In this document: in pieces, positions 1 to 64,000 of the stretch
Position numbering within the stretch: position 1 is the first letter of the stretch
Layout of the letters: the number at the start of each line of letters is the position of its first letter
Origin: Escherichia coli
Lineage (GTDB): Bacteria > Pseudomonadota > Gammaproteobacteria > Enterobacterales > Enterobacteriaceae
DNA: 64,000 nt
NCBI RefSeq assembly: GCF_003334355.1
Contig: NZ_QOWP01000017.1
Direction: 5' to 3' (one strand)
Made by a program: the position numbers and the translations under genes
Notes under the pieces: model-generated
Told to the model about the DNA's origin: nothing
Database searches by the model: none
The model's input: only the letters and a program-made list of their open reading frames with translations

Positions 1-903
1 CCATCCCTGTGGTGGGTTCGGGAGAGGCCACGGAACCGGTACGCCCACCGGTAGCGCGGAGCCTTCTCCCAAACCAAGGTATGCGAGAAGACCGGCAACA
101 TCCTTTCCACTCAAATGAGTCAGCGTCTCATCCAGTGGCTGCTTACCTGACAGCGCATTGTTAATGGTGGTACTGAATTTCGGGTCATTGTTAATGGCTG
201 CGGCAATTTCTTTCAGTGTGTCCAGCGTGGCTGGCGCACCGTTAATCAGAGCGGTAATAGCGGCCTGAACAAACTCAGTGGTCGCAATCCGCGTGGTGTT
301 ATTTCCTGCGGCAGGCGTCGGCGCTTTTGGTTCTCCGGTAAATGTCGGATTATGTTTCTGTGCATACTGGGTATGAGGATCCTGTGCGGCAATGTGGTTT
401 CTCATCTGGTCATCCACATACAGCCTTAATTCCAGGACTTCATCATCCACGTATTTACGGGTCGCCAGTACCACCGACGGGTCGATTTTCAGCGTAATAG
501 CTTCGGTATTCGTGACAACCAGAATCATGCGGATAGTCTGGGTACGACCACTGCCTTCCTGCAACTGCGGTTTGTACGTTTCCGGGCAGTTCGCCACCGC
601 AATGAGTACGCCTTCATCATCATAAAGCCCAATCTCACGGATCCAGAATCCGCCCTCGTTCTCAGGGATGATTTGCTCCGCAATAATCTGGCTCTGGTTG
701 TTCGGGTCAACACTCAGAAGATTCAGCGGCGCGATGCGTTTCTGGTTAATCAGTTTTGTCTGTGCCGGGTCTGGTGTCGGCAAGACACCATTCGCATCAC
801 CAACGGCCATTTGCGTCAGATTCAGCTTACTGCCGAGCATCGTCGCGTTAGCCAGCCGTGCTGCGCCCTGATTAGTCAGAATGGCGTAGTATTTCACTGT
901 CAT
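1..903 (-). CDS. H: P2-like tail fibre protein gpH, N-terminal ~300 codons (gene runs past window start)
   Basis: Minus-strand reading from ATG at 903..901 (overlaps gpI stop) gives MTVKYYAILTNQGAARLANATMLGSKLNLTQMAVGDANGVLPTPDPAQTKLINQKRIAPLNLLSVDPNNQSQIIAEQIIPENEGGFWIREIGLYDDEGVLI, translated by hand for ~100 codons without a stop; resembles P2 H N-terminus and lies downstream of I as in P2 gene order. Not in ORF track because it has no stop inside the window. Confidence 0.8.
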   Translation of the reverse strand, partial: MTVKYYAILTNQGAARLANATMLGSKLNLTQMAVGDANGVLPTPDPAQTKLINQKRIAPLNLLSVDPNNQSQIIAEQIIPENEGGFWIREIGLYDDEGVLIAVANCPETYKPQLQEGSGRTQTIRMILVVTNTEAITLKIDPSVVLATRKYVDDEVLELRLYVDDQMRNHIAAQDPHTQYAQKHNPTFTGEPKAPTPAAGNNTTRIATTEFVQAAITALINGAPATLDTLKEIAAAINNDPKFSTTINNALSGKQPLDETLTHLSGKDVAGLLAYLGLGEGSALPVGVPVPWPLPNPPQGW

Positions 904-1511
904 GCGTTTACTCTCAGGTTATCAATTAAATGAATGGCCGAGGCCGGGAAATAATCCCCTCCGACAATAATGGCCTCCGGGGTGTAGGGATAAACCGTCA
1001 TGGCGTCGCCGTGATAGCATCCCGCACCGGCAAAAATGTTGCCGGTTGTACTTAAGCTGATAGCCAGTCCCGTCAGATGGCGGCTTGCCGGTTTTGCATC
1101 AGCAACGAGACGCTCCAGCTCCTGATACATTTCTTCGGTAATACCCTGCTCAAGCACGCCAACAACGATACGGAACGTCCCCGGCTCCTCGTTGAGCTGC
1201 CACCACTCCCTCACCTCAATCAGATAGCCGAGCGGCTCCACCACACGGCGAATCGCACCAATAGTGCCCTTATGGCAGTGAATGAAATACGCATCGCGGA
1301 TAACAGCGCGTTTTGTCGCTTCCGGCCATTTATCATCCCAGCGGTCAACCGAAAATGACCACGCCAGCCACGGCAGCAGATTTGCCGGACAGGTATCCGG
1401 GTTCCACAGCTCACGAATACTGACCGGTGTTTTTTCAATTTCCGCACAGGCTTTTGCGGCGGCAACTTCAAGCGGTGATGAGCCGGTCGGCAGCAGTCGC
1501 GAATCACTCAT
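900..1511 (-). CDS. I: P2-like baseplate assembly protein gpI
   Basis: ORF track 203 aa MSDSRLLPTGSSPLEVAAAKACAEIEKTPVSIRELWNPD...; recognised as P2 gpI family; position between J and H. Confidence 0.85.
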   Translation of the reverse strand: MSDSRLLPTGSSPLEVAAAKACAEIEKTPVSIRELWNPDTCPANLLPWLAWSFSVDRWDDKWPEATKRAVIRDAYFIHCHKGTIGAIRRVVEPLGYLIEVREWWQLNEEPGTFRIVVGVLEQGITEEMYQELERLVADAKPASRHLTGLAISLSTTGNIFAGAGCYHGDAMTVYPYTPEAIIVGGDYFPASAIHLIDNLRVNA

Positions 1512-2412
1512 CCGAGCCTCCGGTCACGACGCGGTATTCGGTACAGAAAGACGCCTGCGTACTGTTGAGCACGATGTCGGCCAGTGGTGCGGCCAGCTCG
1601 ACACGCTGCACGCCTTCCACATGCAAAGCGGCATAAATGGCAGACAGACGGATGTCGCGCCCAAGCCGGTGCTGTGCCGTGATGTACGCTTCCAGTTTTT
1701 TCACGGCGGCAGCGCGTATGGGTTCGCTTTCGGGACCAGGGTAAAGGTAAAGCGTGGCGTTTATCTGGTATTCAACGATGGCGGCAGACTGCACGGTCAC
1801 GCGGTCGGCCACCGGCCTGACGTCCTCGCCATTAAGGGCGTTACGCACCACGGCCAGCAGGTCTTCGGATGCGACGCCGTTATTTTCACGGGACAGCACA
1901 GAGATGGTGACGCAGGCAGGAGACGGACTGGTGACAGAGATATCCGCGACACGCCCGTCGGCACTGCGACCATGATACTGATAAGCACCCACCGACCCGG
2001 CAACGCTTAAACCTTCAAACGCCTGCTGAATACGCAGACGATAATCAGTATCAGATTCCATCACTGCCGGTGTCGGCGGGATGGTCGAATCATCTGCCGG
2101 GGTGATAGTCAGGCGCGTGGTGTTGTAATTGGCACCAATCACATCAAGGTCATTACCGGCGGCACAGGCCAGCATTACCGCCCGTGCGGCCTCATTCACA
2201 CGCTGACGCCAGATAAGCTCACGATAAGCATTTTCCTCCAGCAGTTTGACGAGAGGCTCGGATTCCAGCGTCAGGGTACGGGCAACCGCCTCCTGCTGGT
2301 CTTCCGGGTAAAGGGAAATCAGTGTCGCCTTGCGTTCAGCGAGAATGGTTTCAAAGTCCAGCTCCTCGACCACATCCGGTGCAGGTAGCTGGTTCAGGTC
2401 GATAATCGGCAT
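1504..2412 (-). CDS. J: P2-like baseplate assembly protein gpJ
   Basis: ORF track 302 aa; recognised as P2 gpJ family; synteny W-J-I. Confidence 0.9.
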   Translation of the reverse strand: MPIIDLNQLPAPDVVEELDFETILAERKATLISLYPEDQQEAVARTLTLESEPLVKLLEENAYRELIWRQRVNEAARAVMLACAAGNDLDVIGANYNTTRLTITPADDSTIPPTPAVMESDTDYRLRIQQAFEGLSVAGSVGAYQYHGRSADGRVADISVTSPSPACVTISVLSRENNGVASEDLLAVVRNALNGEDVRPVADRVTVQSAAIVEYQINATLYLYPGPESEPIRAAAVKKLEAYITAQHRLGRDIRLSAIYAALHVEGVQRVELAAPLADIVLNSTQASFCTEYRVVTGGSDE

Positions 2413-2416
2413 GGTT

Positions 2417-2764
2417 TCAACTCACAGGGATGGTTAACGAAAGTGGCTGGCCGGTGTCGTTGTGCTGACCGGTTAACGTGACCGTCATTCGCCCGTCAAA
2501 ACTGCGCTCAGTGGTGACGGATGACAGGGTGACGCGGGGTTCCCATTTCAGCACAGACATGTAACAGGCGACCTTAATCTGCAACTCAAGCGCCGGGGTC
2601 TGCGGCTGGTCAATCATTGACGCCAACAACGAGCCGTAATCACGACGCATCACCCGTGAGCCGACCGGTGTGCGCAGGATATCGCCGATACTCTGGCTGA
2701 TATGCTCAAGGTCAGTGACAGTCAGGCCATCACTGCAATTCATTCCGAGATAACGCGCTGTCAT
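2417..2764 (-). CDS. W: P2-like baseplate protein gpW
   Basis: ORF track 115 aa; size and position match P2 gpW. Confidence 0.85.
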   Translation of the reverse strand: MTARYLGMNCSDGLTVTDLEHISQSIGDILRTPVGSRVMRRDYGSLLASMIDQPQTPALELQIKVACYMSVLKWEPRVTLSSVTTERSFDGRMTVTLTGQHNDTGQPLSLTIPVS

Positions 2765-3396
2765 AAAGGACTCCCGGTTGTGCCGCCGCTGTCGCCGGGG
2801 TGTTTATGGGTATGCAGTACCTTACCGTTTGATGAGAGTTCACCGCCGGTGTGTTCAATGTTGCCGCGCATCGTCCCGCCCTTCTGCACTTCCAGCGTGC
2901 CGGTAGTCAGTTTGTTAGTGCAGACCACCTCCGGTGTGTCCAGTGTGATGCGGGTTGACGCTTTCACCATGACCACCGGCACCGTGGCAGTAACAGAATC
3001 AGAAGCCGTCACGCTGGCCGTTTTAATTCCGCTTGCCGTGAGTGCACTGGTTTCGGGTTCATACTCAATCACCGCCCCGTCAGGGAAACGGATATGCAGG
3101 GCATCCGCCGACGCAGACGGCGCGGGGTTATCGCCGGAATAAATCCCCGGCAGAACGAACGCCGTGTCGAGTTCGCCACCCACGGCCAGAATCAGCACCT
3201 GTTCCCCCACGGAAGGTGCCCACCATGTGCGCGAACGCCCGGCGCGATGGGTCAGCCACTGAAGCCAGTCGGTGCACATGCCGCCGGTCTGCACACGGCA
3301 GCGACCGGCATTAAGGTCGGTTTCGACGATAATGCCGGTGCGGATCATGTTGCGCAGTGCGCGCGCGAGTTCCTGAATATTTGCGAGAGTGTTCAT
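2761..3396 (-). CDS. V: P2-like baseplate spike protein gpV
   Basis: ORF track 211 aa; size and position match P2 gpV. Confidence 0.85.
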   Translation of the reverse strand: MNTLANIQELARALRNMIRTGIIVETDLNAGRCRVQTGGMCTDWLQWLTHRAGRSRTWWAPSVGEQVLILAVGGELDTAFVLPGIYSGDNPAPSASADALHIRFPDGAVIEYEPETSALTASGIKTASVTASDSVTATVPVVMVKASTRITLDTPEVVCTNKLTTGTLEVQKGGTMRGNIEHTGGELSSNGKVLHTHKHPGDSGGTTGSPL

Positions 3397-3462
3397 AACG
3401 GGAAGAATGCCGCCGGGTCATACCGGCGGCAATGTGACGATGAGGTGTCGGGAATGGCACAA

Positions 3463-3915
3463 CTAACGGTCGAGGTGCGCCAGAATAATCTCTTCAATCA
3501 TCTGCACATCCTCACCGGTAAAGCCGAGCAGGGGACGCGCCGGATAATCAATTTTCTTACCGTCTTTTCGGTTTTCTTCCGACAGACCGAACTGATGCAC
3601 GCTCGCAATTCTCGGTGACTTTCCGCCGTAAAATTCCATTGATGCCTGTTCCGGGCTGGCGCGGATATGCAAAAAACGACTGGTGATAAGTTTCGCAAAC
3701 ATTTTTCGCTTAACGCGACCGGTCTTTTTTCTGGCGCTCTGCTGCTGACGTGGCGCGTAGGGTGTGCCGTCCGGGGCTTTCTGTGCCATCACCCGACGCT
3801 GCTGACTCTGCCGCAGACGTTTCGCCAGTTCGGCACTCAGTCGCCGACGCCCTGACGGTGACAGCGATTCAATCAGTCCGGCCAGCCGGTCTTCAAAACG
3901 CTTAAACTCATTCAT
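3463..3915 (-). CDS. S: P2-like tail completion protein gpS
   Basis: ORF track 150 aa; position between R and V. Confidence 0.85.
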   Translation of the reverse strand: MNEFKRFEDRLAGLIESLSPSGRRRLSAELAKRLRQSQQRRVMAQKAPDGTPYAPRQQQSARKKTGRVKRKMFAKLITSRFLHIRASPEQASMEFYGGKSPRIASVHQFGLSEENRKDGKKIDYPARPLLGFTGEDVQMIEEIILAHLDR

Positions 3916-4375
3916 CCCACTTGCTCACCAGTTCGCCATTGATATAAAGCTCCATCGGGCGGGTGACCGGCTCTGGCGGCGGAGGTTCCGGGATATTCTT
4001 CACATGCAGCGAGCCGTCCACCTCACTGACCAGCGTGCGCTCGGTCAGCATCAGGCTGATGCTGATATCAAAGCTGCTGTCATTGTTGATGTCTGCATAA
4101 AACGTGAAGCCCTTTTTCTGGCCTGCGTCGGTGGTCATGATGTCGGGCTGATTTTCCCGCAGCCACGCCAGCACCGGCACGATGAGCAGGTCAAAATCAC
4201 CGGTAAAGTCGGTCACAATGACATTGAGCGTGTAACGCTTTTCGAATGACAACGACGCCGCCAGTGTGGAGGCAATACTCCCGTTATCCACGAATATCCG
4301 CAGCATATCGGGGTTAGTTTTCAGCACCGTGACGGCATCAGTCAGCGCCCTGCGCAGGCTGTCGGGTTTGAGCAT
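3908..4375 (-). CDS. R: P2-like tail completion protein gpR
   Basis: ORF track 155 aa; position after lysis cassette. Confidence 0.85.
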   Translation of the reverse strand: MLKPDSLRRALTDAVTVLKTNPDMLRIFVDNGSIASTLAASLSFEKRYTLNVIVTDFTGDFDLLIVPVLAWLRENQPDIMTTDAGQKKGFTFYADINNDSSFDISISLMLTERTLVSEVDGSLHVKNIPEPPPPEPVTRPMELYINGELVSKWDE

Positions 4376-4628
4376 CGTTTTCGTCCTGACAGTGTTTAAT
4401 CATTTTTACCTGGCTGGCACAGCGTGCCAGCGCGTTCTCAAGCTGCCGGATATCAGCACTTAAATCGCCGTTCGTCTGCGGGTCACTGCCCGGCATCGGG
4501 CAAAGGCTCACTTTCGGGCAGGCGTTGTGGACAATCACTGGCGTCGGCGCAGGCCGGGCGCTGGTGCAACCGGCGCACAGCATCAGGCAGGTCAGTGCCG
4601 TACCAGCGGCGAAAATCTTCGTTTTCAT
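4338..4628 (-). CDS. lysC: LysC, Rz1-like outer-membrane spanin lipoprotein, embedded in lysB in another frame
   Basis: Internal Met at codon 40 of the 135-aa track ORF gives MKTKIFAAGTALTCLMLCAGCTSARPAPTP... (signal peptide plus Cys lipobox); overlaps the 3-prime part of lysB. Confidence 0.75.
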   Translation of the reverse strand: MKTKIFAAGTALTCLMLCAGCTSARPAPTPVIVHNACPKVSLCPMPGSDPQTNGDLSADIRQLENALARCASQVKMIKHCQDENDAQTRQPAQGAD

Positions 4629-4908
4629 TGAGTAACCTCGTGATGGCTTTCTCGCGCTGTGCTTCACGCTTCGCGGCGTTCTCCAGTTCCTGACGCAGTG
4701 CCACCTGCGCCAGCTCGTTTTTGTCTGCCCTGGTGAGGGCAACATGAAGCTGATTTTTCAGCATGGTGATGGTCGTCTGCTGCCCGCTGGCGACGTTGTT
4801 CGCCCTGTCCAGCGAGGCGCGCAGGCTGGCGTTTTTGTGTTTCACCAGAAACAGCCCCGCCACCGCCAGCGATAACAACACGACCAGCACAATCATCAGC
4901 CTTGACAT
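4483..4908 (-). CDS. lysB: LysB, Rz-like inner-membrane spanin
   Basis: ORF track 141 aa with N-terminal TM helix MSRLMIVLVVLLSLAVAGLFLV and coiled-coil-like remainder; between lysA and R. Confidence 0.85.
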   Translation of the reverse strand: MSRLMIVLVVLLSLAVAGLFLVKHKNASLRASLDRANNVASGQQTTITMLKNQLHVALTRADKNELAQVALRQELENAAKREAQREKAITRLLNENEDFRRWYGTDLPDAVRRLHQRPACADASDCPQRLPESEPLPDAGQ

Positions 4909-5321
4909 GGTTCCCGCTCCTCAAGACGCTGACGACAGGCTTTACGTACCAGCCGGAAGAACACCGATACCACGAGATAAATCAGCGCGGTAAAAATCCA
5001 CCCGGCAGCGACCAGCGAGATAAACGTCGCCACCATCACTACCAGAGCCGCCGCCCGTCTGCGCCACGGCACCGGCTGCAAAAACAGCGACGTGACAATC
5101 TTCACGGCCAGCGATTCCGGTGGCAGCTCCCGCCCGTAGCGTTCCAGCACATACTCAGTGGCATACACGCCGACACCACCGGCAACCACACAGATAACCG
5201 TCGCCAGAATCGCCCAGGCGGCGACAAAATTGACGGCCACGCTCTGCGGGTAAATCAGGGACAGTGCCAGCATCAGCGCCAGCGACACATTCAGCATCAG
5301 TGAAAGGGATAATTTCTTCAT
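4896..5321 (-). CDS. lysA: LysA, P2-type lysis timing membrane protein
   Basis: ORF track 141 aa, multi-TM hydrophobic; immediately downstream of endolysin K. Confidence 0.8.
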   Translation of the reverse strand: MKKLSLSLMLNVSLALMLALSLIYPQSVAVNFVAAWAILATVICVVAGGVGVYATEYVLERYGRELPPESLAVKIVTSLFLQPVPWRRRAAALVVMVATFISLVAAGWIFTALIYLVVSVFFRLVRKACRQRLEEREPCQG

Positions 5322-5335
5322 GGTGTTTACTCCGT

Positions 5336-5833
5336 TTAAGCTGGTACACCGCCGGCGGTACGCCAGACGGTGACCAGTTTTTCCAGTGAATGCTCACGCT
5401 GACCGTAACCGGCACCCGGCAGGGACGCCCAGATATTGCGACAGCGTGAAATGGCGCGCTCAATGCTTCCCGCCCGGATGTCATCCAGTGCACCGCGTTC
5501 GCGGATCAACTGAATGGCAAGTCTGTCCTGTGACAACGGACTGAAATCCGGCAGGGCAAGCTGTTTGCGGTAGTGCGGCCAGAACAGGTAAAGCTGCTGA
5601 TAGCGACCGGAGGCCGTGGATTTTTCACCGCGACGGTTAAACACCTTCGCCGGTCGGCCATGCGCGAACGGGTGGTCACTGTAGTCAGTGAAAATTTCCG
5701 GCTTCCCGTCCAGTCCGGTGACTATCACGTCATAGCCCCGGTTTTTCGTCAGCGGATGATTCGCCGTCCCTTCGGACACGGCCAGCATGTCGAGAAAGGC
5801 GGCGATATTCTGATGCGTGTTAATTACCGGCAT
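5336..5833 (-). CDS. K: Endolysin gpK (phage lysozyme)
   Basis: ORF track 165 aa MPVINTHQNIAAFLDMLAVSEGT...; recognised as P2 K family; ATGA overlap with Y. Confidence 0.9.
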   Translation of the reverse strand: MPVINTHQNIAAFLDMLAVSEGTANHPLTKNRGYDVIVTGLDGKPEIFTDYSDHPFAHGRPAKVFNRRGEKSTASGRYQQLYLFWPHYRKQLALPDFSPLSQDRLAIQLIRERGALDDIRAGSIERAISRCRNIWASLPGAGYGQREHSLEKLVTVWRTAGGVPA

Positions 5834-6114
5834 TACGGTTTCCCCCTGCCCTTAAAGCGGCGCTGAATGGCAATCTCAATCACCTGATAACCGGCGATAC
5901 CCAGCATGGAGCCGATGCCGCACACCGCAGGCAGTGACAGGTCAGGAAACTGAACCAGAACAACACCGGCAACCATCGAGACAAAACCACCGAGCAACAT
6001 GCGCCCGATAAACAGACGCGGGGTGATGGGTTCACCACCGGCAAGCACCTTGCCGACAACAATCAGCACCCCAATCATGAAAAGCGACAGGACGCTTTTT
6101 TCTTCTGCTGTCAT
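5833..6114 (-). CDS. Y: Holin gpY
   Basis: ORF track 93 aa with TM segments; position X-Y-K. Confidence 0.85.
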   Translation of the reverse strand: MTAEEKSVLSLFMIGVLIVVGKVLAGGEPITPRLFIGRMLLGGFVSMVAGVVLVQFPDLSLPAVCGIGSMLGIAGYQVIEIAIQRRFKGRGKP

Positions 6115-6117
6115 GCG

Positions 6118-6321
6118 TTACTCCCACAGATTGACAGTTTCAGCCACGGGCGCGGTCTGAACGTCGGGCAGTTCGACGGCGGTGCCGTGTGGCAGCACCG
6201 CACCCAGTTCAGCCAGTCCCGGATTTGCGGCGAGCACGGTCTCAACCACGCCCTCAGTGCGCCCGTAATACCGGACACAAATGGCGTCGAGCGTGTCGCC
6301 CTGTAGCGCAAAGGTCTTCAT
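6118..6321 (-). CDS. X: Tail protein gpX (LysM-like)
   Basis: Internal Met of track ORF gives 67-aa MKTFALQGDTLDAICVRYYGRTEGVVETVLAANPGL..., the size of P2 gpX. Confidence 0.85.
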   Translation of the reverse strand: MKTFALQGDTLDAICVRYYGRTEGVVETVLAANPGLAELGAVLPHGTAVELPDVQTAPVAETVNLWE

Positions 6322-6830
6322 CAGATTTGACTCACGATGCAGCGCGGCTTGTCCTGGATACGCGCCACCGCCCAGCGCATATCCCGCCACAGTTCATCAA
6401 TGGTGCTGTCAATGCTGTCGGCCTTCTTGTCGCCTTTCGCACTGGCATCCACGCCGCGATAACGCTCATAAAGCGACGCGGTCGCCATCGCGCACACGGC
6501 GCGCTCGTAGTAAAAAACCTTGATGCTTTCACCGTCGATGTCGTCCGCCGGAACGTCCGCCAGACGCGTAAAACCGGCAGCAATTTTCTGTTCGCGGTAC
6601 TCGTACAGCTCCGCATTCGTCTCCGCCATGCCTGACTTGATGGCCTCACGCAGACGGGCGGGGGCGACGGTCTGCTCAAGGCGCATACGTTCCCGGACGC
6701 GCTTCGGGTCGATATCGGGAAAAAAGAACGTGTTTTTAATCACCGGCTCGTCGCCTGCCGGTTGCGGGATGACCACCGTACCCTCACCGGACACGGGAGC
6801 CTCCTTTCGCGGAATAATCAGCGTCATCAT
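6321..6830 (-). CDS. L: Head completion protein gpL
   Basis: Internal Met of track ORF gives 169-aa MMTLIIPRKEAPVSGEG..., the size of P2 gpL. Confidence 0.85.
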   Translation of the reverse strand: MMTLIIPRKEAPVSGEGTVVIPQPAGDEPVIKNTFFFPDIDPKRVRERMRLEQTVAPARLREAIKSGMAETNAELYEYREQKIAAGFTRLADVPADDIDGESIKVFYYERAVCAMATASLYERYRGVDASAKGDKKADSIDSTIDELWRDMRWAVARIQDKPRCIVSQI

Positions 6831-6929
6831 GACTACCTCTGAAAAGTCGGGCGGTGGACGCCGGTGCAGTGTCAGGTGATTCACCCTCACTGACCGGCGT
6901 GCCGCCCTGGCGCGGGGCGCATTCGGTTG

Positions 6930-7673
6930 TTAACTGGCTTTTTTTTTCGGGCGTCCACGTTTTGCCGGTGTCACGCTCCGGATCTTACGCGGGGCGCGGG
7001 TGGCCGCTTTGGGCTGCGGCTCCGGCTTCGGTTTCAGTTCCCGCTCCAGTCGTTCAATCTCTTTTTTGACGCCTGCCTGACAGTCGAGCTGTGTCGCACG
7101 TTGCAGGTGAGCCAGCGCACCGGCGGCATCACCACCGTCACGCAAAAACAGACCGGTGATTTTGTGCAGCTTTGCGCGCACTTCATCAGGCATGTCAGCC
7201 GTGGCGGTCAGTTCAAGGGTCTCCGTCAGCAGGCGGGTATCCACAGACTCACCGGCAGCGTGAGCGCGCATGGCCGCAAGCGCCACCTCCTCGGTGAACA
7301 TGTACGGCGGGGTACGGCGGTGTTTACCCGGCATGGTCAGACCGTACTTCAGGGCATAACGGGCAATCTCCAGCGCACCGGCAATATCGCCGGTATCCAG
7401 ACGCCACAGCATGACCGTCATCAGAATGTCATCCTGTGCACCTTTGCCCTGCTCCAGCACGCCGTTCACCCACGGCAACCAGAACGGCAGCAGTTCGCGT
7501 TTTTTCGCGGCCTTCAGCTCTTTTGAATAAATCGCTTTCAGTGTGCGCTGGTCTGCGGCGAGCTTAACCAGCATCTGCTCATAGACAGTTGCATGTCGCA
7601 GCGGGGCGGCTTCCCGCTGCGCGGTCATCGCTGCCGAGACCCGCATCATGTGGCGCTGTGCGGGACTCGTCAT
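6930..7673 (-). CDS. M: Terminase small (endonuclease) subunit gpM
   Basis: ORF track 247 aa; recognised as P2 gpM family; synteny. Confidence 0.9.
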   Translation of the reverse strand: MTSPAQRHMMRVSAAMTAQREAAPLRHATVYEQMLVKLAADQRTLKAIYSKELKAAKKRELLPFWLPWVNGVLEQGKGAQDDILMTVMLWRLDTGDIAGALEIARYALKYGLTMPGKHRRTPPYMFTEEVALAAMRAHAAGESVDTRLLTETLELTATADMPDEVRAKLHKITGLFLRDGGDAAGALAHLQRATQLDCQAGVKKEIERLERELKPKPEPQPKAATRAPRKIRSVTPAKRGRPKKKAS

Positions 7674-7676
7674 CGG

Positions 7677-8750
7677 TTACGCTCCCGGCTCTGCGGTCGC
7701 TTTAGCCAGTGTGGAGAAATCACCGACCTTAATTTTTTCCACCAGACAACCGGCGGCGTAGTCTTCCACCACGTAATCAATGTTCATTGACTCGTAGTTC
7801 TCCACGCGGTCGAGTTTCGGGTTTTCCTCAATCACGCGGCGATGGCTGTCATCCATGTAGTAGATGGACAGGTTTTCCAGCTTTGTGATGAGCATCGCAT
7901 CCGCCGGGAAGTACGGGACGCGTACCGCCGGCAGGTTACCGATGCGTTTCTGGCTGATGATGACGTCAGCGGCCAGCATTTCGCTGTTGTCCTGCTCCTT
8001 GTTGACGATGGGAAAATACTTGTCCGCCAGTAGCTGACGTCCCACAATCACCACAAGGTCAGGGTCTTCCTGATACCACGGCTCAATCAGGTTGTTGGTC
8101 GCATCCATCACCAGTGCGTCAAGGCTGGCATAATCACCGCCCTTACCCACGCGGATAACCTCAGAGGTGGTGTGCCCTTCCTCGTCAGTAACCTTGCTCA
8201 TCACGCGCGCCGGGGCTTCATTGCGGTATTTCTGCAGCCAGCCGACCGCCACATCCTGCAGCATCGGATTGCTGCTGCGGTCAGAGGTTTCGGCACGCCT
8301 CACGCCGTTAAAACCGGCCATGATTAAATCAAGGGACTGGCGTTTGATAATGGCGTTACGGACACGGAGCTGGAAATCCTGATAACGCGCCCACAGGTCC
8401 AGCGTTTTGTAGCGGATATAAAAATCGAAGTTAATCTGGTCGCATTCGTACTTGTTTGACGCCAGCTTCGAGAAGTCCTTCGGCTGACGCTCGGTGCCAC
8501 CGGCGGTGTCGGTGGTGCTGGCGATAGAGCCGGTGACACCGATGCCAATTTTTTCCCCTTTCATTTCGCTGACCGGCACAATGTTGATGCGGGTCAGAAA
8601 GTCAGAGGACTCCTGCATGGTGTTCATCAGGGTCTGGGTGACCGACGGTTCAACGGTGAATTTTTTCGACACATCACCGGCGTCGATGCCGTTCAGTTCG
8701 GCAACACGGGACAGGTAGGCATTAAATTTAAAGCGGGTTTCCTGGCGCAT
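7677..8750 (-). CDS. N: Major capsid protein gpN
   Basis: ORF track 357 aa; recognised as P2 gpN family. Confidence 0.9.
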   Translation of the reverse strand: MRQETRFKFNAYLSRVAELNGIDAGDVSKKFTVEPSVTQTLMNTMQESSDFLTRINIVPVSEMKGEKIGIGVTGSIASTTDTAGGTERQPKDFSKLASNKYECDQINFDFYIRYKTLDLWARYQDFQLRVRNAIIKRQSLDLIMAGFNGVRRAETSDRSSNPMLQDVAVGWLQKYRNEAPARVMSKVTDEEGHTTSEVIRVGKGGDYASLDALVMDATNNLIEPWYQEDPDLVVIVGRQLLADKYFPIVNKEQDNSEMLAADVIISQKRIGNLPAVRVPYFPADAMLITKLENLSIYYMDDSHRRVIEENPKLDRVENYESMNIDYVVEDYAAGCLVEKIKVGDFSTLAKATAEPGA

Positions 8751-8808
8751 AGTTTTTCCTGAAATTAAGGGTTAATCGTGAAGGTTTTCCCGGACTGACT
8801 GACGCCGG

Positions 8809-9663
8809 TCAGCAGTTCGTCATCAGGGCGTCACCGCCACCACCGGTGGCCTTGCTGCGGCGCTGCTGGGTCAGACTTTCGGTGTGGTCGAGACTGTTTT
8901 TCAGGCGGGTGAATGCCTGGCTGGTTTCATCCGCCCTGTCAGTCACATCCTGCTTAAGTGCGGAAAAAGCGGTTTCCATCTCAGCGAGGCGCTGCTCAGT
9001 GGCGCTCAGTTTTTCCTGCACATGTTCAGCAACAGCGGTCACCGCTTCATGCACGTCATTCAGACGGGCGTCATCGCTGGCCTGTTTGCGGCCAAAAATG
9101 GACTTCACCTTTTCGGTCAGGGCGGTGAACACGGTTTCAGGCAGGTCTTCAAATTCCAGCTCAACGGGCGTTGCCACTGAAATCAGGTTTTCAGGGCTTA
9201 ATTTGAAGCGGTTCAGGGGGTTGTGTTTTGCCGTGCGGCAGAATTCCAGGTATTCCGTGCCGAGGCTTGCCGGGTCATCGGTGACGGCCAGACCCACCAG
9301 ATAACATTTGCCGGTATTGGCAAAGTTCGGCTGAATTTCCATTGAGGTATAGACCTTCTGCGCGGCCTTGTTCATCGCGATAAGGTCATCGGTCGGGGTG
9401 ATTTTCGCAAACAGCGCCCATTTGCCTTTCAGCGCCGAATCATCGTCAATCTTTTCGGCCTTCAGTTCGGCCACATCGCCATAACGCTTAAAAATACCGT
9501 CAGGCAGGATGCCGCGCAGATGTTCCAGGTTAATGCGGCAACCATAGACTCGCGGGTCAAAGGTTTCGGCCATTTCCTGAATATCCTGCGCACTGATGAC
9601 ACGCCCGTCACAGGTGTCACCCTCAACGCCGATACGAAAGAATTTTGAGACTTTTTTTGCCAT
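8809..9663 (-). CDS. O: Capsid scaffolding protein gpO
   Basis: Internal Met gives 284-aa MAKKVSKFFRIGVEGDTCDGRVISAQ..., the size of P2 gpO. Confidence 0.9.
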   Translation of the reverse strand: MAKKVSKFFRIGVEGDTCDGRVISAQDIQEMAETFDPRVYGCRINLEHLRGILPDGIFKRYGDVAELKAEKIDDDSALKGKWALFAKITPTDDLIAMNKAAQKVYTSMEIQPNFANTGKCYLVGLAVTDDPASLGTEYLEFCRTAKHNPLNRFKLSPENLISVATPVELEFEDLPETVFTALTEKVKSIFGRKQASDDARLNDVHEAVTAVAEHVQEKLSATEQRLAEMETAFSALKQDVTDRADETSQAFTRLKNSLDHTESLTQQRRSKATGGGGDALMTNC

Positions 9664-9836
9664 TGTCAGGAGTCCTGAATAGTGATTAGAGGAGTCACAT
9701 GTCGGCATCAGTTTCCCGACGATGCGCATCCTCCGCCATCAGTCCCGGATGGCTTATCACTGACACAACAGCACCTTAGCGAATCGCGGGGCGCGACTCA
9801 GTAGCCTTGCCGTGTATTCATCACGGCGAGGTATTC
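9664..9836. promoter_or_regulatory. Divergent late promoter region between O and P (Ogr-dependent in P2)
   Basis: Position between divergently transcribed late operons; from P2 biology, motif not pinpointed. Confidence 0.45.
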
Positions 9837-11609
9837 ATGACCATCACCACAGACACCACTCTTTTACACGACCCGCGTCGTCAGGCGGCGCTGCTGTACT
9901 GGCAGGGGTTTTCCGTGCCGCAGATTGCCGCCATGTTGCAGATGAAACGCCCGACGGTGCAGAGCTGGAAACAGCGCGACGGCTGGGACAGCGTTGCCCC
10001 CATCAGCCGTGTCGAAATGAGTCTGGAAGCGCGGCTGACCCAGCTCATCATCAAACCGCAGAAAACCGGCGGTGACTTCAAGGAAATTGACCTGCTGGGA
10101 CGCCAGATTGAACGGCTGGCGCGGGTCAACCGCTACAGTCAGACCGGCAACGAGGCAGACCTTAATCCGAACGTCGCTAACCGCAACAAAGGCGGGCGTC
10201 GCAAACCGAAAAAGAATTTTTTCAGTGACGAGGCCATCGAAAAGCTGGAGCAGATTTTCTTTGAGCAGTCTTTCGACTATCAGTTGCACTGGTATCGCGC
10301 CGGGCTTGAGCACCGCATCCGCGATATCCTGAAATCCCGCCAGATTGGCGCGACGTTTTATTTTTCCCGCGAGGCGCTGCTGCGCGCCCTGAAAACCGGT
10401 CATAACCAGATTTTTCTGTCGGCCAGTAAAACGCAGGCGTATGTGTTCCGCGAATACATCATCGCCTTTGCCCGGCTGGTTGACGTTGACCTGACCGGTG
10501 ACCCGATTGTCCTGGGCAATAACAGCGCAAAACTGATTTTTCTCGGCACCAACTCCAACACCGCGCAGAGCCATAACGGCGACCTGTACGTCGACGAGAT
10601 TTTCTGGATCCCGAATTTTCAGGTACTGCGTAAGGTGGCATCAGGTATGGCCTCACAGAGTCACCTGCGTTCGACCTATTTCTCCACCCCGTCCACGCTG
10701 GCGCACGACGCCTACCCGTTCTGGTCGGGTGAACTGTTTAACCGGGGACGCGCCAGCGCCGCCGAACGCGTGGAAATCGACGTCAGTCATAACGCCCTTG
10801 CCGGTGGACTTCTCTGTGCGGACGGCCAGTGGCGGCAGATTGTCACCATTGAGGACGCCCTGAAAGGCGGCTGCACGCTGTTCGACATTGAGCAGCTCAA
10901 ACGCGAAAACAGCGCCGACGATTTTAAAAACCTGTTCATGTGTGAATTTGTTGACGACAAGGCGTCGGTGTTCCCGTTCGAGGAGCTGCAACGCTGCATG
11001 GTCGACACGCTGGAAGAATGGGAAGACTATGCGCCGTTTGCCGCGAATCCGTTCGGCTCCCGCCCGGTATGGATTGGTTACGACCCGTCACACCGTGGCG
11101 ACAGCGCCGGATGCGTGGTACTGGCACCGCCGGTGGTAGCCGGTGGCAAATTCAGAATACTTGAGCGTCACCAGTGGAAAGGCATGGACTTTGCCACTCA
11201 GGCTGAATCCATCCGCAAACTCACCGAGAAATACAACGTCGAATACATCGGTATTGATGCCACCGGCCTCGGTGTCGGCGTGTTCCAGCTCGTGCGCTCG
11301 TTCTATCCCGCCGCACGCGACATCCGCTACACGCCGGAAATGAAAACCGCAATGGTGCTCAAGGCAAAAGACGTTATCCGCCGTGGCTGTCTGGAATATG
11401 ACGTCAGCGCCACCGACATCACCAGCTCGTTTATGGCTATCCGCAAGACCATGACCAGCAGCGGACGCAGCGCCACCTATGAGGCCAGCCGCAGCGAGGA
11501 AGCCAGCCACGCCGACCTCGCCTGGGCGACCATGCACGCCCTGTTAAATGAGCCACTCACCGCCGGTATCAGCACCCCGCTGACATCCACCATTCTGGAG
11601 TTTTACTGA
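9837..11609 (+). CDS. P: Terminase large (ATPase) subunit gpP
   Basis: Internal Met gives 590-aa MTITTDTTLLHDPRRQAALLYWQGF..., the size of P2 gpP. Confidence 0.9.
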   Translation: MTITTDTTLLHDPRRQAALLYWQGFSVPQIAAMLQMKRPTVQSWKQRDGWDSVAPISRVEMSLEARLTQLIIKPQKTGGDFKEIDLLGRQIERLARVNRYSQTGNEADLNPNVANRNKGGRRKPKKNFFSDEAIEKLEQIFFEQSFDYQLHWYRAGLEHRIRDILKSRQIGATFYFSREALLRALKTGHNQIFLSASKTQAYVFREYIIAFARLVDVDLTGDPIVLGNNSAKLIFLGTNSNTAQSHNGDLYVDEIFWIPNFQVLRKVASGMASQSHLRSTYFSTPSTLAHDAYPFWSGELFNRGRASAAERVEIDVSHNALAGGLLCADGQWRQIVTIEDALKGGCTLFDIEQLKRENSADDFKNLFMCEFVDDKASVFPFEELQRCMVDTLEEWEDYAPFAANPFGSRPVWIGYDPSHRGDSAGCVVLAPPVVAGGKFRILERHQWKGMDFATQAESIRKLTEKYNVEYIGIDATGLGVGVFQLVRSFYPAARDIRYTPEMKTAMVLKAKDVIRRGCLEYDVSATDITSSFMAIRKTMTSSGRSATYEASRSEEASHADLAWATMHALLNEPLTAGISTPLTSTILEFY

Positions 11610-12643
11610 TGAGCAAGAAAAAAGGGAAAACACCGCAACCTGCGGCAAAAAAAATGACCGCCAGCGCCCCGAAAATGGAGGCATTCACCTTTGGTGAGCC
11701 GGTGCCGGTACTCGACCGCCGTGACATTCTGGATTACGTCGAGTGCATCAGTAACGGCAGATGGTATGAGCCACCGGTCAGCTTTACCGGTCTGGCAAAA
11801 AGTCTGCGTGCTGCCGTGCATCACAGCTCACCGATTTACGTCAAACGTAATATTCTGGCCTCGACATTTATCCCGCATCCGTGGCTTTCCCAGCAGGATT
11901 TCAGCCGCTTTGTGCTGGATTTTCTGGTGTTCGGTAATGCGTTTCTGGAAAAGCGTTACAGCACCACCGGTAAGGTCATCAGACTGGAAACCTCACCGGC
12001 CAAATATACCCGTCGTGGCGTGGAGGAGGATGTTTACTGGTGGGTGCCGTCCTTCAACGAGCCGACAGCCTTCGCGCCCGGCTCCGTGTTTCATCTGCTG
12101 GAGCCTGATATTAATCAGGAGCTGTACGGCCTGCCGGAATATCTCAGCGCCCTTAACTCTGCCTGGCTGAATGAGTCGGCCACGCTGTTCCGCCGCAAGT
12201 ATTACGAAAACGGCGCACATGCCGGATACATCATGTACGTCACCGATGCCGTGCAGGACCGCAACGATATCGAAATGCTTCGCGAAAACATGGTGAAGTC
12301 GAAAGGCCGCAACAACTTTAAAAACCTGTTTCTCTATGCCCCGCAGGGGAAAGCCGACGGCATTAAAATTATCCCGCTCAGTGAAGTGGCGACGAAGGAC
12401 GATTTTTTTAATATCAAAAAAGCCAGCGCCGCTGACCTGCTGGACGCGCACCGCATCCCTTTTCAGTTGATGGGCGGCAAGCCGGAGAACGTCGGATCGC
12501 TGGGCGATATTGAGAAAGTGGCAAAGGTCTTTGTCCGCAATGAGCTTATCCCGCTACAGGACAGAATTCGGGAAATAAACGGCTGGCTCGGCCAGGAGGT
12601 CATCCGCTTTAAAAACTACTCACTGGAGACTGACAACGGCTGA
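11609..12643 (+). CDS. Q: Portal protein gpQ
   Basis: ORF track 344 aa MSKKKGKTPQPAAKKM...; recognised as P2 gpQ family. Confidence 0.9.
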   Translation: MSKKKGKTPQPAAKKMTASAPKMEAFTFGEPVPVLDRRDILDYVECISNGRWYEPPVSFTGLAKSLRAAVHHSSPIYVKRNILASTFIPHPWLSQQDFSRFVLDFLVFGNAFLEKRYSTTGKVIRLETSPAKYTRRGVEEDVYWWVPSFNEPTAFAPGSVFHLLEPDINQELYGLPEYLSALNSAWLNESATLFRRKYYENGAHAGYIMYVTDAVQDRNDIEMLRENMVKSKGRNNFKNLFLYAPQGKADGIKIIPLSEVATKDDFFNIKKASAADLLDAHRIPFQLMGGKPENVGSLGDIEKVAKVFVRNELIPLQDRIREINGWLGQEVIRFKNYSLETDNG

Positions 12644-12648
12644 ACATC

Positions 12649-12670
12649 GCCGCCTGCGGGCGGCTTTTTT
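12649..12670 (+). terminator. Intrinsic terminator after Q
   Basis: gccgcc-tgcg-ggcggc hairpin followed by T6 at 12665..12670, 5 nt after Q stop. Confidence 0.7.
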
Positions 12671-12812
12671 ACACCCCGCCATCACGCCCTCACACGCTCA
12701 TCACCGCACAAAAAATCCCGCAGACACACCAACGCCTCAACTGGCAGACTAAACGCCATCACGACGCGCTCAGACGCTGAAAAAATAAAATCAGCACCAC
12801 CGCCAGCGCGCA

Positions 12813-12831
12813 GTGCTTTCCCCGCCTCGCC
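12813..12831. other. cos: P2 cos site (19-nt cohesive end, joined in prophage)
   Basis: gtgctttccccgcctcgcc is the reverse complement of the P2 cohesive end GGCGAGGCGGGGAAAGCAC (from memory); lies between Q and A as expected. Confidence 0.85.
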
Positions 12832-13116
12832 CGCCCGCTTCATGGGGCGGTTTTAATGCAGTTGCATAGATACTATGGATCCGCACCAGTCCTGACCGCA
12901 CGCAGCCTGAACGGACATCCCCAACGCATGCAAAAACATTCACTTGTTGCATGCATAGCTTTTTAAGTACGCCATACCGCAACTGTACATTTTTAAGCAA
13001 TTGGCAACCTTAAAAAATTTACATTGCTTTCAAGACCTTATCATCCGTAGTCTCTGTTTTTTACTTTGAGCTACATCAATAAAATCTCAAACATGTTTAA
13101 TGCAAAGCCCTTGTTA

Positions 13117-13169
13117 CACAACATAGAATGTATGTCTAGAAACAACGACATACTATATGTTGTGTTTTT
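13117..13169 (+). terminator. Interrupted 15-bp stem-loop plus T5 (terminator-like or operator)
   Basis: cacaacata/tatgttgtg outer stem and tatgtc/gacata inner stem, 10-nt loop, then ttttt. Confidence 0.3.
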
Positions 13170-13231
13170 CCGGCTCTCTGTTCGGTGATATGCCAAATCA
13201 CTTTGCGTTTAAACAGAGCATTATTTCAGGG

Positions 13232-13246
13232 CAAGACTTCGCTCAA
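13232..13246. repeat. Direct repeat copy 1 (caagacttcgctcaa)
   Basis: Exact 15-mer also at 13496..13510. Confidence 0.9.
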
Positions 13247-13309
13247 AAGTCATTCCACCTAAGAAGCGCATATACCGGTGGAAGTTGCCCTCTACTTACA
13301 GGAGGCAAT

Positions 13310-13423
13310 ATGAAGAAATGCTATTACTGCATTCTCGTTCTGGCCCTCTTTGGCTATCCAAACGGTAGTCCGAGTGGTTTGTCAGTAAACGTCAGTAATA
13401 TCAATGTCAGCATTATGCTTTAA
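13310..13423 (+). CDS. Hypothetical small hydrophobic peptide (37 aa) in the P2 old/tin hotspot
   Basis: aggagg at 13300..13305, 4-nt spacer, ATG; MKKCYYCILVLALFGYPNGSPSGLSVNVSNINVSIML; terminator directly downstream. No homolog recognised. Confidence 0.4.
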   Translation: MKKCYYCILVLALFGYPNGSPSGLSVNVSNINVSIML

Positions 13424-13440
13424 TATGCTTCAAACAAAAA

Positions 13441-13465
13441 AACCACCTGCCAGGGTGGTTTTTTT
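13441..13465. terminator. Bidirectional intrinsic terminator
   Basis: accacc/ggtggt stem with A-run upstream (13434..13442) and T7 downstream (13459..13465). Confidence 0.65.
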
Positions 13466-13495
13466 GCGCCCATCATCAATACGATGAAAGACTGA

Positions 13496-13510
13496 CAAGA
13501 CTTCGCTCAA
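13496..13510. repeat. Direct repeat copy 2 (caagacttcgctcaa)
   Basis: Exact 15-mer identical to 13232..13246. Confidence 0.9.
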
Positions 13511-13725
13511 GACGAATTATGCGTCGACATAAGGTTACCCGCAATGATTTTATTAGACTAAATGGATGGCCTTTTATGACCCGGATCAAACGGCTGTCCT
13601 TACCGACATGCTAGTCACTCAATAGCATTTAGCCTTCTAATTCAGCATGCTATTGACCTTCTGCTGCCCCATAACTGCTCCGCATAAGCCATTCAATGCC
13701 ATATCAAATCACGTTGTATTTTTAC

Positions 13726-16002
13726 TCAAATTGGTAACGAGAACCCCGGCCACTCATCAGCAACCGGATACGTGAATTTTTTCCCGTCATAATTTACGGT
13801 CGCGCCACGCGCCAGCGCCTCAAGCTCCCATCGTTGCGGCCTGATACCGTTCTGAGCGAGGTCAACGCGGATACGGGTAATTTGCAATCGTTCAGACCTG
13901 GTCAGTCTGGCAGATGGTGCAATTTCATGCGGTTTTAACGGGATTCCGTTTCTTTGCTGACGATTTGGTGTTCTCAGTCCGTGTTTTAATGCGCCCCTGA
14001 GCGCCATCACGACCTCCGGGTCACTCCATTCGATAACACCGTCATCTACCAGATTAAGCACTGCTGCGGCGTGCTCAGAAGGTGTGGGAGCCGGTAACGA
14101 AGTATCACCACCGGTGAGCTTTCCACAGTTATTGACAGGACTCCGAGGCGCGGCGATGCCGCTTTTTAAAGTCAAAGGCTCAACGACCGGAACTTTCGGC
14201 ACAATGCGCCAGTCCGTCGTTCTGGTGATATGAATATGACGCGCGCCGAGATGCGGCGCGTAAATGCCGACCACTCTCTCGACTTCTTCCTCGTACTCGT
14301 TAACGTCATCCGACGGGCTACGGGCAACCCTGACAGTCTGACAATCGCGCGGGACATTTGCCCCACCCTGCGCGCTGATATACAACGCAAAATCACCACT
14401 GTCTGCAGCAGCGCGAGCAGCCTCGACGCGTTCGTCAAACTCATTAGCAATACTGACGCCGCGAGGCAATTTGCGTAGTTCACGGTAAGCCCCCATTGTC
14501 GGCAGGCCAACCGTTTTAAATTGCGGGATGCGCCACGTTGACGCCCATGCGGTAACAGCCGCCGCTGTGTCTTTCAGCGGTCTGCCGGTATCGTTATCGA
14601 GCTGACCATCCAGTGCATAGCCGTCGATGTTTTTTGAAATGTATTTCGCGATATATCCCGCAGCACCGCCCCGGTTAAGGTATTTTGCCTGAAAACGGTT
14701 TCGCGCGGCTCCTCTTTCGTCGCCATCCTCTTTGAGCGCATAGCGACGCATGATTTCGATAATCTGGTTGCGCTGGCGTGGATTACAAAAAAGCATCATA
14801 TGCCAGTGCGGCGTTCCGTCGTGGTGTGGCTCGACGACACGCAAACCGTAGGCCTGTAAATCATTATCCTTGAATGCCGTGCGCATCAGGCTCCAGATAC
14901 GGCAGAGATAACGCTGCGCATCCTTTGGATTAAATGCCTCATCGTTCCAGCCGTGATTAAGCTGAACGGTTTTACTTTCGCCTTTTCCGACCTGACGTGT
15001 CGGGTGATACTTTGACGGCGCGGTCAGCGTGATAAACATCCCCACATCACCCTCTGCGGCGGCGTAACGCTCAATACCGGCAATGGTGTTCATCAGCTCC
15101 ATCCGGCGAATTTCAGGATTAGAAATACTGCCCATCACCTTACTGATAAGGTCGATGCGCTCGCCGGTTTCCCTGTTTTCAAGGTCACACGATTTAAGAA
15201 ATTCCAGATTTGCCTGGCGGCGCGCACGCACATCACGAATGGCATGTTTACTGGCATAAGGAGAACGGTCTTTATTGACCTCCCCGACAGCAATCAGTAA
15301 CGCCTCATGCCAGCGCATACGCTGGCCTTTAAGCTGATGAGTCCACCACTCATCGTTAAACAGGCGGGCAATGGCAGAATATGCCTGCCTCGTGGTCATC
15401 TGTCCTTTACGGTATTTTTTCCAGTAGAGCGGGGAAATATTGAAAGCACGTGCAGCGCCAGCAACATGACCATAGAGGTGAGCCTGCGCCTCATCCGTAA
15501 ACAGCGATTCTTTTTCGCCATGTGCATCAACCCAGGCATCGCAGAGTTCCTCATACATCATGAAAAGCTGCGATGAGATACGGGCAGCAAACTTTTTCAG
15601 CTCCTTGTCATTCATTCCTGGCAGGCGCGCATAGTGGTCACGCTCTGCCAGAAACAGCAACGACGCGTCGGTGTTCATTTCATGGCGCTGATTCACACGC
15701 TCAATGCGCGGCCATAAACGACGCTGAAAAGTGGATGTGAGGAAATAAAACCCGTGCACCGGGCTTTTATTGCGCCGGATGTAGTCATAGCGTGAAGTAA
15801 ACAGCGAGCGCAAAAAGTAAGGCAGGCGGTTAATCGTGGATAAAACACCTTGCACCTGACGCATCTCGTCACGTGTAAGGGGTCTTTCGCGCCCGACAGC
15901 CTCGCGTGGCGCGTTCCATGCATAAGCACCGGTAAACGCCTTACCGGTGCCTGCGGCAAATGCTGACGGAGGGACAAAACGCCCGGAGGCTTTAACGGCC
16001 AT
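13726..16002 (-). CDS. A: Replication initiation protein gpA (rolling-circle nickase)
   Basis: ORF track 772 aa (track start is TTG at 16044); ATG at 16002 gives MAVKASGRFVPPSAF..., matching P2 gpA as recalled; start uncertain. Confidence 0.9.
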   Translation of the reverse strand: MAVKASGRFVPPSAFAAGTGKAFTGAYAWNAPREAVGRERPLTRDEMRQVQGVLSTINRLPYFLRSLFTSRYDYIRRNKSPVHGFYFLTSTFQRRLWPRIERVNQRHEMNTDASLLFLAERDHYARLPGMNDKELKKFAARISSQLFMMYEELCDAWVDAHGEKESLFTDEAQAHLYGHVAGAARAFNISPLYWKKYRKGQMTTRQAYSAIARLFNDEWWTHQLKGQRMRWHEALLIAVGEVNKDRSPYASKHAIRDVRARRQANLEFLKSCDLENRETGERIDLISKVMGSISNPEIRRMELMNTIAGIERYAAAEGDVGMFITLTAPSKYHPTRQVGKGESKTVQLNHGWNDEAFNPKDAQRYLCRIWSLMRTAFKDNDLQAYGLRVVEPHHDGTPHWHMMLFCNPRQRNQIIEIMRRYALKEDGDERGAARNRFQAKYLNRGGAAGYIAKYISKNIDGYALDGQLDNDTGRPLKDTAAAVTAWASTWRIPQFKTVGLPTMGAYRELRKLPRGVSIANEFDERVEAARAAADSGDFALYISAQGGANVPRDCQTVRVARSPSDDVNEYEEEVERVVGIYAPHLGARHIHITRTTDWRIVPKVPVVEPLTLKSGIAAPRSPVNNCGKLTGGDTSLPAPTPSEHAAAVLNLVDDGVIEWSDPEVVMALRGALKHGLRTPNRQQRNGIPLKPHEIAPSARLTRSERLQITRIRVDLAQNGIRPQRWELEALARGATVNYDGKKFTYPVADEWPGFSLPI

Positions 16003-16267
16003 ATGAGCCAAAAGCCTCTGAACAACGCCTGCTGAGTTGCTCAACCTGCGCGTTTAAATCAGCAAAAGACTTTGCGCTTCCGGTCAGAATATCGTGATGC
16101 ATCAGGCCGGAAACGAGCTGGCTTAATTTCGGATAATAACCAACCACCGCCAGCCATTCCTGACCGGCGTTTTTACCGCTTTCCGCTCTCTTTTTCTCGT
16201 GGAGAATAAACTGAAAGCTGTCACTGGTAACGACATAACGTTCGCCAATTTCAATACGAATACTCAT
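15992..16267 (-). CDS. P2 early-operon small protein (orf83-like)
   Basis: ORF track 91 aa; position just upstream of A. Confidence 0.6.
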   Translation of the reverse strand: MSIRIEIGERYVVTSDSFQFILHEKKRAESGKNAGQEWLAVVGYYPKLSQLVSGLMHHDILTGSAKSFADLNAQVEQLSRRCSEAFGSYGR

Positions 16268-16488
16268 GCCGTTCTCCGGTAATGTTTGTTTTTTGCTTCA
16301 AAGACTGACTGGCAGGAAACACAACGCGTGGCTGACGGATAAGCCGCACGACGGGCAGCAGGTATTGGCGCGTCACACTCTTCGCAAACCAGCGCAGAAG
16401 CACCGCAATGTTTTACCCTTGCCGCGTTAATCTGACGCTCCAGTAATTCAGCCTGTTGTTCCTGAATAAAATCCACGTTGTCCGGCAT
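16264..16488 (-). CDS. DksA/TraR-type C4 zinc-finger protein (P2 orf82-like)
   Basis: ORF track 74 aa with CxxC...CxxC (CEECDAPIP...CVSC). Confidence 0.75.
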   Translation of the reverse strand: MPDNVDFIQEQQAELLERQINAARVKHCGASALVCEECDAPIPAARRAAYPSATRCVSCQSVFEAKNKHYRRTA

Positions 16489-16793
16489 TACCAGCTCCTT
16501 TTGTCGTTAAGTTTTTTAAATTCATCAGCGCAATAGCTGGCAATTTCTGTCGTTAATTTCGTCAGTTCATCCACGGAGGAGATTTGCTTGTGAAATACAG
16601 CGCGTTTAACAAGTAAATTGACCACATCAGACAGGATATTTAATTCATTCTGATAAATCGCGATAACAGACTCAGTTATTTCGCGTTTTTCTTTATCAAG
16701 ACCAAGTTGAATAAGAGATAGATCGCCATTTTTCATAACGGTGATTTTTAAGGCGTTATTCAGTAATACAACTGAACGAGAACAGGACATCAA
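16488..16793 (-). CDS. Hypothetical early-operon protein, AT-rich
   Basis: ORF track 101 aa, K/N/I-rich, visibly lower GC than flanking genes; start and stop overlap neighbours. Confidence 0.55.
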
Positions 16794-17014
16794 AGCACCT
16801 CCCCGCGAGACAATCCGATATTGTGAAATTTTTCCGACTCCTGACTGAGCAGCTCGACTATCTCTACGCGGGATAACTCCGCCTTTGTGATGTGTCGAAT
16901 CATGGCGTCAAGATGAGAAGAAAAGCGCGTCGCTGCATCGGCCTGTGCTTCGGTTCTGGCCTGTTGCAGCAGTAATGCGTATTTACCGCACTGATTTTCA
17001 GAAACTGTATGCAT
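16790..17014 (-). CDS. Hypothetical early-operon protein (orf80-like)
   Basis: Track ORF 85 aa; ATG at 17014 preceded by ggaga. Confidence 0.55.
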
Positions 17015-17077
17015 GACTTTCTCCAGGCAAAAAGAAGCCCCGCACAATTAAGTGCGTTAAAAACTCTGGTTAATTAC

Positions 17078-17584
17078 TTAATGCAGATATTGCTCTGGTT
17101 TTACCGACGTCAGAATTGTCGGTGCATACTCAAACAGGCTGAATAATTCACGTAATGCACGGAATAAAGCATCACGCCAGTAACATGATTCTTCATTAAT
17201 TCGCCAGTATGGCTGGTTGAATTCTTTTTCAGTCAATCCGGCATGCATAAATAAAGTACGACGCTGACTGACTGTTAAAAAACTAATATATGCATACTCA
17301 CTTGCGCCAACCTGACGGCGTTTTGAGAATGCCCCACGCAATTCATCAATTGCACAAACCAGCCGTTCACGTTCGACGTCGTTCATTTCTTCAAAACGCA
17401 TCGTTGCGTGACGTTGTTTTAACTGCGCATGAAAGCAAACTGTTAGCCGTTCGCGCTCCATCATCTGATTATAATAATCACATGTATCCTGCCAGCGAGG
17501 GACGGCCAGATGCTTACCAATTATCCGGCGCATAGCTGCTGGCTGTTTTTCAACGAGATTGAGCGTCATCACTGTCATTTCCAT
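17078..17584 (-). CDS. B: Replication protein gpB (helicase loader)
   Basis: ORF track 168 aa ...MTVMTLNLVEKQPAAMRRIIGKHLAVPRWQDTCDYY...; recognised as P2 gpB family. Confidence 0.85.
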   Translation of the reverse strand: MEMTVMTLNLVEKQPAAMRRIIGKHLAVPRWQDTCDYYNQMMERERLTVCFHAQLKQRHATMRFEEMNDVERERLVCAIDELRGAFSKRRQVGASEYAYISFLTVSQRRTLFMHAGLTEKEFNQPYWRINEESCYWRDALFRALRELFSLFEYAPTILTSVKPEQYLH

Positions 17585-17772
17585 ACCCTCCGGCTTTTCA
17601 GAAAGGTCAGAGCCTTTTTTAACGGACTCTGTTTTTTGGTGCGGATAATGATTCCCTTACGCCCCTTACCGTGGGTGATGGTGAAGTCAATCGCCCTGGG
17701 GCTTTCGTTACGCAGTAACTGCGCAATACAACGCGGCTCATTCATAATCACAACCCCATCCACAAAAGCCAT
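17575..17772 (-). CDS. Small early protein between cox and B (orf78-like)
   Basis: ORF track 65 aa; position. Confidence 0.5.
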   Translation of the reverse strand: MAFVDGVVIMNEPRCIAQLLRNESPRAIDFTITHGKGRKGIIIRTKKQSPLKKALTFLKSRRVWK

Positions 17773-18020
17773 GCATCACGCTGTTCAACCGGTCGGTTAT
17801 AAAACGCCTCACGTACAGCGCGATTAAACTCTGGAATGAAAACCCATTTCTCACCGGCGCGGGCCTTCGGCTTATTTGGATCTCGAAGCTCGATAACCGG
17901 TAGCTTGTTAGCCTTTATCATTTCTGTAACTGCGGTTTTTGGTTTACCCAATAAATCTGCAAACTTTTCCGCATGTACCGCATCAAGCGGGTACTTAATC
18001 ACATAATCATTAACTTCCAT
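17748..18020 (-). CDS. cox: Cox (excisionase / switch regulator)
   Basis: ORF track 90 aa MEVNDYVIKYPLDAVHAEKFADLLGKPKTAVTEMIKANKLPVIE...; divergent from C. Confidence 0.85.
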   Translation of the reverse strand: MEVNDYVIKYPLDAVHAEKFADLLGKPKTAVTEMIKANKLPVIELRDPNKPKARAGEKWVFIPEFNRAVREAFYNRPVEQRDAWLLWMGL

Positions 18021-18155
18021 CTATGTTACCCTCATAGGATCCAGCCCCTTAAAAACCGCTTGGAACCGTTTAAGCGGCGCTGGACTCACGCCCGAAAAGG
18101 TTCTGGATTAATGACCTTTTCGGGGAATATAGTCATTAAGTCAGGACTATGTCAA
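18021..18155. promoter_or_regulatory. Immunity switch region (Pe/Pc promoters and operators)
   Basis: Intergenic between divergent cox and C; from P2 biology, sites not pinpointed. Confidence 0.5.
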
Positions 18156-18449
18156 ATGAATATCGCACAGAAATTAAGAGCAATAAGACAATCGGAAGGG
18201 CTAACTCAAGCAAAATTCAGTGAAATCAGCGGCATAGCGTTAGGAACGCTAAAGAATTACGAAGGAGGCCATCAAGACCCTGGCATCCAAGTTGTGTTGC
18301 AGGTCACCAATGCACCTCAGTTCCAAAAATACACACTATGGCTCATGACAGATAAAACAGCGCCGGAAGCGGGACAAATCGCACCGGCTCTCGCGCACAG
18401 TGGGCCAGAGTCAACAGAATCCAACCACTCCGCGAAAAGGATTGGCTAA
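18156..18449 (+). CDS. C: Immunity repressor C
   Basis: Internal ATG at 18156 gives 97 aa MNIAQKLRAIRQSEGLTQAKFSEISGIALGTLKNYEGG... (HTH), C-terminal half like P2 C as recalled. Confidence 0.8.
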   Translation: MNIAQKLRAIRQSEGLTQAKFSEISGIALGTLKNYEGGHQDPGIQVVLQVTNAPQFQKYTLWLMTDKTAPEAGQIAPALAHSGPESTESNHSAKRIG

Positions 18450-18518
18450 CTCTATATAAAAATTACATTTTCACCATTTGCCACCAAGATGGTGAATACA
18501 GCGCCGGAGGGCTTTCTT

Positions 18519-19499
18519 ATGGCAATTAAGAAGCTCGATGATGGTCGCTATGAAGTGGACATTAGACCTCGCGGTCGCGACGGAAAACGCATCCGCAGGA
18601 AATTTGAAAGAAAAGCTGAAGCACTAGCATTTGAGCGATACACAATCGCCAATGCCAGTCAGAAAGAATGGGGAGGCCAGCGAGCAGACCGCCGAACTTT
18701 GACAGAATTGCTCGACATCTGGTGGAAATACCACGGGCAAAACCACGAGCATGGGACAAAAGAGTTTAATCATCTGCTCAAAACCATCAGCGGCATAGGT
18801 GATATACCAGTGAGTCGGATGAACAAAAGGGCTTTGATGGATTATCGCTCCATGCGACTACGTGATGGCATCAGTGCTGCAACGATAAACCGCGACATGT
18901 ACCGATTATCCGGCATGTTCACAAAATTAATTCAATTGGATGAATTTTCCGGGCAACACCCAATTCACGGACTGCCGCCACTGACGGAGGCTAACCCTGA
19001 AATGACGTTCCTGGAAAAAGCAGAAATCGAAAAACTGCTAAATGTTTTGACTGGTGATGACTTACTTGTCGCGCTTTTATGTCTGAGCACTGGAGGAAGG
19101 TGGACGGAAGTTGCCACACTAAAACCAGCACAGATTACAAGTTGCAGGGTTACCTTCCTGAAAACCAAAAACGGTAAAAAGCGAACAGTGCCGATTTCTG
19201 AGGAACTGGAGAAAAAAGTTAAAGAGGAGGCCAGCGCCAAATTGTTCAAGGTAGATTATGAGAAGTTTTGCGGGATTTTACGCAGAGTGAAACCTGATAT
19301 ACCTCCCAATCAGGCAACCCACATTCTGCGGCATACATTCGCAAGCCATTTCATGATGAATGGGGGCAACATAATTGCACTGCAACAGATTCTGGGGCAT
19401 GCGAGCATTCAGCAGACAATGACCTATGCGCACCTTGCGCCTGACTACCTGCAGAACGCCGTCGCTCTGAATCCACTAAAAGGCGGAGTGACGTTATAA
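18519..19499 (+). CDS. int: Tyrosine integrase (P2 Int family)
   Basis: Internal Met gives MAIKKLDDGRYEVDIRPRGRDGKRIRRKFERK..., like P2 Int N-terminus; C-terminal catalytic region ...HILRHTFASHFMMNGGNIIALQQILGHASIQQTMTYAHL. Confidence 0.9.
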   Translation: MAIKKLDDGRYEVDIRPRGRDGKRIRRKFERKAEALAFERYTIANASQKEWGGQRADRRTLTELLDIWWKYHGQNHEHGTKEFNHLLKTISGIGDIPVSRMNKRALMDYRSMRLRDGISAATINRDMYRLSGMFTKLIQLDEFSGQHPIHGLPPLTEANPEMTFLEKAEIEKLLNVLTGDDLLVALLCLSTGGRWTEVATLKPAQITSCRVTFLKTKNGKKRTVPISEELEKKVKEEASAKLFKVDYEKFCGILRRVKPDIPPNQATHILRHTFASHFMMNGGNIIALQQILGHASIQQTMTYAHLAPDYLQNAVALNPLKGGVTL

Positions 19500-19513
19500 A
19501 TTTCCCCTCTGAG

Positions 19514-19532
19514 TGTCCACATAGTGTCCACA
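19514..19532. promoter_or_regulatory. Integrase arm-type binding sites (two direct TGTGGACA repeats on the minus strand)
   Basis: tgtccaca at 19514..19521 and 19525..19532, 11-bp phasing, just after int stop; TGTGGACA is the P2 Int arm motif from memory. Confidence 0.55.
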
Positions 19533-19617
19533 CTCAAGAAATTTTGAAACCGCTCCAGACCCTTACAGCTTTCGATAAATGACTGTTTTTACTATTGATT
19601 GCATGTAAGTGATTGAT

Positions 19618-19675
19618 AAAAAAAACCCCCACATCATGTGGGGGAAGACAGGGATGGTGTCTATGGCAAGGAAAA
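19618..19675 (-). ncRNA. cpxQ: CpxQ sRNA (cpxP 3-prime UTR-derived) including cpxP terminator
   Basis: Minus-strand sequence uuuuccuugccauagacaccaucccugucuucccccacaugauguggggguuuuuuuu matches CpxQ as recalled; hairpin cccccac/gtggggg plus U8. Confidence 0.65.
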
Positions 19676-19684
19676 CAGGGTTTA

Positions 19685-20185
19685 CTACTGGGAACGTGAG
19701 TTGCTACTACTCAATAGCTTCAACGATGAACTTTTTTGCCATTGCGTCACGTCACGCAACTGCTCCATTCGTTGTTGATGTTTCTCGTTTAAAACCGCTT
19801 GCTGCTCCGGCGTTAACAGGCGATACATTTGGTTGCGGACTTTTGCCATCTCAACCTGACGAGCAATTTGCTCATTCGCCATTTTTTCTGCCTGTGCGCG
19901 CACAGCGTTTTCATCAAAATTTTCTGCGGTGACAAGGCGATGCATTGTCTCCAGTTCGCTAACATTAACAGGAGGCTGTTCGTGCCGGGCCTGTTGCATA
20001 AGATCTCGCATCTGCTGACGCTGATGTTCGGTTAAACTTATGCCGTCGAACATATGGCTCTGCGTACTGCGCTGCGTAAGTTCTTCACCCGGATGCCAGT
20101 TATCGCCTGAACCGACTTCAGCAGCGTGGCTTAATGAACTGACTGCCAGCGTTGAGGCCATGACGGCAGCGGTAACTATGCGCAT
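19685..20185 (-). CDS. cpxP: Periplasmic stress adaptor CpxP
   Basis: ORF track; [36 protein letters not shown]... 166 aa from second Met. Confidence 0.95.
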
Positions 20186-20264
20186 CATTTGCTCCCAAAA
20201 TCTTTCTGTCGCGATTCAACGATAGAGAGTTTACGATTCAGGCTGCAAACATGCGTCAGGGGGT

Positions 20265-20279
20265 GTAAAACAACGTAAA
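20265..20279. promoter_or_regulatory. CpxR box (GTAAA-N5-GTAAA) in cpxP/cpxR divergent promoter region
   Basis: gtaaaacaacgtaaa; consensus from the literature. Confidence 0.7.
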
Positions 20280-20334
20280 GTCATGGATTAGCGACGTCTG
20301 ATGACGTAATTTCTGCCTCGGAGGTATTTAAACA

Positions 20335-21033
20335 ATGAATAAAATCCTGTTAGTTGATGATGACCGAGAGCTGACTTCCCTATTAAAGGAGCTGCTCGAG
20401 ATGGAAGGCTTCAACGTGATTGTTGCCCACGATGGGGAACAGGCGCTTGATCTTCTGGACGACAGCATTGATTTACTTTTGCTTGACGTAATGATGCCGA
20501 AGAAAAATGGTATCGACACATTAAAAGCACTTCGCCAGACACACCAGACGCCTGTCATTATGTTGACGGCGCGCGGCAGTGAACTTGATCGCGTTCTCGG
20601 CCTTGAGCTGGGCGCAGATGACTATCTCCCGAAACCGTTTAATGATCGTGAGCTGGTGGCACGTATTCGCGCGATCCTGCGCCGTTCGCACTGGAGCGAG
20701 CAACAGCAAAACAACGACAACGGTTCACCGACACTGGAAGTTGATGCCTTAGTGCTGAATCCAGGCCGTCAGGAAGCCAGCTTCGACGGGCAAACGCTGG
20801 AGTTAACCGGTACTGAGTTTACCCTGCTCTATTTGCTGGCACAGCATCTGGGTCAGGTGGTTTCCCGTGAACATTTAAGCCAGGAAGTGTTGGGCAAACG
20901 CCTGACGCCTTTCGACCGCGCTATTGATATGCACATTTCCAACCTGCGTCGTAAACTGCCGGATCGTAAAGATGGTCACCCGTGGTTTAAAACCTTGCGT
21001 GGTCGCGGCTATCTGATGGTTTCTGCTTCATGA
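20335..21033 (+). CDS. cpxR: Response regulator CpxR
   Basis: ORF track 232 aa MNKILLVDDDRELTSLLKELLEMEGFNV... Confidence 0.97.
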   Translation: MNKILLVDDDRELTSLLKELLEMEGFNVIVAHDGEQALDLLDDSIDLLLLDVMMPKKNGIDTLKALRQTHQTPVIMLTARGSELDRVLGLELGADDYLPKPFNDRELVARIRAILRRSHWSEQQQNNDNGSPTLEVDALVLNPGRQEASFDGQTLELTGTEFTLLYLLAQHLGQVVSREHLSQEVLGKRLTPFDRAIDMHISNLRRKLPDRKDGHPWFKTLRGRGYLMVSAS

Positions 21034-22403
21034 TAGGCAGCTTAACCGCGCGCATCTTCGCCATCTTCTGGCTGACGCTGGCGCTGGTGTTGATGTTGGT
21101 TTTGATGTTACCCAAGCTCGATTCACGCCAGATGACCGAGCTTCTGGATAGCGAACAGCGTCAGGGGCTGATGATTGAGCAGCATGTCGAAGCGGAGCTG
21201 GCGAACGATCCGCCCAACGATTTAATGTGGTGGCGGCGTCTGTTCCGGGCGATTGATAAGTGGGCACCGCCAGGACAGCGTTTGTTATTGGTGACCACCG
21301 AAGGCCGCGTGATCGGCGCTGAACGCAGCGAAATGCAGATCATTCGTAACTTTATTGGTCAGGCCGATAACGCCGATCATCCGCAGAAGAAAAAGTATGG
21401 CCGCGTGGAACTGGTCGGTCCGTTCTCCGTGCGTGATGGCGAAGATAATTACCAACTTTATCTGATTCGTCCGGCCAGCAGTTCTCAATCCGATTTCATT
21501 AACTTACTGTTTGACCGCCCGCTATTACTGCTGATTGTCACCATGTTGGTCAGTACGCCGCTGCTGTTGTGGTTGGCCTGGAGTCTGGCAAAACCGGCGC
21601 GTAAGCTGAAAAACGCTGCCGATGAAGTTGCCCAGGGAAACTTACGCCAGCACCCGGAACTGGAAGCGGGGCCACAGGAATTCCTTGCCGCAGGTGCCAG
21701 TTTTAACCAGATGGTCACCGCGCTGGAGCGCATGATGACCTCTCAGCAGCGTCTGCTTTCTGATATCTCTCACGAGCTGCGCACCCCGCTGACGCGTCTG
21801 CAACTGGGTACGGCGTTACTGCGCCGTCGTAGCGGTGAAAGCAAGGAACTGGAGCGTATTGAAACCGAAGCGCAACGTCTGGACAGCATGATCAACGATC
21901 TGTTGGTGATGTCACGTAATCAGCAAAAAAACGCGCTGGTTAGCGAAACCATCAAAGCCAACCAGTTGTGGAGTGAAGTGCTGGATAACGCGGCGTTCGA
22001 AGCCGAGCAAATGGGCAAGTCGTTGACAGTTAACTTCCCGCCTGGGCCGTGGCCGCTGTACGGCAATCCGAACGCCCTGGAAAGTGCGCTGGAAAACATT
22101 GTTCGTAATGCTCTGCGTTATTCCCATACGAAGATTGAAGTGGGCTTTGCGGTAGATAAAGACGGTATCACCATTACGGTGGACGACGATGGTCCTGGCG
22201 TTAGCCCGGAAGATCGCGAACAGATTTTCCGTCCGTTCTATCGGACCGATGAAGCACGCGATCGTGAATCTGGCGGTACAGGATTGGGGCTGGCGATTGT
22301 TGAAACCGCCATTCAGCAGCATCGTGGCTGGGTGAAGGCAGAAGACAGCCCGCTGGGCGGTTTACGGCTGGTGATTTGGTTGCCGCTGTATAAGCGGAGT
22401 TAA
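21030..22403 (+). CDS. cpxA: Sensor histidine kinase CpxA
   Basis: ORF track 457 aa; overlaps cpxR stop. Confidence 0.97.
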   Translation: MIGSLTARIFAIFWLTLALVLMLVLMLPKLDSRQMTELLDSEQRQGLMIEQHVEAELANDPPNDLMWWRRLFRAIDKWAPPGQRLLLVTTEGRVIGAERSEMQIIRNFIGQADNADHPQKKKYGRVELVGPFSVRDGEDNYQLYLIRPASSSQSDFINLLFDRPLLLLIVTMLVSTPLLLWLAWSLAKPARKLKNAADEVAQGNLRQHPELEAGPQEFLAAGASFNQMVTALERMMTSQQRLLSDISHELRTPLTRLQLGTALLRRRSGESKELERIETEAQRLDSMINDLLVMSRNQQKNALVSETIKANQLWSEVLDNAAFEAEQMGKSLTVNFPPGPWPLYGNPNALESALENIVRNALRYSHTKIEVGFAVDKDGITITVDDDGPGVSPEDREQIFRPFYRTDEARDRESGGTGLGLAIVETAIQQHRGWVKAEDSPLGGLRLVIWLPLYKRS

Positions 22404-22411
22404 ACTCCGCA

Positions 22412-22505
22412 TTTGTAGGCAGGATAAGGCGTTTACGCCGCATCCGGCATTTGAGCAGGATGCCTGATGCGACGCTGATAGCGTCTTATCAGGCCTACAC
22501 TCCGG
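22412..22505. repeat. REP element pair
   Basis: gcctgatgcgacgctg...cgtcttatcaggcctac type palindromic units after cpxA. Confidence 0.7.
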
Positions 22506-22508
22506 GGG

Positions 22509-23183
22509 TTATTTTCCCCACAACCGCCGTGAAAAATCTTCGATCTTGCCGCTCAGTCGGCGCTTTTGCATCGTTCGCGTCCAGCTTTTCGATAACCCGG
22601 CGGCGGAGAGTAAACGGTGATACTGATCGTCATCAAACGGCATATGCCATGCGATGGCGGCAGCCTCCTGCACGGTCACATCGCTGACACGGGAAACCAA
22701 CTCCAGCGTCGCGTCCGCAGACACTTTCCCTGGCGCTATCACGCTATACAACCACCCCACTTTACCCGTGTTTTGCATCAACTGCGCTATGTCACTGATA
22801 TCAAAATGGTAATTGAGTTTATAGCAAGGCGAGCGCGGCTGACTGACCTGAATTAATGCCTCTCCCCAGCGGAAAATATCGCCCATATAAACATTACTTT
22901 CCGTGAGACCGTCGGTTGAGAGGTTTTCACCAAACGCAGGCGCAACAAACAACTCCGCCTGTTCCGGGAATTCCCGCGCCCAGTAGAGATAATGCTCACG
23001 AGGATAATGACACAGCGCTCTGTCTGGCCCGCCGTGAACCTTTTTCTCCGCCTGCTCGTCACCTTCCAGCCCCAGCTCCGTCAGCATCAACTCACCATCA
23101 ACCTGGATTTTGGCAATTGCGCTGGGTTTGCCTTCGGGATAAGCCTGAATCTTGCCTGTGTATACATCAACCGGATATCGCAT
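22509..23183 (-). CDS. yiiM: MOSC-domain protein YiiM
   Basis: Track ORF; 224 aa from MRYPVDVYTGKIQAYPEGK. Confidence 0.9.
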   Translation of the reverse strand: MRYPVDVYTGKIQAYPEGKPSAIAKIQVDGELMLTELGLEGDEQAEKKVHGGPDRALCHYPREHYLYWAREFPEQAELFVAPAFGENLSTDGLTESNVYMGDIFRWGEALIQVSQPRSPCYKLNYHFDISDIAQLMQNTGKVGWLYSVIAPGKVSADATLELVSRVSDVTVQEAAAIAWHMPFDDDQYHRLLSAAGLSKSWTRTMQKRRLSGKIEDFSRRLWGK

Positions 23184-23331
23184 CTGTTCCCTCTCCACGA
23201 GAAATTTCCCCATTAGACCATATTTATTTTATGTCAGGCGTGCTGTTTTCGCGGTAAGTATCCAGGCAGGAACTCAATAGCAAACCGGACGAACGTTAGT
23301 TCATCCGGCTGTGGGGATTAAGGAAGCAGGT

Positions 23332-24315
23332 TTATTTCACCGTACCTAAAATTTCGATTTTCGCTGCTCTGGCTTTGACTTTACGTGACCAGATAGAGGT
23401 AAGAATTGGCACCAGAATCGAAGTCACAATGACCGCCGTCGCTACCAGCGAAGTTGCTGCCGGAGCCATCGGTTTAAACGCAGGCACCATTTCTGCAATC
23501 AGCACAGGTGTCGCTACCGCGGCCCCTGCGGAACTGGAAGCGGCAATTCCGGCAGTGCCATCGCCACCGCCAATCAATTTATCGGCGATAATCAACGGAA
23601 TACCGGTCACGATAATTACTGCCACACCCAACAGGATCCCCAGCAAACCTGTCTGGGCAATTACAGTCAAATCAATGGTATTGCCCAGCGCGAAGGCAAA
23701 AAATGGAATCAGCGTCTGCACCGCTTTGCTGAAAAATTCTCGTAATTCAGGGTCAAGGTTCCCAAGGGCAAAGCCCACCAGGAACGGTAATACTGCGCCG
23801 ACGAAAACATGCGGTTCAAACGAGGCAATCCCGGCAGTGCCCAGAATAATCATCGTCATGAGCGGCCCGGACTCCAATGACATCAACACAAATGCCCCAG
23901 CTTCTTCTTTTGTGCCGTACTGCTGCATGATGGAAGCGTAAAGTCCGCCGTTGGTCATATCCATCGCCGCCACCAGCGCCAGCGTTGAAAGTCCGGCAAA
24001 GAATCCAACTTCAACACCATGTTCCGGAATAATGCGCGAGGCAATTGCCGCAACCACCCACGCGACGGCAATTTTTGTTACCACCAGCGTACCGGATTTA
24101 CGCAGTACCGTTCCCGTCGCGCTTAATTTTATTGACGCCCCCATGCAAAAAAACCACACCGCCAGAATGGGCACCGTACCGGTAATCATCCCGTTGGTGA
24201 ATGATCCAAAATATTTCCCCGCCCCCGGCGAGAAGGTGTGGCACAGTGCGCCAAGGAATAGCGGGACGAGCATCATCCCCCCCGGGATTTTCTCAATCGA
24301 GCGTTTTATCTGCAT
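23332..24315 (-). CDS. kdgT: 2-keto-3-deoxygluconate permease KdgT
   Basis: Track ORF 330 aa; 327 aa from [24 protein letters not shown]. Confidence 0.93.
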
Positions 24316-24574
24316 TTCCATCACCTGTCGGCATATTTTTAAGGGCTGATGCGTAATTCCTCAATGGAGCATCAGTGTTGATGGAAACGAAGATAGACAT
24401 TCATTTAATCAATAAAAGTGATCAAAACCACATCAATTGAAACACTGTTTTATTTTTATCGGATCATTGTTTTTATTTTGAAATTGATCACAAAAAAACC
24501 ACCGCCGTTGGCGATGGTTCATTTTTTAAGCTGATATGCGGCGTAAACGCCTCATTGCAGCAGGCGGCAAATGA

Positions 24575-25195
24575 TTATTTTTTCGCCGCGAAACGTGCCG
24601 CTGCTTCATCCCAGTTCACCACGTTCCAGAACTCTTTGATGTAGTCCGGACGGCGGTTCTGGAATTTCAGGTAGTAAGCATGTTCCCACACATCCAGGCC
24701 CAGAATCGGGAAGCCGGAAGCGCCAGAAATAGCTTCACCCATCAGCGGAGAATCCTGGTTAGCAGTAGAAACCACCGCCAGTTTATCGCCTTTCAGCACC
24801 AGCCATGCCCAGCCGGAACCAAAGCGGGAAGCTGCCGCTTTTTCAAATTCTGCTTTGAAGTTATCAACGGAGCCGAAGTCACGTTCGATAGCCGCTTTCA
24901 GGTCACCCTGCAGGGTGGTGCCTTTTTTCAGACCTTTCCAGAACAGGCTGTGGTTAGCGTGACCGCCAGCGTTGTTGCGCAGTACGGTTTTCTTGTCTGC
25001 TGGCAGCTGGTCCAGTTTGGTGATCAGCTCTTCAACCGGCAGGTTGGCAAATTCTGGCAGGCTTTCCAGCGCCGCGTTGGCGTTGTTTACGTAGGTCTGA
25101 TGGTGTTTGGTGTGGTGGATTTCCATGGTCTGCTCATCGAAGTGCGGTTCCAGGGCATCGTAAGCATACGGCAGGGATGGCAGGGTATAGCTCAT
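24575..25195 (-). CDS. sodA: Manganese superoxide dismutase SodA
   Basis: 206 aa [38 protein letters not shown]... Confidence 0.97.
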
Positions 25196-25479
25196 ATTCA
25201 TCTCCAGTATTGTCGGGCGGCCGATTGTTAATGCCGCGTAAGCAGTTGGTTCATTATAGTTAATTAAATGATATTGAAAATGATTATCAATGCCGTACTT
25301 TTCGTAAGGGTATGGTTTTGCAGGAAAATGCCCGAGATGTGAAGCAAATCACCCACTTAATGCCGTGATTGCCAGTAAATCGACAACGGCGGCAACAGGC
25401 GAAAGGTTAATCGACAGCACGATTTTTACACTCATCTCGTCGGAGATGTGAAGCGACGAAAAATGATGAGGATAAGAAG

Positions 25480-26514
25480 ATGAGTAACGCGATTACGATG
25501 GGGATATTTTGGCATTTGATCGGCGCGGCCAGTGCAGCCTGTTTTTACGCTCCGTTCAAAAAAGTAAAAAAATGGTCATGGGAAACCATGTGGTCAGTCG
25601 GTGGGATTGTTTCGTGGATTATTCTGCCGTGGGCCATCAGCGCCCTGTTACTACCGGATTTCTGGGCGTATTACAGCTCGTTTAGTCTCTCTACGCTGCT
25701 GCCTGTTTTTCTGTTCGGCGCTATGTGGGGGATCGGTAATATCAACTATGGCCTGACCATGCGTTATCTCGGCATGTCGATGGGAATTGGCATCGCCATT
25801 GGCATTACGTTGATTGTCGGTACGCTGATGACGCCAATTATCAACGGCAATTTCGATGTGCTGATTAACACCGAAGGCGGACGCATGACGTTGCTCGGCG
25901 TTCTGGTGGCGCTGATTGGCGTAGGGATTGTAACTCGCGCCGGGCAGTTGAAAGAGCGCAAGATGGGCATTAAAGCCGAAGAGTTCAATCTGAAAAAAGG
26001 GCTGGTGCTGGCGGTGATGTGCGGCATTTTCTCTGCCGGGATGTCCTTTGCGATGAACGCCGCAAAACCGATGCATGAAGCCGCTGCCGCACTTGGCGTC
26101 GATCCACTGTATGTCGCTCTGCCAAGCTATGTCATCATCATGGGCGGCGGCGCGATCATCAACCTCGGTTTCTGTTTTATTCGTCTGGCAAAAGTGAAGG
26201 ATTTGTCGCTAAAAGCCGACTTCTCGCTGGCAAAACCGCTGATCACTCACAATGTGTTACTCTCAGCACTGGGCGGGTTGATGTGGTACCTGCAATTCTT
26301 TTTCTATGCCTGGGGCCACGCCCGCATTCCGGCGCAATATGACTACATCAGTTGGATGCTGCATATGAGCTTCTATGTATTGTGCGGCGGTATCGTCGGG
26401 CTGGTGCTGAAAGAGTGGAACAATGCAGGACGCCGTCCGGTAACGGTGTTGAGCCTCGGTTGTGTGGTGATTATTGTCGCCGCTAACATCGTCGGCATCG
26501 GCATGGCGAATTAA
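25480..26514 (+). CDS. rhaT: L-rhamnose-proton symporter RhaT
   Basis: ORF track 344 aa, multi-TM; synteny with rhaRS. Confidence 0.95.
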
Positions 26515-27359
26515 TCTTTCTGCGAATTGAGATGACGCCACTGGCTGGGCGTCATCCCGGTTTCCCGGGTAAACACCACCGAAAAATAGTTACTATCTTC
26601 AAAGCCACATTCGGTCGAAATATCACTGATTAACAGGCGGCTATGCTGGAGAAGATATTGCGCATGACACACTCTGACCTGTCGCAGATATTGATTGATG
26701 GTCATTCCAGTCTGCTGGCGAAATTGCTGACGCAAAACGCGCTCACTGCACGATGCCTCATCACAAAATTTATCCAGCGCAAAGGGACTTTTCAGGCTAG
26801 CCGCCAGCCGGGTAATCAGCTTATCCAGCAACGTTTCGCTGGATGTTGGCGGCAACGAATCACTGGTGTAACGATGGCGATTCAGCAACATCACCAACTG
26901 CCCGAACAGCAACTCAGCCATTTCGTTAGCAAACGACACATGCTGACTACTTTCATGCTCAAGCTGACCGATAACCTGCCGCGCCTGCGCCATCCCCATG
27001 CTACCTAAGCGCCAGTGTGGTTGCCCTGCGCTGGCGTTAAATCCCGGAATCGCCCCCTGCCAGTCAAGATTCAGCTTCAGACGCTCCGGGCAATAAATAA
27101 TATTCTGCAAAACCAGATCGTTAACGGAAGCGTAGGAGTGTTTATCGTCAGCATGAATGTAAAAGAGATCGCCACGGGTAATGCGATAAGGGCGATCGTT
27201 GAGTACATGCAGGCCATTACCGCGCCAGACAATCACCAGCTCACAAAAATCATGTGTATGTTCAGCAAAGACATCTTGCGGATAACGGTCAGCCACAGCG
27301 ACTGCCTGCTGGTCGCTGGCAAAAAAATCATCTTTGAGAAGTTTTAACTGATGCGCCAC
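26511..27359 (-). CDS. rhaR: AraC-family activator RhaR
   Basis: GTG start at 27359 gives 282 aa (M)[37 protein letters not shown]... Confidence 0.9.
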
Positions 27360-27432
27360 CGTGGCTACCTCGGCCAGAGAACGAAGTTGATTATTCGCAA
27401 TATGGCGTACAAATACGTTGAGAAGATTCGCG

Positions 27433-28269
27433 TTATTGCAGAAAACCATCCCGTCCCTGACGAATATCACGCGGTGACCAGTTAAACTCTCGGCGAAAAA
27501 GCGTCGAAAAGTGGTTACTGTCGCTGAATCCACAGCGATAGGCGATGTCAGTAACGCTGGCCTCGCTGTGGCGTAGCAGATGTCGGGCTTTCATCAGTCG
27601 CAGGCGGTTCAGGTATCGCTGAGGCGTCAGTCCCGTTTGCTGCTTAAGCTGCCGATGTAGCGTACGCAGTGAAAGAGAAAATTGATCCGCCACGGCATCC
27701 CAATTCACCTCATCGGCAAAATGGTCCTCCAGCCAGGCCAGAAGCAAGTTGAGACGTGATGCGCTGTTTTCCAGGTTCTCCTGCAAACTGCTTTTACGCA
27801 GCAAGAGCAGTAATTGCATAAACAAGATCTCGCGACTGGCGGTCGAGGGTAAATCATTTTCCCCTTCCTGCTGTTCCATCTGTGCAACCAGCTGTCGCAC
27901 CTGCTGCAATACGCTGTGGTTAACGCGCCAGTGAGACGGATACTGCCCATCCAGCTCTTGTGGCAGCAACTGATTCAGCCCGGCGAGAAACTGAAATCGA
28001 TCCGGCGAGCGATATAGCACATTGGTCAGACACAGATTATCGGTATGTTCATACAGATGCCGATCATGGTCGCGCACAAAACAGACCGTGCCACCGGTGA
28101 TGGTATAGGGCTGCCCATTAAACACATGAATACCCGTGCCATGTTCGACAATCACAATTTCATGAAAATCATGATGATGTTCAGGAAAATCCGCCTGCGG
28201 GAGCCGGGGTTCTATCGCCACGGACGCGTTACCAGACGGAAAAAAATCCACACTATGTAATACGGTCAT
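27433..28269 (-). CDS. rhaS: AraC-family activator RhaS
   Basis: ORF track 278 aa [39 protein letters not shown]... Confidence 0.95.
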
Positions 28270-31282
<3,013 letters not shown>

Positions 31283-31289
31283 ACACTGC

Positions 31290-31520
31290 CGGATGCGGCG
31301 CGAGCGCCTTATCCGGCCTACGGGTCGGCAACAGTTGTAGGCCTGATAAGACGCGACAGCGTCGCATCAGGCATTGATTGCCGGATGCGGCACAAGTGCC
31401 TTATCCGGCCTACAGGTCGGCAATAGTTGTAGGCCTGATAAGACGCGACAGCGTCGCATCAGGCATTGATTGCCGGATGCGGCGCGAGCGCCTTATCCGG
31501 CCTACGGGTCGTGCATCCGA
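31290..31520. repeat. BIME/REP cluster with ~98-bp unit repeated about 2.5 times
   Basis: gccggatgcggcgcgagcgccttatccggcctacgggtcggcaacagttgtaggcctgataagacgcgacagcgtcgcatcaggcattgatt repeated with few substitutions. Confidence 0.85.
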
Positions 31521-31548
31521 CAACACCGAATTTACAGGAACACAGAAC

Positions 31549-32373
31549 ATGCAAAACATTACTCAGTCCTGGTTTGTCCAGGGAATGATCAAAGCCACCA
31601 CCGACGCCTGGCTGAAAGGCTGGGATGAGCGCAACGGCGGCAACCTGACGCTACGCCTGGATGACGCCGATATCGCACCATATCACGACAATTTCCACCA
31701 ACAACCGCGCTATATCCCGCTCAGCCAGCCCATGCCTTTACTGGCAAATACACCGTTTATTGTCACCGGCTCGGGCAAATTCTTCCGTAACGTCCAGCTT
31801 GATCCTGCGGCTAACTTAGGCATCGTAAAAGTCGACAGCGACGGCGCGGGCTACCACATTCTTTGGGGGTTAACCAACGAAGCCGTCCCCACTTCCGAAC
31901 TTCCGGCTCACTTCCTTTCCCACTGCGAGCGCATTAAAGCCACCAACGGCAAAGATCGGGTGATCATGCACTGCCACGCCACCAACCTGATCGCCCTCAC
32001 CTATGTACTTGAAAACGACACCGCGGTCTTCACTCGCCAACTGTGGGAAGGCAGCACCGAGTGTCTGGTGGTATTCCCGGATGGCGTTGGCATTTTGCCG
32101 TGGATGGTGCCCGGCACGGACGAAATCGGCCAGGCGACCGCACAAGAGATGCAAAAACATTCGCTGGTGTTGTGGCCCTTCCACGGCGTCTTCGGCAGCG
32201 GACCGACGCTGGATGAAACCTTCGGTTTAATCGACACCGCAGAAAAATCAGCACAAGTATTAGTGAAGGTTTATTCGATGGGCGGCATGAAACAGACCAT
32301 CAGCCGTGAAGAGTTGATAGCGCTCGGCAAGCGTTTCGGCGTTACGCCACTCGCCAGTGCGCTGGCGCTGTAA
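31549..32373 (+). CDS. rhaD: Rhamnulose-1-phosphate aldolase RhaD
   Basis: Internal ATG at 31549 gives 274 aa [39 protein letters not shown]...; upstream part of track ORF is REP sequence. Confidence 0.95.
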
Positions 32374-32382
32374 GGAGCAAAC

Positions 32383-32697
32383 ATGATCCGCAAAGCCTTT
32401 GTCATGCAGGTAAACCCCGACGCCCACGAAGAGTATCAGCGTCGGCATAATCCCATCTGGCCAGAACTGGAAGCAGTGCTGAAATCTCACGGTGCGCATA
32501 ACTACGCCATCTATCTCGACAAAGCGCGTAATCTGCTGTTTGCCATGGTAGAGATTGAATCTGAAGAACGCTGGAATGCGGTTGCCAGCACTGATGTTTG
32601 CCAACGTTGGTGGAAATATATGACCGATGTTATGCCCGCTAACCCGGATAACAGCCCGGTGAGTCGCGAGCTGCAAGAAGTGTTTTACCTGCCGTAA
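32383..32697 (+). CDS. rhaM: L-rhamnose mutarotase RhaM
   Basis: ORF track 104 aa [37 protein letters not shown]... Confidence 0.95.
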
Positions 32698-32997
32698 TTG
32701 CCCAATGTGCCAGAGATGCCTCCGGCACAATATTTTAAATTTCGATTTGAAAAATTAAACATATTACATCTCCCGGTAAGTTATATTTCCCTGATACATT
32801 GTGAGTAAATCACAAAAATAATGAATAACCCATTAATGATTCATGTGGTTTATTTAAATAACCATTATGTGCATTACTCCGCAAATCTGACCTTTCACTC
32901 TGTCTCAAATTGTCATTGTTTACCGACATATCGCCTCTCATCACTTAATCGCTCCACCATTACAATTGATTAAAATATATTTTATGGAGTCCGATTA

Positions 32998-33444
32998 ATG
33001 GCAGCTCTTACTGCAAGCTGTATTGACCTGAATATTCAGGGCAATGGCGCTTATTCCGTTCTGAAGCAGTTGGCGACAATAGCGTTACAAAACGGTTTTA
33101 TCACCGACTCACACCAGTTCCTGCAAACCCTGCTGCTGCGCGAAAAAATGCACTCTACTGGATTTGGTTCCGGTGTCGCCGTGCCGCACGGTAAAAGCGC
33201 CTGCGTTAAACAACCGTTCGTATTATTCGCCCGCAAAGCGCAGGCTATTGACTGGAAAGCCAGCGATGGCGAAGACGTCAATTGCTGGATCTGCCTCGGC
33301 GTGCCGCAAAGCGGCGAAGAGGATCAGGTCAAAATCATCGGCACACTGTGTCGCAAAATTATTCACAAGGAATTTATTCATCAACTGCAACAGGGCGATA
33401 CCGACCAGGTGCTTGCCTTGTTAAATCAAACCCTCAGCTCATAA
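32998..33444 (+). CDS. frvA: PTS fructose-like EIIA component FrvA
   Basis: ORF track 148 aa; synteny with frvBXR. Confidence 0.9.
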   Translation: MAALTASCIDLNIQGNGAYSVLKQLATIALQNGFITDSHQFLQTLLLREKMHSTGFGSGVAVPHGKSACVKQPFVLFARKAQAIDWKASDGEDVNCWICLGVPQSGEEDQVKIIGTLCRKIIHKEFIHQLQQGDTDQVLALLNQTLSS

Positions 33445-33454
33445 GGAAGTGGCG

Positions 33455-34906
33455 ATGGAGTCATCCTTACGTATTGTCGCGATCACCAACTGCCCCGCCG
33501 GGATCGCTCACACCTACATGGTGGCGGAAGCCCTGGAACAGAAAGCCCGTTCTCTCGGTCATACCATAAAAGTGGAAACTCAAGGGTCCAGTGGCGTTGA
33601 AAACCGCTTATCCAGCGAAGAGATTGCCGCTGCCGATTACGTCATTCTCGCTACCGGGCGTGGCCTGAGCGGTGATGATCGCGCGCGGTTTGCCGGGAAG
33701 AAAGTTTATGAGATTGCCATCTCCCAGGCGTTGAAAAATATCGACCAGATTTTCAGCGAATTACCGACAAACTCGCAGCTTTTTGCCGCAGATAGCGGCG
33801 TGAAGCTTGGCAAACAGGAAGTGCAAAGCGGTAGCGTGATGAGCCACCTGATGGCGGGCGTCTCTGCGGCGCTGCCGTTTGTCATCGGCGGTGGTATCCT
33901 GGTGGCGCTTGCCAACATGCTGGTGCAGTTCGGTTTGCCGTATACCGATATGTCGAAAGGCGCGCCGTCGTTTACCTGGGTAGTTGAATCCATCGGTTAC
34001 CTTGGCTTCACCTTTATGATCCCCATCATGGGCGCTTATATTGCCTCGTCGATTGCCGATAAACCGGCTTTCGCTCCGGCGTTTCTGGTTTGCTATCTGG
34101 CGAACGACAAAGCGCTGCTCGGCACCCAGTCGGGTGCGGGATTCCTCGGCGCGGTGGTGCTGGGGCTGGCGATTGGCTATTTCGTCTTCTGGTTCCGCAA
34201 AGTGCGCCTTGGCAAAGCATTACAACCGCTGCTCGGTTCAATGCTGATCCCGTTCGTTACTCTGCTGGTTTTCGGCGTGCTCACTTACTACGTTATCGGG
34301 CCGGTGATGTCCGACCTCATGGGCGGGCTGCTCCACTTCCTGAATACCATTCCTCCATCAATGAAGTTTGCGGCAGCGTTTCTGGTCGGTGCGATGCTGG
34401 CGTTCGATATGGGCGGCCCCATCAATAAAACCGCCTGGTTCTTCTGCTTCTCACTGCTGGAAAAACACATTTATGACTGGTACGCCATCGTCGGCGTTGT
34501 CGCGCTGATGCCGCCCGTCGCGGCGGGTCTTGCGACGTTCATTGCGCCCAAACTGTTTACCCGACAGGAAAAAGAGGCTGCCAGTAGTGCCATTGTGGTC
34601 GGTGCCACAGTCGCAACCGAACCGGCTATTCCTTACGCTCTGGCAGCTCCGTTGCCGATGATTACCGCCAATACGCTGGCGGGCGGCATTACCGGCGTGC
34701 TGGTGATCGCTTTCGGAATCAAACGTCTGGCACCTGGTTTGGGTATCTTTGACCCGCTGATCGGCCTGATGTCGCCGGTGGGTTCGTTTTATCTGGTGCT
34801 GGCGATTGGCCTCGCGCTGAACATTTCATTCATTATCGTCCTGAAAGGATTGTGGTTACGCCGCAAAGCGAAAGCCGCGCAACAGGAGCTTGTCCATGAA
34901 CATTGA
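33455..34906 (+). CDS. frvB: PTS fructose-like EIIBC component FrvB
   Basis: 483 aa from MESSLRIVAITNCPAGIAHTYMVAEALEQKARSLG... Confidence 0.92.
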   Translation: MESSLRIVAITNCPAGIAHTYMVAEALEQKARSLGHTIKVETQGSSGVENRLSSEEIAAADYVILATGRGLSGDDRARFAGKKVYEIAISQALKNIDQIFSELPTNSQLFAADSGVKLGKQEVQSGSVMSHLMAGVSAALPFVIGGGILVALANMLVQFGLPYTDMSKGAPSFTWVVESIGYLGFTFMIPIMGAYIASSIADKPAFAPAFLVCYLANDKALLGTQSGAGFLGAVVLGLAIGYFVFWFRKVRLGKALQPLLGSMLIPFVTLLVFGVLTYYVIGPVMSDLMGGLLHFLNTIPPSMKFAAAFLVGAMLAFDMGGPINKTAWFFCFSLLEKHIYDWYAIVGVVALMPPVAAGLATFIAPKLFTRQEKEAASSAIVVGATVATEPAIPYALAAPLPMITANTLAGGITGVLVIAFGIKRLAPGLGIFDPLIGLMSPVGSFYLVLAIGLALNISFIIVLKGLWLRRKAKAAQQELVHEH

Positions 34907-35966
34907 GTTACTGCAACAGTTGTGCGAAGCCAGCGCCGTCAGCGGCGATGAACAGGAAGTTCGCGACATTCTGATAAACACGCTGGAACCTTGCGTGAAT
35001 GAAATCACCTTCGATGGTCTGGGCAGCTTTGTTGCCCGTAAGGGGAATAAAGGTCCAAAAGTTGCCGTTGTCGGACATATGGATGAAGTCGGCTTTATGG
35101 TCACCCACATCGACGAGAGCGGTTTTCTGCGTTTTACCACCATTGGCGGCTGGTGGAATCAGTCGATGCTCAACCACCGGGTAACCATACGCACACACAA
35201 GGGAGTGAAAATCCCTGGTGTGATTGGTTCCGTCGCGCCTCATGCGTTAACGGAAAAGCAAAAGCAACAACCGCTGTCATTTGATGAGATGTTCATTGAT
35301 ATTGGCGCGAACAGTCGCGAAGAGGTGGAAAAGCGCGGCGTGGAAATTGGTAATTTTATTAGCCCGGAAGCCAATTTTGCCTGCTGGGGCGAAGATAAAG
35401 TGGTCGGCAAGGCGTTGGATAACCGCATCGGCTGCGCAATGATGGCTGAACTATTGCAGACGGTGAATAATCCCGAAATTACGCTGTATGGCGTTGGCAG
35501 TGTGGAAGAAGAAGTTGGGCTACGCGGGGCGCAAACCTCGGCGGAACACATTAAACCGGACGTCGTGATCGTGTTGGATACCGCCGTAGCGGGCGATGTT
35601 CCGGGCATTGATAACATTAAATACCCGCTGAAACTGGGCCAGGGGCCGGGGCTGATGCTGTTTGACAAGCGCTACTTCCCCAACCAGAAACTGGTAGCAG
35701 CGTTAAAAAGCTGTGCCGCACATAACGATTTACCGCTGCAATTTTCCACCATGAAAACCGGTGCGACGGATGGCGGGCGCTACAACGTGATGGGCGGCGG
35801 GCGTCCGGTTGTCGCGCTGTGTCTGCCAACTCGTTATCTGCACGCCAACAGCGGTATGATTTCAAAAGCCGATTACGAAGCTCTGCTCACGCTGATACGG
35901 GGTTTTCTGACGACCTTAACTGCGGAGAAAGTCAACGCGTTTAGCCAGTTCCGTCAGGTGGATTAA
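34896..35966 (+). CDS. frvX: M42-family peptidase-like protein FrvX
   Basis: Track ORF 358 aa (MSMNIELLQQLCEASAVSGDEQEV); start 34890 or 34896. Confidence 0.9.
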   Translation: MNIELLQQLCEASAVSGDEQEVRDILINTLEPCVNEITFDGLGSFVARKGNKGPKVAVVGHMDEVGFMVTHIDESGFLRFTTIGGWWNQSMLNHRVTIRTHKGVKIPGVIGSVAPHALTEKQKQQPLSFDEMFIDIGANSREEVEKRGVEIGNFISPEANFACWGEDKVVGKALDNRIGCAMMAELLQTVNNPEITLYGVGSVEEEVGLRGAQTSAEHIKPDVVIVLDTAVAGDVPGIDNIKYPLKLGQGPGLMLFDKRYFPNQKLVAALKSCAAHNDLPLQFSTMKTGATDGGRYNVMGGGRPVVALCLPTRYLHANSGMISKADYEALLTLIRGFLTTLTAEKVNAFSQFRQVD

Positions 35967-37714
35967 TGCTAAACGAACGCCAGTTAAAGATTGTCGATCT
36001 GCTGGAGCAACAGCCGCGCACGCCTGGCGAGCTGGCGCAACAGACTGGCGTTTCAGGCAGGACCATCCTGCGTGATATTGACTATCTCAACTTCACCCTT
36101 AACGGCAAAGCCCGCATTTTCGCCAGTGGCAGTGCGGGCTATCAGCTGGAAATCTTCGAGCGCCGCAGCTTTTTTCAGTTGCTGCAAAAGCACGATAACG
36201 ACGATCGGCTGCTGGCGCTGTTATTACTGAATACTTTCACTCCCCGAGCGCAACTCGCCTCGGCGCTTAATTTGCCAGAAACGTGGGTAGCAGAGCGTCT
36301 GCCCCGGTTAAAACAGCGTTATGAACGCACTTGTTGCCTGGCCAGCCGCCCTGGTTTGGGCCATTTCATTGATGAGACAGAAGAGAAACGCGTTATCTTG
36401 CTGGCGAACTTGCTGCGCAAAGATCCGTTTTTAATTCCGCTGGCGGGCATAACACGAGACAACCTTCAGCATTTATCCACGGCCTGCGACAACCAACACC
36501 GCTGGCCGCTCATGCAGGGTGATTATCTCTCCAGCCTGATTCTGGCGATTTACGCCCTGCGTAATCAACTGACCGATGAGTGGCCGCAATATCCCGGTGA
36601 CGAGATAAAACAAATCGTTGAACATAGCGGTCTGTTTCTTGGTGATAACGCTGTAAGAACCCTGACGGGTTTGATAGAGAAACAGCATCAGCAAGCGCAG
36701 GTAATTTCAGCCGATAATGTGCAGGGGTTGCTGCAAAGGGTGCCGGGCATCGCGTCATTGAATATTATTGATGCGCAGCTGGTTGAGAATATTACCGGGC
36801 ATTTATTACGTTGCCTTGCCGCACCAGTGTGGATTGCTGAGCACCGCCAGAGCAGCATGAATAACCTGAAAGCCGCCTGGCCTGCGGCCTTTGATATGAG
36901 TCTGCACTTTATTACGCTACTGCGTGAACAGCTCGATATTCCCCTTTTCGACAGCGATCTGATCGGTTTGTATTTTGCCTGTGCGCTGGAGCGGCATCAA
37001 AACGAACGCCAGCCGATCATTTTGCTCTCGGACCAGAACGCGATTGCCACTATTAATCAGCTCGCCATTGAGCGCGATGTTTTAAATTGTCGGGTAATTA
37101 TTGCCCGTAGCTTAAGCGAACTTGTTGCCATTCGCGAAGAGATTGAGCCGTTATTGATCATTAACAACAGCCATTATTTACTGGATGACGCGGTAAATAA
37201 TTACATCACCGTAAAAAATATCATTACGGCTGCCGGTATCGAACAAATAAAACATTTTCTGGCGACGGCATTTATTCGCCAACAGCCGGAGCGTTTTTTC
37301 TCTGCCCCCGGAAGTTTTCATTATTCGAATGTACGCGGTGAAAGCTGGCAACATATTACCCGGCAAATTTGTGCGCAATTAGTCGCACAACACCATATTA
37401 CCGCCGATGAAGCACAACGCATCATCGCCCGCGAAGGCGAAGGTGAAAACCTGATTGTTAATCGCCTCGCCATCCCACATTGCTGGAGCGAACAGGAGCG
37501 ACGTTTTCGTGGATTTTTTATTACCCTCGCCCAACCAGTTGAGGTGAATAACGAAGTCATTAACCATGTCTTGATCGCCTGCGCCGCCGCCGATGCGCGT
37601 CATGAGCTAAAAATATTTAGCTATCTGGCAAGCATATTGTGTCAGCATCCGGCGGAGATTATTGCCGGGTTAACAGGATATGAGGCATTTATGGAGTTAC
37701 TTCACAAGGGGTGA
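35966..37714 (+). CDS. frvR: frv operon regulator FrvR
   Basis: ORF track 582 aa. Confidence 0.9.
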   Translation: MLNERQLKIVDLLEQQPRTPGELAQQTGVSGRTILRDIDYLNFTLNGKARIFASGSAGYQLEIFERRSFFQLLQKHDNDDRLLALLLLNTFTPRAQLASALNLPETWVAERLPRLKQRYERTCCLASRPGLGHFIDETEEKRVILLANLLRKDPFLIPLAGITRDNLQHLSTACDNQHRWPLMQGDYLSSLILAIYALRNQLTDEWPQYPGDEIKQIVEHSGLFLGDNAVRTLTGLIEKQHQQAQVISADNVQGLLQRVPGIASLNIIDAQLVENITGHLLRCLAAPVWIAEHRQSSMNNLKAAWPAAFDMSLHFITLLREQLDIPLFDSDLIGLYFACALERHQNERQPIILLSDQNAIATINQLAIERDVLNCRVIIARSLSELVAIREEIEPLLIINNSHYLLDDAVNNYITVKNIITAAGIEQIKHFLATAFIRQQPERFFSAPGSFHYSNVRGESWQHITRQICAQLVAQHHITADEAQRIIAREGEGENLIVNRLAIPHCWSEQERRFRGFFITLAQPVEVNNEVINHVLIACAAADARHELKIFSYLASILCQHPAEIIAGLTGYEAFMELLHKG

Positions 37715-37763
37715 ACTGTGTCGGATGCGCCGCATCCGACACTGCATTTATCATCAAAAACGT

Positions 37764-38819
37764 TTAACGCAGGCTATTATAGTCATCAACCATTTCGTTG
37801 TACTCGCGTAATGCTCTCGGGAAAGAGTCTTCGACCATCCAGCTTGAGTTTGCGTCCTGAAGTTGCTCTTTATCCCAGTCAGAGTACGGGACTTTATCTC
37901 TGATGCGGCGAACGTATTTTTTAGCCTCGAGTTGATACTGGCCTGCCGAATTAATAAACGAGAAATTCATGCCGCCTTTATCCGCTTCTTTGACCTGCGC
38001 CACTAGCGTTTCCAGTTCAGACACTTTCTTCATTGCCGCTTCTGCATCAAACTTATCTTGCGATATCAGGTTATTAATTTGTTTCGCTGAAATCATGACT
38101 GCCAGAGAGTAGTAGTGGAATGTTTTCCCTTCTCTTTCTTCAATATTTTTCAGTTCCGCAAGCTGACGCTTATCATTAATTTCCTGAATCGCCGCATGAT
38201 AAGATTCGGCTACAGGTTCAAAGGCTTCCAGATTTTTTAAGAATGTCTGGTGCAGCGTTTTCCCTTTCGCAAACGCATCGTCTTTATAATTTTCCTGGGT
38301 GTAATATTTATCCATTTCGTTAATGGTATTACCCAACGCCACGGCAGCATCGATATAACTCACCGCCACGCCATCAATTGGTTGCAGCGCAGGCGTTAAC
38401 GCCACAGCACTTTTTACGCCTTTTTCACACTCAGCGAGGTTGGATTCACTAATGCCGTAGATGCCATAAACAGTACGCTCTTCACCGGTAGGCCCCTGTT
38501 TAAAATCTTTCAGCCAGTCAGCATAACGCGCCAGACTGCGCTGTACCGGGATCTGTAACTTGTTGTAGCACTTGATATAGACATCCATTTTTTCGTCGAA
38601 AACCGCTTGTTCATCGACCACCGGTTGCGCAGGTGTTTCAGGTTTAGCTTCTGCTTTTGCAACGGGAGCTTCAGTAGGTTTCGCTTCAGGAGCTGGTGCG
38701 GCAGGTTGACTATTGGCAGGCGGGAGCGTTTCTGTTTCGGCTTTTTTATCATCACAACCCGTCAGACCGAGGGACATGATGGCGACTATAATAGCGGAAG
38801 ATAATAAATTCCTTTTCAT
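37764..38819 (-). CDS. yiiG: Lipoprotein YiiG
   Basis: ORF track 351 aa with signal peptide and lipobox MKRNLLSSAIIVAIMSLGLTGCDD. Confidence 0.9.
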   Translation of the reverse strand: MKRNLLSSAIIVAIMSLGLTGCDDKKAETETLPPANSQPAAPAPEAKPTEAPVAKAEAKPETPAQPVVDEQAVFDEKMDVYIKCYNKLQIPVQRSLARYADWLKDFKQGPTGEERTVYGIYGISESNLAECEKGVKSAVALTPALQPIDGVAVSYIDAAVALGNTINEMDKYYTQENYKDDAFAKGKTLHQTFLKNLEAFEPVAESYHAAIQEINDKRQLAELKNIEEREGKTFHYYSLAVMISAKQINNLISQDKFDAEAAMKKVSELETLVAQVKEADKGGMNFSFINSAGQYQLEAKKYVRRIRDKVPYSDWDKEQLQDANSSWMVEDSFPRALREYNEMVDDYNSLR

Positions 38820-38930
38820 TTAATTGCCTTATAAATATATAGATAAGAGAGTGAACATAATAAATGAAAAAAGAAAACGCCACTACACGCATTTTGTTTA
38901 TAAATAAAATAATAAAATTCACGAAATGAA

Positions 38931-38970
38931 TAAGTCCTGCAATTTAATATATTTCGCAGGACTTATTTTA
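38931..38970 (-). terminator. Hairpin terminator downstream of fdhD
   Basis: taagtcctgc/gcaggactta 10-bp stem with U-rich flank on both strands, 5 nt past fdhD stop. Confidence 0.5.
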
Positions 38971-38971
38971 A

Positions 38972-39805
38972 TTAATTGCTCAAACGCTGCGGATGGGTAT
39001 AAACCGTTGCCCGACCCGGTTTACAAAAACCTACCAGTGTCAGATTACAGCGCTCAGCCACTTCTACAGCAAGCGTGGTCGCGGCAGACACCGCAAACAA
39101 AATCTCTACGCCGCACATCGCCGACTTTTGCACCATTTCATAACTGGCACGACTGGAAACCAGTACCGCACCTTGCTGCCAGCTTTCCCCTTCTTGTGAC
39201 CGGCGGCCTAACAGTTTGTCCAGCGCCACATGGCGACCCACGTCTTCATGCCCGCCGACCAGTTCGCCAGATGGCAACATCCAGGCAGCGGCGTGAGTAC
39301 AACCAGTCAGTTGCCCCACTGGCTGAAAATCGTTGAGATGACGTAATGCATCATCCAGTTTGTTGAGATCAAACGTCTGGGTGAACGGTAGCGGCTGCAC
39401 CGGTTTTCCGATGTCATTAAGTTGCTCCACGCCGCATACGCCACAGCCCGTACGTCCCGCCAGCGCCCGGCGGCGCTCCTTCAACCCCATAAAGCGGCGG
39501 CTGGAAAGCTCAATTTGTACTTCAAGACCATTACAGGAAGGAACGACATCCATGCCGAAGATATCGCGCGGACTTTCGATAATCCCCTCGGAAAGCGAAA
39601 AACCGAGCGCAAAGTACTCAAGGTCTTTGGGCGACGCCATCATCACCACATGCGAAATGCCGTTGTAGACCAGCGCAACGGGAACTTCTTCCGCGACCTC
39701 ATCTAACCGTGGGTGTTGTAAATCATCACGCCGCCATAACTCAATTTGACGAACACCTGTGATATTTGTCACATTTTCGATTTCTTTTCGCTGTGTTTTT
39801 TTCAC
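38972..39805 (-). CDS. fdhD: Formate dehydrogenase accessory sulfurtransferase FdhD
   Basis: ORF track 277 aa [40 protein letters not shown]... Confidence 0.95.
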
Positions 39806-39998
39806 TTTCTCTTAACCAGATAAGAACACACACACCAACATTATGGTATTCTGTTACAAACCCTTCCTGGATGGAGGGAAATTGAGCCAATTCTGGACCT
39901 TTGCGGCCCCTTCCGCAAAGAAAAATAACTCCCACTCCCTGCACACGCAGCAAGCGAATGTAAATGGGACGTGACAATGTCGAAACAAGGAGCAATCC

Positions 39999-42900
39999 AT
40001 GCAGGTCAGCAGAAGGCAGTTCTTTAAGATCTGCGCTGGCGGTATGGCAGGCACCACGGCAGCGGCACTGGGTTTTGCACCCAGCGTAGCACTCGCGGAA
40101 ACCCGGCAGTATAAACTGCTGCGCACCCGCGAAACCCGTAATACCTGCACCTATTGTTCCGTAGGCTGTGGGCTGTTGATGTACAGCCTCGGTGACGGAG
40201 CAAAAAACGCCAAAGCATCTATCTTCCATATCGAAGGCGATCCGGATCACCCGGTCAACCGCGGTGCACTTTGTCCGAAAGGCGCTGGCCTGGTGGATTT
40301 CATCCACTCCGAAAGCCGTCTGAAGTTTCCGGAATACCGTGCGCCAGGTTCTGATAAATGGCAGCAAATCAGTTGGGAAGAGGCGTTTGATCGCATCGCC
40401 AAACTGATGAAAGAAGACCGCGATGCTAACTACATTGCGCAAAACGCCGAAGGCGTGACTGTTAACCGCTGGCTCTCCACCGGGATGCTGTGTGCTTCCG
40501 CGTCGAGTAACGAAACCGGCTATTTAACGCAAAAATTCTCCCGCGCGCTGGGTATGCTCGCGGTCGACAACCAGGCGCGTGTCTGACACGGACCAACGGT
40601 AGCAAGTCTTGCTCCAACATTTGGTCGCGGTGCGATGACCAACCACTGGGTCGACATCAAGAACGCCAACCTCGTCGTGGTGATGGGCGGTAACGCCGCT
40701 GAAGCTCACCCGGTCGGGTTCCGCTGGGCGATGGAAGCCAAAATTCACAACGGCGCGAAGCTGATTGTGATCGATCCTCGCTTTACGCGTACGGCGGCGG
40801 TAGCTGACTACTATGCCCCTATTCGTTCCGGTACTGACATTGCTTTCCTGTCAGGCGTATTGCTGTACCTGCTGAACAATGAAAAATTCAACCGCGAATA
40901 CACCGAAGCCTATACCAACGCCAGCCTGATCGTGCGTGAGGATTACGGCTTTGAAGATGGCCTGTTCACCGGCTACGACGCGGAAAAACGCAAGTACGAT
41001 AAATCCTCCTGGACTTATGAACTGGACGAAAACGGCTTCGCCAAACGCGATACCACGCTGCAACATCCGCGCTGCGTGTGGAACTTGCTGAAACAGCACG
41101 TTTCCCGCTACACGCCAGATGTGGTTGAAAACATCTGTGGTACGCCAAAAGACGCGTTCCTGAAAGTCTGCGAATACATCGCAGAAACCAGTGCTCACGA
41201 TAAAACTGCCTCGTTCCTGTATGCCCTCGGCTGGACGCAACACTCCGTTGGTGCGCAAAACATTCGTACGATGGCGATGATCCAGCTGCTGCTCGGCAAT
41301 ATGGGGATGGCAGGCGGCGGCGTTAACGCCCTGCGCGGTCACTCCAATATTCAGGGGCTGACGGACCTGGGGCTGCTGTCGCAGAGCCTGCCAGGTTACA
41401 TGACGCTGCCAAGCGAGAAGCAGACCGATCTGCAAACCTACCTTACCGCCAACACGCCAAAACCGCTGCTGGAAGGCCAGGTAAACTACTGGGGCAACTA
41501 CCCGAAATTCTTCGTCTCTATGATGAAGGCCTTCTTTGGTGATAAAGCGACGGCGGAAAATAGCTGGGGCTTTGACTGGTTGCCGAAGTGGGATAAAGGC
41601 TACGACGTCCTGCAATACTTCGAGATGATGAAAGAGGGCAAGGTCAATGGCTATATCTGCCAGGGCTTTAACCCTGTTGCCTCATTCCCGAACAAAAACA
41701 AAGTGATCGGTTGTCTGTCGAAACTGAAGTTCCTCGTCACCATCGACCCACTGAACACTGAAACCTCTAACTTCTGGCAGAACCACGGTGAGCTGAACGA
41801 AGTTGACTCGTCGAAGATCCAGACCGAAGTGTTCCGTCTGCCATCGACCTGCTTCGCGGAAGAGAACGGTTCTATCGTTAACTCAGGTCGCTGGTTACAG
41901 TGGCACTGGAAAGGTGCGGACGCCCCGGGGATTGCGCTGACTGACGGCGAGATCCTCTCCGGTATCTTCCTGCGCTTGCGCAAGATGTATGCCGAACAGG
42001 GTGGCGCGAACCCGGACCAGGTGCTGAACATGACATGGAACTACGCCATTCCGCATGAGCCATCTTCAGAAGAAGTGGCGATGGAGAGCAACGGTAAGGC
42101 GCTGGCCGATATTACCGATCCGGCAACCGGTGCGGTTATCGTCAAGAAAGGCCAACAACTTAGTTCGTTCGCCCAATTGCGCGATGACGGTACAACCTCC
42201 TGTGGCTGCTGGATTTTCGCCGGTAGCTGGACGCCGGAAGGCAACCAGATGGCACGCCGTGATAACGCCGATCCGTCTGGCCTCGGTAACACGCTGGGCT
42301 GGGCATGGGCATGGCCGCTTAACCGCCGCATTCTGTATAACCGCGCCTCCGCAGATCCGCAGGGTAACCCGTGGGATCCGAAGCGTCAGTTGCTGAAATG
42401 GGACGGCACTAAGTGGACCGGCTGGGATATTCCGGACTACAGCGCAGCGCCTCCGGGTAGCGGCGTCGGGCCGTTTATCATGCAGCAGGAAGGCATGGGG
42501 CGTCTGTTTGCCCTCGATAAGATGGCGGAAGGTCCGTTCCCGGAACACTACGAGCCGTTTGAAACGCCGCTGGGAACTAACCCGCTGCATCCAAACGTTA
42601 TCTCGAACCCGGCTGCACGTATCTTTAAAGACGACGCCGAAGCATTGGGTAAAGCCGATAAGTTCCCGTATGTCGGAACCACCTATCGTCTGACCGAGCA
42701 CTTCCACTACTGGACCAAACACGCGCTGTTGAACGCGATTTTGCAGCCAGAGCAGTTTGTGGAAATCGGGGAGTCGCTGGCGAATAAACTTGGCATTGCC
42801 CAGGGCGATACCGTGAAAGTCTCCTCCAACCGTGGCTATATCAAAGCCAAAGCGGTGGTGACCAAACGTATTCGCACGCTGAAAGCGAACGGCAAAGATA

Positions 42901-43049
42901 TCGATACCATCGGTATTCCGATTCACTGGGGCTATGAAGGCGTAGCTAAAAAAGGCTTTATTGCCAATACTTTAACGCCATTCGTTGGTGATGCGAACAC
43001 GCAGACGCCGGAGTTTAAGTCCTTCCTTGTGAATGTGGAAAAGGTGTAA
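39999..43049 (+). CDS. fdoG: Formate dehydrogenase-O catalytic subunit FdoG (selenoprotein; UGA at 40584..40586 read as Sec)
   Basis: Track ORFs 39999..40586 (195 aa, Tat signal SRRQFFK) and 40635..43049 (804 aa) are in the same frame, separated only by TGA; 1016 aa read through; aaggag RBS at 39987..39992. Confidence 0.95.
40587..40630 (+). promoter_or_regulatory. SECIS stem-loop for Sec insertion
   Basis: cacggaccaacggtagcaagtcttgctccaacatttggtcg directly 3-prime of UGA, similar to fdhF/fdnG SECIS as recalled. Confidence 0.75.
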
Positions 43050-43061
43050 CGGAGACGACAT

Positions 43062-43964
43062 ATGGCTTATCAATCTCAAGATATCATTCGTCGTTCCGCG
43101 ACTAACGGTCTGACCCCCGCGCCTCAGGCGCGGGACTTCCAGGAAGAAGTGGCGAAACTCATCGACGTTACCACCTGTATCGGCTGTAAAGCCTGTCAGG
43201 TGGCGTGTTCAGAGTGGAACGACATTCGCGATACCGTCGGCAATAACATTGGGGTGTACGACAACCCCAATGATTTAAGCGCCAAATCGTGGACGGTAAT
43301 GCGCTTCTCGGAAGTGGAGCAGAACGACAAACTGGAATGGCTGATCCGCAAAGACGGCTGTATGCACTGTTCCGATCCAGGCTGCCTGAAAGCGTGCCCG
43401 GCGGAAGGTGCAATTATTCAGTATGCCAACGGTATCGTCGACTTCCAGTCCGAGCAGTGCATTGGCTGCGGTTATTGCATTGCGGGCTGTCCGTTCGACA
43501 TTCCGCGCCTCAACCCGGAAGACAACCGCGTCTACAAATGTACGCTGTGCGTTGACCGCGTGGTGGTTGGGCAAGAACCAGCCTGCGTGAAGACCTGCCC
43601 AACGGGCGCGATTCACTTCGGTACGAAAGAGTCGATGAAAACGCTGGCGAGCGAGCGCGTTGCTGAGCTGAAAACCCGCGGTTACGACAATGCGGGTCTG
43701 TACGATCCGGCAGGCGTCGGTGGTACACACGTCATGTACGTGCTGCACCATGCTGACAAGCCAAATCTGTATCATGGCTTGCCGGAGAACCCGGAAATCA
43801 GCGAAACCGTGAAATTCTGGAAAGGCATCTGGAAACCGCTCGCGGCTGTTGGCTTTGCGGCTACCTTTGCGGCCAGTATCTTCCACTACGTGGGTGTCGG
43901 TCCGAACCGTGCGGATGAGGAAGAGAATAATCTGCACGAAGAGAAAGACGAGGAGCGCAAATGA
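43062..43964 (+). CDS. fdoH: Formate dehydrogenase-O Fe-S subunit FdoH
   Basis: ORF track 300 aa with several CxxCxxCxxxCP ferredoxin motifs. Confidence 0.95.
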
Positions 43965-44596
43965 AACGACGTGACACCATCGTGCGCTACACCGCGCCGG
44001 AACGTATCAACCACTGGATCACCGCCTTCTGCTTCATCCTGGCGGCGGTGAGCGGGCTGGGCTTTTTGTTCCCGTCCTTCAACTGGTTGATGCAAATCAT
44101 GGGCACACCGCAGCTGGCGCGAATTCTGCACCCGTTTGTCGGCGTGGTTATGTTTGCCTCGTTCATCATCATGTTTTTCCGTTACTGGCATCACAACCTA
44201 ATCAATCGGGATGATATCTTTTGGGCGAAGAATATTCGTAAGATCGTCGTCAACGAGGAAGTAGGTGACACCGGGCGTTATAACTTCGGTCAGAAATGCG
44301 TTTTCTGGGCGGCGATTATTTTCCTGGTTCTGCTGCTGGTGAGCGGCGTGATTATCTGGCGTCCTTATTTTGCGCCTGCTTTCTCAATCCCGGTGATCCG
44401 ATTCGCGTTAATGCTGCATTCATTTGCCGCAGTGGCGTTAATTGTGGTTATCATGGTGCATATCTACGCCGCCCTTTGGGTGAAAGGCACGATTACCGCC
44501 ATGGTGGAAGGATGGGTTACCAGCGCCTGGGCGAAGAAACATCACCCGCGCTGGTACCGTGAGGTCCGCAAGACAACGGAAAAGAAAGCTGAATGA
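43961..44596 (+). CDS. fdoI: Formate dehydrogenase-O cytochrome b556 subunit FdoI
   Basis: ORF track 211 aa, multi-TM. Confidence 0.95.

Positions 44597-64000: not shown

What the first reader, a model, noticed from the sequence alone, without database searches (positions are those of the whole stretch)
13117..13169. Interrupted long hairpin with T-run upstream of the small ORF
Seen: cacaacata...tatgtc pairs with gacata...tatgttgtg (15 paired positions, asymmetric internal loop, 10-nt terminal loop) followed by ttttt. It may terminate transcripts entering from cos, or act as an operator or RNA processing site. It also contains the ATG of the 88-codon track ORF, which argues against that longer reading.
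Basis: seen in the sequence. Interest (0 to 1): 0.35.

Follow-up and report, generated by a model that had tools for sequence, protein, structure and literature searches.

The report
Captured nrdDG promoter-operator in a prophage
The "hairpin" is most likely not an RNA terminator but the double-stranded core of a promoter that a P2-like prophage copied from the host's anaerobic ribonucleotide-reductase (nrdDG) operon. Its arms look like half-sites of the NrdR repressor box, and the promoter points at a conserved 37-codon gene.

Summary
There is a 10-bp perfect inverted repeat (13116-13125 / 13156-13165), a 7-bp inner stem, and TTTTT; the fold has z = -5.6.

The terminator reading does not hold.
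- Window 12985-13131 is homologous to the treC-nrdD intergenic region found in all 5,426 E. coli genomes, which is the FNR-activated, NrdR-repressed nrdDG promoter.
- FNR site 2, FNR site 1 and the -10 hexamer sit at the same spacings as in nrdDG. This places the transcription start at about 13137, inside the hairpin loop, so the 5' arm would not be transcribed.
- The 3' arm lies in a sequence (13150-13165) that is the best NrdR-box match in the whole 64-kb window, scoring as well as validated boxes.
- The 5' arm is a good NrdR left half-site, but that box lacks T11 and G13.
- The sister allele, found in about 70 E. coli genomes and two phages, lacks the inner stem and the T-run. Substitutions in the stems are uncompensated.

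The promoter faces a structured leader, a conserved 37-codon ORF and a bidirectional terminator. Together these form a roughly 720-bp cassette in the P2 A-cos hotspot. The 88-codon ORF is not conserved.

NrdR binding, FNR dependence and the transcription start are inferred, not shown. I rate this a new variant of a known kind, of moderate interest.

The parts
12985..13131 (+). Segment homologous to the host treC-nrdD intergenic region, i.e. the nrdDG promoter
   Evidence: blastn finds window 13010-13111 at 78-80% identity in 5426 of 5426 E. coli genomes. The hit lies between treC and nrdD. Local alignments run from about 12985 to the -10 hexamer, and the sister allele is 44/45 identical to K-12 across the FNR region.
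13066..13079 (.). FNR site 2 (TTGAG-CTAC-ATCAA), homologous to the nrdDG site centred at -64.5
   Evidence: Identical to the K-12 site in the published 54-mer (PMC10425943) and conserved in both alleles; the only change lies in the N4 spacer.
13097..13110 (.). FNR site 1 position (TTAAT-GCAA-AGCCC), centred 31 bp from site 2 as in nrdDG (-33.5); in this allele TTGAT has become TTAAT
   Evidence: The sister allele and the host promoters keep TTGAT.
13124..13129 (+). -10 hexamer TAGAAT (TAAAAT in the sister allele and in host nrdDG), 13 bp after FNR site 1 as in K-12
   Evidence: It lies in the 5' arm and internal loop of the hairpin.
13137..13137 (+). Predicted transcription start (+/-2 nt), the first base of the hairpin's terminal loop
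   Evidence: Inferred: centre of FNR site 1 (13103.5) plus 33.5, using the published nrdDG map (PMC10425943). Not measured.
13116..13165 (.). The finding: interrupted palindrome with 10-bp outer arms (13116-13125 / 13156-13165) and a 7-bp inner stem (13130-13136 / 13147-13153)
13116..13131 (.). Degenerate NrdR box 1-like sequence ACACAACATAGAATGT (C4, A6, A8, T9 present; T11 and G13 absent), overlapping the -10
   Evidence: 10.5 bits with a matrix built from six validated E. coli boxes, the third-best location in the 64-kb window. Rank 24 of 63,985 with the matrix that leaves out the nrdD boxes. Box rules from bioRxiv 10.64898/2026.05.11.724285.
13150..13165 (.). NrdR box 2 ATACTATATGTTGTGT (all six conserved positions present), predicted +14 to +29
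   Evidence: 19.4 bits, rank 1 of 127,970 positions; validated boxes score 17.1-21.4. Still rank 1 (16.6 bits) with a matrix built without the nrdD boxes. Shares ATATGTTGT with K-12 nrdD box 2. Invariant between the two alleles.
13137..13309 (+). Predicted 173-nt leader. An anti-Shine-Dalgarno stretch (13173-13181) pairs with the Shine-Dalgarno region (13298-13306). The stem 13254-13259 / 13277-13282 shows one compensatory change.
   Evidence: RNAalifold on 10 variants; single-sequence folds.
13310..13423 (+). Conserved 37-codon ORF (MKKCYYCILVLALFGYPNGSPSGLSVNVSNINVSIML) with an AGGAGG ribosome-binding site at 13300-13305
   Evidence: Intact in all variants; 4-6 synonymous against 2-3 non-synonymous codon differences. 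Present as an exact protein on 1000 or more contigs, always named hypothetical. No family hit.
13435..13466 (.). Bidirectional intrinsic terminator (CAAAAAAACCACC-N6-GGTGGTTTTTTTG) shared by the small ORF (+) and the gene A operon (-)
   Evidence: 0 differences between alleles.
13437..13509 (-). Candidate small RNA (or gene A 3'UTR segment) whose 5' end GAGCGAAGUCUUG is complementary to the leader at 13232-13244. Putative -35 TTGCGG 13544-13539 and -10 CATAAT 13521-13516.
   Evidence: 15-nt exact direct repeat 13232-13246 = 13496-13510; fold; duplex energy in the 0.4% tail of shuffles. Weak sub-threshold Rfam small-RNA-like hits at 13434-13520 on the minus strand. Inference only.

Best explanation
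The palindrome is a DNA-level feature: the core of a promoter-operator that a cassette in the P2 A-cos hotspot took over from an enterobacterial nrdDG operon. Upstream lie the two FNR sites. The -10 hexamer sits in the 5' arm, and transcription is predicted to start in the loop at about 13137. It would read through a structured leader into the 37-codon ORF. The 3' arm belongs to a full-strength NrdR box (13150-13165). The 5' arm is the mirror-image NrdR half-site inside a degenerate box (13116-13131) that overlaps the -10. NrdR boxes are themselves palindromic, so two of them in tandem read as a long interrupted hairpin. The likely mechanism is that FNR switches the promoter on without oxygen, and dATP/ATP-loaded NrdR, if it binds, sits over the -10 to about +29 and blocks RNA polymerase. 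The extra 7-bp inner stem and the T-run are peculiar to this allele. The inner stem looks like a template-switch mutation that perfected a quasi-palindrome. It lengthened the inter-box spacer from 16 to 18 bp. Shown here: the homology, the geometry, the box scores and the allele comparison. Inferred: the start site, FNR dependence, NrdR binding and the template-switch origin.
For: Homology: window 13010-13111 matches the treC-nrdD intergenic region in every E. coli genome. Alignments to K-12, E. albertii, Citrobacter and the sister allele show shared FNR site 2, FNR site 1, TAAAATGC and ATATGTTGT with identical FNR-to-(-10) spacing. The published nrdDG maps agree: FNR sites at -64.5 and -33.5 (PMC10425943) and an NrdR probe with two boxes and a 15-bp linker (PMC12176259). 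Box scores: box 2 ranks 1 of about 128,000 positions at 19.4 bits, and still ranks 1 when the nrdD boxes are left out of the matrix. Box 1 is the third-best location in the window and lies 34 bp away. Allele comparison: there are 9-10 differences between alleles in 13111-13170, and none falls in the left arm or box 2, which by chance has a probability of about 0.003-0.006. The two variants that do change box 2 (13159 G>A, 13154 T>C) hit positions 10 and 5. These are not among the six conserved NrdR positions. The G>A change moves the box toward the consensus while breaking a C-G pair of the hairpin. Spacer: the sister allele has the canonical 16-bp spacer. Against an RNA role: see the first-reader verdict. 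Inner stem: GTATGTC is the exact reverse complement of GACATAC 10 nt away. It replaces GCAGCC of the sister allele, which is the form closer to the host.
Against: Box 1 lacks T11 and G13. G13 and C4 are reported to be critical in both boxes, and single boxes do not bind EcoNrdR. Box 1 also fails the published box regular expression. The 18-bp spacer of this allele binds in vitro but was derepressed in vivo in a reporter. In this allele the only good half of FNR site 1 is mutated (TTGAT to TTAAT) and the -10 is TAGAAT. Both boxes sit about 10 bp further downstream relative to the -10 than in nrdDG. The downstream gene is not a ribonucleotide reductase. Conservation of the left arm alone is not significant (about 0.16). 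There is no transcript or binding data for this locus, and only two deep alleles exist, so comparative power is low.
Confidence: 0.6

Rival explanations
1. An intrinsic terminator or RNA hairpin acting on transcripts that enter from the cos side.
For: The fold is stable (-26.3 kcal/mol, z = -5.6) and is followed by TTTTT on the + strand only.
Against: Two strong terminators already close the P-Q operon at 12647-12664 and 12831-12850. The stem is A+U-rich with a 10-nt loop and was not called by the terminator scan. The T-run and inner stem are missing in the sister allele, where the fold is lost. Stem substitutions are uncompensated. The element sits on the -10 and +1 of a conserved promoter.
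Confidence: 0.06
2. A shorter leader hairpin at the 5' end of the mRNA. RNA starting at about 13137 folds AGAAACA-CGACAUA / UAUGUUG-UGUUUUU (13138-13169). This could protect the 5' end from decay, or act as a weak early attenuator. The DNA palindrome would then be incidental.
For: This is the predicted fold of the leader in both alleles. The CGACAUA/UAUGUUG stem is invariant between the two main alleles. In this allele it is followed by a U-run.
Against: The hairpin is simply the internal palindrome of NrdR box 2, so it comes at no extra cost. The 13159 G>A variant breaks it without compensation (CA in 2 of 10). The leader fold as a whole is not exceptional (z = -1.5). The U-run is not conserved.
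Confidence: 0.14
3. An operator for a different symmetric DNA-binding protein (phage- or host-encoded) that recognises ACACAACATA half-sites 40 bp apart, not NrdR.
For: The two arms are identical at all 10 positions, including positions NrdR does not constrain. Box 1 fails the NrdR rules.
Against: No candidate regulator is encoded in the cassette. The only ORF is 37 codons, and the cassette occurs both with and without neighbouring cargo. The arm sequence is inherited from nrdD box 2 (CAACAT half-site). The arm spacing differs by 2 bp between alleles.
Confidence: 0.08
4. A functionless relic: a decayed copy of the nrdDG operator whose symmetry was increased by template-switch mutation. The promoter would be constitutive or dead.
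For: In this allele FNR site 1, the -10 and the spacer all depart from the host form. The inner stem is a clustered change that perfects a quasi-palindrome.
Against: Box 2, FNR site 2 and the left arm are unchanged between alleles that differ by 15% around them. The leader, the ribosome-binding site and the ORF downstream are all maintained.
Confidence: 0.12

Closest known systems
E. coli nrdDG promoter-operator (FNR sites at -64.5 and -33.5; NrdR boxes 1 and 2 with a 15-bp linker)
   Same: About 150 bp of sequence homology. The FNR site 2 sequence is identical. The FNR-FNR (31 bp) and FNR-to-(-10) (13 bp) spacings are the same. The -10 is TAAAAT/TAGAAT. Box 2 shares ATATGTTGT.
   Different: Host box 1 (GCACTATATATAGACT) has been replaced. 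The box-like element lies about 10 bp further downstream, over the -10, and lacks T11 and G13. Box 2 lies at about +14 instead of +1. The spacer is 18 bp (16 in the sister allele). The downstream gene is a 37-codon ORF in a prophage, not a ribonucleotide reductase.
Rho-independent (intrinsic) terminators
   Same: A stem-loop followed by five T.
   Different: The stem is A+T-rich, there is an internal loop, the terminal loop is 10 nt, the T-run is not conserved, the element lies inside a promoter, and real terminators stand upstream.
Cargo of the P2 gpA-gpQ (old/tin) hotspot (Rousset et al. 2022, PMC9122126)
   Same: Same locus between gene A and cos/Q. The element is present in only 12 of 79 close P2 relatives and moves as one unit.
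   Different: It encodes no protein of ordinary size. Arrangements made only of short proteins were discarded in that survey. No PADLOC hit.
Type I toxin-antitoxin loci with a trans-acting small RNA (tisB/istR-1, zorO/orzO, shoB/ohsC; recalled from memory)
   Same: A small ORF with a hydrophobic N-terminus, a long leader predicted to sequester the ribosome-binding site, and a nearby convergent RNA candidate whose 5' end has 12-15 nt of complementarity to a leader loop.
   Different: The hydrophobic stretch is only about 13 residues. Neither toxicity nor the small RNA has been shown. There is no Rfam or family match.
Quasi-palindrome template-switch mutations (Ripley; Lovett laboratory; recalled from memory)
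   Same: A clustered substitution plus a 2-nt insertion in one allele makes 7 nt exactly complementary to a neighbouring sequence.
   Different: This is inferred from two alleles and an outgroup only. The event itself was not observed.

Membership tests
Intrinsic terminator | G+C-rich stem with a short (3-8 nt) loop | tested here: not met
   4 G-C pairs of 17, a 5/3 internal loop and a 10-nt loop. Not reported by the terminator scan, which did find the neighbouring terminators.
Intrinsic terminator | U-tract directly after the stem, conserved in relatives | tested here: not met
   TTTTT in this allele, TTGTT in the sister allele (12 of 21 distinct variants).
Intrinsic terminator | Whole hairpin transcribed, at the end of a transcription unit | tested here: inconclusive
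   The predicted start at about 13137 leaves the 5' arm untranscribed, and upstream units end at 12664 and 12850. No RNA data.
NrdR operator (tandem NrdR boxes) | Box 2 with C4, A6, A8, T9, T11 and G13 | tested here: met
   ATACTATATGTTGTGT has 6 of 6. It scores 19.4 bits and ranks 1 in the window.
NrdR operator (tandem NrdR boxes) | Box 1 with the same conserved positions (C4 and G13 critical in both boxes) | tested here: not met
   ACACAACATAGAATGT has C4, A6, A8 and T9, but G at position 11 and A at position 13. It fails the published regular expression.
NrdR operator (tandem NrdR boxes) | Spacer of 15-16 bp (14-17 tolerated) or 24-27 bp | tested here: inconclusive
   18 bp in this allele: good binding by EcoNrdR in vitro, derepressed in vivo. 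16 bp in the sister allele.
NrdR operator (tandem NrdR boxes) | Overlaps the RNA polymerase site of a ribonucleotide-reductase operon | tested here: not met
   It overlaps the -10 and +1 of an nrdDG-derived promoter, but the downstream gene is a 37-codon ORF, not an RNR.
NrdR operator (tandem NrdR boxes) | Binding of ATP+dATP-loaded NrdR | not testable with these tools
   Needs MST or EMSA, or ChIP in a lysogen.
nrdDG-type FNR-activated promoter | Sequence homology to the nrdDG regulatory region | tested here: met
nrdDG-type FNR-activated promoter | FNR site 2 (necessary and sufficient in nrdDG) matching TTGAT-N4-ATCAA | tested here: met
   TTGAGCTACATCAA, identical to K-12.
nrdDG-type FNR-activated promoter | FNR site 1 at 31 bp from site 2, with a TTGAT half-site | tested here: not met
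   The position is kept, but the half-site is TTAAT in this allele. It is TTGAT in the sister allele.
nrdDG-type FNR-activated promoter | Anaerobic, FNR-dependent transcription from the predicted start | not testable with these tools
   Needs a reporter or 5'-end mapping with and without oxygen, and with and without fnr.
Type I toxin-antitoxin | Small hydrophobic membrane toxin | tested here: inconclusive
   37 aa with a hydrophobic N-terminal stretch of about 13 residues and a polar C-terminus. No family hit.
Type I toxin-antitoxin | Antisense RNA that pairs with the toxin mRNA | tested here: inconclusive
   15-nt complementarity between the leader and a convergent candidate RNA. The promoter is sub-consensus, and the core 12-13 nt are invariant.
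Type I toxin-antitoxin | Toxicity on overexpression, neutralised by the RNA | not testable with these tools
   Needs an expression assay.

The most novel reading that the evidence does not exclude
The cassette is a self-contained sensor-effector module in the P2 defence hotspot. A host RNR-type control region reports anoxia (through FNR) and a fall in the dATP/ATP signal (through NrdR), as happens when an infecting phage drains or rewires the dNTP pool. It drives a small membrane-active peptide that is otherwise held in check by a sequestered ribosome-binding site and a convergent antisense RNA. This would be a type I toxin-antitoxin-like abortive-infection or lysogenic-conversion switch. It would also be the first NrdR target outside nucleotide metabolism in E. 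coli.
Probability: 0.1. Interest if true: 0.8.

Novelty: new variant of a known kind. Interest (0 to 1): 0.42.

Why it matters
NrdR is regarded as a repressor dedicated to ribonucleotide-reductase operons, and the nrdDG promoter is a textbook FNR/NrdR target. Here that control region has been copied into a mobile cassette at the P2 old/tin hotspot, in front of an unannotated 37-codon gene carried by about 190 of 5,426 complete E. coli genomes.

If the copy is regulated like the original, a prophage would read the host's oxygen and dNTP status through host regulators. That would give a simple, testable entry into what very small hotspot genes do, a class that cargo surveys have filtered out.

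It is also a caution for sequence readers. Tandem palindromic operators, sharpened by quasi-palindrome mutation, can imitate a terminator closely.

Tried and rejected
**Rfam.** Searching 12000-14500 at E <= 10 gave nothing at the hairpin. The only hits were sub-threshold terminator-driven ones at 13396-13520.

**Covariation at the hairpin.** Only two deep alleles plus a few single-base variants exist, so no covariation statistic is possible. The few changes seen are uncompensated.

**Wider search for the small protein.**
- Searching with the 88-aa frame found only the two known clusters.
- PHROGs, NCBIfam and PADLOC gave no hit.

**Collection scans.**
- An IUPAC-coded scan of genome contigs returned nothing.
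- A plain 18-mer found only host nrdD promoters of Escherichia and Citrobacter plus chance hits.
- The 17-mer of box 2 in viral contigs gave 78 loci. Only about 27 of them also carry the small-ORF pattern.

**Other NrdR-like boxes.** Single boxes scoring 14 bits or more downstream of gene A in other P2 relatives were singletons inside coding sequence, apart from L167.

**Other DNA-binding proteins, considered by eye and dropped.** P2 Ogr/delta late-promoter dyad (TGT-N12-ACA at -55), Cox boxes, LexA, CRP, ArcA, Fur and IscR. None has a matching half-site or spacing. This rests on remembered consensus sequences, not on a scan.

**Alternative NrdR box 1 positions.** Registers giving 15-17-bp or 26-27-bp spacers were examined; none has C4 plus G13 (by inspection of the sequence).

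**Literature.** No paper holds NrdR together with P2-like phages or prophages.

Full report
**Context.** The window is a P2-like (Peduovirus) prophage of E. coli.
- The terminase gene (9807-11609) and portal gene (11609-12643) run on the + strand.
- The P2 cohesive-end sequence, read as GTGCTTTCCCCGCCTCGCC, lies at about 12813-12831. This identification rests on my own memory of the P2 cos sequence.
- The replication endonuclease gene A (13726-16044) lies on the - strand.
- The 895 bp between cos and gene A correspond to the old/tin hotspot of P2 (PMC9122126). RefSeq annotates no gene there.
- The finding lies in the middle of this stretch.

**The observation.**
The repeat is slightly longer than reported, with 10-bp outer arms and a 7-bp inner stem.
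- The fold is far better than shuffled sequence (z = -5.56) and equally good on the other strand (z = -5.8).
- The equal fold on both strands already suggests that DNA symmetry, not a strand-specific RNA signal, is what is present.

**What the surroundings are.**
- A distant blastn of 13000-13480 against complete E. coli genomes gave an unexpected result. All 5,426 genomes have a 102-bp match to window 13010-13111 at 78-80% identity.
- In K-12 that match lies between treC and nrdD.
- Alignment shows that from about 12985 to the -10 hexamer the prophage sequence is a copy of the nrdDG regulatory region.
- The published 54-mer carrying the two FNR sites of nrdDG, centred at -64.5 and -33.5 (PMC10425943), aligns base for base.
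  - FNR site 2 (TTGAGCTACATCAA, window 13066-13079) is identical.
  - FNR site 1 is 31 bp downstream (13097-13110).
  - The -10 (TAGAAT here; TAAAAT in K-12 and in the sister allele) follows after the same 13 bp.
- Applying the published map puts the transcription start at 13137 +/- 2. That is the first base of the hairpin's terminal loop.
- So the whole 5' arm is promoter DNA upstream of the start, and a transcript from this promoter cannot form the reported hairpin.

**The arms as NrdR half-sites.**
- In nrdDG the -10 is flanked by two 16-bp NrdR boxes with a 15-bp linker (PMC12176259).
- I built a weight matrix from the six experimentally bound E. coli boxes.
  - Window 13150-13165 (ATACTATATGTTGTGT), which contains the 3' arm, scores 19.4 bits. 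That is rank 1 of 127,970 positions in the 64-kb window and within the range of the true boxes (17.1-21.4).
  - The next unrelated site scores 10.7 bits.
- With the nrdD boxes left out of the matrix, this box still ranks first (16.6 bits) and scores above the held-out genuine nrdD boxes (15.3 and 9.9).
- It carries all six conserved positions: C4, A6, A8, T9, T11 and G13.
- The 5' arm lies in 13116-13131 (ACACAACATAGAATGT). This is the third-best location in the window (10.5 bits).
  - Its left half is a perfect NrdR half-site.
  - Its right half, which is the -10 hexamer, lacks T11 and G13.
- Each NrdR box is an imperfect palindrome. The left half of one box is therefore the reverse complement of the right half of the next, which is exactly the outer stem.

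**Comparison with relatives.**
- The cassette (about 13010-13726) occurs as one unit in 12 of 79 P2 relatives that have nearly identical gene A. It is absent, downstream region included, from the other 67.
- It exists in two main alleles.
  - The window type: 113 complete E. coli genomes match at 95% identity or more.
  - A sister type: 71 genomes match at 80-90% identity. It is also found in the phage records OU784750/NC_070905 and OQ383618.
- The alleles differ at 9-10 positions in 13111-13170. None of these falls in the left arm or box 2 (chance about 0.003-0.006).
- The sister allele has three relevant differences:
  - It lacks the inner-stem 5' arm (GCAGCC instead of GTATGTCT, 2 nt shorter).
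  - It has TTGTT instead of TTTTT.
  - It does not fold into the long hairpin (z = -2.1).
- Its box spacer is 16 bp, the canonical value. The window allele has 18 bp. EcoNrdR tolerates 18 bp in vitro, but that spacing was derepressed in a reporter in vivo (PMC12051234).
- Rare variants change 13159 G>A and 13154 T>C. These are positions 10 and 5 of box 2, which NrdR does not constrain. The first breaks a C-G pair of the outer stem. A third variant (13135 T>C) breaks the inner stem. None is compensated.
- Host nrdD promoters of E. albertii, Citrobacter gillenii and another Escherichia keep both boxes invariant while the linker drifts. The two prophage alleles repeat this pattern for box 2.

**Origin of the inner stem.**
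- The sister allele shares TAAAATGC with the host, so the window allele is the derived form.
- Its clustered change makes GTATGTC (13130-13136) the exact reverse complement of GACATAC (13147-13153).
- A multi-base change that perfects a quasi-palindrome is the signature of template-switch mutation. This is an inference from established knowledge, not something tested here.
- It would explain why this allele looks so much like a designed hairpin.

**Why it is not a terminator.**
- The P-Q late operon entering from the left already ends at GCCGCCTGCGGGCGGC-TTTTTT (12649-12664). A second G+C-rich terminator overlaps cos at 12831-12850.
- The hairpin has 4 G-C pairs, an internal loop and a 10-nt terminal loop. 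The scan that found those two terminators did not call it.
- On the minus strand no T-run follows the hairpin.

**What the promoter drives.**
- Downstream lie a predicted 173-nt leader, an AGGAGG ribosome-binding site, a 37-codon ORF (13310-13423) and a perfect bidirectional terminator (13435-13466). The gene A operon, coming from the other side, shares that terminator.
- The 88-codon frame that starts in the 3' arm has in-frame stop codons in the sister allele and loses its ATG in one variant. The 37-codon ORF is intact everywhere, with 4-6 synonymous against 2-3 non-synonymous codon changes.
- The consensus fold of ten leader variants pairs GGCUCUCUGU (13173-13181) with the Shine-Dalgarno region (13298-13306). 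One-sided changes preserve that pairing. The stem 13254-13259 / 13277-13282 shows one compensatory A-U to G-C change.
- The peptide has no family match and is always named hypothetical.

**A side hypothesis.**
- A 15-nt exact direct repeat (13232-13246 and 13496-13510) means that minus-strand RNA from the region downstream of the terminator is complementary to a predicted loop in the leader.
- A sub-consensus promoter (TTGCGG-17-CATAAT, 13544-13516) would start a roughly 70-nt RNA precisely at that complementary sequence, ending at the shared terminator.
- Together with the sequestered ribosome-binding site, this resembles a type I toxin-antitoxin layout. I treat it as a lead (about 0.25-0.3), not a finding.

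**Verdict.**
- The palindrome is real, but its best reading is a promoter-operator copied from nrdDG.
  - I hold the promoter homology and geometry with high confidence (about 0.85).
  - I hold the NrdR-operator function with moderate confidence (about 0.45-0.55), because box 1 fails two critical positions and this allele's spacer is marginal.
- It is not a member of the terminator class.
- It works like, but cannot yet be filed as, a canonical NrdR operator.
- I found no paper that holds NrdR together with P2-like phages or prophages. On that basis I take host RNR control DNA in front of a tiny gene in the P2 defence hotspot to be undescribed, and it is readily testable.

Noticed in passing
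window 13496-13510 and 13232-13246; 13437-13544 (-): A 15-nt exact direct repeat links the small-ORF leader to the region beyond the shared terminator. On the minus strand a TTGCGG-17-CATAAT promoter-like site would start a roughly 70-nt RNA whose 5' end is antisense to the leader, giving a type I toxin-antitoxin-like layout.
   Followed up: partly
window 13173-13181 / 13298-13306 and 13254-13259 / 13277-13282: The predicted leader structure sequesters the Shine-Dalgarno sequence. One stem shows a compensatory A-U to G-C change between the alleles.
   Followed up: partly
window 13130-13136 vs 13147-13153: The inner stem of this allele is a clustered change (substitutions plus a 2-nt insertion) that makes a perfect 7-nt complement of a neighbouring sequence. 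This looks like a quasi-palindrome template-switch mutation. It also lengthens the NrdR spacer from 16 to 18 bp.
   Followed up: partly
window 13181-13210 and 13692-13721: A second, imperfect direct repeat (30 nt, 70% identity) lies between the leader and the 3' end of gene A. It is not collinear with the 15-nt repeat. Unexplained.
   Followed up: no
window 13619-13628 / 13647-13656, and 13316-13325 / 13621-13630: There are two more perfect 10-nt inverted repeats. One lies within the gene A-proximal part of the cassette; the other pairs the start of the small ORF (13316-13325) with that part (13621-13630). This part is the most divergent between alleles (17-21%). Its function is unknown.
   Followed up: no
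L167 5058-5104 (IMGVR_UViG_2838864276_000011): A distant P2-like phage (gene A 56% identical) has an NrdR-like box pair, TTTCTATGTATTGTGG-15 bp-GCACAATATATTGTGA, immediately after the gene A stop codon and upstream of an ImmA/IrrE-like 358-aa ORF. This hints that NrdR-type operators may recur in this hotspot.
   Followed up: partly
L005 407-2582; L002 326-1502; L003 978-2129: In the sister allele, the space between the cassette and cos carries extra cargo transcribed away from the cassette (an ImmA/IrrE-family metallopeptidase plus hypothetical proteins). The window allele has none.
   Followed up: no
L175 (Citrobacter gillenii) vs L004 (K-12), window 13075-13086: Between the FNR sites, the window allele shares ATCAATAAAATC with the Citrobacter nrdD promoter, while the sister allele shares ATCAAAAAAAGC with E. 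coli. This could reflect separate captures, or gene conversion with different hosts.
   Followed up: no
window 12647-12664 and 12831-12850: Two G+C-rich intrinsic terminators close the P-Q late operon. The second overlaps the cos cohesive-end sequence.
   Followed up: no
NZ_CP026085.1 (record labelled E. coli DH5alpha), 1765993-1766863: A record labelled DH5alpha carries this P2-like cassette at 99.5% identity. This is unexpected for a K-12 derivative and may indicate a mislabelled strain or a laboratory lysogen.
   Followed up: no

Follow-up and report, generated by a model that had tools for sequence, protein, structure and literature searches.

A 15-nt direct repeat around a small open reading frame in the gpA-gpQ region of a P2-like prophage of Escherichia coli: putative RNA pairing sites in a probable type I toxin-antitoxin cassette

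What purpose a perfect short direct repeat may serve around a small open reading frame (ORF), next to the replication gene of a P2-like prophage, is the question raised by this locus. Two exact copies of CAAGACTTCGCTCAA were found on the + strand of the window (the whole stretch of DNA analyzed, 64 kb), at 13232-13246 and 13496-13510, with 264 bp from one start to the next. The first-pass annotation had described this repeat as bracketing a Shine-Dalgarno sequence (SD, 13300-13305), a 37-codon ORF (13310-13423) and a terminator (13436-13465), and a sequence search of the window confirmed both copies and their placement. It had also regarded the repeat as unlikely by chance, which agrees with the average of 0.10 matches obtained from shuffled sequence. 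A further search detected no third copy across the 64 kb with two mismatches permitted. Only two other direct repeats in the window reach 14 nt with their copies no more than 400 bp apart, namely a host REP-like tandem and an imperfect pair within a gene.

Comparison with related sequences suggested, with a probability of roughly 0.75, that the paired 15-mers are the recognition element between the two RNAs of a compact type I toxin-antitoxin cassette (Table 1). We read the cassette as an undescribed type I family that would combine a layout like that of par (Fst) with targeting like that of timPR. Two features by which type I systems are recognized were detected here. A gene for a small (<60 aa) hydrophobic peptide with its own SD is present at 13310-13423, and, at the level of sequence, a predicted neighboring sRNA gene is complementary to the mRNA of the putative toxin.

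Table 1. Predicted and conserved features of the cassette (positions in the window)
Feature	Positions	Strand	Remarks
Whole cassette, ~575 bp	13016-13590		Stretch conserved among P2-like prophages, IncF-type plasmids and chromosomal/metagenome copies
Conserved upstream blocks ATTTACAT, TTTTTACTTTG, ATCAATAAA, AAACATGTTTRATGCAAA	13016-13123	+	Kept in all types; flanks differ
Predicted -10 of peptide mRNA	13124-13129	+	TAGAAT (TAAAAT in relatives)
Predicted peptide (toxin) mRNA, ~330 nt	13136-13465	+	Start placed from the -10, end from the intrinsic terminator
mRNA 5'-terminal hairpin	13138-13169	+	Predicted directly after the presumed start
Conserved 5'UTR stem-loop	13176-13218	+	Outer stem 13176-13181/13213-13218, inner stem 13185-13188/13198-13201; RNAalifold
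Repeat copy 1, putative sRNA target site in mRNA leader	13230-13246	+	64-80 nt upstream of AUG
Switch strand UUGCCCUCU	13285-13293	+	Partner predicted to be either the 5' part of copy 1 or the SD region
SD, AGGAGG	13300-13305	+	GGAGG/GGAGA ~4-8 nt before ATG in all family members
37-codon ORF, MKKCYYCILVLALFGYPNGSPSGLSVNVSNINVSIML	13310-13423	+	ATG at 13310
Bidirectional intrinsic terminator, A7-CCACC-UGCCAG-GGUGG-U7	13436-13465		Common to both transcripts
Predicted antisense sRNA (antitoxin), ~74 nt	13436-13509	-	16-17-nt 5' seed, variable middle hairpin, terminator
Repeat copy 2, putative sRNA 5' seed, 5'-UUGAGCGAAGUCUUGUC-3'	13494-13510	-	Complementarity from the predicted start
Predicted sRNA promoter	13516-13544	-	-35 TTGCGG (13544-13539), 17-nt spacer, -10 CATAAT (13521-13516)
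Conserved blocks AATAAAA, GTCATAAAA, TTGAT	13545-13590	-	Upstream of the sRNA promoter

The intact copies shared one layout, consisting of a promoter, a structured 5'UTR with copy 1, an SD, an ORF of 37-40 codons, the bidirectional terminator and copy 2. The order was completed by a conserved minus-strand promoter, TTGCGG-17-CATAAT, with copy 2 beginning 7-8 nt downstream. The + strand would be transcribed into an mRNA of ~330 nt, in which a long structured leader precedes the coding sequence of the 37-aa peptide. The - strand would give an sRNA of ~74 nt from its own promoter, directed towards the mRNA gene and ending at the common terminator.

Upstream of the predicted mRNA, TA[AG]AATG was invariant in all types and was followed 7-10 nt downstream by the start of a hairpin of variable sequence. 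A clean sigma-70 promoter was sought for this transcript, and the only candidate was TA[AG]AAT with a weak -35. The mRNA fold had a z of -3.7 against shuffles. The 5'-terminal hairpin was predicted in most types folded, with a different sequence in each, and was missing or displaced in L034 and L040. Changes on both sides affected six of the 12 pairs of the conserved 5'UTR stem-loop, in which 95-100% of cells were paired. The covarying helices of the leader show selection acting on the + strand RNA. The ORF encoded 37-40 aa in all relatives, and its indels were whole codons. Its variable sites were distributed over the three codon positions as 19/13/32. Synonymous and non-synonymous single-base codon differences stood at 743:514 in frame versus 209:999 and 172:1067 out of frame, giving the ORF a strong coding signature in the alignment. 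The terminator is a perfect 13-nt inverted repeat between A and T runs, and it was essentially invariant in the aligned relatives, with a shortened variant in the decayed copy L048. The hairpins formed by the terminators of the two transcripts are mutually complementary.

For the predicted sRNA, the same fold of three parts was obtained in the nine types with a correctly placed start, and the sequence of the middle hairpin differed in each. GCATAATT of its promoter was invariant across all types, as was the TTG of the -35, and GTTGCG was present in all but two types. The spacer of 17-18 nt between these conserved hexamers varied freely. A generic scan for consensus promoters called neither the mRNA nor the sRNA promoter; the latter was missed because its -35 matches the consensus at only three of six positions. 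A promoter-like site on the + strand that overlaps copy 2, CTGACA-17-AATTAT, was judged incidental because its -35 varies in relatives (CTAGCA, CTGGCA, CGGGTA), whereas the minus-strand hexamers are conserved.

With copy 2 transcribed from the opposite strand, the predicted sRNA starts with 16-17 nt that are exactly complementary to copy 1. As RNA, the two sites match over 17 positions (13230-13246), since a G·U pair and a further G-C pair adjoin the exact 15-mer on its 5' side. This pairing region starts at the predicted transcription start, 7-8 nt downstream of the minus-strand -10. Four alleles of the repeat were found among the relatives, namely GGCAAGACTTCGCTCA, GGTAAGGCTTTGCTCA (L008, L009, L029, L035, L040, L043), GTGACAAGACTTCGCTCA (L034, L050) and TGGTAAGGCATTACTCGAA (L044). 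The two copies varied in concert. In the intermolecular helix 7 of 17 duplex pairs were changed on both sides in relatives and 95.7% of cells could pair; the covariation score was reached by none of 500 shuffles, and slid registers paired only 29-45%. One-sided differences in the interior amounted to seven cells from about five independent events. All of them are G·U pairs when copy 1 is taken as mRNA and copy 2 as sRNA template, and they would be mismatches if the strand roles were swapped. The copies are therefore most likely sRNA-mRNA pairing sites, as far as the alignment can tell.

Copy 1 stops 64 nt short of the AUG and 54 nt short of the SD. Its 5' part (13229-13234) forms an intramolecular helix with 13285-13290 in the predicted fold, and the best partner of this segment was located 25-28 nt upstream of the AUG in every type. 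Four of the eight pairs of this helix were changed on both sides. When copy 1 was blocked in silico, the pre-SD strand folded onto the SD in most types. The pairing of copy 1 near the SD suggests a translational switch, in which the helix is backed by covariation and the effect is what we infer from it. For the sequence type of the window, folding of the leader on its own already gave a closed SD whether or not the sRNA was present, which makes the switch less evident here than for the types from plasmids. A covariation scan also proposed the long-range helices 13204-13208/13266-13270 and 13253-13256/13301-13304. The former, of pseudoknot type, has three compensatory pairs, mostly from one deep split in the family. 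Both could be due to chance and are kept as candidates only, because they were selected on the same alignment and their signal comes largely from that one split.

The sequence features are consistent with the following mode of action. Binding of the sRNA to copy 1 would free the strand 13285-13290, which would close the SD region and turn translation off, and RNase III cleavage of the duplex may come next. The complementary terminator loops may provide the first contact, as in par. By analogy, if the mRNA outlived the sRNA, the peptide would be made and the membrane damaged once the plasmid or prophage is lost, or once an infecting phage shuts off host transcription. This would then either stabilize the element or abort the infection.

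The peptide of 37 aa is probably toxic. Its N-terminus is basic, and a hydrophobic core is followed by a polar tail that has alternating hydrophobic residues. Searches against NCBIfam, PHROGs and PADLOC gave nothing usable and no toxin family or model. Eleven family members matched no Pfam family at E <= 0.1, and a word-based search of a collection of 5.8 billion proteins returned only two clusters, both unnamed. A full-text literature search with the peptide and repeat sequences found only an unrelated primer match. The peptide could alternatively be a small membrane protein under sRNA control with a benign or accessory role, for instance in superinfection exclusion or in modulating another protein of the membrane, which would make the cassette no addiction or suicide module. 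The lack of a match to any known toxin family agrees with such a role, as do the chromosomal copies outside obvious mobile elements (L044) and the polar, uncharged C-terminal half, in which, by eye, the charged tail that many type I toxins have is missing. However, the cassette is very compact and self-contained and resides on conjugative plasmids and in an accessory hotspot of prophages. Control by several layers of RNA together with a sequestered SD is typical where a product must stay off, and the only copy missing the sRNA half, the decayed L048 without copy 2 and sRNA promoter, also has a weakened SD. TimP, a similarly built peptide, is toxic (PMC7667032). A non-toxic membrane protein is thus considered unlikely.

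A DNA-binding protein or gene conversion could in principle also keep two DNA copies identical, and the arguments specific to RNA pairing are confined to the G·U asymmetry (~5 events) and the coincidence with the predicted +1. Two identical sites ~264 bp apart, one of them beside a promoter, are a common arrangement of operators. If both copies had to fit one host or phage protein that regulates the flanking promoters, possibly via looping, concerted change would be expected as well. Such a role as DNA operators is nevertheless very improbable. No such protein is encoded in the cassette, which moves among P2-like phages, IncF-type plasmids and the chromosomes of several genera, and a shared host protein would fix the sequence, yet there are four alleles. 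One-sided differences that preserve G·U pairs for one strand assignment would be meaningless in DNA recognition. The end of the repeat coincides exactly with the predicted sRNA start, and copy 1 is in addition part of a covarying RNA helix. The first-pass annotation had offered a pair of protein or RNA binding sites as one possibility; the concerted change and the G·U-compatible differences favor the RNA form of this proposal.

The alignments of all sequence types began to agree at ATTTACAT (~13016) and ceased to do so after ATCAA (~13590). In the window the cassette is located between cos (~12813-12831) and gene A (13726-16044, minus strand). It was detected in 158 of 5426 complete E. coli genomes (~3%), always adjoining the P2 replication endonuclease gene. 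About 400 plasmids of Klebsiella/Enterobacter carry it with ~73-78% identity, as do 16 further plasmids in Salmonella/Leclercia/Citrobacter. It was also present in all 30 metagenome contigs fetched by the terminator alone, and L044 is a chromosomal copy outside obvious mobile elements. Among natural carriers, E. coli W (NC_017664, 2327573-2328303) has a copy with 99.6% identity and Ecol_224 (NZ_CP018948) one with 100%; an allele of 87% is carried by ST131 strains, and IncFIB(K) plasmids of K. pneumoniae are further carriers. The same repeat pair with the same internal offsets was found in unrelated insertion contexts. The cassette was without annotation in nearly all records. The gpA-gpQ hotspot is a known hypervariable phage region (PMC9122126), and in papers on the P2 hotspots the cassette goes unmentioned.

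A short and perfect direct repeat around a small unit in this hotspot (PMC9122126) could recall the target-site duplication or recombination scar that an inserted ORF-terminator mini-cassette leaves behind, but this first proposal for the locus is scarcely tenable. Homology among phage, plasmid and chromosomal copies extends in all contexts past both repeats, for ~215 bp leftward from copy 1 and ~80 bp rightward from copy 2, making the repeats internal parts of the unit and not its borders. The sequence of the repeat also changes together with the cassette rather than with its flanks. An empty site, which had been suggested as a check, was not found in P2 or Wphi; both are without the cassette, and their A-to-cos intervals are free of the 13-nt core at up to two mismatches. 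The notion of an inserted mini-cassette survives in part. The cassette is a mobile add-on at the P2 gpA-gpQ hotspot, and the repeat is no marker of its route of arrival. The retron arrangement had reasonably been set aside from the beginning.

As a two-RNA cassette, the locus matches the layout of par of pAD1 (PMC7472228). In both, the toxin and sRNA genes, putative in the cassette, are convergent and share a bidirectional terminator, here the hairpin 13436-13465 between the ORF and the minus-strand promoter, and direct repeats transcribed in opposite directions create 5' complementarity, which in the cassette covaries across relatives. They differ in that the cassette contains one repeat pair and par two (DRa, DRb), and in that the target lies 64-80 nt upstream of the AUG while the par repeats cover the translation initiation region. 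Unlike Fst, the cassette peptide has no charged C-terminal tail and no Pfam match, the Fst/Ldr superfamily included. The par system (Fst / RNA I - RNA II) belongs to Enterococcus faecalis pAD1 and Gram-positive relatives, whereas the cassette is hosted by Enterobacteriaceae.

The targeting is more similar to that of timPR (TimP toxin/RyfA mRNA and TimR sRNA) from Salmonella, E. coli and other enterobacteria, in which the SD is trapped in structure and control operates via alternative leader conformations and not by direct occlusion of the ribosome binding site (PMC7667032, PMC11228461, PMC13000454). The 5' end of TimR pairs with ~18 nt of the leader at a site that in K-12 lies 63-82 nt upstream of the AUG, compared with 64-80 nt in the cassette. 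TimP is likewise a small peptide, of ~38-41 aa, whose N-terminus is basic, whose N-terminal half is hydrophobic and whose tail is polar. A C-x-C-I motif occupies residues 5-8 both of TimP and of the relatives of plasmid type and is one residue off in the window peptide, and distant members of the cassette family start with MKIR, like TimP. In contrast, the TimR gene is divergent and upstream of timP, while the sRNA gene of the cassette is downstream and convergent with a shared terminator, and timPR occupies a fixed chromosomal site between sseA and sseB while the cassette is carried by mobile elements. The Rfam model of RyfA (RF00126) gave no match at E <= 1 on either strand of 12400-14000. 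On the NCBIfam model NF040796 (toxic_TimP, cut-off 45 bits), the window peptide and seven relatives gave no match at E <= 10. E. coli TimP scored 86.8 bits on this model and the distant cassette member P0088 15.1 bits, below the cut-off, and hhalign of the cassette family against the TimP family returned a probability of 7% over 11 residues. Membership in the TimP family is unsupported by both comparisons, and the match of P0088 is kept as a lead only.

In tisB/istR-1, zorO/orzO, shoB/ohsC, dinQ/agrB and ralR/ralA, a separate small gene encodes an sRNA that is complementary over ~16-21 nt to a 5'UTR site well ahead of the start codon. At the DNA level, these trans-encoded enterobacterial type I pairs also contain a direct repeat that is read from opposite strands. 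The complementarity of RalA is 16 nt (PMC4041452). They are distinguished from the cassette by sRNA genes that are upstream and divergent or located elsewhere, and by toxins unrelated in sequence. None of the Rfam models of these antitoxins matched the region 12400-14000 at E <= 1. The whole Rfam search of that region at the same threshold gave only weak, terminator-driven matches to RNAI and the Phe leader and no known sRNA or antitoxin family.

If confirmed, the cassette would be a new family among the few type I toxin-antitoxin systems listed for enterobacteria and would be among the few Gram-negative ones with a convergent, shared-terminator layout. It would also be a second natural case, beside timPR, of sRNA control ~70 nt upstream of the start codon via a leader switch. 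The cassette is unannotated and present in ~3% of complete E. coli, in a P2 defense hotspot, and on ~400 Klebsiella/Enterobacter plasmids; it may therefore aid plasmid persistence or phage exclusion and have been missed by protein-based surveys. A more far-reaching view, to be taken tentatively and with considerable doubt, is that of a new enterobacterial type I family with the Gram-positive par layout, maybe a distant rearranged relative of TimP, that serves as an abortive-infection or addiction module and travels as unannotated, and hence invisible, cargo of the hotspot and of Klebsiella plasmids. Without an annotated protein such cargo escapes notice. If this were true, hotspots called empty or unexplained by protein-based surveys would be armed, and the cassette would ride on hundreds of Klebsiella resistance or virulence plasmids and in the P2 gpA-gpQ anti-phage hotspot.

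Conserved blocks were also found outside the two predicted transcripts. Those within 13016-13123 may contain UP-like or regulatory sites and a weak -35 (TGCAAA, 13101-13106), and those at 13545-13590 are possibly an UP element or sites for a regulator.

The exact 15-mer CAAGACTTCGCTCAA was found twice on the + strand by a search of the window, and its two copies bracket an SD, a 37-codon ORF and an intrinsic terminator, as the first-pass annotation had described. No third site was found across the window with up to 2 mismatches. The view that such a repeat is unlikely by chance also held, with shuffled sequence giving 0.10 matches on average. Across the whole 64-kb window, only three direct repeats reach 14 nt or more with the copies at most 400 bp apart: the CAAGACTTCGCTCAA pair, a REP-like tandem of the host, and an imperfect intragenic pair. 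Three tandem 92-nt units with REP-like palindromes (GCCGGATGCGGCG...CTTATCCGGCCTAC) are located at 31269-31544, presumably a BIME-type element of the host that lies beyond the prophage.

Features of the repeat pair and its surroundings (window positions)
Feature	Position	Strand	Remark
Terminase gene	9807-11609		P2-like prophage
Portal gene Q	11609-12643		P2-like prophage
cos site	about 12813-12831		between portal gene Q and cassette
TA[AG]AATG	13124-13130	+	invariant; candidate mRNA -10
Leader stem-loop	13176-13218	+	RNAalifold; both sides changed in 6/12 pairs
Candidate helix, pseudoknot-type	13204-13208/13266-13270		compensatory changes
Repeat copy 1	13232-13246	+	in predicted mRNA leader
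Candidate helix, anti-SD:SD	13253-13256/13301-13304		compensatory changes
SD AGGAGG	13300-13305	+	between repeat copies
37-codon ORF	13310-13423	+	between repeat copies
Intrinsic terminator, perfect	13436-13465	both	A and T runs on either side; between repeat copies
Repeat copy 2	13496-13510	+	template of predicted sRNA seed
Predicted sRNA -10 CATAAT	13521-13516	-	within invariant GCATAATT
Predicted sRNA -35 TTGCG(G)	13544-13539	-	common to all types
Replication gene A	13726-16044	-	

Of 5426 complete E. coli genomes, 158 contained the region 13000-13730, in every case on the chromosome beside the replication endonuclease gene and mainly as two alleles (at least 99% and ~87% identical). Three peduovirus genome records in the databases have it too. 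A shorter core with ~73-78% identity was detected on ~400 Klebsiella/Enterobacter plasmids, mostly conjugative and without annotation under the cassette, and in Citrobacter and Kluyvera genomes. Plasmids matching the 36-bp terminator alone carried a much more diverged cassette (Salmonella, Citrobacter and Leclercia). A metagenome scan using only the terminator as query returned 30 contigs, all 30 with a small homologous ORF, and the repeat pair lay at the same offsets in every one not cut at the contig end. The repeat copies differ by one G·U-compatible base in the relatives L020a, L024 and L031 (L-numbers denote loci or contigs with relatives of the cassette). Further chromosomal and other members with unchanged layout were obtained by a peptide-family profile search.

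Alignments of all cassette types agreed between about 13016 and about 13590 but not outside, the conserved sequence reaching ~215 bp past copy 1 and ~80 bp past copy 2; therefore, both copies are internal to a ~575-bp unit. The suggestion of a target-site duplication or recombination scar was rejected, since the homology runs past both copies, the same pair occupies the same internal positions in unrelated insertion contexts, and P2 and Wphi, where the cassette is absent, have no 13-nt repeat core in their A-to-cos region even with up to 2 mismatches.

Four repeat alleles were found, and both copies carry each change. The window and Klebsiella plasmid types have GGCAAGACTTCGCTCA; L008, L009, L029, L035, L040 and L043 have GGTAAGGCTTTGCTCA; L034 and L050 have GTGACAAGACTTCGCTCA; and L044, a chromosomal locus between glutathione peroxidase and acetyltransferase genes, has TGGTAAGGCATTACTCGAA. 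Copy 1 and the reverse complement of copy 2 were written as a hairpin for 15 distinct sequence types. Standard pairs occupied 95.7% of cells, both sides had changed in 7 of 17 pairs (22 cells), the covariation score was reached by none of 500 shuffles, and shifted registers paired in only 29-45%. By itself this test does not distinguish pairing between RNAs from any other force holding two DNA copies identical. The one-sided differences inside the helix were all transitions that leave a G·U pair when copy 1 is read in the + RNA and copy 2 as the minus-strand template, and an A·C mismatch when the strand roles are swapped. They comprised 7 cells, or about 5 independent events: the window and L020b (GGC vs GAC); L001/L014; L007; L020a/L024/L031; and L051. 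The L007 and L020a intermediates carry exactly the changes between the first (GGCAAGACTTCGCTCA) and second (GGTAAGGCTTTGCTCA) alleles. Moreover, copy complementarity ends precisely at the predicted start of the minus-strand transcript. The strand-specific G·U changes and this end point argue for RNA pairing, and on comparative grounds the repeat pair is well supported as an RNA pairing interface. The alternative of protein or RNA binding sites in the first-pass annotation was thus upheld for RNA and narrowed by the covarying copies, the G·U asymmetry and the predicted sRNA start.

The spacer of the putative sRNA promoter (17-18 nt) varied freely among types. Hexamers that hold constant while the spacer between them drifts are what a promoter would be expected to show, suggesting one on the minus strand. 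The -10 is followed by 5-6 variable bases and then by the repeat complement, 7-8 nt from the -10. The predicted RNA, from start to terminator, is 70-76 nt long; that of the window runs from 13509 to 13436 (about 74 nt). Its predicted fold was alike in the nine types with a correctly placed start: the 16-17-nt 5' seed is open or only weakly structured, and it is followed by a middle hairpin of type-specific sequence and by the terminator hairpin. A generic promoter scan did not call this promoter because its -35 matches TTG only. The scan did call a + strand site overlapping copy 2; this site was judged incidental, its -35 not being conserved in relatives.

On the plus strand, the ORF was 37-40 codons long in every member, indels were whole codons, and GGAGG or GGAGA preceded the ATG by a few nt. 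Variable sites by codon position numbered 19/13/32, and single-base codon differences in frame were synonymous in 743 cases vs 514 non-synonymous (209:999 and 172:1067 in the other two frames). These comparisons show that the ORF is genuinely coding. The window peptide, MKKCYYCILVLALFGYPNGSPSGLSVNVSNINVSIML, has a basic N-terminus, a ~13-residue hydrophobic stretch and a polar tail with alternating hydrophobic residues. In most types TA[AG]AATG is followed by a hairpin differing in sequence by type, as expected for a -10 with a protective 5' stem-loop; the -35 of this predicted mRNA promoter is weak. The covarying leader stem-loop shows that selection acts on the structure of the + strand RNA. 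Outside the two predicted promoters, the blocks ATTTACAT, TTTTTACTTTG, ATCAATAAA and AAACATGTTTRATGCAAA (13016-13123) and, on the minus strand, AATAAAA, GTCATAAAA and TTGAT (13545-13590) were conserved in all cassette types; these outer blocks may be UP elements or regulator binding sites.

For each sequence type, the best leader partner was sought for 9 nt spanning the 5' end of copy 1. In all types it lay in the same register, 25-28 nt upstream of the AUG, pairing as GGGCAA/UUGCCC in the window and as GGUGGC/GCCGCC, GGUGGU/GCCACC or ACCACC, and GGUGACA/UGUCACC in other types. Both sides had changed in 4 of 8 pairs, and the score was reached by 0/500 shuffles. The partner strand is directly 5' of the SD and able to pair with it instead. 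With copy 1 blocked in silico, this strand paired with the SD instead in the minimum-energy fold of most plasmid types. In the window type the leader folded alone had a closed SD with copy 1 free or blocked; in a longer transcript the copy-1 helix was present and the SD free. We infer a three-strand switch in which the 5' half of copy 1 and the SD would compete for the pre-SD strand, and the sRNA on copy 1 would lock the closed-SD form. Cleavage of the 16-17-bp sRNA:mRNA duplex by RNase III and first contact via the complementary terminator loops (UGCCAG vs CUGGCA) are possibilities suggested by known systems. The two long-range helices in the table are candidates only, being picked from the same alignment and reflecting mostly one deep family split.

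The par system of pAD1 has convergent promoters, a common bidirectional terminator and direct repeats transcribed oppositely (PMC7472228), and the cassette shares this arrangement. However, it has one repeat pair instead of two, its target lies 64-80 nt upstream of the AUG whereas the par repeats cover the initiation region, and its peptide matches no Pfam family. In timPR, the 5' end of TimR pairs with 18 nt of the timP leader, and translation depends on which of several conformations the leader adopts, the SD being trapped (PMC7667032, PMC11228461, PMC13000454). The K-12 timP leader has a stretch matching TimR 63-82 nt upstream of the AUG. Target position and control style resemble those of the cassette. 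TimP (MKIRCFCIVLIV...) shares C-x-C-I at residues 5-8 with plasmid-type relatives (one residue further along in the window peptide), and distant cassette peptides likewise begin with MKIR and end in K. Two distant peptide members, P0088 (L043) and P0090 (L044-L047), have the MKIR start and K-rich tails of TimP, yet the convergent layout with the repeat pair, and could link the family to TimP. Membership of the TimP family was nevertheless not supported by the comparisons run: cassette peptides did not match the NCBIfam TimP model (one distant member scored 15 bits against a cut-off of 45), hhalign gave 7% probability, Rfam RyfA did not match, and the sRNA gene is downstream and convergent, unlike the upstream, divergent one of timPR. 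The cassette is therefore classed as working like par and timPR and belonging to neither family. No model for it exists in Rfam, NCBIfam, PHROGs, PADLOC or Pfam, a full-text literature search with the peptide and repeat sequences gave nothing relevant, and the P2-hotspot literature searched did not mention it. It is probably a family of type I toxin-antitoxin systems, and apparently an undescribed one.

The window prophage is P2-like, with the order terminase, portal Q, cos and replication gene A. The cos sequence GTGCTTTCCCCGCCTCGCC is the reverse complement of the P2 cohesive end, and its position between Q and the cassette places the repeat pair in the cos-proximal gpA-gpQ hotspot, where the window prophage lacks any normal-sized protein gene. 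In P2-like phages this hotspot has been described as a site of accessory anti-phage genes, P2's own cargo being old and tin (PMC9122126).

A toxin-antitoxin module stabilising its carrier or aborting phage infection would fit the compact cassette, its spread through conjugative plasmids and a hotspot of phage defence, its heavy, layered RNA control, the toxicity of the similarly built TimP, and the losses in L048. This relative (850-1400 of contig NODE_32, adjoining a phage integrase gene) retains copy 1, the ORF and the terminator, the last slightly shortened. Its SD is weakened (CAGGAC vs GGAGG), and unrelated sequence stands where copy 2 and the sRNA promoter would be. This single case fits a toxin gene tolerated only once disabled. 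We infer that the peptide would be toxic and the biological role that of such a module; alternatively, the sRNA may control a small membrane protein that is not toxic.

In the two phages with the 87% allele, the cassette is adjoined in the hotspot by an ORF of 161 aa (L001, 644-1129; L002, 594-1079) that contains an HExxH motif (VAHELGHHVLGH) and by eye resembles ImmA/IrrE metallopeptidases. The diverged cassettes of the Salmonella and Citrobacter plasmids L008/L009 adjoin genes of Rpn-family recombination-promoting nucleases, and in L009 also an Abi-family gene. Contig L020 (Ga0268256_1001162) carries two diverged cassettes (about 3404-3750 and 6324-6670) at a distance of ~2.9 kb. A single G·U-compatible position distinguishes their repeat alleles, which makes cross-talk between these co-resident cassettes conceivable. 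In at least eight complete E. coli assemblies (e.g. NZ_CP185789, NZ_CM130730, NZ_CP159209 and NZ_LR883965) the cassette lies on the minus strand exactly at 2273-3003 (or 2273-2996). This identical position indicates that the first base of these chromosomes was set to the start of the P2 gpA replication endonuclease gene, which looks like an artefact of a tool choosing a 'replication' gene as its starting point.

Follow-up and report, generated by a model that had tools for sequence, protein, structure and literature searches.

A probable type I toxin-antitoxin module with an nrdDG-like promoter, predicted in the P2 gpA-cos interval

Does a short open reading frame (ORF) lying between cos and gene A in a P2-like stretch of Escherichia coli DNA encode a functional peptide, and if so, of what kind? 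We addressed this question in a stretch of 64,000 nucleotides, referred to as a whole as the window. An earlier sequence-only reading had picked out a 37-residue hydrophobic peptide and offered, as a hypothesis, a role as toxin or exclusion factor; it had no partner small RNA (sRNA), no 15-nt direct repeat, no FNR/NrdR promoter of the nrdDG type, and no autonomous module shared with plasmids. Our analysis suggests that the ORF belongs to a ~580-bp unit (window ~13010-13590) that is probably an autonomous, RNA-controlled type I toxin-antitoxin module of two genes, representing a new family with a layout like that of par/Fst.

A 37-codon gene and its distribution

The interval is bounded by the P2 cos 19-mer at 12813-12831 and by gene A (replication endonuclease) at 13726-16044 on the minus strand, in agreement with the position first given for the peptide. 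The 37-codon ORF occupies 13310-13423 on the plus strand, and the Shine-Dalgarno (SD) sequence noticed previously, AGGAGG, is indeed present at 13300-13305, separated from ATG 13310 by a 4-nt spacer (CAAT). The product, MKKCYYCILVLALFGYPNGSPSGLSVNVSNINVSIML, combines a basic N-terminus with a hydrophobic helix at residues ~3-16 and a polar, S/N/V-rich tail in which hydrophobic residues alternate; the tail is uncharged and beta-strand-like in appearance. The N-terminal hydrophobic stretch described from the single sequence holds across the family: every member shows a basic N-terminus followed by the hydrophobic core C-[ILV]-[LFV]-[VI]-L-x-L. An AlphaFold2 model built from an eight-sequence alignment places a helix at residues 3-15, at a low confidence (pLDDT 56) that makes it unreliable. 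The size of the peptide and its predicted membrane segment fit the generic description of type I toxins (<60 residues, hydrophobic). Two features count against a toxin: the hydrophobic stretch of ~13-14 residues is short for a membrane helix, and the polar, uncharged tail is unlike that of most type I toxins.

This ORF is nested in an 88-residue ORF (13157-13423), of which only the last 37 codons had been thought translatable, and our comparisons lead to the same view. The ATG of the longer ORF (13157) does fall within a hairpin predicted at the 5' end of the transcript, as had been pointed out, and we rejected this ORF as a gene: every ~87%-identical relative has an in-frame TAG (13247-13249) in it, and variable sites in its upstream part are spread without codon bias ([8,6,7] over the three codon positions). 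The 37-codon frame could likewise have been absent or stop-interrupted in related loci, an outcome that the sequence-only reading had named as refuting; we found it intact in every relative recovered, and free of stops in 24/24 distinct phage variants. Within it, variable sites fall at codon positions 1, 2 and 3 as [3,0,10] (binomial p=0.0016), and 5/13 changes are non-synonymous, where 74% would be expected (p=0.007). Nei-Gojobori dN/dS lies between 0.08 and 0.41 in every pairwise comparison, those with ~74%-identical plasmid homologues included. Homologous ORFs hold 37-40 codons although the peptides have diverged strongly, with the Klebsiella and Salmonella forms identical at about one third of positions (counted by eye). 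Judged from these substitution patterns, the 37-codon ORF is a real, conserved gene under purifying selection. A minus-strand ORF for a basic 37-residue product (13476-13589) is also intact in 24/24 phage variants, yet shows no codon bias (p=0.11) and, as read from the alignment, a frameshift or stop disrupts it in the variants from Enterobacter and the Salmonella plasmids; we rejected it as a gene.

A profile search of the peptide, one of the checks proposed at the outset, recovered a family of 37-40-residue proteins and nothing else among 1.84 billion proteins: ~15 small clusters, all the family's own. Existing database entries for the peptide are labelled "hypothetical protein"; in E. coli W the peptide gene, ECW_m2278, is identical. 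Eight family members gave no match in Pfam or NCBIfam, and the lone PHROGs match (E-value 0.34, residues 1-16) was to a PHROG of unknown function. Across NCBIfam, Pfam, PHROGs and PADLOC the peptide showed no profile or sequence similarity to Hok, Ldr, Ibs, TisB, ShoB, DinQ/DqlB, ZorO, SymE or RalR. For the module as a whole there was no family in Pfam, NCBIfam, PHROGs, PADLOC or Rfam, and none of the PADLOC models matched it. Searches of the literature in full text returned nothing relevant, whether for the sequences of peptide and seed or for NrdR in combination with type I toxins.

Relatives were sought with a 57-residue in-frame extension of the 37-residue peptide as the query. Homologues of the module are carried by 388 (~390) large plasmids of Klebsiella, Enterobacter and Salmonella, IncF and IncHI types among them, and nearly all copies lie on phages, on plasmids or beside integrases. 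A scan with a peptide pattern over one genome per species gave no match, and a scan with the terminator pattern matched only Citrobacter, Kluyvera and one unrelated metagenome-assembled genome; hundreds of matches on small ColE1-type plasmids reflect a 34-36-nt resemblance to the terminator only. In the phages, the module sits between gpA and cos/gpQ, an interval described as a P2 defence hotspot (PMC9122126) and occupied by orf91, tin and old in classical P2. By this distribution, the unit is an autonomous ~580-bp module common to P2-like phages and plasmids, not one specific to P2.

A convergent antisense RNA and its target

The intrinsic terminator that had been placed within 20 nt of the ORF is a perfect 13-bp inverted repeat at 13435-13466, 11 nt past the stop codon. 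A/T runs flank it on both sides, and it is predicted to be bidirectional, ending RNAs from either strand, its loop reading UGCCAG in the mRNA and CUGGCA in the sRNA. Among variants with up to ~40-50% divergence in other parts, neither stem nor loop changes, with two exceptions: one change in the loop of the Enterobacter/Citrobacter variant, and a duplicate at the toxin gene of locus L077 that has been altered in part.

On the minus strand, converging on this terminator, we predict an sRNA of ~77 nt (13432..13508), consisting of a 5' seed GAGCGAAGUCUUGUC (13508-13494), a hairpin (13492-13468) and the terminator. The predicted fold has an energy of -29.5 kcal/mol (z=-3.3), and all variants show the same three-part shape, with hairpin sequences unrelated between them. 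The predicted sigma70-type promoter (13516..13544, minus strand) has the -35 element TTGCGG (13544-13539), a 17-nt spacer and the -10 element CATAAT (13521-13516). The -10 hexamer is identical in 13/13 aligned variants; at the corresponding position L076 reads TATCAT. Phage, Klebsiella, Enterobacter, Kluyvera, L056, L071 and Salmonella-plasmid variants preserve the -35 core TTGCG, which in L051 and L060 is degenerate. The spacer (17-18 nt) differs at about half of its positions, and the distance from the -10 to GAGC is a constant 7 nt. Rfam contained no family for the sRNA, giving just sub-threshold RNAI and Phe-leader matches that are due to the terminator, and neither the window nor four homologous loci gave a match to RF00126 (ryfA) at E<=1. 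We therefore predict a previously unnoticed minus-strand sRNA gene, convergent with the peptide gene and equipped with its own promoter.

The seed has a counterpart in the leader of the peptide mRNA. An exact 15-nt direct repeat joins 13232-13246 to 13496-13510, and these are the only two occurrences at <=2 mismatches in the 64-kb window (0.18 expected). The 5' copy marks the predicted target site, GGCAAGACUUCGCUC (13230..13244, plus strand), 66-80 nt upstream of ATG 13310, and the seed/target duplex has a predicted energy of -30.2 kcal/mol, compared with -18.2±2.6 for shuffles. Across 15 pairs in 10 distinct variants (150 cells), 99.3% are standard pairs; sliding the partner by ±1-3 columns lowers pairing to 30-46%. 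Compensatory double changes occur at 6/15 pairs, most of them on a few deep branches; 0/500 shuffles reached the observed covariation score and 1/500 reached six pairs. Three seed classes, GGCAAGACTTCGCTC, GGTAAGGCTTTGCTC and GGTAAGGCATTACTC, are each found in both copies of their own locus. These patterns argue that the 5' end of the sRNA and a site in the leader of the peptide mRNA have evolved together, and an antisense seed that co-varies with a 5'UTR implies a type I toxin-antitoxin architecture. An adjacent antisense-RNA gene, as expected of such systems, is thus present at the level of sequence prediction, with promoter, seed, hairpin, terminator and a 15-bp duplex.

Structured leader and nrdDG-type promoter

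The peptide mRNA is predicted to span 13136..13466 on the plus strand (~330 nt, with a 5'UTR of ~174 nt) and to fold at -101.2 kcal/mol (z=-4.75 versus shuffles), and these lengths are kept in 15 variants (mRNA 315-342 nt, UTR 155-180 nt). In the minimum free energy structure the RNA begins with a hairpin (13138..13169); the Klebsiella, Salmonella-plasmid and metagenome variants also have a hairpin at the mRNA 5' end, of unrelated sequence. Next comes a conserved stem-loop (13176..13218), in which CUCUGUU...AAACAGAG encloses GGUGAU...AUCAC and the apical UGCCA (13191-13195) is invariant. RNAalifold finds compensatory changes at four pairs of its helix (UA>CG, UA>GC, UA>AU and AU>CG), and the further diverged L051 and L060 retain both helices. 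The SD itself is predicted to be sequestered in a hairpin (13287..13305), GCCCUCU (13287-13293) pairing with AGGAGG (13300-13305). Local folds place it inside a stem in most of the 15 variants, and in the full mRNA the predicted mean unpaired probability of positions -13..-6 ranges over 0.14-0.54 among them. Strong folding, a UTR helix with compensatory changes and a predicted SD-sequestering hairpin are together typical of type I toxin mRNAs.

We considered two further contacts of the UTR loop. A pseudoknot between its UGCCA and UGGCA at the target is unsupported, since L071 alters target and sRNA and leaves the loop unaltered. For a kissing contact between the UTR loop and the sRNA terminator loop, the sole variant altering both (Enterobacter) yields A·C.

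Upstream of the mRNA, the region 13010..13135 (plus strand) is homologous to the E. coli treC-nrdD intergenic region, which contains the nrdDG promoter, and is conserved in plasmid and metagenome homologues. Positions 13041-13111 match the site upstream of nrdD in 5426/5426 E. coli genomes at ~84-87%; identity to the nrdDG promoter is 80-87% over ~70-100 bp, and the homology ends at the -10. A box resembling FNR site 2, TTGAGCTACATCAA (13066..13079, plus strand; predicted centre -64.5), is identical to nrdDG site 2, and its TTG-N8-TCAA is kept in all family members. In an nrdDG 54-mer, site 2 is reported to be both required and enough for expression (PMC10425943). The site 1-like box, TTAATGCAAAGCCC (13097..13110, plus strand; predicted centre -33.5), follows at a spacing of 31 bp, as in nrdDG. 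It is degenerate in this variant, matching the consensus at 6/10 positions compared with 9/10 in plasmid variants; the plasmid homologues have TTGATGCAAATCAC at this place, and the second phage clade has TTGATGCAAAACCA. The -10 hexamer TAGAAT (13124..13129, plus strand) aligns with TAAAAT of nrdDG, and TA[AG]AAT is invariant across the family; the mRNA start at ~13136/13137 is predicted from the -33.5/-64.5 geometry of the FNR sites (PMC10425943). Two FNR boxes so placed upstream of a -10 make this, by its sequence, an nrdDG-type promoter, by which the peptide gene is apparently switched on.

Two 16-mers resembling NrdR boxes, ACACAACATAGAATGT (13116-13131) and ATACTATATGTTGTGT (13150-13165), score 13/16 and 14/16 by inspection against the consensus acaCwAtATaTwgtgt, reportedly that of Rodionov and Gelfand (2005). 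A published NrdR probe sequence also served for comparison with these boxes. They are shifted relative to the nrdDG positions, and their linker is 18 bp in the window and 16 bp in clade 2, against a norm of 15-16 bp; we dropped NrdR control as a claim for this window on account of the 18-bp linker. Elsewhere in the family, L073, L076, L077 and L056 have TCACTATATATAG.. at the canonical nrdDG box-1 position, followed in L073, L076 and L077 by a box-2-like 16-mer after a 15-16-bp linker, and the Klebsiella plasmid variants have poor NrdR boxes. Two observations on this promoter count against a toxin-antitoxin system: dependence of a toxin promoter on FNR would be unusual in a post-segregational killer, and the window combines a degenerate FNR site 1 with NrdR-like boxes 18 bp apart.

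Interpretation and relation to known systems

Coding constraint, sRNA gene features, seed/target covariation, promoter homology and a mobile distribution are thus established in silico. The co-varying convergent antisense sRNA and the mobile-element and hotspot location give real but indirect support to the toxin or exclusion-factor idea. What we say next about the making of the two RNAs, about repression and toxicity, and about the biological role is inferred. The nrdDG-like promoter, carrying FNR sites near -64.5 and -33.5 and perhaps NrdR boxes as well, would drive a structured mRNA of ~330 nt, only the last third of it coding, for a 37-residue peptide with a single membrane-spanning helix and its N-terminus inside the cell. 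A constitutive sigma70-type promoter on the minus strand would produce the ~77-nt sRNA, converging on the same bidirectional terminator, and its first 15 nt would pair with the 5'UTR 66-80 nt before the start codon. With the SD held in a local hairpin, translation may need upstream UTR elements, by analogy with tisB/IstR-1, zorO/OrzO and timP/TimR, and sRNA binding could block this upstream step, trigger RNase III cleavage, or both, such that no peptide would be made in the presence of the sRNA. Were the sRNA lost or no longer made, through loss of the element or through shut-off of transcription by an infecting phage, the stable mRNA would persist and the peptide would be made. Damage to the inner membrane might then favour maintenance of the plasmid or prophage, or cause the infection to abort. 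Such a promoter would arm the system mainly under anaerobiosis, and also at low dATP where NrdR boxes are intact.

The same two RNAs could instead serve a non-toxic product, a small inner-membrane protein with a role in anaerobiosis or nucleotide limitation, co-regulated with nrdDG and tuned by the sRNA, which we consider unlikely. An nrdDG-like promoter with FNR and NrdR boxes would suit such a role, and a metagenome contig of 1.39 Mb that is apparently chromosomal carries one homologue amid housekeeping-type genes. The polar, uncharged, beta-strand-like tail differs from classical pore-forming toxins, and TimP at native levels permits growth, so that such peptides need not be lethal (PMC7667032). 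Set against this are the confinement of nearly all copies to phages, plasmids or the vicinity of integrases, and the position of the phage copies in a defence and exclusion hotspot (PMC9122126). Moreover, tight repression at several levels, an mRNA both structured and stable, an SD that is sequestered and an antisense RNA of its own suggest that a harmful product is being avoided.

A second alternative dispenses with the sRNA: the 15-nt repeats would be DNA sites of a regulatory protein, looping over 264 bp, and the peptide would be controlled by transcription only. The complementarity stems from a DNA direct repeat, so copy identity alone also fits a duplicated protein-binding site, and a co-evolving operator pair would show the same identity and joint change. 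We favour RNA pairing solely because of the polarity of G·U pairs and the features of the sRNA gene, and regard protein sites as very improbable. Internal one-sided differences between seed and target give G·U, not A·C, in the mRNA:sRNA duplex in 5/5 cases (p ~0.03 by our own count), differences between the copies being always G·U-compatible with one polarity. The 3' copy begins exactly 7 nt past the conserved -10 and is followed by a hairpin and terminator. In L077, an insertion of ~900 bp between the two genes places the copies ~1.2 kb apart, yet the 3' copy keeps an exact seed, the -10 hexamer and promoter, and a full terminator copy. The module also encodes no DNA-binding protein, yet apparently works in backgrounds as unrelated as P2 phages, IncF/IncHI plasmids and a chromosome.

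That the locus is functionless debris, a captured piece of nrdD regulatory DNA beside a fortuitous ORF decaying in the variable gpA-cos interval, we hold to be scarcely credible: PGAP leaves this place unannotated in 191 E. coli genomes and the interval is a hotspot of recombination (PMC9122126), but the ORF evolves under purifying selection, particular elements persist against a background of ~25-50% divergence, compensatory changes are seen both in RNA helices and in the intermolecular duplex, and the module occurs in several genera on different replicons.

For the reading as a type I toxin-antitoxin system, we can imagine a more specific and decidedly speculative version, in which the module would serve as a device for conditional suicide or addiction within the anaerobic ribonucleotide-reductase regulon. 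It would be transcribed only in anaerobic, low-dATP cells and translated only once the labile antisense RNA is gone. In the P2 hotspot it might act as RNA-only abortive infection that detects, in the gut, phage-induced disturbance of host transcription and nucleotide pools; the Klebsiella plasmid copies might be an anaerobiosis-specific post-segregational killer, and the three seed classes might insulate co-resident copies from one another.

If confirmed, the toxin-antitoxin reading would add a new type I family in Enterobacterales, unregistered as a system by annotation and present on clinically relevant IncF and IncHI plasmids of Klebsiella, which number in the hundreds, with an architecture so far typified by Gram-positive par loci. 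Its three naturally orthogonal seed/target pairs would be an unusual feature, and a toxin promoter borrowed from anaerobic ribonucleotide reductase would offer a testable link between oxygen or dNTP status and toxin arming. Seemingly "empty" P2 hotspots may then not be empty, and plasmid stability or phage exclusion might differ between the aerobic laboratory and the anaerobic gut.

Among known loci, the module shares its genomic slot with the cargo of the cos-proximal P2 gpA-gpQ hotspot, old and tin included, a place known for exclusion and anti-phage systems, but at ~580 bp it is an RNA-controlled micro-module of a kind that PGAP, and hotspot surveys centred on proteins, would overlook. Its promoter resembles that of nrdDG in the identical FNR site 2, the 31-bp site spacing, the aligned -10 and, in several family members, canonical NrdR boxes, and differs in driving a 37-codon ORF and in the altered site 1 and NrdR boxes of the window.

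In control logic, the E. coli type I systems (summarised in PMC11228461 and PMC7667032) offer close parallels. In tisB/IstR-1, zorO/OrzO, shoB/OhsC and dinQ/AgrB, whose 5'UTR complementarity is limited and of the trans type, as predicted here, a short duplex (15-30 nt) forms far upstream of the ribosome-binding site in a long structured 5'UTR, and the toxins are small hydrophobic inner-membrane peptides, to which the module peptide can be likened. Their sRNA genes, however, are divergent and upstream of the toxin, whereas that of the module is convergent with a shared terminator; they have no sequence similarity to the module, and tisB and dinQ are induced by SOS, where FNR/NrdR is predicted here. 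timP/TimR (ryfA, RF00126) is in the same size class: TimP has 38 residues, encoded at +145..+261 of a ~300-nt mRNA formerly deemed a non-coding RNA, and its signal-sequence-like N-terminal hydrophobic segment is uncleaved and resides in the inner membrane, inviting comparison with the module peptide. TimR likewise pairs in the 5'UTR, and timP translation depends on UTR structure (PMC7667032, PMC11228461). In contrast to the module, whose sRNA gene is convergent and downstream and which travels on mobile elements, the TimR gene is divergent and timPR is a core enterobacterial chromosomal locus.

In layout, the module matches par (Fst / RNA I - RNA II) from plasmid pAD1 of Enterococcus, together with the Gram-positive loci related to it. 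The par locus of pAD1 has convergent promoters, one bidirectional intrinsic terminator, and direct repeats that give RNA-RNA complementarity (PMC7472228). In the module too, the predicted convergent RNAs end at one such terminator, oppositely read direct repeats add a second region of complementarity, a 5' structure would sequester the SD, and plasmids and phages are the carriers (PMC7472228). The two differ in that the module has one repeat where par has two, located 66-80 nt upstream of the start codon rather than overlapping the translation initiation region, and in that its hosts are Enterobacterales and its toxin-gene transcription is apparently gated by FNR/NrdR. The peptide, unlike Fst and Ldr, has no PXXXG(C) motif, charged tail or profile match. 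Overall, these comparisons indicate that the module would work like par and is not a member of the par/Fst family.

A conserved peptide gene between cos and gene A

The P2-like prophage in the window carries genes for the large terminase (9807-11609, plus strand), the portal protein (11609-12643, plus strand) and the replication endonuclease (gene A; 13726-16044, minus strand), with the P2 cos 19-mer GTGCTTTCCCCGCCTCGCC at 12813-12831. The peptide gene belongs to a two-gene module (~13010-13590) in the ~900-bp interval from cos to the end of gene A, which holds orf91, tin and old in classical P2 and is a hotspot for anti-phage cargo (Rousset et al., PMC9122126). In the window the module is the hotspot's entire content, and PGAP annotates nothing in the module region in any of the E. 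coli genomes that have the sequence (191/191).

In a second phage clade of ~87%-identical relatives, additional cargo genes separate cos from the module (L001 974-2125; L002 326-1502; L005 1431-2432) and encode hypothetical proteins of ~160-200 aa or 333 aa; in this clade too, the module invariably adjoins gene A. P2-like phages without the module (P2-EC67, Yersinia phage VB-YPM-4) share, at 98% identity, the ~100 bp to the right of cos (12850-12955) with its small inverted repeats (12926-12954); this stretch is conserved cos flank rather than cargo.

The sequence-only reading had proposed a ribosome-binding site, a 37-codon ORF and an intrinsic terminator here, and all three are borne out: AGGAGG at 13300-13305 precedes the ATG at 13310 by a 4-nt spacer, the ORF ends at 13423, and a perfect 13-bp inverted repeat with flanking A and T runs follows at 13435-13466. 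Its view that only the last 37 codons of an 88-codon frame (13157-13423) are coding also stands, as the part upstream of 13310 lacks codon-position bias and contains an in-frame TAG throughout the second clade. Where it had asked whether the ORF is absent or stop-interrupted in relatives, we found it intact in all 24 distinct phage variants drawn from IMG/VR, GenBank phages and E. coli genomes. Among these, the 13 variable sites are distributed 3/0/10 over codon positions 1/2/3 (p=0.0016), and only 5 of the 13 changes are non-synonymous (p=0.007). Pairwise dN/dS is 0.08-0.41, with the ~74%-identical plasmid homologues included. Judged by these substitution patterns, the ORF is a gene and not a chance frame.

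One GenBank phage record already lists this CDS as a hypothetical protein, and the peptide occurs on at least 1000 contigs in a large protein collection, always under that label (e.g. ECW_m2278 in E. coli W). Family members share a basic N-terminus, a C-hydrophobic core, a G-Q/P-x-x-W/L motif and an alternating V/I-polar tail; this pattern and the ORF length are kept though the most distant forms share roughly a third identity or less. The peptides matched no Pfam, NCBIfam, PHROG or PADLOC model, and Fst and Ldr motifs are absent.

We also considered a minus-strand ORF for a 37-aa arginine-rich product (13476-13589; TTG start, AAGGA upstream). It overlaps the sRNA promoter and seed described below and is intact in 24/24 phage variants and in Klebsiella plasmids; its codon-position bias is nil (p=0.11), it is frame-shifted or stopped in Enterobacter and Salmonella-plasmid variants, and it is probably not a gene.

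A predicted convergent sRNA gene and its target

An exact 15-nt direct repeat, CAAGACTTCGCTCAA, lies at 13232-13246 and 13496-13510, the second copy beyond the terminator as seen from the first; we estimate the chance expectation for this interval at about 0.0003 such repeats. On the minus strand, the second copy is preceded by a -10 hexamer 7 nt upstream (CATAAT, 13521-13516) and, 17 nt from this, a -35 element (TTGCGG, 13544-13539), with a hairpin, then the terminator, after it. Together these elements make up a predicted gene for an sRNA of ~77 nt, whose computed folding energy is -29.5 kcal/mol (z=-3.3). The -10 hexamer is the same in 13/13 aligned variants, with TATCAT in unchanged register in a further locus (L076), and its 7-nt distance to GAGC is constant. 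The -35 core is retained in most variants (degenerate in L051 and L060), about half of the positions in the 17-18-nt spacer differ, and the internal hairpin keeps its position with wholly replaced sequence. In an integrase-adjacent relative (L077), a ~900-bp insertion encoding a 217-aa protein separates the peptide and sRNA genes (1500-2710), and there are two copies of the terminator; the sRNA gene there retains an exact seed copy 1.2 kb from the target, the -10 hexamer and a full terminator copy.

A consensus scan also returned a plus-strand promoter-like site (CTGACA-17-AATTAT, 13492-13520) overlapping the region where the sRNA starts, from which transcription would run antisense into the end of gene A; its -10 and that of the sRNA mirror each other as a palindrome, so the site is probably incidental.

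Because the two genes are convergent, the DNA direct repeat makes their RNAs complementary: the sRNA 5' end GAGCGAAGUCUUGUC (the seed) can pair with GGCAAGACUUCGCUC in the mRNA (the target, 13230-13244), with a predicted duplex of -30.2 kcal/mol versus -18.2±2.6 for shuffled seeds. The seeds fall into three classes (GGCAAGACTTCGCTC, GGTAAGGCTTTGCTC and GGTAAGGCATTACTC), and each locus has the same class in both copies. In a comparison of 10 distinct copy-pairs (150 cells), standard pairing holds in 99.3% of cells, the sole exception being a terminal pair, and six of 15 pairs show changes on both sides; 0/500 shuffles reach the covariation score, 1/500 reaches six pairs, and sliding the partner by 1-3 columns lowers pairing to 30-46%. 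Each of the five internal one-sided differences would give G·U, never A·C, in a duplex of the 5' copy (plus strand) with the 3' copy (minus strand), a polarity that favours RNA pairing rather than a duplicated DNA operator.

The predicted mRNA (~330 nt, from ~13136/13137 through the terminator) folds far better than shuffles (z=-4.75). Three elements are supported by comparative folding: a hairpin at the 5' end whose sequence varies, a two-tier stem-loop in the 5'UTR (13176-13218) in which four pairs show compensatory changes and the apical UGCCA is invariant, and a UCCRCC/GGYGGA helix. A C-rich stretch 7-13 nt upstream of the SD is its predicted pairing partner in most variants. Such features match the hallmarks of type I toxin mRNAs (PMC11228461).

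The apical UGCCA (13191-13195) occurs in nearly every family member, equals the mRNA terminator loop UGCCAG (13448-13453) and is complementary to the sRNA terminator loop CUGGCA, which suggests a possible loop-loop contact resembling that of par; in Enterobacter/Citrobacter, the sole variant with both loops altered, the pair is not restored. The terminator stem-loop itself is almost invariant among lineages 25-50% divergent elsewhere. Neither RNA matched an Rfam model, ryfA included; sub-threshold matches to ColE1 RNAI and the Phe leader (13433-13520, both strands) are due to the terminator alone, and the same 34-36 nt match hundreds of small ColE1-type plasmids at ~94%. An identical 32-nt terminator lies 3' of an unrelated gene on a contig labelled Segetibacter MAG (L043 1270-1301), where the rest of the module is absent; contamination, coincidence or the borrowing of a terminator may account for it.

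Promoter and distribution

Upstream of the peptide gene, 13041-13111 (extending to ~13010-13135; L004 2001-2071 in a related locus) is ~84-87% identical to the treC-nrdD intergenic region, the FNR/NrdR-controlled nrdDG promoter, and this match was found in 5426/5426 complete E. coli genomes. The prophage thus has ~100 bp of chromosome homology, which could serve as a recombination substrate. A published 54-mer of nrdDG contains two FNR sites, one centred at -64.5 that is both necessary and sufficient, and an auxiliary one at -33.5 (PMC10425943). The module has a site 2 identical to that of nrdDG (13066-13079), a weakened site 1 exactly 31 bp from it (13097-13110) and a -10 TAGAAT (13124-13129) aligned with the nrdDG -10. 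All family members retain TTG-N8-TCAA, a TTGATGCAAATCAC-like site 1 and TA[AG]AAT, and we predict that the peptide gene is FNR-activated, i.e. anaerobic.

Four loci (L073, L076, L077 and L056) retain an nrdDG-type NrdR box 1 (probe sequence in PMC12176259) at the canonical position, the first three additionally having a box-2-like 16-mer after a 15-16-bp linker; part of the family is accordingly predicted, from these boxes, to be NrdR-repressed. The window also has two good NrdR-like boxes, but at shifted positions and with 18 bp between them, which makes NrdR control no more than a possibility there.

By blastn, a ~430-600-bp homologous unit of ~74-77% identity is present on 388 large plasmids (IncFIB, IncFII, IncHI1B) of Klebsiella, Enterobacter, Salmonella and others, in gene neighbourhoods unrelated to one another. 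Searching for the invariant 32-mer of the terminator extended the set to Citrobacter, Kluyvera and 27 metagenome loci. When 1.84 billion representative proteins were searched with a profile, only 18 clusters came up, ~15 of them relatives of 37-40 aa. One, apparently chromosomal, lies on a metagenome contig of 1.39 Mb (L073 1180-1800), flanked by glutathione peroxidase and acetyltransferase genes, with the third seed class in both copies and near-canonical nrdDG-type NrdR boxes; another relative adjoins a phage integrase gene. With homologues in unrelated neighbourhoods and replicons, the module is autonomous and not a P2 feature.

Interpretation and known systems

A type I toxin-antitoxin module explains the data best: mobile elements would carry a small membrane peptide that an sRNA represses, with toxicity, repression and RNA stability all inferred. 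In the main rival reading, the sRNA controls an anaerobic membrane factor that is not toxic. Explanations that invoke a DNA operator or decay fit the data poorly.

In a non-exhaustive literature search, we found no paper with the peptide or seed sequences, or linking NrdR to a type I toxin. The module represents a new family that combines an nrdDG-type promoter and three naturally occurring seed classes with a layout like that of par, here in enterobacteria. It is not a member of the par, tisB/IstR-1, zorO/OrzO or timP/TimR families. It resembles par of pAD1 in its convergent promoters, shared bidirectional terminator and direct repeat (PMC7472228), and tisB/IstR-1, zorO/OrzO and timP/TimR in the position of the duplex far upstream in the UTR.

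What the first reader, a model, noticed from the sequence alone, without database searches (positions are those of the whole stretch)
16488..16793. AT-rich 101-aa ORF embedded in the prophage early (replication) operon
Seen: the ORF is rich in Lys/Asn/Ile codons and much lower in GC than the flanking early genes (eyeball estimate, not computed), and is translationally coupled to both neighbours by overlapping start and stop codons. Established: this position holds small accessory ORFs in P2. Inference: the composition contrast suggests a separately acquired moron expressed at the start of the lytic programme, the typical place for host-takeover or anti-defence factors. No domain recognised.
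Basis: partly seen in the sequence, partly recalled or inferred. Interest (0 to 1): 0.45.

Follow-up and report, generated by a model that had tools for sequence, protein, structure and literature searches.

The report
P2 prophage early gene orf81
The AT-rich ORF is the already-catalogued gene orf81 (DUF5405 family, function unknown) of a P2-type prophage: an old, optional small early gene, not a recent foreign insertion, so the finding is largely ordinary.

Summary
A 100-aa ORF (ATG at 16790, not TTG at 16793; stop at 16488, minus strand) has 36.3% GC against 51.9% for the window. Its start and stop codons overlap those of both neighbours by one base.

It is not anonymous. It is 94% identical to phage P2 Orf81, matches Pfam DUF5405 (E 9e-34), and RefSeq already labels the identical sequence "DUF5405 family protein". 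About 29% of complete E. coli genomes carry the block.

Low GC is a family trait. It persists in relatives only 30-36% identical and is lowest in the operon in 64 of 69 loci. About half comes from a Lys/Asn/Ile/Leu-rich, Gly/Ala/Pro-poor composition. The rest is AT-ending codons, which essential gene B shares. So it does not indicate recent acquisition.

Orf81 is a remote paralogue of Orf83, the gene just upstream of replication gene A.

It is optional across the wider family. Phages 186 and Fels-2, and 21 of 75 related viral loci, lack it, including 19 with full-length B and A. It is fixed in the P2 genus. dN/dS is 0.14-0.41.

No structural or sequence match gives a function. My favoured but weakly supported reading is a small early binding protein aimed at the host, like its RNA-polymerase-binding neighbour Orf82.

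The parts
16488..16790 (-). orf81: 100-aa DUF5405-family protein, the finding itself. The likely start is ATG 16790; TTG 16793 is one codon upstream in frame.
   Evidence: 94-98% identical to Orf81 of P2, Wphi and fiAA91-ss. Pfam DUF5405 E 9.2e-34 and PHROG 265 E 6e-54. RefSeq WP_021523482.1 on the identical DNA. GC 0.363. dN/dS 0.14-0.41. AF2 model pLDDT 87: four beta strands followed by two long helices.
16798..16802 (-). Shine-Dalgarno GGAGG, 7 nt upstream of the orf81 ATG, inside the 3' end of orf80
   Evidence: Read directly from the sequence.
16790..17014 (-). orf80-like gene (DUF2732, 74 aa). Its TGA stop overlaps the orf81 ATG by 1 nt.
   Evidence: PHROG 128 E 2.6e-34. RefSeq annotates it as a DUF2732 family protein. 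Overlap or close spacing with orf81 is kept in distant loci L002-L008.
16264..16488 (-). orf82-like gene (TraR/DksA C4 zinc finger, 74 aa). Its ATG overlaps the orf81 TAA stop by 1 nt.
   Evidence: NCBIfam TIGR02419 E 4.7e-22 and PHROG 54. P2 Orf82 binds RNA polymerase and inhibits rrnB P1 in vitro (PMC9239242).
15992..16267 (-). orf83-like gene (91 aa): a second, remote DUF5405 paralogue, overlapping the start of gene A by 11 nt
   Evidence: Pfam DUF5405 E 8e-13. hhalign of the Orf81 profile against the Orf83 profile gives 94% probability, E 1.1e-7, over 82 columns. RefSeq annotates 'DUF5405 family protein (x2)'.
13726..16002 (-). gene A (rolling-circle replication endonuclease), the last gene of the coupled chain
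   Evidence: tblastn 97-98% to P2-type gpA. RefSeq annotates it as replication endonuclease.
17078..17578 (-). gene B (P2 replication protein B, 166 aa)
   Evidence: 98-100% identical to gpB in 75 phage records. PHROG 235.
17575..18020 (-). orf78 (17575-17745) and cox (17748-18020), the first genes of the early operon
   Evidence: PHROG 273. RefSeq annotates a Cox family DNA-binding protein. Matches the P2 annotation.
18126..18155 (-). Pe-like early promoter (TTGACA, 18 nt spacer, TATATT; 11 of 12 matches) that would drive the whole operon
   Evidence: Promoter scan. The position corresponds to P2 Pe. No promoter-like site lies next to orf81 itself.

Best explanation
What it is (shown). This is gene orf81 of a P2-type (Peduovirus) prophage integrated next to cpxP. 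It is a real protein-coding gene of the C-repressed early lytic operon: Pe, cox, orf78, B, orf80, orf81, orf82, orf83, A.

How it is expressed (inferred from anatomy). It has no promoter or terminator of its own. It is translated as one link in a chain of genes with overlapping stop and start codons that runs from orf80 into replication gene A.

The protein (shown). It is a 100-aa DUF5405-family protein with no catalytic motif. The predicted fold is a four-stranded beta sheet followed by a two-helix hairpin.

Its evolution (shown). It is an ancient, diverged paralogue of Orf83, the DUF5405 gene immediately upstream of A. It is fixed in the P2 genus but optional across the wider family.

The low GC (shown). 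It is a long-standing property of the gene family. It comes from a Lys/Asn/Ile/Leu-rich, Gly/Ala/Pro-poor sequence plus an AT3 codon bias that gene B shares. It is not a mark of recent horizontal acquisition.

How it most likely works (inference, about 0.35). It is a small non-enzymatic binding protein made at the start of lytic growth. It acts on a host protein to condition the cell, in the same way as its coupled neighbour Orf82 (RNA-polymerase binder) and the 186 early proteins Fil and Dhr. It is not an indispensable part of the A/B replication machinery.
For: Identity:
- 94% identical to P2 Orf81 and 95-98% to Wphi and fiAA91-ss, found in 75 phage records.
- Same gene order as annotated P2.
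- Pfam DUF5405 E 9e-34. RefSeq names the identical sequence a DUF5405 family protein.
- The orf80-82 block is in 1597 of 5426 complete E. coli genomes.

Real gene:
- dN/dS is 0.14-0.41.
- Length and fold are conserved down to 30% identity. The AF2 model has pLDDT 87.

Old, not recent:
- Homologues of 30-36% identity sit in the same slot after DUF2732 and are also GC-poor, 0.37-0.42 against 0.47-0.57 in the flanks.
- Across 69 loci the mean GC is 0.388 against 0.515 for the other early genes. Orf81 is the lowest-GC gene in 64 of them.
- Gene B shows the same GC3 deficit.

Paralogy with Orf83:
- Both match DUF5405.
- hhalign gives 94% probability, E 1e-7.
- A bridging member at the orf81 position in Yersinia phage vB_YenM_06.16-2 hits both PHROG 265 and PHROG 154.

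Optional:
- Absent from 186, Fels-2 and 613R3.
- Absent from 21 of 75 IMG/VR loci. Of these, 19 carry full-length RepB (gpB) and a gpA 59-78% identical to this one.
- The 186 GenBank record calls its orf79-84 'not essential'.

Host-directed reading:
- Orf82 is a proven RNAP binder (PMC9239242).
- 186 Fil and Dhr in the same operon are host-directed.
- Orf81 has the highest dN of the B-A block, 4-10 times that of B.
- It has no Rep, helicase or primase similarity.
Against: - No experimental datum on Orf81 was found. 'DUF5405' has no hit in the paper library.
- Tight synteny with B and A, and paralogy with Orf83 (which is coupled to A), fit a replication-linked role equally well.
- PHROG labels both families 'replication initiation protein'. 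This looks like a propagated name; UniRef carries the misspelt 'Relication initiation protein'.
- Translational coupling with Orf80 suggests a complex. A linker-fused AF2 model gave pTM 0.40, which is no support either way.
Confidence: 0.6

Rival explanations
1. Replication accessory factor. Orf81, like its paralogue Orf83, modulates P2 rolling-circle replication. It could assist the cis-acting A nickase at ori, or the B-DnaB helicase-loading step. It would be helpful but not strictly required.
For: - It always lies between B and A.
- Its paralogue Orf83 overlaps the A start.
- In isolated phages it co-occurs one-to-one with P2-type B: 75 records each.
- Every Orf81-bearing locus has a RepB-type gene. 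186-type phages, which lack B, lack Orf81.
- The PHROG label is 'replication initiation protein'.
Against: - 19 IMG/VR loci carry full-length RepB and a gpA 59-78% identical to this one, but no Orf81. P2-type B/A replication therefore does not need it.
- It has no similarity to any replication domain.
- Co-occurrence with B is confounded by physical linkage.
- Its dN is much higher than that of B or A.
Confidence: 0.25
2. Anti-defence protein. Orf81 would neutralise a host immune system early in infection.
For: - It is expressed early, is small and is non-enzymatic.
- Its distribution across the family is patchy.
- It is the fastest-evolving gene of the block. The N-terminal half has been swapped by recombination in vB_YpM_115 and E. 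coli C41.
- An extra small ORF is inserted next to it in some genomes.
Against: - dN/dS stays well below 1.
- The gene is fixed and 89-98% identical across the P2 genus in very different hosts (E. coli, Salmonella, Yersinia). This fits a conserved target better than an arms race.
- It is not acidic and not DNA-mimic-like: 14 basic against 13 acidic residues.
- No library of anti-defence families was available to test membership.
Confidence: 0.12
3. Recently acquired foreign moron. The low GC would mark a gene captured lately from an AT-rich donor.
For: GC is 0.363 against about 0.50 in the flanks. The gene is absent from some relatives, where the flanking genes abut.
Against: - The same slot, same family and same low GC are found in lineages whose Orf81 is only 30-36% identical.
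- It is a paralogue of the resident Orf83.
- It has no promoter or terminator of its own.
- The AT3 bias is shared with B.
Confidence: 0.03
4. The reading frame matters mainly as a translational relay. Ribosomes passing through the overlapping ORFs keep the long early transcript translated. This avoids polarity and delivers ribosomes to gene A. The protein product itself would be of little importance.
For: The overlap chain is unbroken from orf80 to A. The 186 GenBank record notes that translation to the end of orf84 appears necessary for translation of A, and that a terminator acts when A is not translated.
Against: - The protein sequence is under purifying selection.
- The fold and specific residues (L26, K33, Y46, D55, C87) are kept at 30% identity.
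- Phages lacking orf81 keep the relay by joining the neighbours directly.
Confidence: 0.05

Closest known systems
Bacteriophage P2 Orf81 (AAD03303.1; Pfam DUF5405 / PHROG 265)
   Same: 94% amino-acid identity, same length, same position between orf80 and orf82, same 1-nt overlaps and same low GC (0.373 in P2).
   Different: Six amino-acid substitutions only. This copy is in a prophage beside cpxP rather than in the P2 reference genome.
P2 Orf83 / phage 186 Orf83 (DUF5405, PHROG 154), the gene just upstream of replication gene A
   Same: Same Pfam family. Profile-profile match of 94% probability over nearly the full length. Similar size, and in the same operon.
   Different: No pairwise BLAST similarity. 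Orf83 has ordinary GC (0.47). It is far more widespread: 692 clusters at 90% identity, against 20 clusters at 50% identity for the Orf81 type; the two counts come from different databases and clustering levels. Orf83 is also present in 186-type phages that lack Orf81.
P2 Orf82 / lambda Orf73 / F-plasmid TraR (small early proteins that reprogram host RNA polymerase)
   Same: Small non-essential proteins of early phage operons. Orf82 is translationally coupled to orf81.
   Different: No sequence or fold relationship. Orf81 has no zinc finger and no DxxDxA motif. Any functional analogy is inference only.
Phage 186 Fil and Dhr (early-operon host-directed inhibitors)
   Same: Small, dispensable, host-directed products of the equivalent early lytic operon of a P2-like phage.
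   Different: Unrelated sequences. They lie upstream of the B-equivalent position. 186 has no Orf81-type gene.
Morons in the sense used for lambdoid phages (extra gene between conserved neighbours)
   Same: Present or absent between genes that are adjacent in relatives, with deviant base composition.
   Different: No promoter or terminator of its own. It is embedded by overlapping codons in a repressed lytic operon, is ancient rather than recent, and is a paralogue of a resident gene.

Membership tests
Pfam DUF5405 (PF17399) | Significant full-length match to the family HMM | tested here: met
   E 9.2e-34, score 116, model positions 1-88 of 88. AFDB50 and BFVD fold matches are other DUF5405 proteins.
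P2 Orf81 orthologous group (PHROG 265) | High identity to P2 Orf81 and a match to the PHROG profile | tested here: met
   94% identity to AF063097 orf81. phrog_265 E 6e-54 over profile positions 1-99 of 99.
P2 Orf81 orthologous group (PHROG 265) | Position in the Pe early operon between the DUF2732 gene (orf80) and the TraR-like gene (orf82), upstream of gene A | tested here: met
   Gene order matches P2. The same order is found in all 45 IMG/VR loci of this architecture.
Moron (autonomous extra gene in a phage genome) | Present in some phages and absent in relatives, where the flanking genes are adjacent | tested here: met
   DUF2732 abuts TraR in 186, Fels-2 and 613R3. DUF2732 abuts Orf83 in 18 IMG/VR loci.
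Moron (autonomous extra gene in a phage genome) | Own promoter and terminator, forming an independent transcription unit | tested here: not met
   No promoter-like site flanks the ORF. The only terminator-like hairpin near it is a weak 5-bp stem on the opposite strand. Start and stop codons overlap the neighbours.
Moron (autonomous extra gene in a phage genome) | Base composition unlike the surrounding genome because of recent foreign origin | tested here: inconclusive
   The composition does deviate. But the deviation is conserved across deeply diverged orthologues and partly shared with gene B, so it does not indicate recent origin.
Moron (autonomous extra gene in a phage genome) | Expression from the repressed prophage | not testable with these tools
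   No expression data were available. Its position inside the C-repressed Pe operon argues against it.
Replication initiation proteins (the PHROG 265 label) | Recognisable initiator, nickase, helicase-loader or origin-binding domain | tested here: not met
   Only DUF5405 in Pfam, and nothing in NCBIfam. No PDB relative by sequence or fold.
Replication initiation proteins (the PHROG 265 label) | Required wherever the cognate replication genes (P2-type A and B) occur | tested here: not met
   19 loci carry full-length RepB plus gpA but lack it.
Known anti-defence protein families | Homology to a characterised inhibitor (Ocr, Ard, Acr, Tad, Gad and others), or demonstrated inhibition of a defence system | not testable with these tools
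   No anti-defence profile library was available. PADLOC (defence systems only) gave no match. Fold searches returned no characterised inhibitor.

The most novel reading that the evidence does not exclude
Orf81-type DUF5405 proteins are a dedicated early host-takeover or anti-defence effector of P2-genus phages. They would have arisen by duplication of Orf83 and then specialised, using a variable N-terminal beta sheet and a conserved helical hairpin, to bind a conserved enterobacterial target. They would work alongside the RNA-polymerase-binding Orf82.
Probability: 0.3. Interest if true: 0.5.

Novelty: already known. Interest (0 to 1): 0.2.

Why it matters
The gene sits in roughly three of every ten complete E. 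coli genomes, and in a textbook phage, yet has no known function. A defined role for DUF5405 proteins would fill one of the last blanks in the P2 early operon. It could also reveal another small host-directed effector next to the TraR-like Orf82.

As a scan finding, however, it adds little. The gene, its family and its position are already in the databases. The compositional oddity does not signal new cargo.

Tried and rejected
- Pairwise BLASTP of Orf81 against Orf83 gave no alignment. The relationship appears only with profiles.
- hmmsearch of the Orf81 and Orf83 profiles against PDB sequences gave noise only.
- Foldseek against BFVD and AFDB50 returned other DUF5405 or uncharacterised phage proteins. 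There were weak, unconvincing matches to a ZapA-annotated protein and to integrase N-terminal domains, with TM 0.4-0.5. I rejected these as evidence of function.
- PADLOC and NCBIfam gave no match.
- The fusion partner seen in some Orf83-type proteins is only another DUF (DUF7415), so there is no Rosetta-stone clue.
- An Orf80-linker-Orf81 AF2 model with a paired alignment gave pTM 0.40 and lower domain confidence. This gives no support for a complex, but the method is weak.
- Rfam and promoter/terminator scans found no RNA family or signal inside the ORF.
- Literature: 'DUF5405' gave zero papers. 'orf81' with P2 gave only tables listing 'unknown'. DUF2732 gave nothing relevant. The Christie and Calendar P2 review is not held in the library.
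- The idea that Orf81 strictly co-occurs with P2-type B held in isolated phages (75 and 75 records). IMG/VR loci with B but no Orf81 broke it.

Full report
**1. The observation**

The window holds the early region of a P2-type prophage, on the minus strand beside cpxP, cpxR and cpxA. The gene order is int (+), C (+), then cox, orf78, B, orf80, the target ORF, orf82, orf83 and A, followed by the portal gene Q.

The target ORF runs from 16790 (ATG) to 16488. GGAGG lies 7 nt before the ATG. Both the P2 GenBank annotation and RefSeq PGAP, on a 100% identical E. coli chromosome, start the gene at this ATG, giving 100 aa.

The orf80 stop and orf81 start read TGATG. The orf81 stop and orf82 start read TAATG. 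So the gene is coupled to both neighbours, as described. The overlap chain continues through orf82/orf83 (4 nt) and orf83/A (11 nt).

GC is 0.363, against 0.519 for the window and 0.44-0.54 for the neighbouring genes. That is the 2.4th percentile of all 303-nt windows. Lys, Asn and Ile are enriched, as are Leu, Ser and Val. Gly, Ala and Pro are depleted.

**2. What it is**

tblastn finds the protein in 75 phage records at 79-98% identity. All are P2-genus phages of Escherichia, Yersinia and Salmonella. They include P2 itself (orf81, 94%), Wphi (gp81) and L-413C.

The protein matches Pfam DUF5405 over the whole model (E 9e-34) and PHROG 265. The orf80-orf82 block occurs in 1597 of 5426 complete E. 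coli genomes at 95% nucleotide identity or more, where RefSeq labels it 'DUF5405 family protein'. The ORF is therefore a known, catalogued gene of unknown function. It is not an unrecognised insert.

A search of 1.84 billion representative proteins found only 20 clusters, so the Orf81 type is a narrow family. Fold matches place it in P2-like elements of Enterobacterales.

**3. Is the low GC a sign of acquisition?**

I located distant homologues of 30-36% identity on their contigs. In every case the gene lies directly after the DUF2732 gene (orf80 type). It overlaps that gene or follows it closely. It precedes TraR, Orf83 or A. In every case it is also the GC-poor member, at 0.37-0.42 against 0.47-0.57.

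I then took 80 IMG/VR loci anchored on gpA and scanned them with HMMs built here. Including the loci fetched earlier, 69 loci carry Orf81. In these loci it averages 0.388 GC, against 0.515 for the other early genes pooled. It is the lowest-GC gene in 64 of them.

Synonymous sites are saturated at such divergence. The composition is therefore maintained, not inherited from a recent donor.

The deficit breaks down as follows. The amino-acid sequence alone predicts GC 0.446. The remainder is AT-ending codons: GC3 is 0.36 against 0.57 expected (z = -4.6). Essential gene B has the same synonymous bias (z = -6.0). The composition contrast is therefore real but does not support 'separately acquired'.

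**4. A paralogue in the same operon**

Context tables showed that the ~91-aa gene just upstream of A also carries a DUF5405 hit. The window's Orf83 matches DUF5405 at E 8e-13.

BLASTP sees nothing between Orf81 and Orf83. Profile-profile comparison gives 94% probability, E 1e-7, over 82 columns, including the conserved Tyr and Cys.

In Yersinia phage vB_YenM_06.16-2 the orf81 slot holds a bridging DUF5405 protein. It hits PHROG 265 at 3e-26 and PHROG 154 at 1.5e-9.

The simplest history is an old tandem duplication of a DUF5405 gene in front of A. One copy then diverged into the AT-rich Orf81 type.

**5. Presence and absence**

Within the P2 genus the gene is effectively universal:
- Orf81 is in 75 phage records.
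- Full-length gpB at 95% identity or more is in 75 records.
- gpA at 90% identity or more is in 77 records, at least one of which is a 3.2-kb fragment.
- Every IMG/VR locus with gpA at 80% identity or more has Orf81.

Outside the genus it is optional:
- Phage 186, Fels-2 and vB_EcoM-613R3 go straight from DUF2732 to TraR.
- Of 75 IMG/VR loci with a complete interval, 54 have Orf81 and 21 lack it.
- Among those 21, 18 have the order RepB, DUF2732, Orf83, gpA, with gpA 73-78% identical to this one. They lack both Orf81 and TraR.

Orf81, TraR and Orf83 occur in nearly every combination. The interval between DUF2732 and A is thus a set of interchangeable small accessory genes.

Some genomes carry an extra 81-aa ORF (PHROG 11056) between orf80 and orf81. 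These are vB_YpM_115, E. coli C41 and L024. In the two examined in detail (vB_YpM_115 and C41), orf81 has a recombinant N-terminal half.

The 186 GenBank record states that its orf79-84 are not essential.

**6. Selection**

Among five P2-genus genomes, orf81 has dN/dS of 0.14-0.41. That is purifying selection, so the gene is real. Its dN is 4-10 times that of B (dN/dS 0.02-0.05) and higher than the 5' part of A. It is the fastest-evolving gene of the block.

**7. Structure and function**

AlphaFold2 with a 12-sequence alignment gives a confident model: pLDDT 87, pTM 0.74. It has four beta strands (residues 7-46) followed by helices 49-66 and 73-98. The most conserved stretch is [23 protein letters not shown], at the end of the last strand and through the first helix.

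No search gave a functional lead:
- PDB sequence searches give noise.
- BFVD and AFDB50 return other DUF5405 or uncharacterised phage and prophage proteins, some from Firmicutes. They also return weak ZapA-like and integrase-N-terminal matches that I do not trust.
- There is no catalytic motif. The net charge is near neutral.
- A linker-fused Orf80-Orf81 model gave pTM 0.40, so it does not support a complex.
- No RNA family, promoter or terminator lies inside the gene.

**8. Most likely mechanism**

Shown:
- It is an early-operon gene, translated in a coupled chain.
- It is dispensable for P2-type A/B replication on comparative grounds.
- It is conserved as a protein.

Inferred: it is a small binding protein.

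Three points lean me towards a host-directed role:
- The coupled downstream gene product, P2 Orf82, binds E. coli RNA polymerase and inhibits rrnB P1 (IC50 250 nM). Its overexpression was reported to stop growth (PMC9239242).
- 186 Fil and Dhr, in the same operon type, are host-directed.
- Orf81 evolves faster than the replication genes.

I put this reading at about 0.35. A replication-accessory role is about 0.25. That role rests on synteny, paralogy with A-coupled Orf83 and linkage with B. Anti-defence is about 0.12. A pure translational-relay role is about 0.05. Recent foreign acquisition is about 0.03.

**9. Comparison, novelty and verdict**

The feature is a member of P2 Orf81 / DUF5405: the HMM match, the identity and the synteny were all tested and met.

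It is not a classical moron, because it has no transcription signals of its own. The PHROG label 'replication initiation protein' is not supported by any domain or by the distribution.

The gene is already known as an uncharacterised P2 early ORF. The modest additions here are the Orf81-Orf83 paralogy, the patchy family-level distribution, and the finding that low GC is an old family trait.

Interest is low (0.2). It would rise only if the host-takeover or anti-defence reading were shown experimentally.

Noticed in passing
window 12644-13725: An unannotated, AT-rich (38-43% GC) gap of 1.08 kb lies between the end of gene A and the portal gene Q. This is where P2 carries orf91, tin and old. Only short ORFs occur here, for example 88 aa at 13157-13423 (+). 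A hairpin-rich stretch at 13409-13520 gives weak sub-threshold RNAI and Phe-leader hits. The first ~240 nt next to Q are conserved in P2-like phages. The rest matches only a few Peduovirus records at 86-88% identity, mostly unannotated.
   Followed up: partly
window 19618-19690 (+): A full-length but sub-threshold Rfam match to the sRNA family Hrs1 (44.5 bits against a gathering score of 56.4; E 3e-6). It lies at the junction between the prophage int end and the 3' end of cpxP, on the strand opposite to cpxP. It may relate to the cpxP 3'UTR and terminator and to the phage attachment site.
   Followed up: no
L013 1250-1495 (Yersinia phage vB_YpM_115); L016 1759-2004 (E. coli C41); also L024: Some P2-genus genomes carry an extra 81-aa ORF (PHROG 11056, GC 0.41) between a C-terminally shortened orf80 and orf81. 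It has a weak MotA-like hit. In L013 and L016, the two loci examined in detail, the N-terminal half of orf81 is replaced by a divergent allele while the C-terminal half stays P2-like. This is a recombination mosaic with a breakpoint inside orf81.
   Followed up: partly
L009 3508-3813 and 3824-4087 (Yersinia phage vB_YenM_06.16-2): Two DUF5405 genes lie in tandem directly upstream of gpA. The first is intermediate between the Orf81 and Orf83 families (PHROG 265 at 3e-26 and PHROG 154 at 1.5e-9). This looks like a snapshot of the duplication that gave rise to Orf81.
   Followed up: yes
L017 5001-5474 and similar 157-aa proteins (P0074 and others): In 186-like prophages the Orf83-type DUF5405 domain is fused to a C-terminal DUF7415 domain. 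This is a two-domain form of unknown function.
   Followed up: partly
window 17041-17056 (-), between B and orf80: A weak terminator-like hairpin sits where P2 annotates a putative rho-independent terminator between B and orf80. Genes orf80 to A may therefore depend on read-through or anti-termination.
   Followed up: no

What the first reader, a model, noticed from the sequence alone, without database searches (positions are those of the whole stretch)
19500..19685. Prophage junction sits directly on the cpxP 3-prime UTR / CpxQ terminator
Seen: int ends at 19499; two TGTGGACA-type arm repeats lie at 19514..19532; the cpxP terminator hairpin and CpxQ-like sequence lie at 19618..19675, leaving about 85 bp for the att core. 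Established: the classical P2 site is elsewhere and its 27-bp core (as recalled) is not present here. Inference: this phage uses a cpxP-proximal attB, and the core may overlap the sRNA terminator, so integration could rebuild or alter the CpxQ 3-prime end and downstream fieF expression.
Basis: partly seen in the sequence, partly recalled or inferred. Interest (0 to 1): 0.5.

Follow-up and report, generated by a model that had tools for sequence, protein, structure and literature searches.

The report
Known WΦ-type prophage site in CpxQ
This is the left junction of a P2-like (WΦ/L-413C/P37-type) prophage at its already described attachment site between cpxP and fieF; the 47-bp crossover core is the 3' end of the CpxQ small RNA, which the phage carries in its own DNA and rebuilds on integration, so the case is ordinary.

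Summary

The geometry needs one correction. The roughly 85 bp between the repeats and the terminator is phage arm DNA, not the core. The core is the 47 bp at 19615-19661. It consists of 3 bp plus the last 44 nt of the cpxP 3' UTR/CpxQ: U-tract, terminator hairpin and 17 nt upstream.

The same 47-mer has these properties:
- It is single in prophage-free strains.
- It flanks both prophage ends in the closest complete genomes.
- It sits in the attP of free phages WΦ, L-413C and P37.

Int is 100% identical to P37 Int, 97% to WΦ Int and 51.5% to P2 Int.

This is the published WΦ attB (MG1655 4104392; "cpxP-fieF" in the E. coli W genome paper). It is occupied in about 15% of 5,426 complete E. coli genomes.

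Hairpin variants place strand exchange within 19640-19659. In lysogens, CpxQ's terminator is therefore phage-derived DNA. Both cpxP/CpxQ and the fieF upstream region are reconstituted.

The case parallels P2, whose 27-bp core is the 3' end of CyaR. Interest is low: the site is already known, with modest added detail.

The parts
1..19614 (.). Right-hand ~19.6 kb of a ~29.5-kb P2-like (Peduovirus) prophage. The rest of the prophage, including the fieF-side junction, lies outside the window.
   Evidence: The window 1..19614 matches free P2-like phages at 96-97% over 89-100% of its length. Window 1..21730 is collinear with strain EC31 at 99.2%; there the prophage spans 29,455 bp between core copies, and the window start lies ~9.8 kb inside it.
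18156..18449 (+). Immunity repressor C (helix-turn-helix). It is co-directional with int and reads towards cpxP.
   Evidence: Placed by coordinate correspondence (offset 1503) with the RefSeq annotation of Ecol_224. The ORF end at 18449 appears.
18519..19499 (+). P2-family tyrosine integrase (the longest ORF starts at 18489).
   Evidence: ORF. Identity is 100% to P37 Int, 97.9% to L-413C, 96.9% to WΦ, 67.8% to the L002-type Int and 51.5% to P2 Int. Against P2, the N-terminal arm-binding 30 aa are 27/30 identical and residues ~60-120 are the most divergent.
19512..19532 (.). Int arm-type binding sites: two direct repeats AGTGTCCACA (reverse complement TGTGGACACT). In P2 nomenclature this is the int-proximal P' arm.
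   Evidence: The consensus tgTGGaCa for P2-type arm sites is given in PMC3448106. The P2 record annotates the int-proximal arm as P'.
19533..19614 (.). Phage-only spacer of the P' arm. By position it corresponds to the Cox-binding region of P2 attP (inferred).
   Evidence: It is present in the attP of WΦ, L-413C and P37 and absent from empty attB.
19615..19661 (.). 47-bp att core (O): GATAAAAAAAACCCCCACATCATGTGGGGGAAGACAGGGATGGTGTC.
   Evidence: It is identical in WΦ, L-413C and P37 attP. It occurs at both prophage ends in Ecol_224 and EC31, with no extension on either side. It is single in the empty site, apart from one loop polymorphism.
19640..19659 (.). Segment within which strand exchange must occur. 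The candidate is AGACA-GGGATGG-TGTCT (19646-19662), a 5-bp inverted repeat around a 7-bp spacer (inferred).
   Evidence: The left limit comes from hairpin variants that always segregate phage-type to the cpxP side and host-type to the fieF side. The right limit is set by other Int lineages whose identity with the host ends after ...GGATGGTG.
19618..19644 (-). Rho-independent terminator of cpxP/CpxQ: stem-loop 19626-19644 and U8 tract 19618-19625.
19618..19684 (-). cpxP 3' UTR. The ~60-nt CpxQ sRNA occupies most of it. Its last 44 nt (19618-19661) lie inside the core.
   Evidence: The sequence and cpxP stop are. [quoted passage not shown] The segment is conserved in at least 120 Enterobacterales species.
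19685..20188 (-). cpxP coding sequence, intact.
   Evidence: RefSeq annotates WP_001223800.1 in matching genomes.

Best explanation
Window 19500-19685 is attL (B-O-P') of a WΦ/L-413C/P37-type P2-like prophage integrated at the known WΦ attB between cpxP and fieF.

The phage attP carries a 47-bp copy of host sequence: 3 bp of intergenic DNA plus the last 44 nt of the cpxP 3' UTR/CpxQ sRNA. Int binds the TGTGGACA arm repeats through its N-terminal domain, and binds the core through its divergent core-binding domain.

Strand exchange takes place in the highly conserved, non-hairpin CpxQ segment at 19640-19659. As a result, the cpxP-side junction joins the host CpxQ 5' part to a phage-supplied terminator hairpin and U-tail. 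The fieF-side junction keeps the host terminator in front of the untouched fieF upstream region. Both host transcription units are therefore reconstituted.

Shown here:
- the anatomy of the junction;
- core identity with free-phage attP;
- the direct repeat at both prophage ends in the closest genomes;
- the single copy in empty sites;
- the way hairpin variants segregate between the two junctions.

Inferred:
- the exact cleavage positions;
- Cox binding in the spacer;
- unchanged CpxQ and fieF expression.
For: - Empty-site homology starts at 19615.
- The 47-mer is identical in WΦ, L-413C and P37 attP.
- It is an exact 47-bp direct repeat at both prophage ends in EC31 (29,455 bp apart) and in Ecol_224.
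- Int is 97-100% identical to the Int of these phages.
- The window's phage part is 96-97% identical to viable Peduovirus phages.
- Among 5,426 complete E. coli genomes, 4,593 have an intact attB, 803 have the int-side junction and 786 have the fieF-side junction.
- No genome has the K-12 loop allele (G) at the cpxP-side junction. About 155 lysogens, by subtraction, have G at the fieF side. One was inspected directly.
- In Serratia proteamaculans CCUG 14510 and Citrobacter sp. NCU1, the whole hairpin is phage-type at the cpxP side and native at the fieF side.
- The literature lists WΦ and L-413C at MG1655 4104392 with identical cores (PMC3448106), and 'cpxP-fieF: Wphi1 (P2)' (PMC3032704).
Against: - The window does not contain the other junction, and its exact source genome is not in the collection (best match 99.2-99.8%). 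The direct repeat is therefore shown in close relatives only.
- No experiment here shows that this particular prophage can still excise.
- The cleavage sites are not mapped; only a 20-bp interval is bounded.
- The count of about 155 G-allele fieF-side junctions is obtained by subtracting identity-band counts, not by listing genomes.
Confidence: 0.9

Rival explanations
1. One reading: the att core lies in the ~85 bp between the arm repeats and the terminator (19533-19617), and at most touches the terminator.
For: Only the spacing argument: an unexplained 82 bp lies between the arm repeats and the hairpin.
Against: This stretch is absent from empty attB sites and from the fieF-side junction. It is present only in phage attP. 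Identity between attP, attB, attL and attR is confined to 19615-19661.
Confidence: 0.01
2. Strand exchange occurs inside the terminator hairpin. Its perfect inverted repeat (19626-19644) would serve as the two core-type Int sites, so CpxQ's terminator in lysogens would be a host/phage mosaic.
For: Tyrosine recombinase cores are usually inverted repeats around a short spacer, and the hairpin is the strongest inverted repeat in the core.
Against: - The spacer between the hairpin arms is only 1-3 bp.
- Variants in both halves of the stem and in the loop co-segregate. They are all phage-type at the cpxP side and all host-type at the fieF side.
- This places the exchange on the cpxP side of 19639.
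Confidence: 0.06
3. Besides serving as att, the phage-borne 44-nt CpxQ 3' module is itself expressed. It would form the 3' end of the ogr-side cargo transcript, in the free phage and at the fieF-side junction, and act as a truncated CpxQ-like Hfq-binding RNA (mimic or sponge). Alternatively, the prophage Pc (C-int) transcript reads antisense through CpxQ and modulates it.
For: - In close relatives, a cargo ORF ends 82 bp upstream of the fieF-side core on the CpxQ strand, with no other good terminator in between.
- No plus-strand terminator is predicted between the int stop and cpxP.
- CpxQ was a dominant Hfq partner of phage RNAs during lambda infection (bioRxiv 10.1101/2024.10.31.621285).
Against: - No expression data exist.
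- WΦ and L-413C have a separate ogr terminator before the arm.
- The copy lacks the CpxQ 5' end and the RNase E site that generates it.
- The identity is fully explained by the requirements of recombination, as it is for phages that integrate into tRNA genes.
Confidence: 0.1
4. The junction is a fossil: the prophage is defective and the att site no longer functions in this strain.
For: Some prophages at this site are visibly degraded. Strain 51008369SK1 carries ISEc12, IS66 and IS150 insertions and a truncated replication gene. Short remnants exist in Erwinia, Rosenbergiella and Tatumella.
Against: The window's 19.6 kb is collinear with viable phages at 96-97%. int is full-length and 100% identical to that of the isolated phage P37. 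The closest genome has a complete 29.5-kb prophage with perfect core repeats.
Confidence: 0.12

Closest known systems
Phage WΦ (Peduovirus Wphi, NC_005056) attP/attB, and its relatives L-413C and P37
   Same: The 47-bp core, the TGTGGACA arm repeats and the attP layout are identical. Int is 97-100% identical. The chromosomal site is the same: MG1655 4104392, between cpxP and fieF (PMC3448106; PMC3032704).
   Different: Nothing essential differs. The immunity and cargo regions differ among members. The window phage is closest to P37 for int and to Salmonella phage MET_P1_103_31 and 'P2' T22 overall. No paper in the searchable library describes the core as the CpxQ 3' end.
Phage P2 attP/attB locI at the cyaR sRNA gene
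   Same: The phage family and arm-site consensus are the same. The N-terminal Int domain is nearly identical (27/30). The core is the 3' end of an Hfq-dependent sRNA (part of the terminator plus the U-tract). P2's annotated 27-bp core equals the last 27 nt of CyaR, next to the ogrK remnant in K-12.
   Different: - The core sequence, core length (27 vs 47 bp) and chromosomal locus all differ.
- Int is only 51.5% identical overall and is divergent in the core-binding region.
- The sRNA orientation relative to the phage is inverted. CyaR reads int to ogr and stays at the ogr-side junction. CpxQ reads ogr to int and stays at the int-side junction.
- The P2 core is absent from the window.
Phage and island integration into the 3' ends of tRNA/tmRNA genes (186 in tRNA-Ile, HP1 in tRNA-Leu, Fels-2 and SopEΦ in ssrA)
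   Same: The logic is the same. attP carries a copy of the 3' part of a conserved structured RNA gene, so the gene is restored at one junction and a partial 3' copy remains at the other (PMC3448106).
   Different: The target here is a 3'UTR-derived sRNA and terminator rather than a tRNA or tmRNA. PMC3448106 classed P2-type sites as lying 'between other genes', because CpxQ had not yet been described.
Other P2-like Int lineages that use the same CpxQ site (for example the L002 episome type with TGTCTACA arm repeats)
   Same: The host target and the cpxP-proximal boundary of identity (...GGATGGTG) are the same. These lineages were found in E. coli, Erwinia, Kosakonia, Citrobacter, Serratia, Yokenella and Pseudocitrobacter, and in IMG/VR contigs.
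   Different: Int is 65-90% identical, and the arm repeats and arm sequences differ. The core identity is 45 bp rather than 47 bp.

Membership tests
WΦ-type P2-like att system | A P2-family tyrosine integrase gene lies directly next to att and reads towards it. | tested here: met
   int is 18519-19499 (+) and ends 116 bp before the core. It is 96.9% identical to WΦ Int and 100% identical to P37 Int.
WΦ-type P2-like att system | The core sequence is identical to the WΦ attP core. | tested here: met
   47 of 47 positions are identical to WΦ, L-413C and P37 attP.
WΦ-type P2-like att system | Arm-type direct repeats (tgTGGaCa) are present on both arms. | tested here: met
   The int-proximal arm is in the window at 19512-19532. 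The ogr-proximal arm (CTGTCCACATAGCGTCCACA) is seen in the attP of relatives and at the fieF-side junction of Ecol_224; it lies outside the window.
WΦ-type P2-like att system | The core occurs as a direct repeat at both prophage ends and as a single copy in prophage-free strains. | tested here: met
   EC31 and Ecol_224 carry it at both ends. It is single in 4,593 of 5,426 genomes. Only one copy is in the window, because the other prophage end lies outside it.
WΦ-type P2-like att system | Int/IHF/Cox-dependent integration and excision activity. | not testable with these tools
   This needs in vivo or in vitro recombination assays.
Classical P2 att (locI / cyaR core) | The 27-bp core AAAAAATAAGCCCGTGTAAGGGAGATT is present. 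| tested here: not met
   No match in the window at up to 3 mismatches. Int is only 51.5% identical to P2 Int.
CpxQ (3'UTR-derived Hfq-dependent sRNA of cpxP) | It lies in the cpxP 3' UTR and ends at the cpxP Rho-independent terminator. | tested here: met
   The cpxP stop is at 19685-19687. The terminator is at 19618-19644 on the minus strand.
CpxQ (3'UTR-derived Hfq-dependent sRNA of cpxP) | It is exceptionally conserved across Enterobacterales. | tested here: met
Where the flank is host DNA it lies next to a cpxP homologue, the adjacent TCTATGGCAAGGAAAA is also conserved, and the terminator stem shows compensatory changes.
CpxQ (3'UTR-derived Hfq-dependent sRNA of cpxP) | It matches a curated RNA family model. 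| tested here: inconclusive
   No Rfam family reaches its gathering score here. The best hit is Hrs1 (RF02628) at 44.5 bits against a threshold of 56.4, and it is on the opposite strand.
CpxQ (3'UTR-derived Hfq-dependent sRNA of cpxP) | RNase E processing and Hfq binding. | not testable with these tools
   Taken from the literature only (PMC9438474, PMC4817254).
Integration into the 3' end of a structured RNA gene with reconstitution | The identity block starts just beyond the RNA's 3' end and extends into the gene. A full gene is kept at one junction and a 3' fragment at the other. | tested here: met
   The core runs from 3 bp beyond the U-tract to 44 nt into CpxQ. cpxP and the full UTR are intact at attL. 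A 44-nt fragment remains at the fieF side.

The most novel reading that the evidence does not exclude
P2-like phages carry the conserved 3' two-thirds of CpxQ for more than recombination. Two effects are possible. First, the phage-borne copy could be transcribed as the 3' end of ogr-side cargo mRNAs, giving a truncated Hfq-binding CpxQ mimic or sponge. Second, the convergent Pc (C-int) transcript could run antisense across CpxQ. Either way, lysogeny would tune the Cpx envelope-stress response.

A weaker version is also open. The CpxQ site may be a hotspot across Enterobacterales, shared by many Int lineages because its 20-nt unpaired segment is functionally frozen.
Probability: 0.1. Interest if true: 0.55.

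Novelty: already known. Interest (0 to 1): 0.22.

Why it matters
The main use is for annotation and interpretation.

- About 15% of complete E. coli genomes carry a P2-like prophage here. In all of them the cpxP/CpxQ unit and the fieF upstream region are restored, so the prophage should not be read as disrupting the Cpx response.
- A second, partial CpxQ copy sits in front of fieF in lysogens. It can confuse sRNA annotation and read mapping.

Two modest additions to the published WΦ att work follow from this analysis.

1. The core is the 3' end of an Hfq-dependent sRNA that was named only later. This matches P2 and CyaR exactly, so targeting sRNA terminators looks like a family habit.
2. Natural hairpin variants bound the strand exchange to 20 bp of the most conserved part of CpxQ. 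They also show that the CpxQ terminator in lysogens is phage DNA.

Tried and rejected
- Rfam has no model that calls CpxQ here. The only notable hit, Hrs1, is sub-threshold and on the opposite strand, so identification rests on position relative to cpxP and on the literature.
- Scanning the P2 attP region with Rfam did not recover CyaR, because only 27 nt are present. The link was confirmed instead in K-12 DNA.
- Karlsson et al. 2006 (PMC1482927), which should hold the original WΦ attB mapping, is not in the library. I relied on the 2011 follow-up paper and on the E. coli W genome paper.
- Literature searches for CpxQ with prophage or att, and for cpxP with P2-like, returned nothing that states the overlap. 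One broad search was uninformative.
- The window's own genome is not in the complete-genome set. Ecol_224 matches the junction at 100% but differs elsewhere, and the best overall match is EC31 at 99.2-99.8%.
- The E. coli loop polymorphism alone could not place the crossover at first, because the phage allele (T) is also the majority host allele. This was resolved with the G-allele subset and with the cross-genus hairpin variants.
- Rejected ideas: a core inside 19533-19614, a crossover inside the hairpin, and any relation to the P2 locI core.

Full report
**1. The observation**

- int occupies 18489/18519..19499 (+).
- Thirteen bases after the int stop codon, AGTGTCCACA occurs twice, at 19512-19521 and 19523-19532. 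The reverse complement TGTGGACAC has three occurrences in the 64-kb window against 0.41 expected. Two of the three are here.
- On the minus strand, cpxP is 19685..20188. Its 3' UTR runs down to a canonical intrinsic terminator, with stem 19644..19626 followed by T8 at 19625..19618. This is the only terminator-like site in 19300-19900.
- The classical P2 27-bp core is absent from the window.

**2. Where the junction really is**

Comparison with 5,426 complete E. coli genomes shows that prophage-free strains match the window only from 19615 rightwards. I aligned the window junction with four other sequences:
- a K-12-type empty site (L001);
- the fieF-side junction of lysogen Ecol_224 (L003);
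- the attP regions of free phages WΦ, L-413C and P37;
- the attP region of P2.

The alignment gives one shared block: GATAAAAAAAACCCCCACATCATGTGGGGGAAGACAGGGATGGTGTC, which is window 19615-19661, 47 bp. WΦ, L-413C and P37 carry it exactly. P2 does not.

In the annotated P2 attP, the corresponding position holds the Cox-binding region between the core and the int-proximal P' arm.

The window's source genome is not in the collection. The closest complete genome is EC31, at 99.2% over window 1..21730. There the same 47-mer is an exact direct repeat, 29,455 bp apart, at the two ends of a complete P2-like prophage. The identity does not extend by a single base on either side. The window begins about 9.8 kb inside the prophage.

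**3. What the core is**

Of the 47 bp, 44 (19618-19661) are the last 44 nt of the cpxP 3' UTR: the U8 tract, the 19-nt terminator hairpin and 17 nt upstream of it. The literature describes CpxQ as an ~60-nt Hfq-dependent sRNA. RNase E cleaves it from the cpxP mRNA near the stop codon, and it spans almost the whole 3' UTR (PMC9438474; PMC4817254). The phage therefore carries roughly the 3' three-quarters of CpxQ.

Rfam has no model that calls it. The best hit is Hrs1, below threshold and on the opposite strand.

**4. Whose site it is**

- The integrase is 100% identical to that of Yersinia phage P37, 97.9% to L-413C and 96.9% to WΦ.
- It is only 51.5% identical to P2 Int. Against P2, the N-terminal arm-binding 30 residues are nearly identical (27/30) and residues ~60-120 are the most divergent.
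- This pattern matches the description in PMC3448106: conserved terminal domains and a variable core-binding domain.
- The rest of the window's phage part is 96-97% identical to isolated Peduovirus phages.
- PMC3448106 Table 1 places the integration site of both WΦ and L-413C at MG1655 coordinate 4104392. It states that their cores are identical and that the site had been identified earlier.
- The E. coli W genome paper lists 'cpxP-fieF: Wphi1 (P2)' among prophage insertion sites (PMC3032704).

This is therefore the known WΦ-type attB. I found no paper in the searchable library that links this core to CpxQ, which was named after the att work.

**5. How common it is**

| Category among 5,426 complete E. 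coli genomes | Count |
|---|---|
| Intact attB | 4,593 |
| WΦ-type int-side junction | 803 |
| Matching fieF-side junction | 786 |

About 15% of genomes are therefore occupied.

A second Int lineage also uses the site. Its Int is 67.8% identical, with TGTCTACA arm repeats. It appears as a circular 32.3-kb P2-like episome (L002) whose attP holds 45-46 bp of the same core.

Where the flank is host DNA, the 20-mer lies downstream of a cpxP homologue.
- P2-family integrases end 125-150 bp from it in Kosakonia, Yokenella, Serratia, Citrobacter, Pseudocitrobacter and Erwinia.
- Short remnants occur in Erwinia, Rosenbergiella and Tatumella.
- In IMG/VR, 96 viral-contig stretches carry the 20-mer. They show many different phage arm sequences, all diverging directly after ...GGATGGTG(TC). 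The adjacent integrases are 65-100% identical to the two reference types.

**6. Where strand exchange occurs, and what integration does to CpxQ**

The terminator loop is polymorphic in E. coli at window position 19634. The phage and most hosts have T; K-12 and about 900 other genomes have G.
- No genome has G at the cpxP-side junction. The best full-length hits to a G-allele junction query all carry one mismatch.
- About 155 lysogens have G at the fieF-side junction. This figure comes from subtracting identity-band counts.
- One such lysogen was inspected directly. Strain 51008369SK1 has T at the cpxP side and G at the fieF side.

Other genera give stronger evidence.
- In Serratia proteamaculans CCUG 14510, the fieF-side junction keeps the native Serratia hairpin CCCCGCCATCATGGCGGGG. 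The cpxP-side junction has the phage hairpin CCCCCTCATCATGAGGGGG.
- Citrobacter sp. NCU1 shows the same pattern.

The exchange therefore lies on the cpxP side of 19639. Identity in other lineages ends after 19659, so the exchange also lies before that point. This bounds it to 19640-19659.

Within and just beyond that interval, AGACA-GGGATGG-TGTCT (19646-19662) is a 5-bp inverted repeat around a 7-bp spacer. It is a plausible core-site and overlap arrangement, but this is inference.

The consequences are as follows.
- In every lysogen, the CpxQ terminator and U-tail are phage-derived and the CpxQ 5' part is host-derived. In the window the two versions are identical in sequence.
- At the other end, the host terminator, followed by the complete cpxP-fieF intergenic region, stays in front of fieF.
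- Integration therefore rebuilds both transcription units. The only alterations are neutral loop or compensatory stem variants.

**7. Comparison with the known**

The closest relative system is WΦ itself, of which this is a member. The instructive parallel is P2. Its annotated 27-bp attP core equals the last 27 nt of the CyaR sRNA, immediately next to the ogrK remnant in K-12. The E. coli W paper lists 'cyaR RNA' and 'rybB ncRNA' as P2-type insertion sites.

The general logic is that of integration into the 3' ends of tRNA or tmRNA genes (186, HP1, Fels-2). One difference from P2 is orientation. CpxQ is transcribed from the ogr side towards int, so its terminator cannot terminate int transcripts. 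No plus-strand terminator is predicted between int and cpxP. This leaves antisense read-through from the prophage Pc promoter as an untested possibility.

**8. Verdict**

The feature is an already known attachment site, so interest is low.

The added value of this analysis is threefold:
- the explicit identification of the core as the CpxQ 3' end;
- the 20-bp bound on the crossover, obtained from natural variants;
- the breadth of use of this site across Enterobacterales.

The only reading with real novelty is a regulatory role for the phage-borne CpxQ fragment or for antisense transcription. It has no direct support here.

Noticed in passing
window 19618-19690 (+): Rfam family Hrs1 (RF02628, 'Hfq-regulated sRNA 1') matches at 44.5 bits (threshold 56.4) on the strand opposite to cpxP. 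Its consensus starts with an A-run followed by a hairpin, which looks like a terminator read backwards. The family may be a CpxQ homologue modelled on the antisense strand.
   Followed up: partly
L131 30801-31442 (EC31) and L003 14286-14927 (Ecol_224), outside the window: Close relatives of this prophage carry a 213-aa cargo gene between ogr and the fieF-side att copy. It matches the PADLOC anti-phage defence candidate PD-T4-10_B (E = 1e-34). Only this one component was checked. Its transcript would run into the phage-borne CpxQ terminator.
   Followed up: partly
L010 (strain 51008369SK1), 20400-40100: The prophage at the same site is degraded: ISEc12, IS66-family and IS150 insertions and a truncated replication gene. 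Its cpxP-side terminator reads CCCC instead of CCCCC. This could be a real 1-nt deletion in the CpxQ terminator stem or a homopolymer sequencing error.
   Followed up: no
L092 and L093 (Kosakonia oryziphila, one contig, sampled ranges ~16 kb apart): L093 is a hybrid junction. It joins a WΦ-like int-side arm and a partial int to an L002-type ogr-side arm around the CpxQ core. L092 is an L002-type int next to cpxP. This suggests two different P2-like elements in tandem at the same site.
   Followed up: no
L002 (NZ_JBQJRQ010000002.1) and hit H117: A complete P2-like phage genome is assembled as a circular 32.3-kb 'plasmid' with an intact attP that contains the CpxQ core. The chromosome of the same strain shows only a cpxP-side match to the attB query. 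It may be an excised or replicating phage, or an assembly artefact.
   Followed up: no
window 12644-13725: About 1.1 kb between the portal gene and replication gene A has no ORF longer than 88 aa. This is the position of cos and of the old/tin cargo genes in P2, and here it seems to hold no cargo gene.
   Followed up: no
window 22418-22495 (+), 31340-31410 (-), 31432-31502 (-), 40581-40639 (+): There are three naRNA4 (REP-derived) Rfam hits and one SECIS_3 element above their gathering scores. These are ordinary chromosomal features downstream of cpxA.
   Followed up: no
window 19500-19900 (+): No plus-strand terminator is predicted after the int stop codon. The prophage C-int transcript may therefore continue antisense through CpxQ and the 3' end of cpxP.
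   Followed up: partly

What the first reader, a model, noticed from the sequence alone, without database searches (positions are those of the whole stretch)
31283..31548. BIME cluster between rhaA and rhaD with a near-perfect ~98-bp tandem duplication
Seen: a composite REP unit is repeated about 2.5 times with only a few substitutions. This is an expected repeat class in E. coli, but copy number here is a strain-variable feature and the palindromes can mislead ORF callers (the 331-aa track ORF upstream of rhaD starts inside it).
Basis: partly seen in the sequence, partly recalled or inferred. Interest (0 to 1): 0.2.

Follow-up and report, generated by a model that had tools for sequence, protein, structure and literature searches.

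The report
Ordinary REP/BIME-2 repeat between rhaA and rhaD
The spacer between the rhamnose genes rhaA and rhaD holds five copies of E. coli's common palindromic "REP" repeat, a shorter version of an array already catalogued in strain K-12; it is real and varies between strains, but it is ordinary.

Summary
The 266-bp rhaA–rhaD spacer (31283-31548) contains a tandem array with a period of 92 bp, not about 98 bp. It has 2.4 copies, and the two full units match at 87 of 92 positions. It consists of five REP palindromes in alternating orientation: Y, Z2, Y, Z2, Y. That makes it a BIME-2 array.

It is an allele of the element catalogued in K-12 as REP299a-i, which has nine REPs in a 450-bp spacer. 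Two other complete genomes carry it base for base.

In 116 sampled complete E. coli genomes the site holds 1, 3, 5, 7, 9 or 11 REPs, in 92-bp steps. A seventh allele has one Y REP followed by a different GC-rich palindrome. Genomes whose flanks are 100% identical to the window's carry 1, 3, 5, 7 or 9 REPs, so the array changes faster than its flanks.

The 331-aa ORF is a mechanical in-frame extension of rhaD. It is not coding.

Likely roles are the generic ones for this repeat class. It probably forms mRNA hairpins inside the rhaBAD transcript, with the first one 5 nt after the rhaA stop codon. It is probably also a DNA gyrase site, since cleavage is published for the K-12 allele. No function was tested here.

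Verdict: already known, low interest.

The parts
30023..31282 (+). rhaA (L-rhamnose isomerase) CDS; stop codon TAA at 31280-31282
   Evidence: ORF listed. A 100%-identical stretch in strain H2 is annotated rhaA.
31283..31287 (+). 5-nt spacer ACACT between the rhaA stop and the first REP; the same in all 15 E. coli alleles read
   Evidence: Sequence; allele comparison.
31288..31321 (+). Y-type REP no. 1, variant 'a': GCCGGATGCGGCGCGAGCGCCTTATCCGGCCTAC
   Evidence: REP tail motif found. Predicted hairpin of -21.3 kcal/mol.
31322..31336 (.). 15-nt tail-to-tail linker, GGGTCGGCAACAGTT
31337..31372 (-). Z2-type REP no. 1, inverted: GCCTGATGCGACGCTGTCGCGTCTTATCAGGCCTAC on the - strand
   Evidence: Pattern match with 0 mismatches, against 0.00 expected by chance.
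31373..31379 (.). 7-nt head-to-head linker ATTGATT; its last two bases plus the first base of the next REP form the TTG that starts the spurious 331-aa ORF
31380..31413 (+). Y-type REP no. 2, variant 'b': GCCGGATGCGGCACAAGTGCCTTATCCGGCCTAC. It differs from variant 'a' by a compensatory pair in the inner stem, seen when unit 1 is compared with unit 2 (unit-1 positions 31300 G>A and 31305 C>T), and by one loop base (31302)
31414..31428 (.). 15-nt tail-to-tail linker, AGGTCGGCAATAGTT
31429..31464 (-). Z2-type REP no. 2, inverted; identical to Z2 no. 1
31465..31471 (.). 7-nt head-to-head linker, ATTGATT
31472..31505 (+). Y-type REP no. 3, variant 'a'; identical to REP no. 1
31506..31548 (+). Unique 43-nt leader of rhaD, with Shine-Dalgarno AGGA at 31536-31539, 9 nt before the ATG
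   Evidence: Sequence. No promoter-like or terminator-like site in 30900-31900.
31549..32373 (+). rhaD (rhamnulose-1-phosphate aldolase), 274 aa
   Evidence: RefSeq annotation of identical DNA. Protein alignments to other genera start at residue 1.
31378..32373 (+). Mechanical 331-aa ORF: rhaD plus 57 in-frame codons read through REPs 3-5; not a gene
   Evidence: The repeat unit of 92 nt is not a multiple of 3, so alleles with other copy numbers would change the frame. No homology upstream of the ATG in other genera.

Best explanation
This is a BIME-2 array, a tandem run of E. coli's Y and Z2 repetitive extragenic palindromes in alternating orientation. It sits in the rhaA–rhaD spacer inside the rhaBAD operon. 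It is a five-REP allele of the element catalogued in K-12 as REP299a-i, which has nine REPs.

Shown here:
- The anatomy and the family.
- Identity with alleles in other genomes.
- Alleles that differ by whole 92-bp Y+Z2 units. The window equals K-12 minus two internal units.
- Copy number varying among genomes whose flanks are identical.

Inferred origin of the variation: unit gain and loss by unequal recombination or replication slippage between the direct repeats, or by the REP-associated transposase TnpA-REP.

Inferred function, from what is established for the class. No terminator or promoter lies in the spacer, so the array is transcribed as part of the operon mRNA. There its hairpins would hinder 3'-to-5' exonucleases and so stabilise the upstream rhaBA segment. 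The first hairpin starts 5 nt after the rhaA stop codon, so it may also stall terminating ribosomes. On DNA the array is a binding and cleavage site for DNA gyrase; this is published for the K-12 allele. The exact copy number is probably under little constraint.
For: Anatomy: period 92, 2.4 copies; five REPs with their linkers.

Family: Rfam RF02564, a model of Y/Z2 units of the BIME-2 called REP325, matches full length at 77 and 76.6 bits against a gathering score of 59.5. BIME-2 is defined as y plus z2 REPs in tandem copies with short linkers, with copy number variable between strains (PMC3333891).

K-12 homologue: the spacer is 450 bp with 9 REPs. It is named REP299a-i, within rhaBAD (bioRxiv 10.1101/2024.07.17.603846). 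It is listed as a BIME-2 of 401 bp with 4, 2, 1 and 0 gyrase cleavage sites under four conditions (PMC6379681 Table DS3).

Alleles: 1 to 11 REPs in 92-bp steps in 116 genomes. Genomes with 100%-identical flanks carry 1, 3, 5, 7 or 9 REPs. The window's allele is identical in strain PRO_A-1028-6W-A_ESBL over 666 nt and in strain H2 over 601 nt.

RNA level: no promoter-like or terminator-like site. The fold z-score is -8.2. Single REP hairpins are -20 to -21 kcal/mol and the Y:Z2 long hairpin is -52.2 kcal/mol. A REP fewer than 16 nt from a stop codon can reduce translation (Liang et al. 2015, as summarised in PMC12306157). The spacer ACACT followed by a Y REP is present in all 15 alleles read.

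Other genera: 50 of 54 other Enterobacteriaceae species have a stable hairpin in this spacer, and in 41 it starts within 15 nt of the rhaA stop, although the repeat families differ.
Against: No functional measurement exists for this locus at the RNA level. The stabiliser and ribosome-stalling roles are extrapolated from other operons.

Copy number ranges from 1 to 11, and IS1397 interrupts the single REP in strain IAI39. Four of 54 species have no hairpin at all. All of this fits an array that is largely dispensable.

The cross-genus hairpin count has no control set of other intra-operon spacers.

Gyrase cleavage at the K-12 allele is modest, 4 sites against 35 at the strongest BIME-2, and was not measured for a five-REP allele.

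Some copy numbers in public assemblies could be collapsed by short-read assembly.
Confidence: 0.93

Rival explanations
1. It is a purely selfish or neutral repeat. The array would be a tolerated population of REP doublets (REPINs) maintained by the REP-associated transposase and by recombination. It would have no selected role in rha expression, and its copy number would simply drift.
For: Copy number runs from 1 to 11 REPs across strains and varies on identical flanks. An IS1397 insertion into the REP is tolerated in IAI39. A different palindromic element replaces most of the array in about 13% of genomes. Four of 54 enterobacterial species have a short, unstructured spacer.
Against: All 15 E. 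coli alleles read keep one Y REP exactly 5 nt after the rhaA stop. Unrelated palindrome families occupy the same spot in 50 of 54 other species. That pattern suggests either selection for a hairpin there or a strong insertion preference. The compensatory G:C to A:T change keeps the Y hairpin intact. This rival concerns function only and does not dispute what the element is.
Confidence: 0.35
2. It is a gene for nucleoid-associated small RNAs of the naRNA4 type. Those are HU-binding RNAs made from Y/Z2 units of REP325 that help condense the chromosome.
For: Rfam RF02564 (naRNA4) matches at 31432-31502 and 31340-31410 with 77 and 76.6 bits, above the gathering score of 59.5. naRNA4 is itself a Y-linker-Z2 unit of a BIME-2 (PMC4550694).
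Against: The above-threshold matches are on the - strand, antisense to the rhaBAD transcript. No promoter-like site was found on either strand. On the transcribed strand the scores are 56.5 and 53.2, below threshold. The match reflects shared repeat family rather than shared function; any BIME-2 unit would score.
Confidence: 0.04
3. The upstream in-frame sequence is a real N-terminal extension, so RhaD would be 331 aa and the repeat would be coding.
For: An uninterrupted in-frame ORF runs from TTG 31378 to the rhaD stop.
Against: The repeat unit is 92 nt, which is not a multiple of 3, so alleles differing by one unit would shift the frame. RefSeq annotates 274 aa in every genome inspected. A Shine-Dalgarno AGGA lies 9 nt before ATG 31549. 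RhaD alignments to other genera begin at residue 1, and the upstream DNA is unrelated between genera.
Confidence: 0.01
4. It is an assembly or sequencing artefact, that is, a falsely duplicated segment.
For: Tandem repeats are prone to mis-assembly.
Against: The identical five-REP allele occurs in independent complete genomes. The same length classes recur across many independent assemblies, for example 450 bp in 22 genomes and 174 bp in 14, including eight O157:H7 strains.
Confidence: 0.01

Closest known systems
REP299a-i, the BIME-2 array between rhaA and rhaD of E. coli K-12 (EcoCyc name; listed as a BIME-2 in Sutormin et al. 2019, Table DS3)
   Same: Same chromosomal site, same flanks, same Y and Z2 REPs, same 15-nt and 7-nt linkers, same first and last units.
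   Different: The window has 5 REPs in a 266-bp spacer, against 9 REPs in 450 bp. It lacks two internal 92-bp units of K-12.
REP325 / naRNA4 (Rfam RF02564), the BIME-2 between yjdM and yjdN
   Same: Same repeat family (Y-linker-Z2 units). The covariance model matches full length at 77 bits (PMC4550694).
   Different: Different locus. The matches above threshold lie on the strand antisense to the operon. REP325 has extra 'U' spacers between units. No evidence here for a discrete HU-binding RNA.
REP mRNA stabilisers and translation-stalling REPs, as described for 3'-terminal and intercistronic REPs (Newbury et al. 1987; Liang, Rudd and Deutscher 2015, both as cited in PMC12306157)
   Same: REP hairpins lie inside a polycistronic transcript, and the first begins 5 nt after the upstream stop codon, within the published limit of fewer than 16 nt.
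   Different: The effect has not been measured for rhaBAD. Here the element is an array of five REPs rather than one or two.
REPIN/RAYT systems: REP doublets mobilised by the domesticated transposase TnpA-REP
   Same: Adjacent inverted Y and Z2 REPs can pair into one long hairpin of -52.2 kcal/mol. The K-12 array is reported as predicted to be RAYT-associated. TnpA-REP cleaves and recombines BIMEs in vitro.
   Different: No transposase gene was looked for in the window. Plain homologous recombination or slippage between 92-bp repeats explains the alleles equally well.

Membership tests
REP (E. coli repetitive extragenic palindrome) | Imperfect palindrome of 30-40 nt able to form a hairpin | tested here: met
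   Five units of 34 nt (Y) or 36 nt (Z2). Predicted hairpins are -20.0 to -21.4 kcal/mol with one mismatch in the stem.
REP (E. coli repetitive extragenic palindrome) | Conserved GTAG/CTAC tetranucleotide at the foot of the palindrome | tested here: met
   Each unit ends in GGCCTAC, or starts with GTAGGCC when inverted. Definition from PMC3333891.
REP (E. coli repetitive extragenic palindrome) | Extragenic location and many copies per genome | tested here: met
   The array lies between the rhaA stop and the rhaD start. Five further REPs occur elsewhere in the window. A query containing the region hits a median of 9 places per E. coli genome.
BIME-2 | Made of y and z2 REPs in alternating (inverse) orientation | tested here: met
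   The order is Y>, Z2<, Y>, Z2<, Y>. It matches the Y/Z2 covariance model RF02564 over its full length.
BIME-2 | Short linkers (motif S between the REPs; s, l or r on the flanks) rather than the long IHF-binding L linker of BIME-1 | tested here: inconclusive
   The linkers are short, 15 nt tail-to-tail and 7 nt head-to-head. They were not compared with the published S, s, l and r consensus sequences, which were not available to me.
BIME-2 | Multiple tandem copies, with copy number differing between strains at one locus | tested here: met
   The window has 2.4 units. The site holds 1 to 11 REPs in 116 genomes.
BIME-2 | Bound and cleaved by DNA gyrase in vivo | not testable with these tools
   Published for the K-12 allele only: 4, 2, 1 and 0 cleavage sites with ciprofloxacin, rifampicin plus ciprofloxacin, microcin and oxolinic acid respectively (PMC6379681 Table DS3).
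naRNA4 (Rfam RF02564) | Score at or above the family's gathering threshold on the strand that is transcribed | tested here: not met
   The - strand scores 77 and 76.6 bits, above 59.5, but it is antisense to rhaBAD and no promoter-like site was found. The + strand scores 56.5 and 53.2 bits, below threshold.
naRNA4 (Rfam RF02564) | A discrete RNA that binds HU and condenses DNA | not testable with these tools
   No expression or binding data are available here.
Translation-regulating REP (Liang et al. 2015 criterion) | REP begins fewer than 16 nt after the stop codon of the upstream gene | tested here: met
   The stop ends at 31282 and the REP stem starts at 31288, leaving 5 nt. The criterion is taken from the summary in PMC12306157. 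The effect on RhaA was not tested.
Intrinsic (Rho-independent) terminator | GC-rich hairpin followed by a run of T | tested here: not met
   No terminator-like site in 30900-31900 on either strand.
REPIN/RAYT | A cognate REP-associated tyrosine transposase gene in the same genome | not tested
   Only 64 kb of the genome is available, and I did not search it for tnpA-REP.

The most novel reading that the evidence does not exclude
The number of Y+Z2 units at this site could act as a heritable, rapidly mutable dial. By changing how strongly the spacer protects upstream mRNA and stalls ribosomes, it would set the ratio of RhaB/RhaA to RhaD made from one transcript. The strain differences of 1 to 11 REPs would then be adaptive tuning of rhamnose catabolism rather than drift.
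Probability: 0.07. Interest if true: 0.45.

Novelty: already known. Interest (0 to 1): 0.08.

Why it matters
It matters little beyond housekeeping. The element is a catalogued repeat at a catalogued site.

Practical points:
- Naive longest-ORF callers will extend rhaD by 57 codons into the repeat.
- The 92-bp units can collapse or expand in assemblies.
- The site is a convenient length-polymorphic marker, with about seven common alleles.

The only biological lead is modest. One hairpin a few nucleotides after the rhaA stop is kept in every E. coli allele read. Unrelated palindromes occupy the same position in most other Enterobacteriaceae. This makes the rha operon a reasonable test case for what intercistronic REPs do.

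Tried and rejected
- My first degenerate REP pattern caught only the two Z2 units because Y has a shorter inner stem. A tail-motif search found all five.
- The repeat finder reported no inverted repeats, although the region is full of imperfect palindromes. This is a limit of gap-free seed extension, not evidence of absence.
- My first REP classifier labelled Z2 units as Y, and a later Y regex missed the Y units. In both cases I read the types from the printed sequences.
- I tried to identify the source strain. Strain H2 is identical around rha but colinear only from window position 19615 on, and it carries IS1 insertions and a 12-kb deletion. Strain Ecol_224 matches the prophage/cpxP junction perfectly but carries the 241-bp rha allele. 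Neither is the source.
- Two primary papers are not in the held library: Liang et al. 2015 (PMC4427526) and the rha operon sequence paper, Moralejo et al. 1993 (PMC206615). I cite the former only through a later paper's summary. My recollection that the latter noted REPs here is unverified.
- A search for 'REP299' gave only one relevant paper.
- RefSeq NC_000913.3, as held here, carries no repeat_region feature at this site.
- Two weak Rfam matches (Termite-flg, mir-1992; E about 0.9) were dismissed as chance.

Full report
**What is in the sequence**

The finding's coordinates, 31283-31548, are exactly the spacer between two genes. The ORF ending at 31282 (stop TAA at 31280-31282) is rhaA. The ATG at 31549 starts rhaD. 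This follows from the ORF list and from RefSeq annotation of matching E. coli genomes.

Tandem Repeats Finder reports one array at 31287-31511 with period 92, 2.4 copies, 93% matches, no indels and score 415. The repeat finder gives the same 92-nt register. The two full units match at 87 of 92 positions. The partial third unit matches the first at 41 of 41. Otherwise the description is right.

**Anatomy**

The spacer runs as follows:

| Coordinates | Element |
|---|---|
| 31283-31287 | ACACT |
| 31288-31321 | Y REP |
| 31322-31336 | 15-nt linker |
| 31337-31372 | inverted Z2 REP |
| 31373-31379 | 7-nt linker |
| 31380-31413 | Y REP |
| 31414-31428 | 15-nt linker |
| 31429-31464 | inverted Z2 REP |
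| 31465-31471 | 7-nt linker |
| 31472-31505 | Y REP |
| 31506-31548 | 43-nt unique leader, with a Shine-Dalgarno AGGA 9 nt before the rhaD ATG |

The first and third Y REPs are identical, and so are the two Z2 REPs. The middle Y differs from the others by a loop base and by a compensatory pair in the inner stem. Comparing unit 1 with unit 2, position 31300 changes G to A and 31305 changes C to T. This converts a G:C pair into A:T and keeps the hairpin.

Each REP alone folds at -20 to -21 kcal/mol. An adjacent Y and Z2 can instead pair into one long hairpin of -52.2 kcal/mol. The whole spacer folds at -142.6 kcal/mol, z = -8.2. No promoter-like or terminator-like site lies between 30900 and 31900.

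**Family**

Published definitions describe BIME-2 as tandem copies of y and z2 REPs in inverse orientation with short linkers. Copy number differs between loci and between strains (PMC3333891). The array fits this.

An independent check comes from Rfam family RF02564 (naRNA4). Its model was built from Y-linker-Z2 units of another BIME-2, REP325. It matches full length at 31432-31502 and 31340-31410 with 77 and 76.6 bits, against a gathering score of 59.5 (PMC4550694). These matches are on the strand antisense to the operon. On the transcribed strand the scores are 56.5 and 53.2, below threshold. I therefore read them as family resemblance, not as evidence for a small-RNA gene.

**It is a known element**

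In K-12 MG1655 the same spacer is 450 bp and holds nine REPs. The first unit, the last Y and the leader are identical to the window. The window equals K-12 minus two internal 92-bp units.

A preprint names the K-12 array REP299a-i, after EcoCyc. It notes that this is the only one of its eight stress-responsive REP regions that lies inside an operon (10.1101/2024.07.17.603846).

Sutormin et al. list 'rhaA>-rhaD>' as a BIME-2 of 401 bp. They report 4, 2, 1 and 0 gyrase cleavage sites under ciprofloxacin, rifampicin plus ciprofloxacin, microcin and oxolinic acid (PMC6379681 Table DS3). That is a modest signal next to 35 sites at the strongest BIME-2.

The window's exact allele is found base for base in strain PRO_A-1028-6W-A_ESBL over 666 nt and in strain H2 over 601 nt.

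**Strain variation**

I searched all complete E. coli genomes with two queries made only of the rhaA and rhaD flanks, and read the spacer length from the span of each joined match. The two systematic samples give 116 distinct genomes.

| Spacer length (bp) | Content | Genomes |
|---|---|---|
| 82 or 92 | 1 REP | 27 |
| 174, 176 or 184 | 3 REPs | 23 |
| 263, 266 or 276 | 5 REPs | 22 |
| 358 | 7 REPs | 3 |
| 450 or 460 | 9 REPs | 25 |
| 542 | 11 REPs | 1 |
| 241 | 1 Y REP plus a different element | 15 |

- I read representatives of all 13 spacer lengths.
- The arrays always begin and end with a Y REP and change by whole Y+Z2 units.
- The lengths ending in +10 carry a variant leader.
- Genomes with 100%-identical flanks carry 1, 3, 5, 7 or 9 REPs. 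Copy number therefore changes faster than the flanks accumulate substitutions.
- All 15 alleles read keep ACACT plus a Y REP directly after the rhaA stop.

Caveats: the samples are systematic, not exhaustive. Some assemblies may have collapsed repeats.

**Other genera**

A degenerate pattern for the RhaD motif WDERNGGNL brought in 120 loci from the species-representative genome collection. In 54 Enterobacteriaceae species I could delimit the rhaA–rhaD spacer, which ranges from 24 to 466 nt.

- E. coli-type REPs occur there in Citrobacter, Salmonella enterica subsp. arizonae, Escherichia sp. ESNIH1, Superficieibacter and others.
- Enterobacter, Pseudocitrobacter and relatives have instead a long palindrome of the CCCTCACCCC...GGGTGAGGG type.
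- Fifty of the 54 have a stable predicted hairpin, and in 41 it begins within 15 nt of the rhaA stop.

This is suggestive of either a selected hairpin or a favoured landing site. I have no control set of other spacers, so I do not weigh it heavily.

**How it most likely works**

Shown:
- The anatomy and the family.
- Unit-wise allele differences.
- Absence of a terminator or promoter in the spacer.
- A 5-nt distance from the stop codon to the first hairpin.

Inferred from the class:
- The array is transcribed within the rhaBAD mRNA.
- REP hairpins slow 3'-to-5' exonucleases and so protect upstream message.
- REPs fewer than 16 nt from a stop codon can stall the terminating ribosome and lower output of the upstream gene (Newbury 1987 and Liang 2015, as summarised in PMC12306157).
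- On DNA, BIME-2 arrays are gyrase sites, published for the K-12 allele.
- Unit gain and loss is most simply unequal recombination or slippage between 92-bp direct repeats. TnpA-REP, which cleaves and recombines BIMEs in vitro, is an alternative.

None of the RNA-level effects has been measured for rha. The wide copy-number range, the IS insertion in IAI39 and the four species with no hairpin all allow the array to be mostly dispensable.

**The ORF remark**

The 331-aa ORF (31378-32373) starts at a TTG formed by the last two bases of a linker and the first base of the second Y REP. It is in frame with rhaD. It is not coding:
- The 92-nt unit is not a multiple of three.
- RefSeq annotates 274 aa in every genome inspected.
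- A Shine-Dalgarno precedes ATG 31549.
- Homology to other genera starts at residue 1 of RhaD, with unrelated DNA upstream.

**Verdict**

This is a correct and careful first-stage observation of an ordinary, already catalogued repeat. Novelty: already known. Interest: low.

Noticed in passing
window 1-19614: The first 19.6 kb is a P2-like prophage ending next to cpxP. Matching genomes annotate a phage integrase, Cox, a replication endonuclease, P2-family capsid, terminase, tail and lysis genes. The junction segment 17000-20500 is present at 80% coverage or more in 717 of 5,426 complete E. coli genomes.
   Followed up: partly
window 22415-22498 (cpxA–yiiM spacer); L137 20901-22290: The window has an intact pair of REPs here, an inverted Y-like unit plus a Z2. 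In strain Ecol_224 an IS621 (IS110 family) sits inside the tail of the Z2 REP (…CTTATCAGGCCT | IS621 | …ACACTCC). This fits the published REP specificity of IS621.
   Followed up: partly
L013 1484-3000 (E. coli IAI39 rhaA–rhaD spacer): IS1397 is inserted in the loop of the single Y REP, with AGC repeated on both sides of the IS (GCGGCGCGAGC | IS1397 | AGCGCCTTATCC). This is the known target preference of the element, seen at the very site under study.
   Followed up: yes
L011 201-441 (strain JML285); also Ecol_224, L137 31059-31299: About 13% of sampled genomes (15 of 116) have a 241-bp spacer. One Y REP is followed by a roughly 150-nt GC-rich palindrome of another family (…CACCCTCACCCCGGCCCTCTCCC…GGGAGAGGGTTAGGGTGAGGGG…; whole spacer folds at -124 kcal/mol). 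The same kind of element fills the rhaA–rhaD spacer in Enterobacter and Pseudocitrobacter. From memory it resembles the 'boxC' repeat; I did not verify the name.
   Followed up: partly
L009 201-376 (strain Ec-042-T5-MAC): The third REP of this three-REP allele is a chimera. It has Y-type outer stems (GCCGGATG…CTTATCCGGCCTAC) around a Z2-type inner stem-loop (CGACGCTGTCGCG). This suggests recombination or gene conversion between neighbouring Y and Z2 units.
   Followed up: no
L139 321-862 (E. coli O55:H7 DEC5E): This is the longest array seen: 11 REPs in a 542-bp spacer. The related O55:H7 strain DEC5D has 450 bp, and eight sampled O157:H7 strains have 174 bp, so copy number differs widely within one lineage.
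   Followed up: partly
L022 3256-3721 (Superficieibacter electus): The rhaA–rhaD spacer is 466 nt. It holds one E. coli-like Y REP followed by about eight same-orientation copies of a second REP type with a period near 50 nt. This architecture differs from the alternating E. coli array.
   Followed up: no
window 45703-45800: A BIME-1-like element lies downstream of fdhE. It has a short Z1-type REP (GCCTGATGCGCTGCGCTTATCAGGCCTAC), a 35-nt AT-rich linker, then an inverted Y REP. The long linker is where BIME-1 elements usually carry an IHF site; I did not test this.
   Followed up: no
window 62227-62260 and 55335-55355: There is a solitary Y REP at 62227-62260 and an exact GGGAGAGGGTTAGGGTGAGGG motif on the - strand at 55335-55355. 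The motif has the same core as the palindrome in the 241-bp rha allele.
   Followed up: no
window 38276, 47332 and 50335-62339, compared with strain H2 (L015/L016): Strain H2 shares the window's rha allele. Relative to the window it has extra DNA annotated as IS1 at the first two positions. It also lacks the 12 kb at 50335-62339, the yihO-yihW region, where it has IS1A next to a truncated transporter gene.
   Followed up: partly
window 31089-31367 (-) and 31410-31559 (-): Two further mechanical ORFs, of 92 and 49 aa on the - strand, run through the REP array. Like the 331-aa ORF, they are products of the stop-poor GC-rich palindromes.
   Followed up: no
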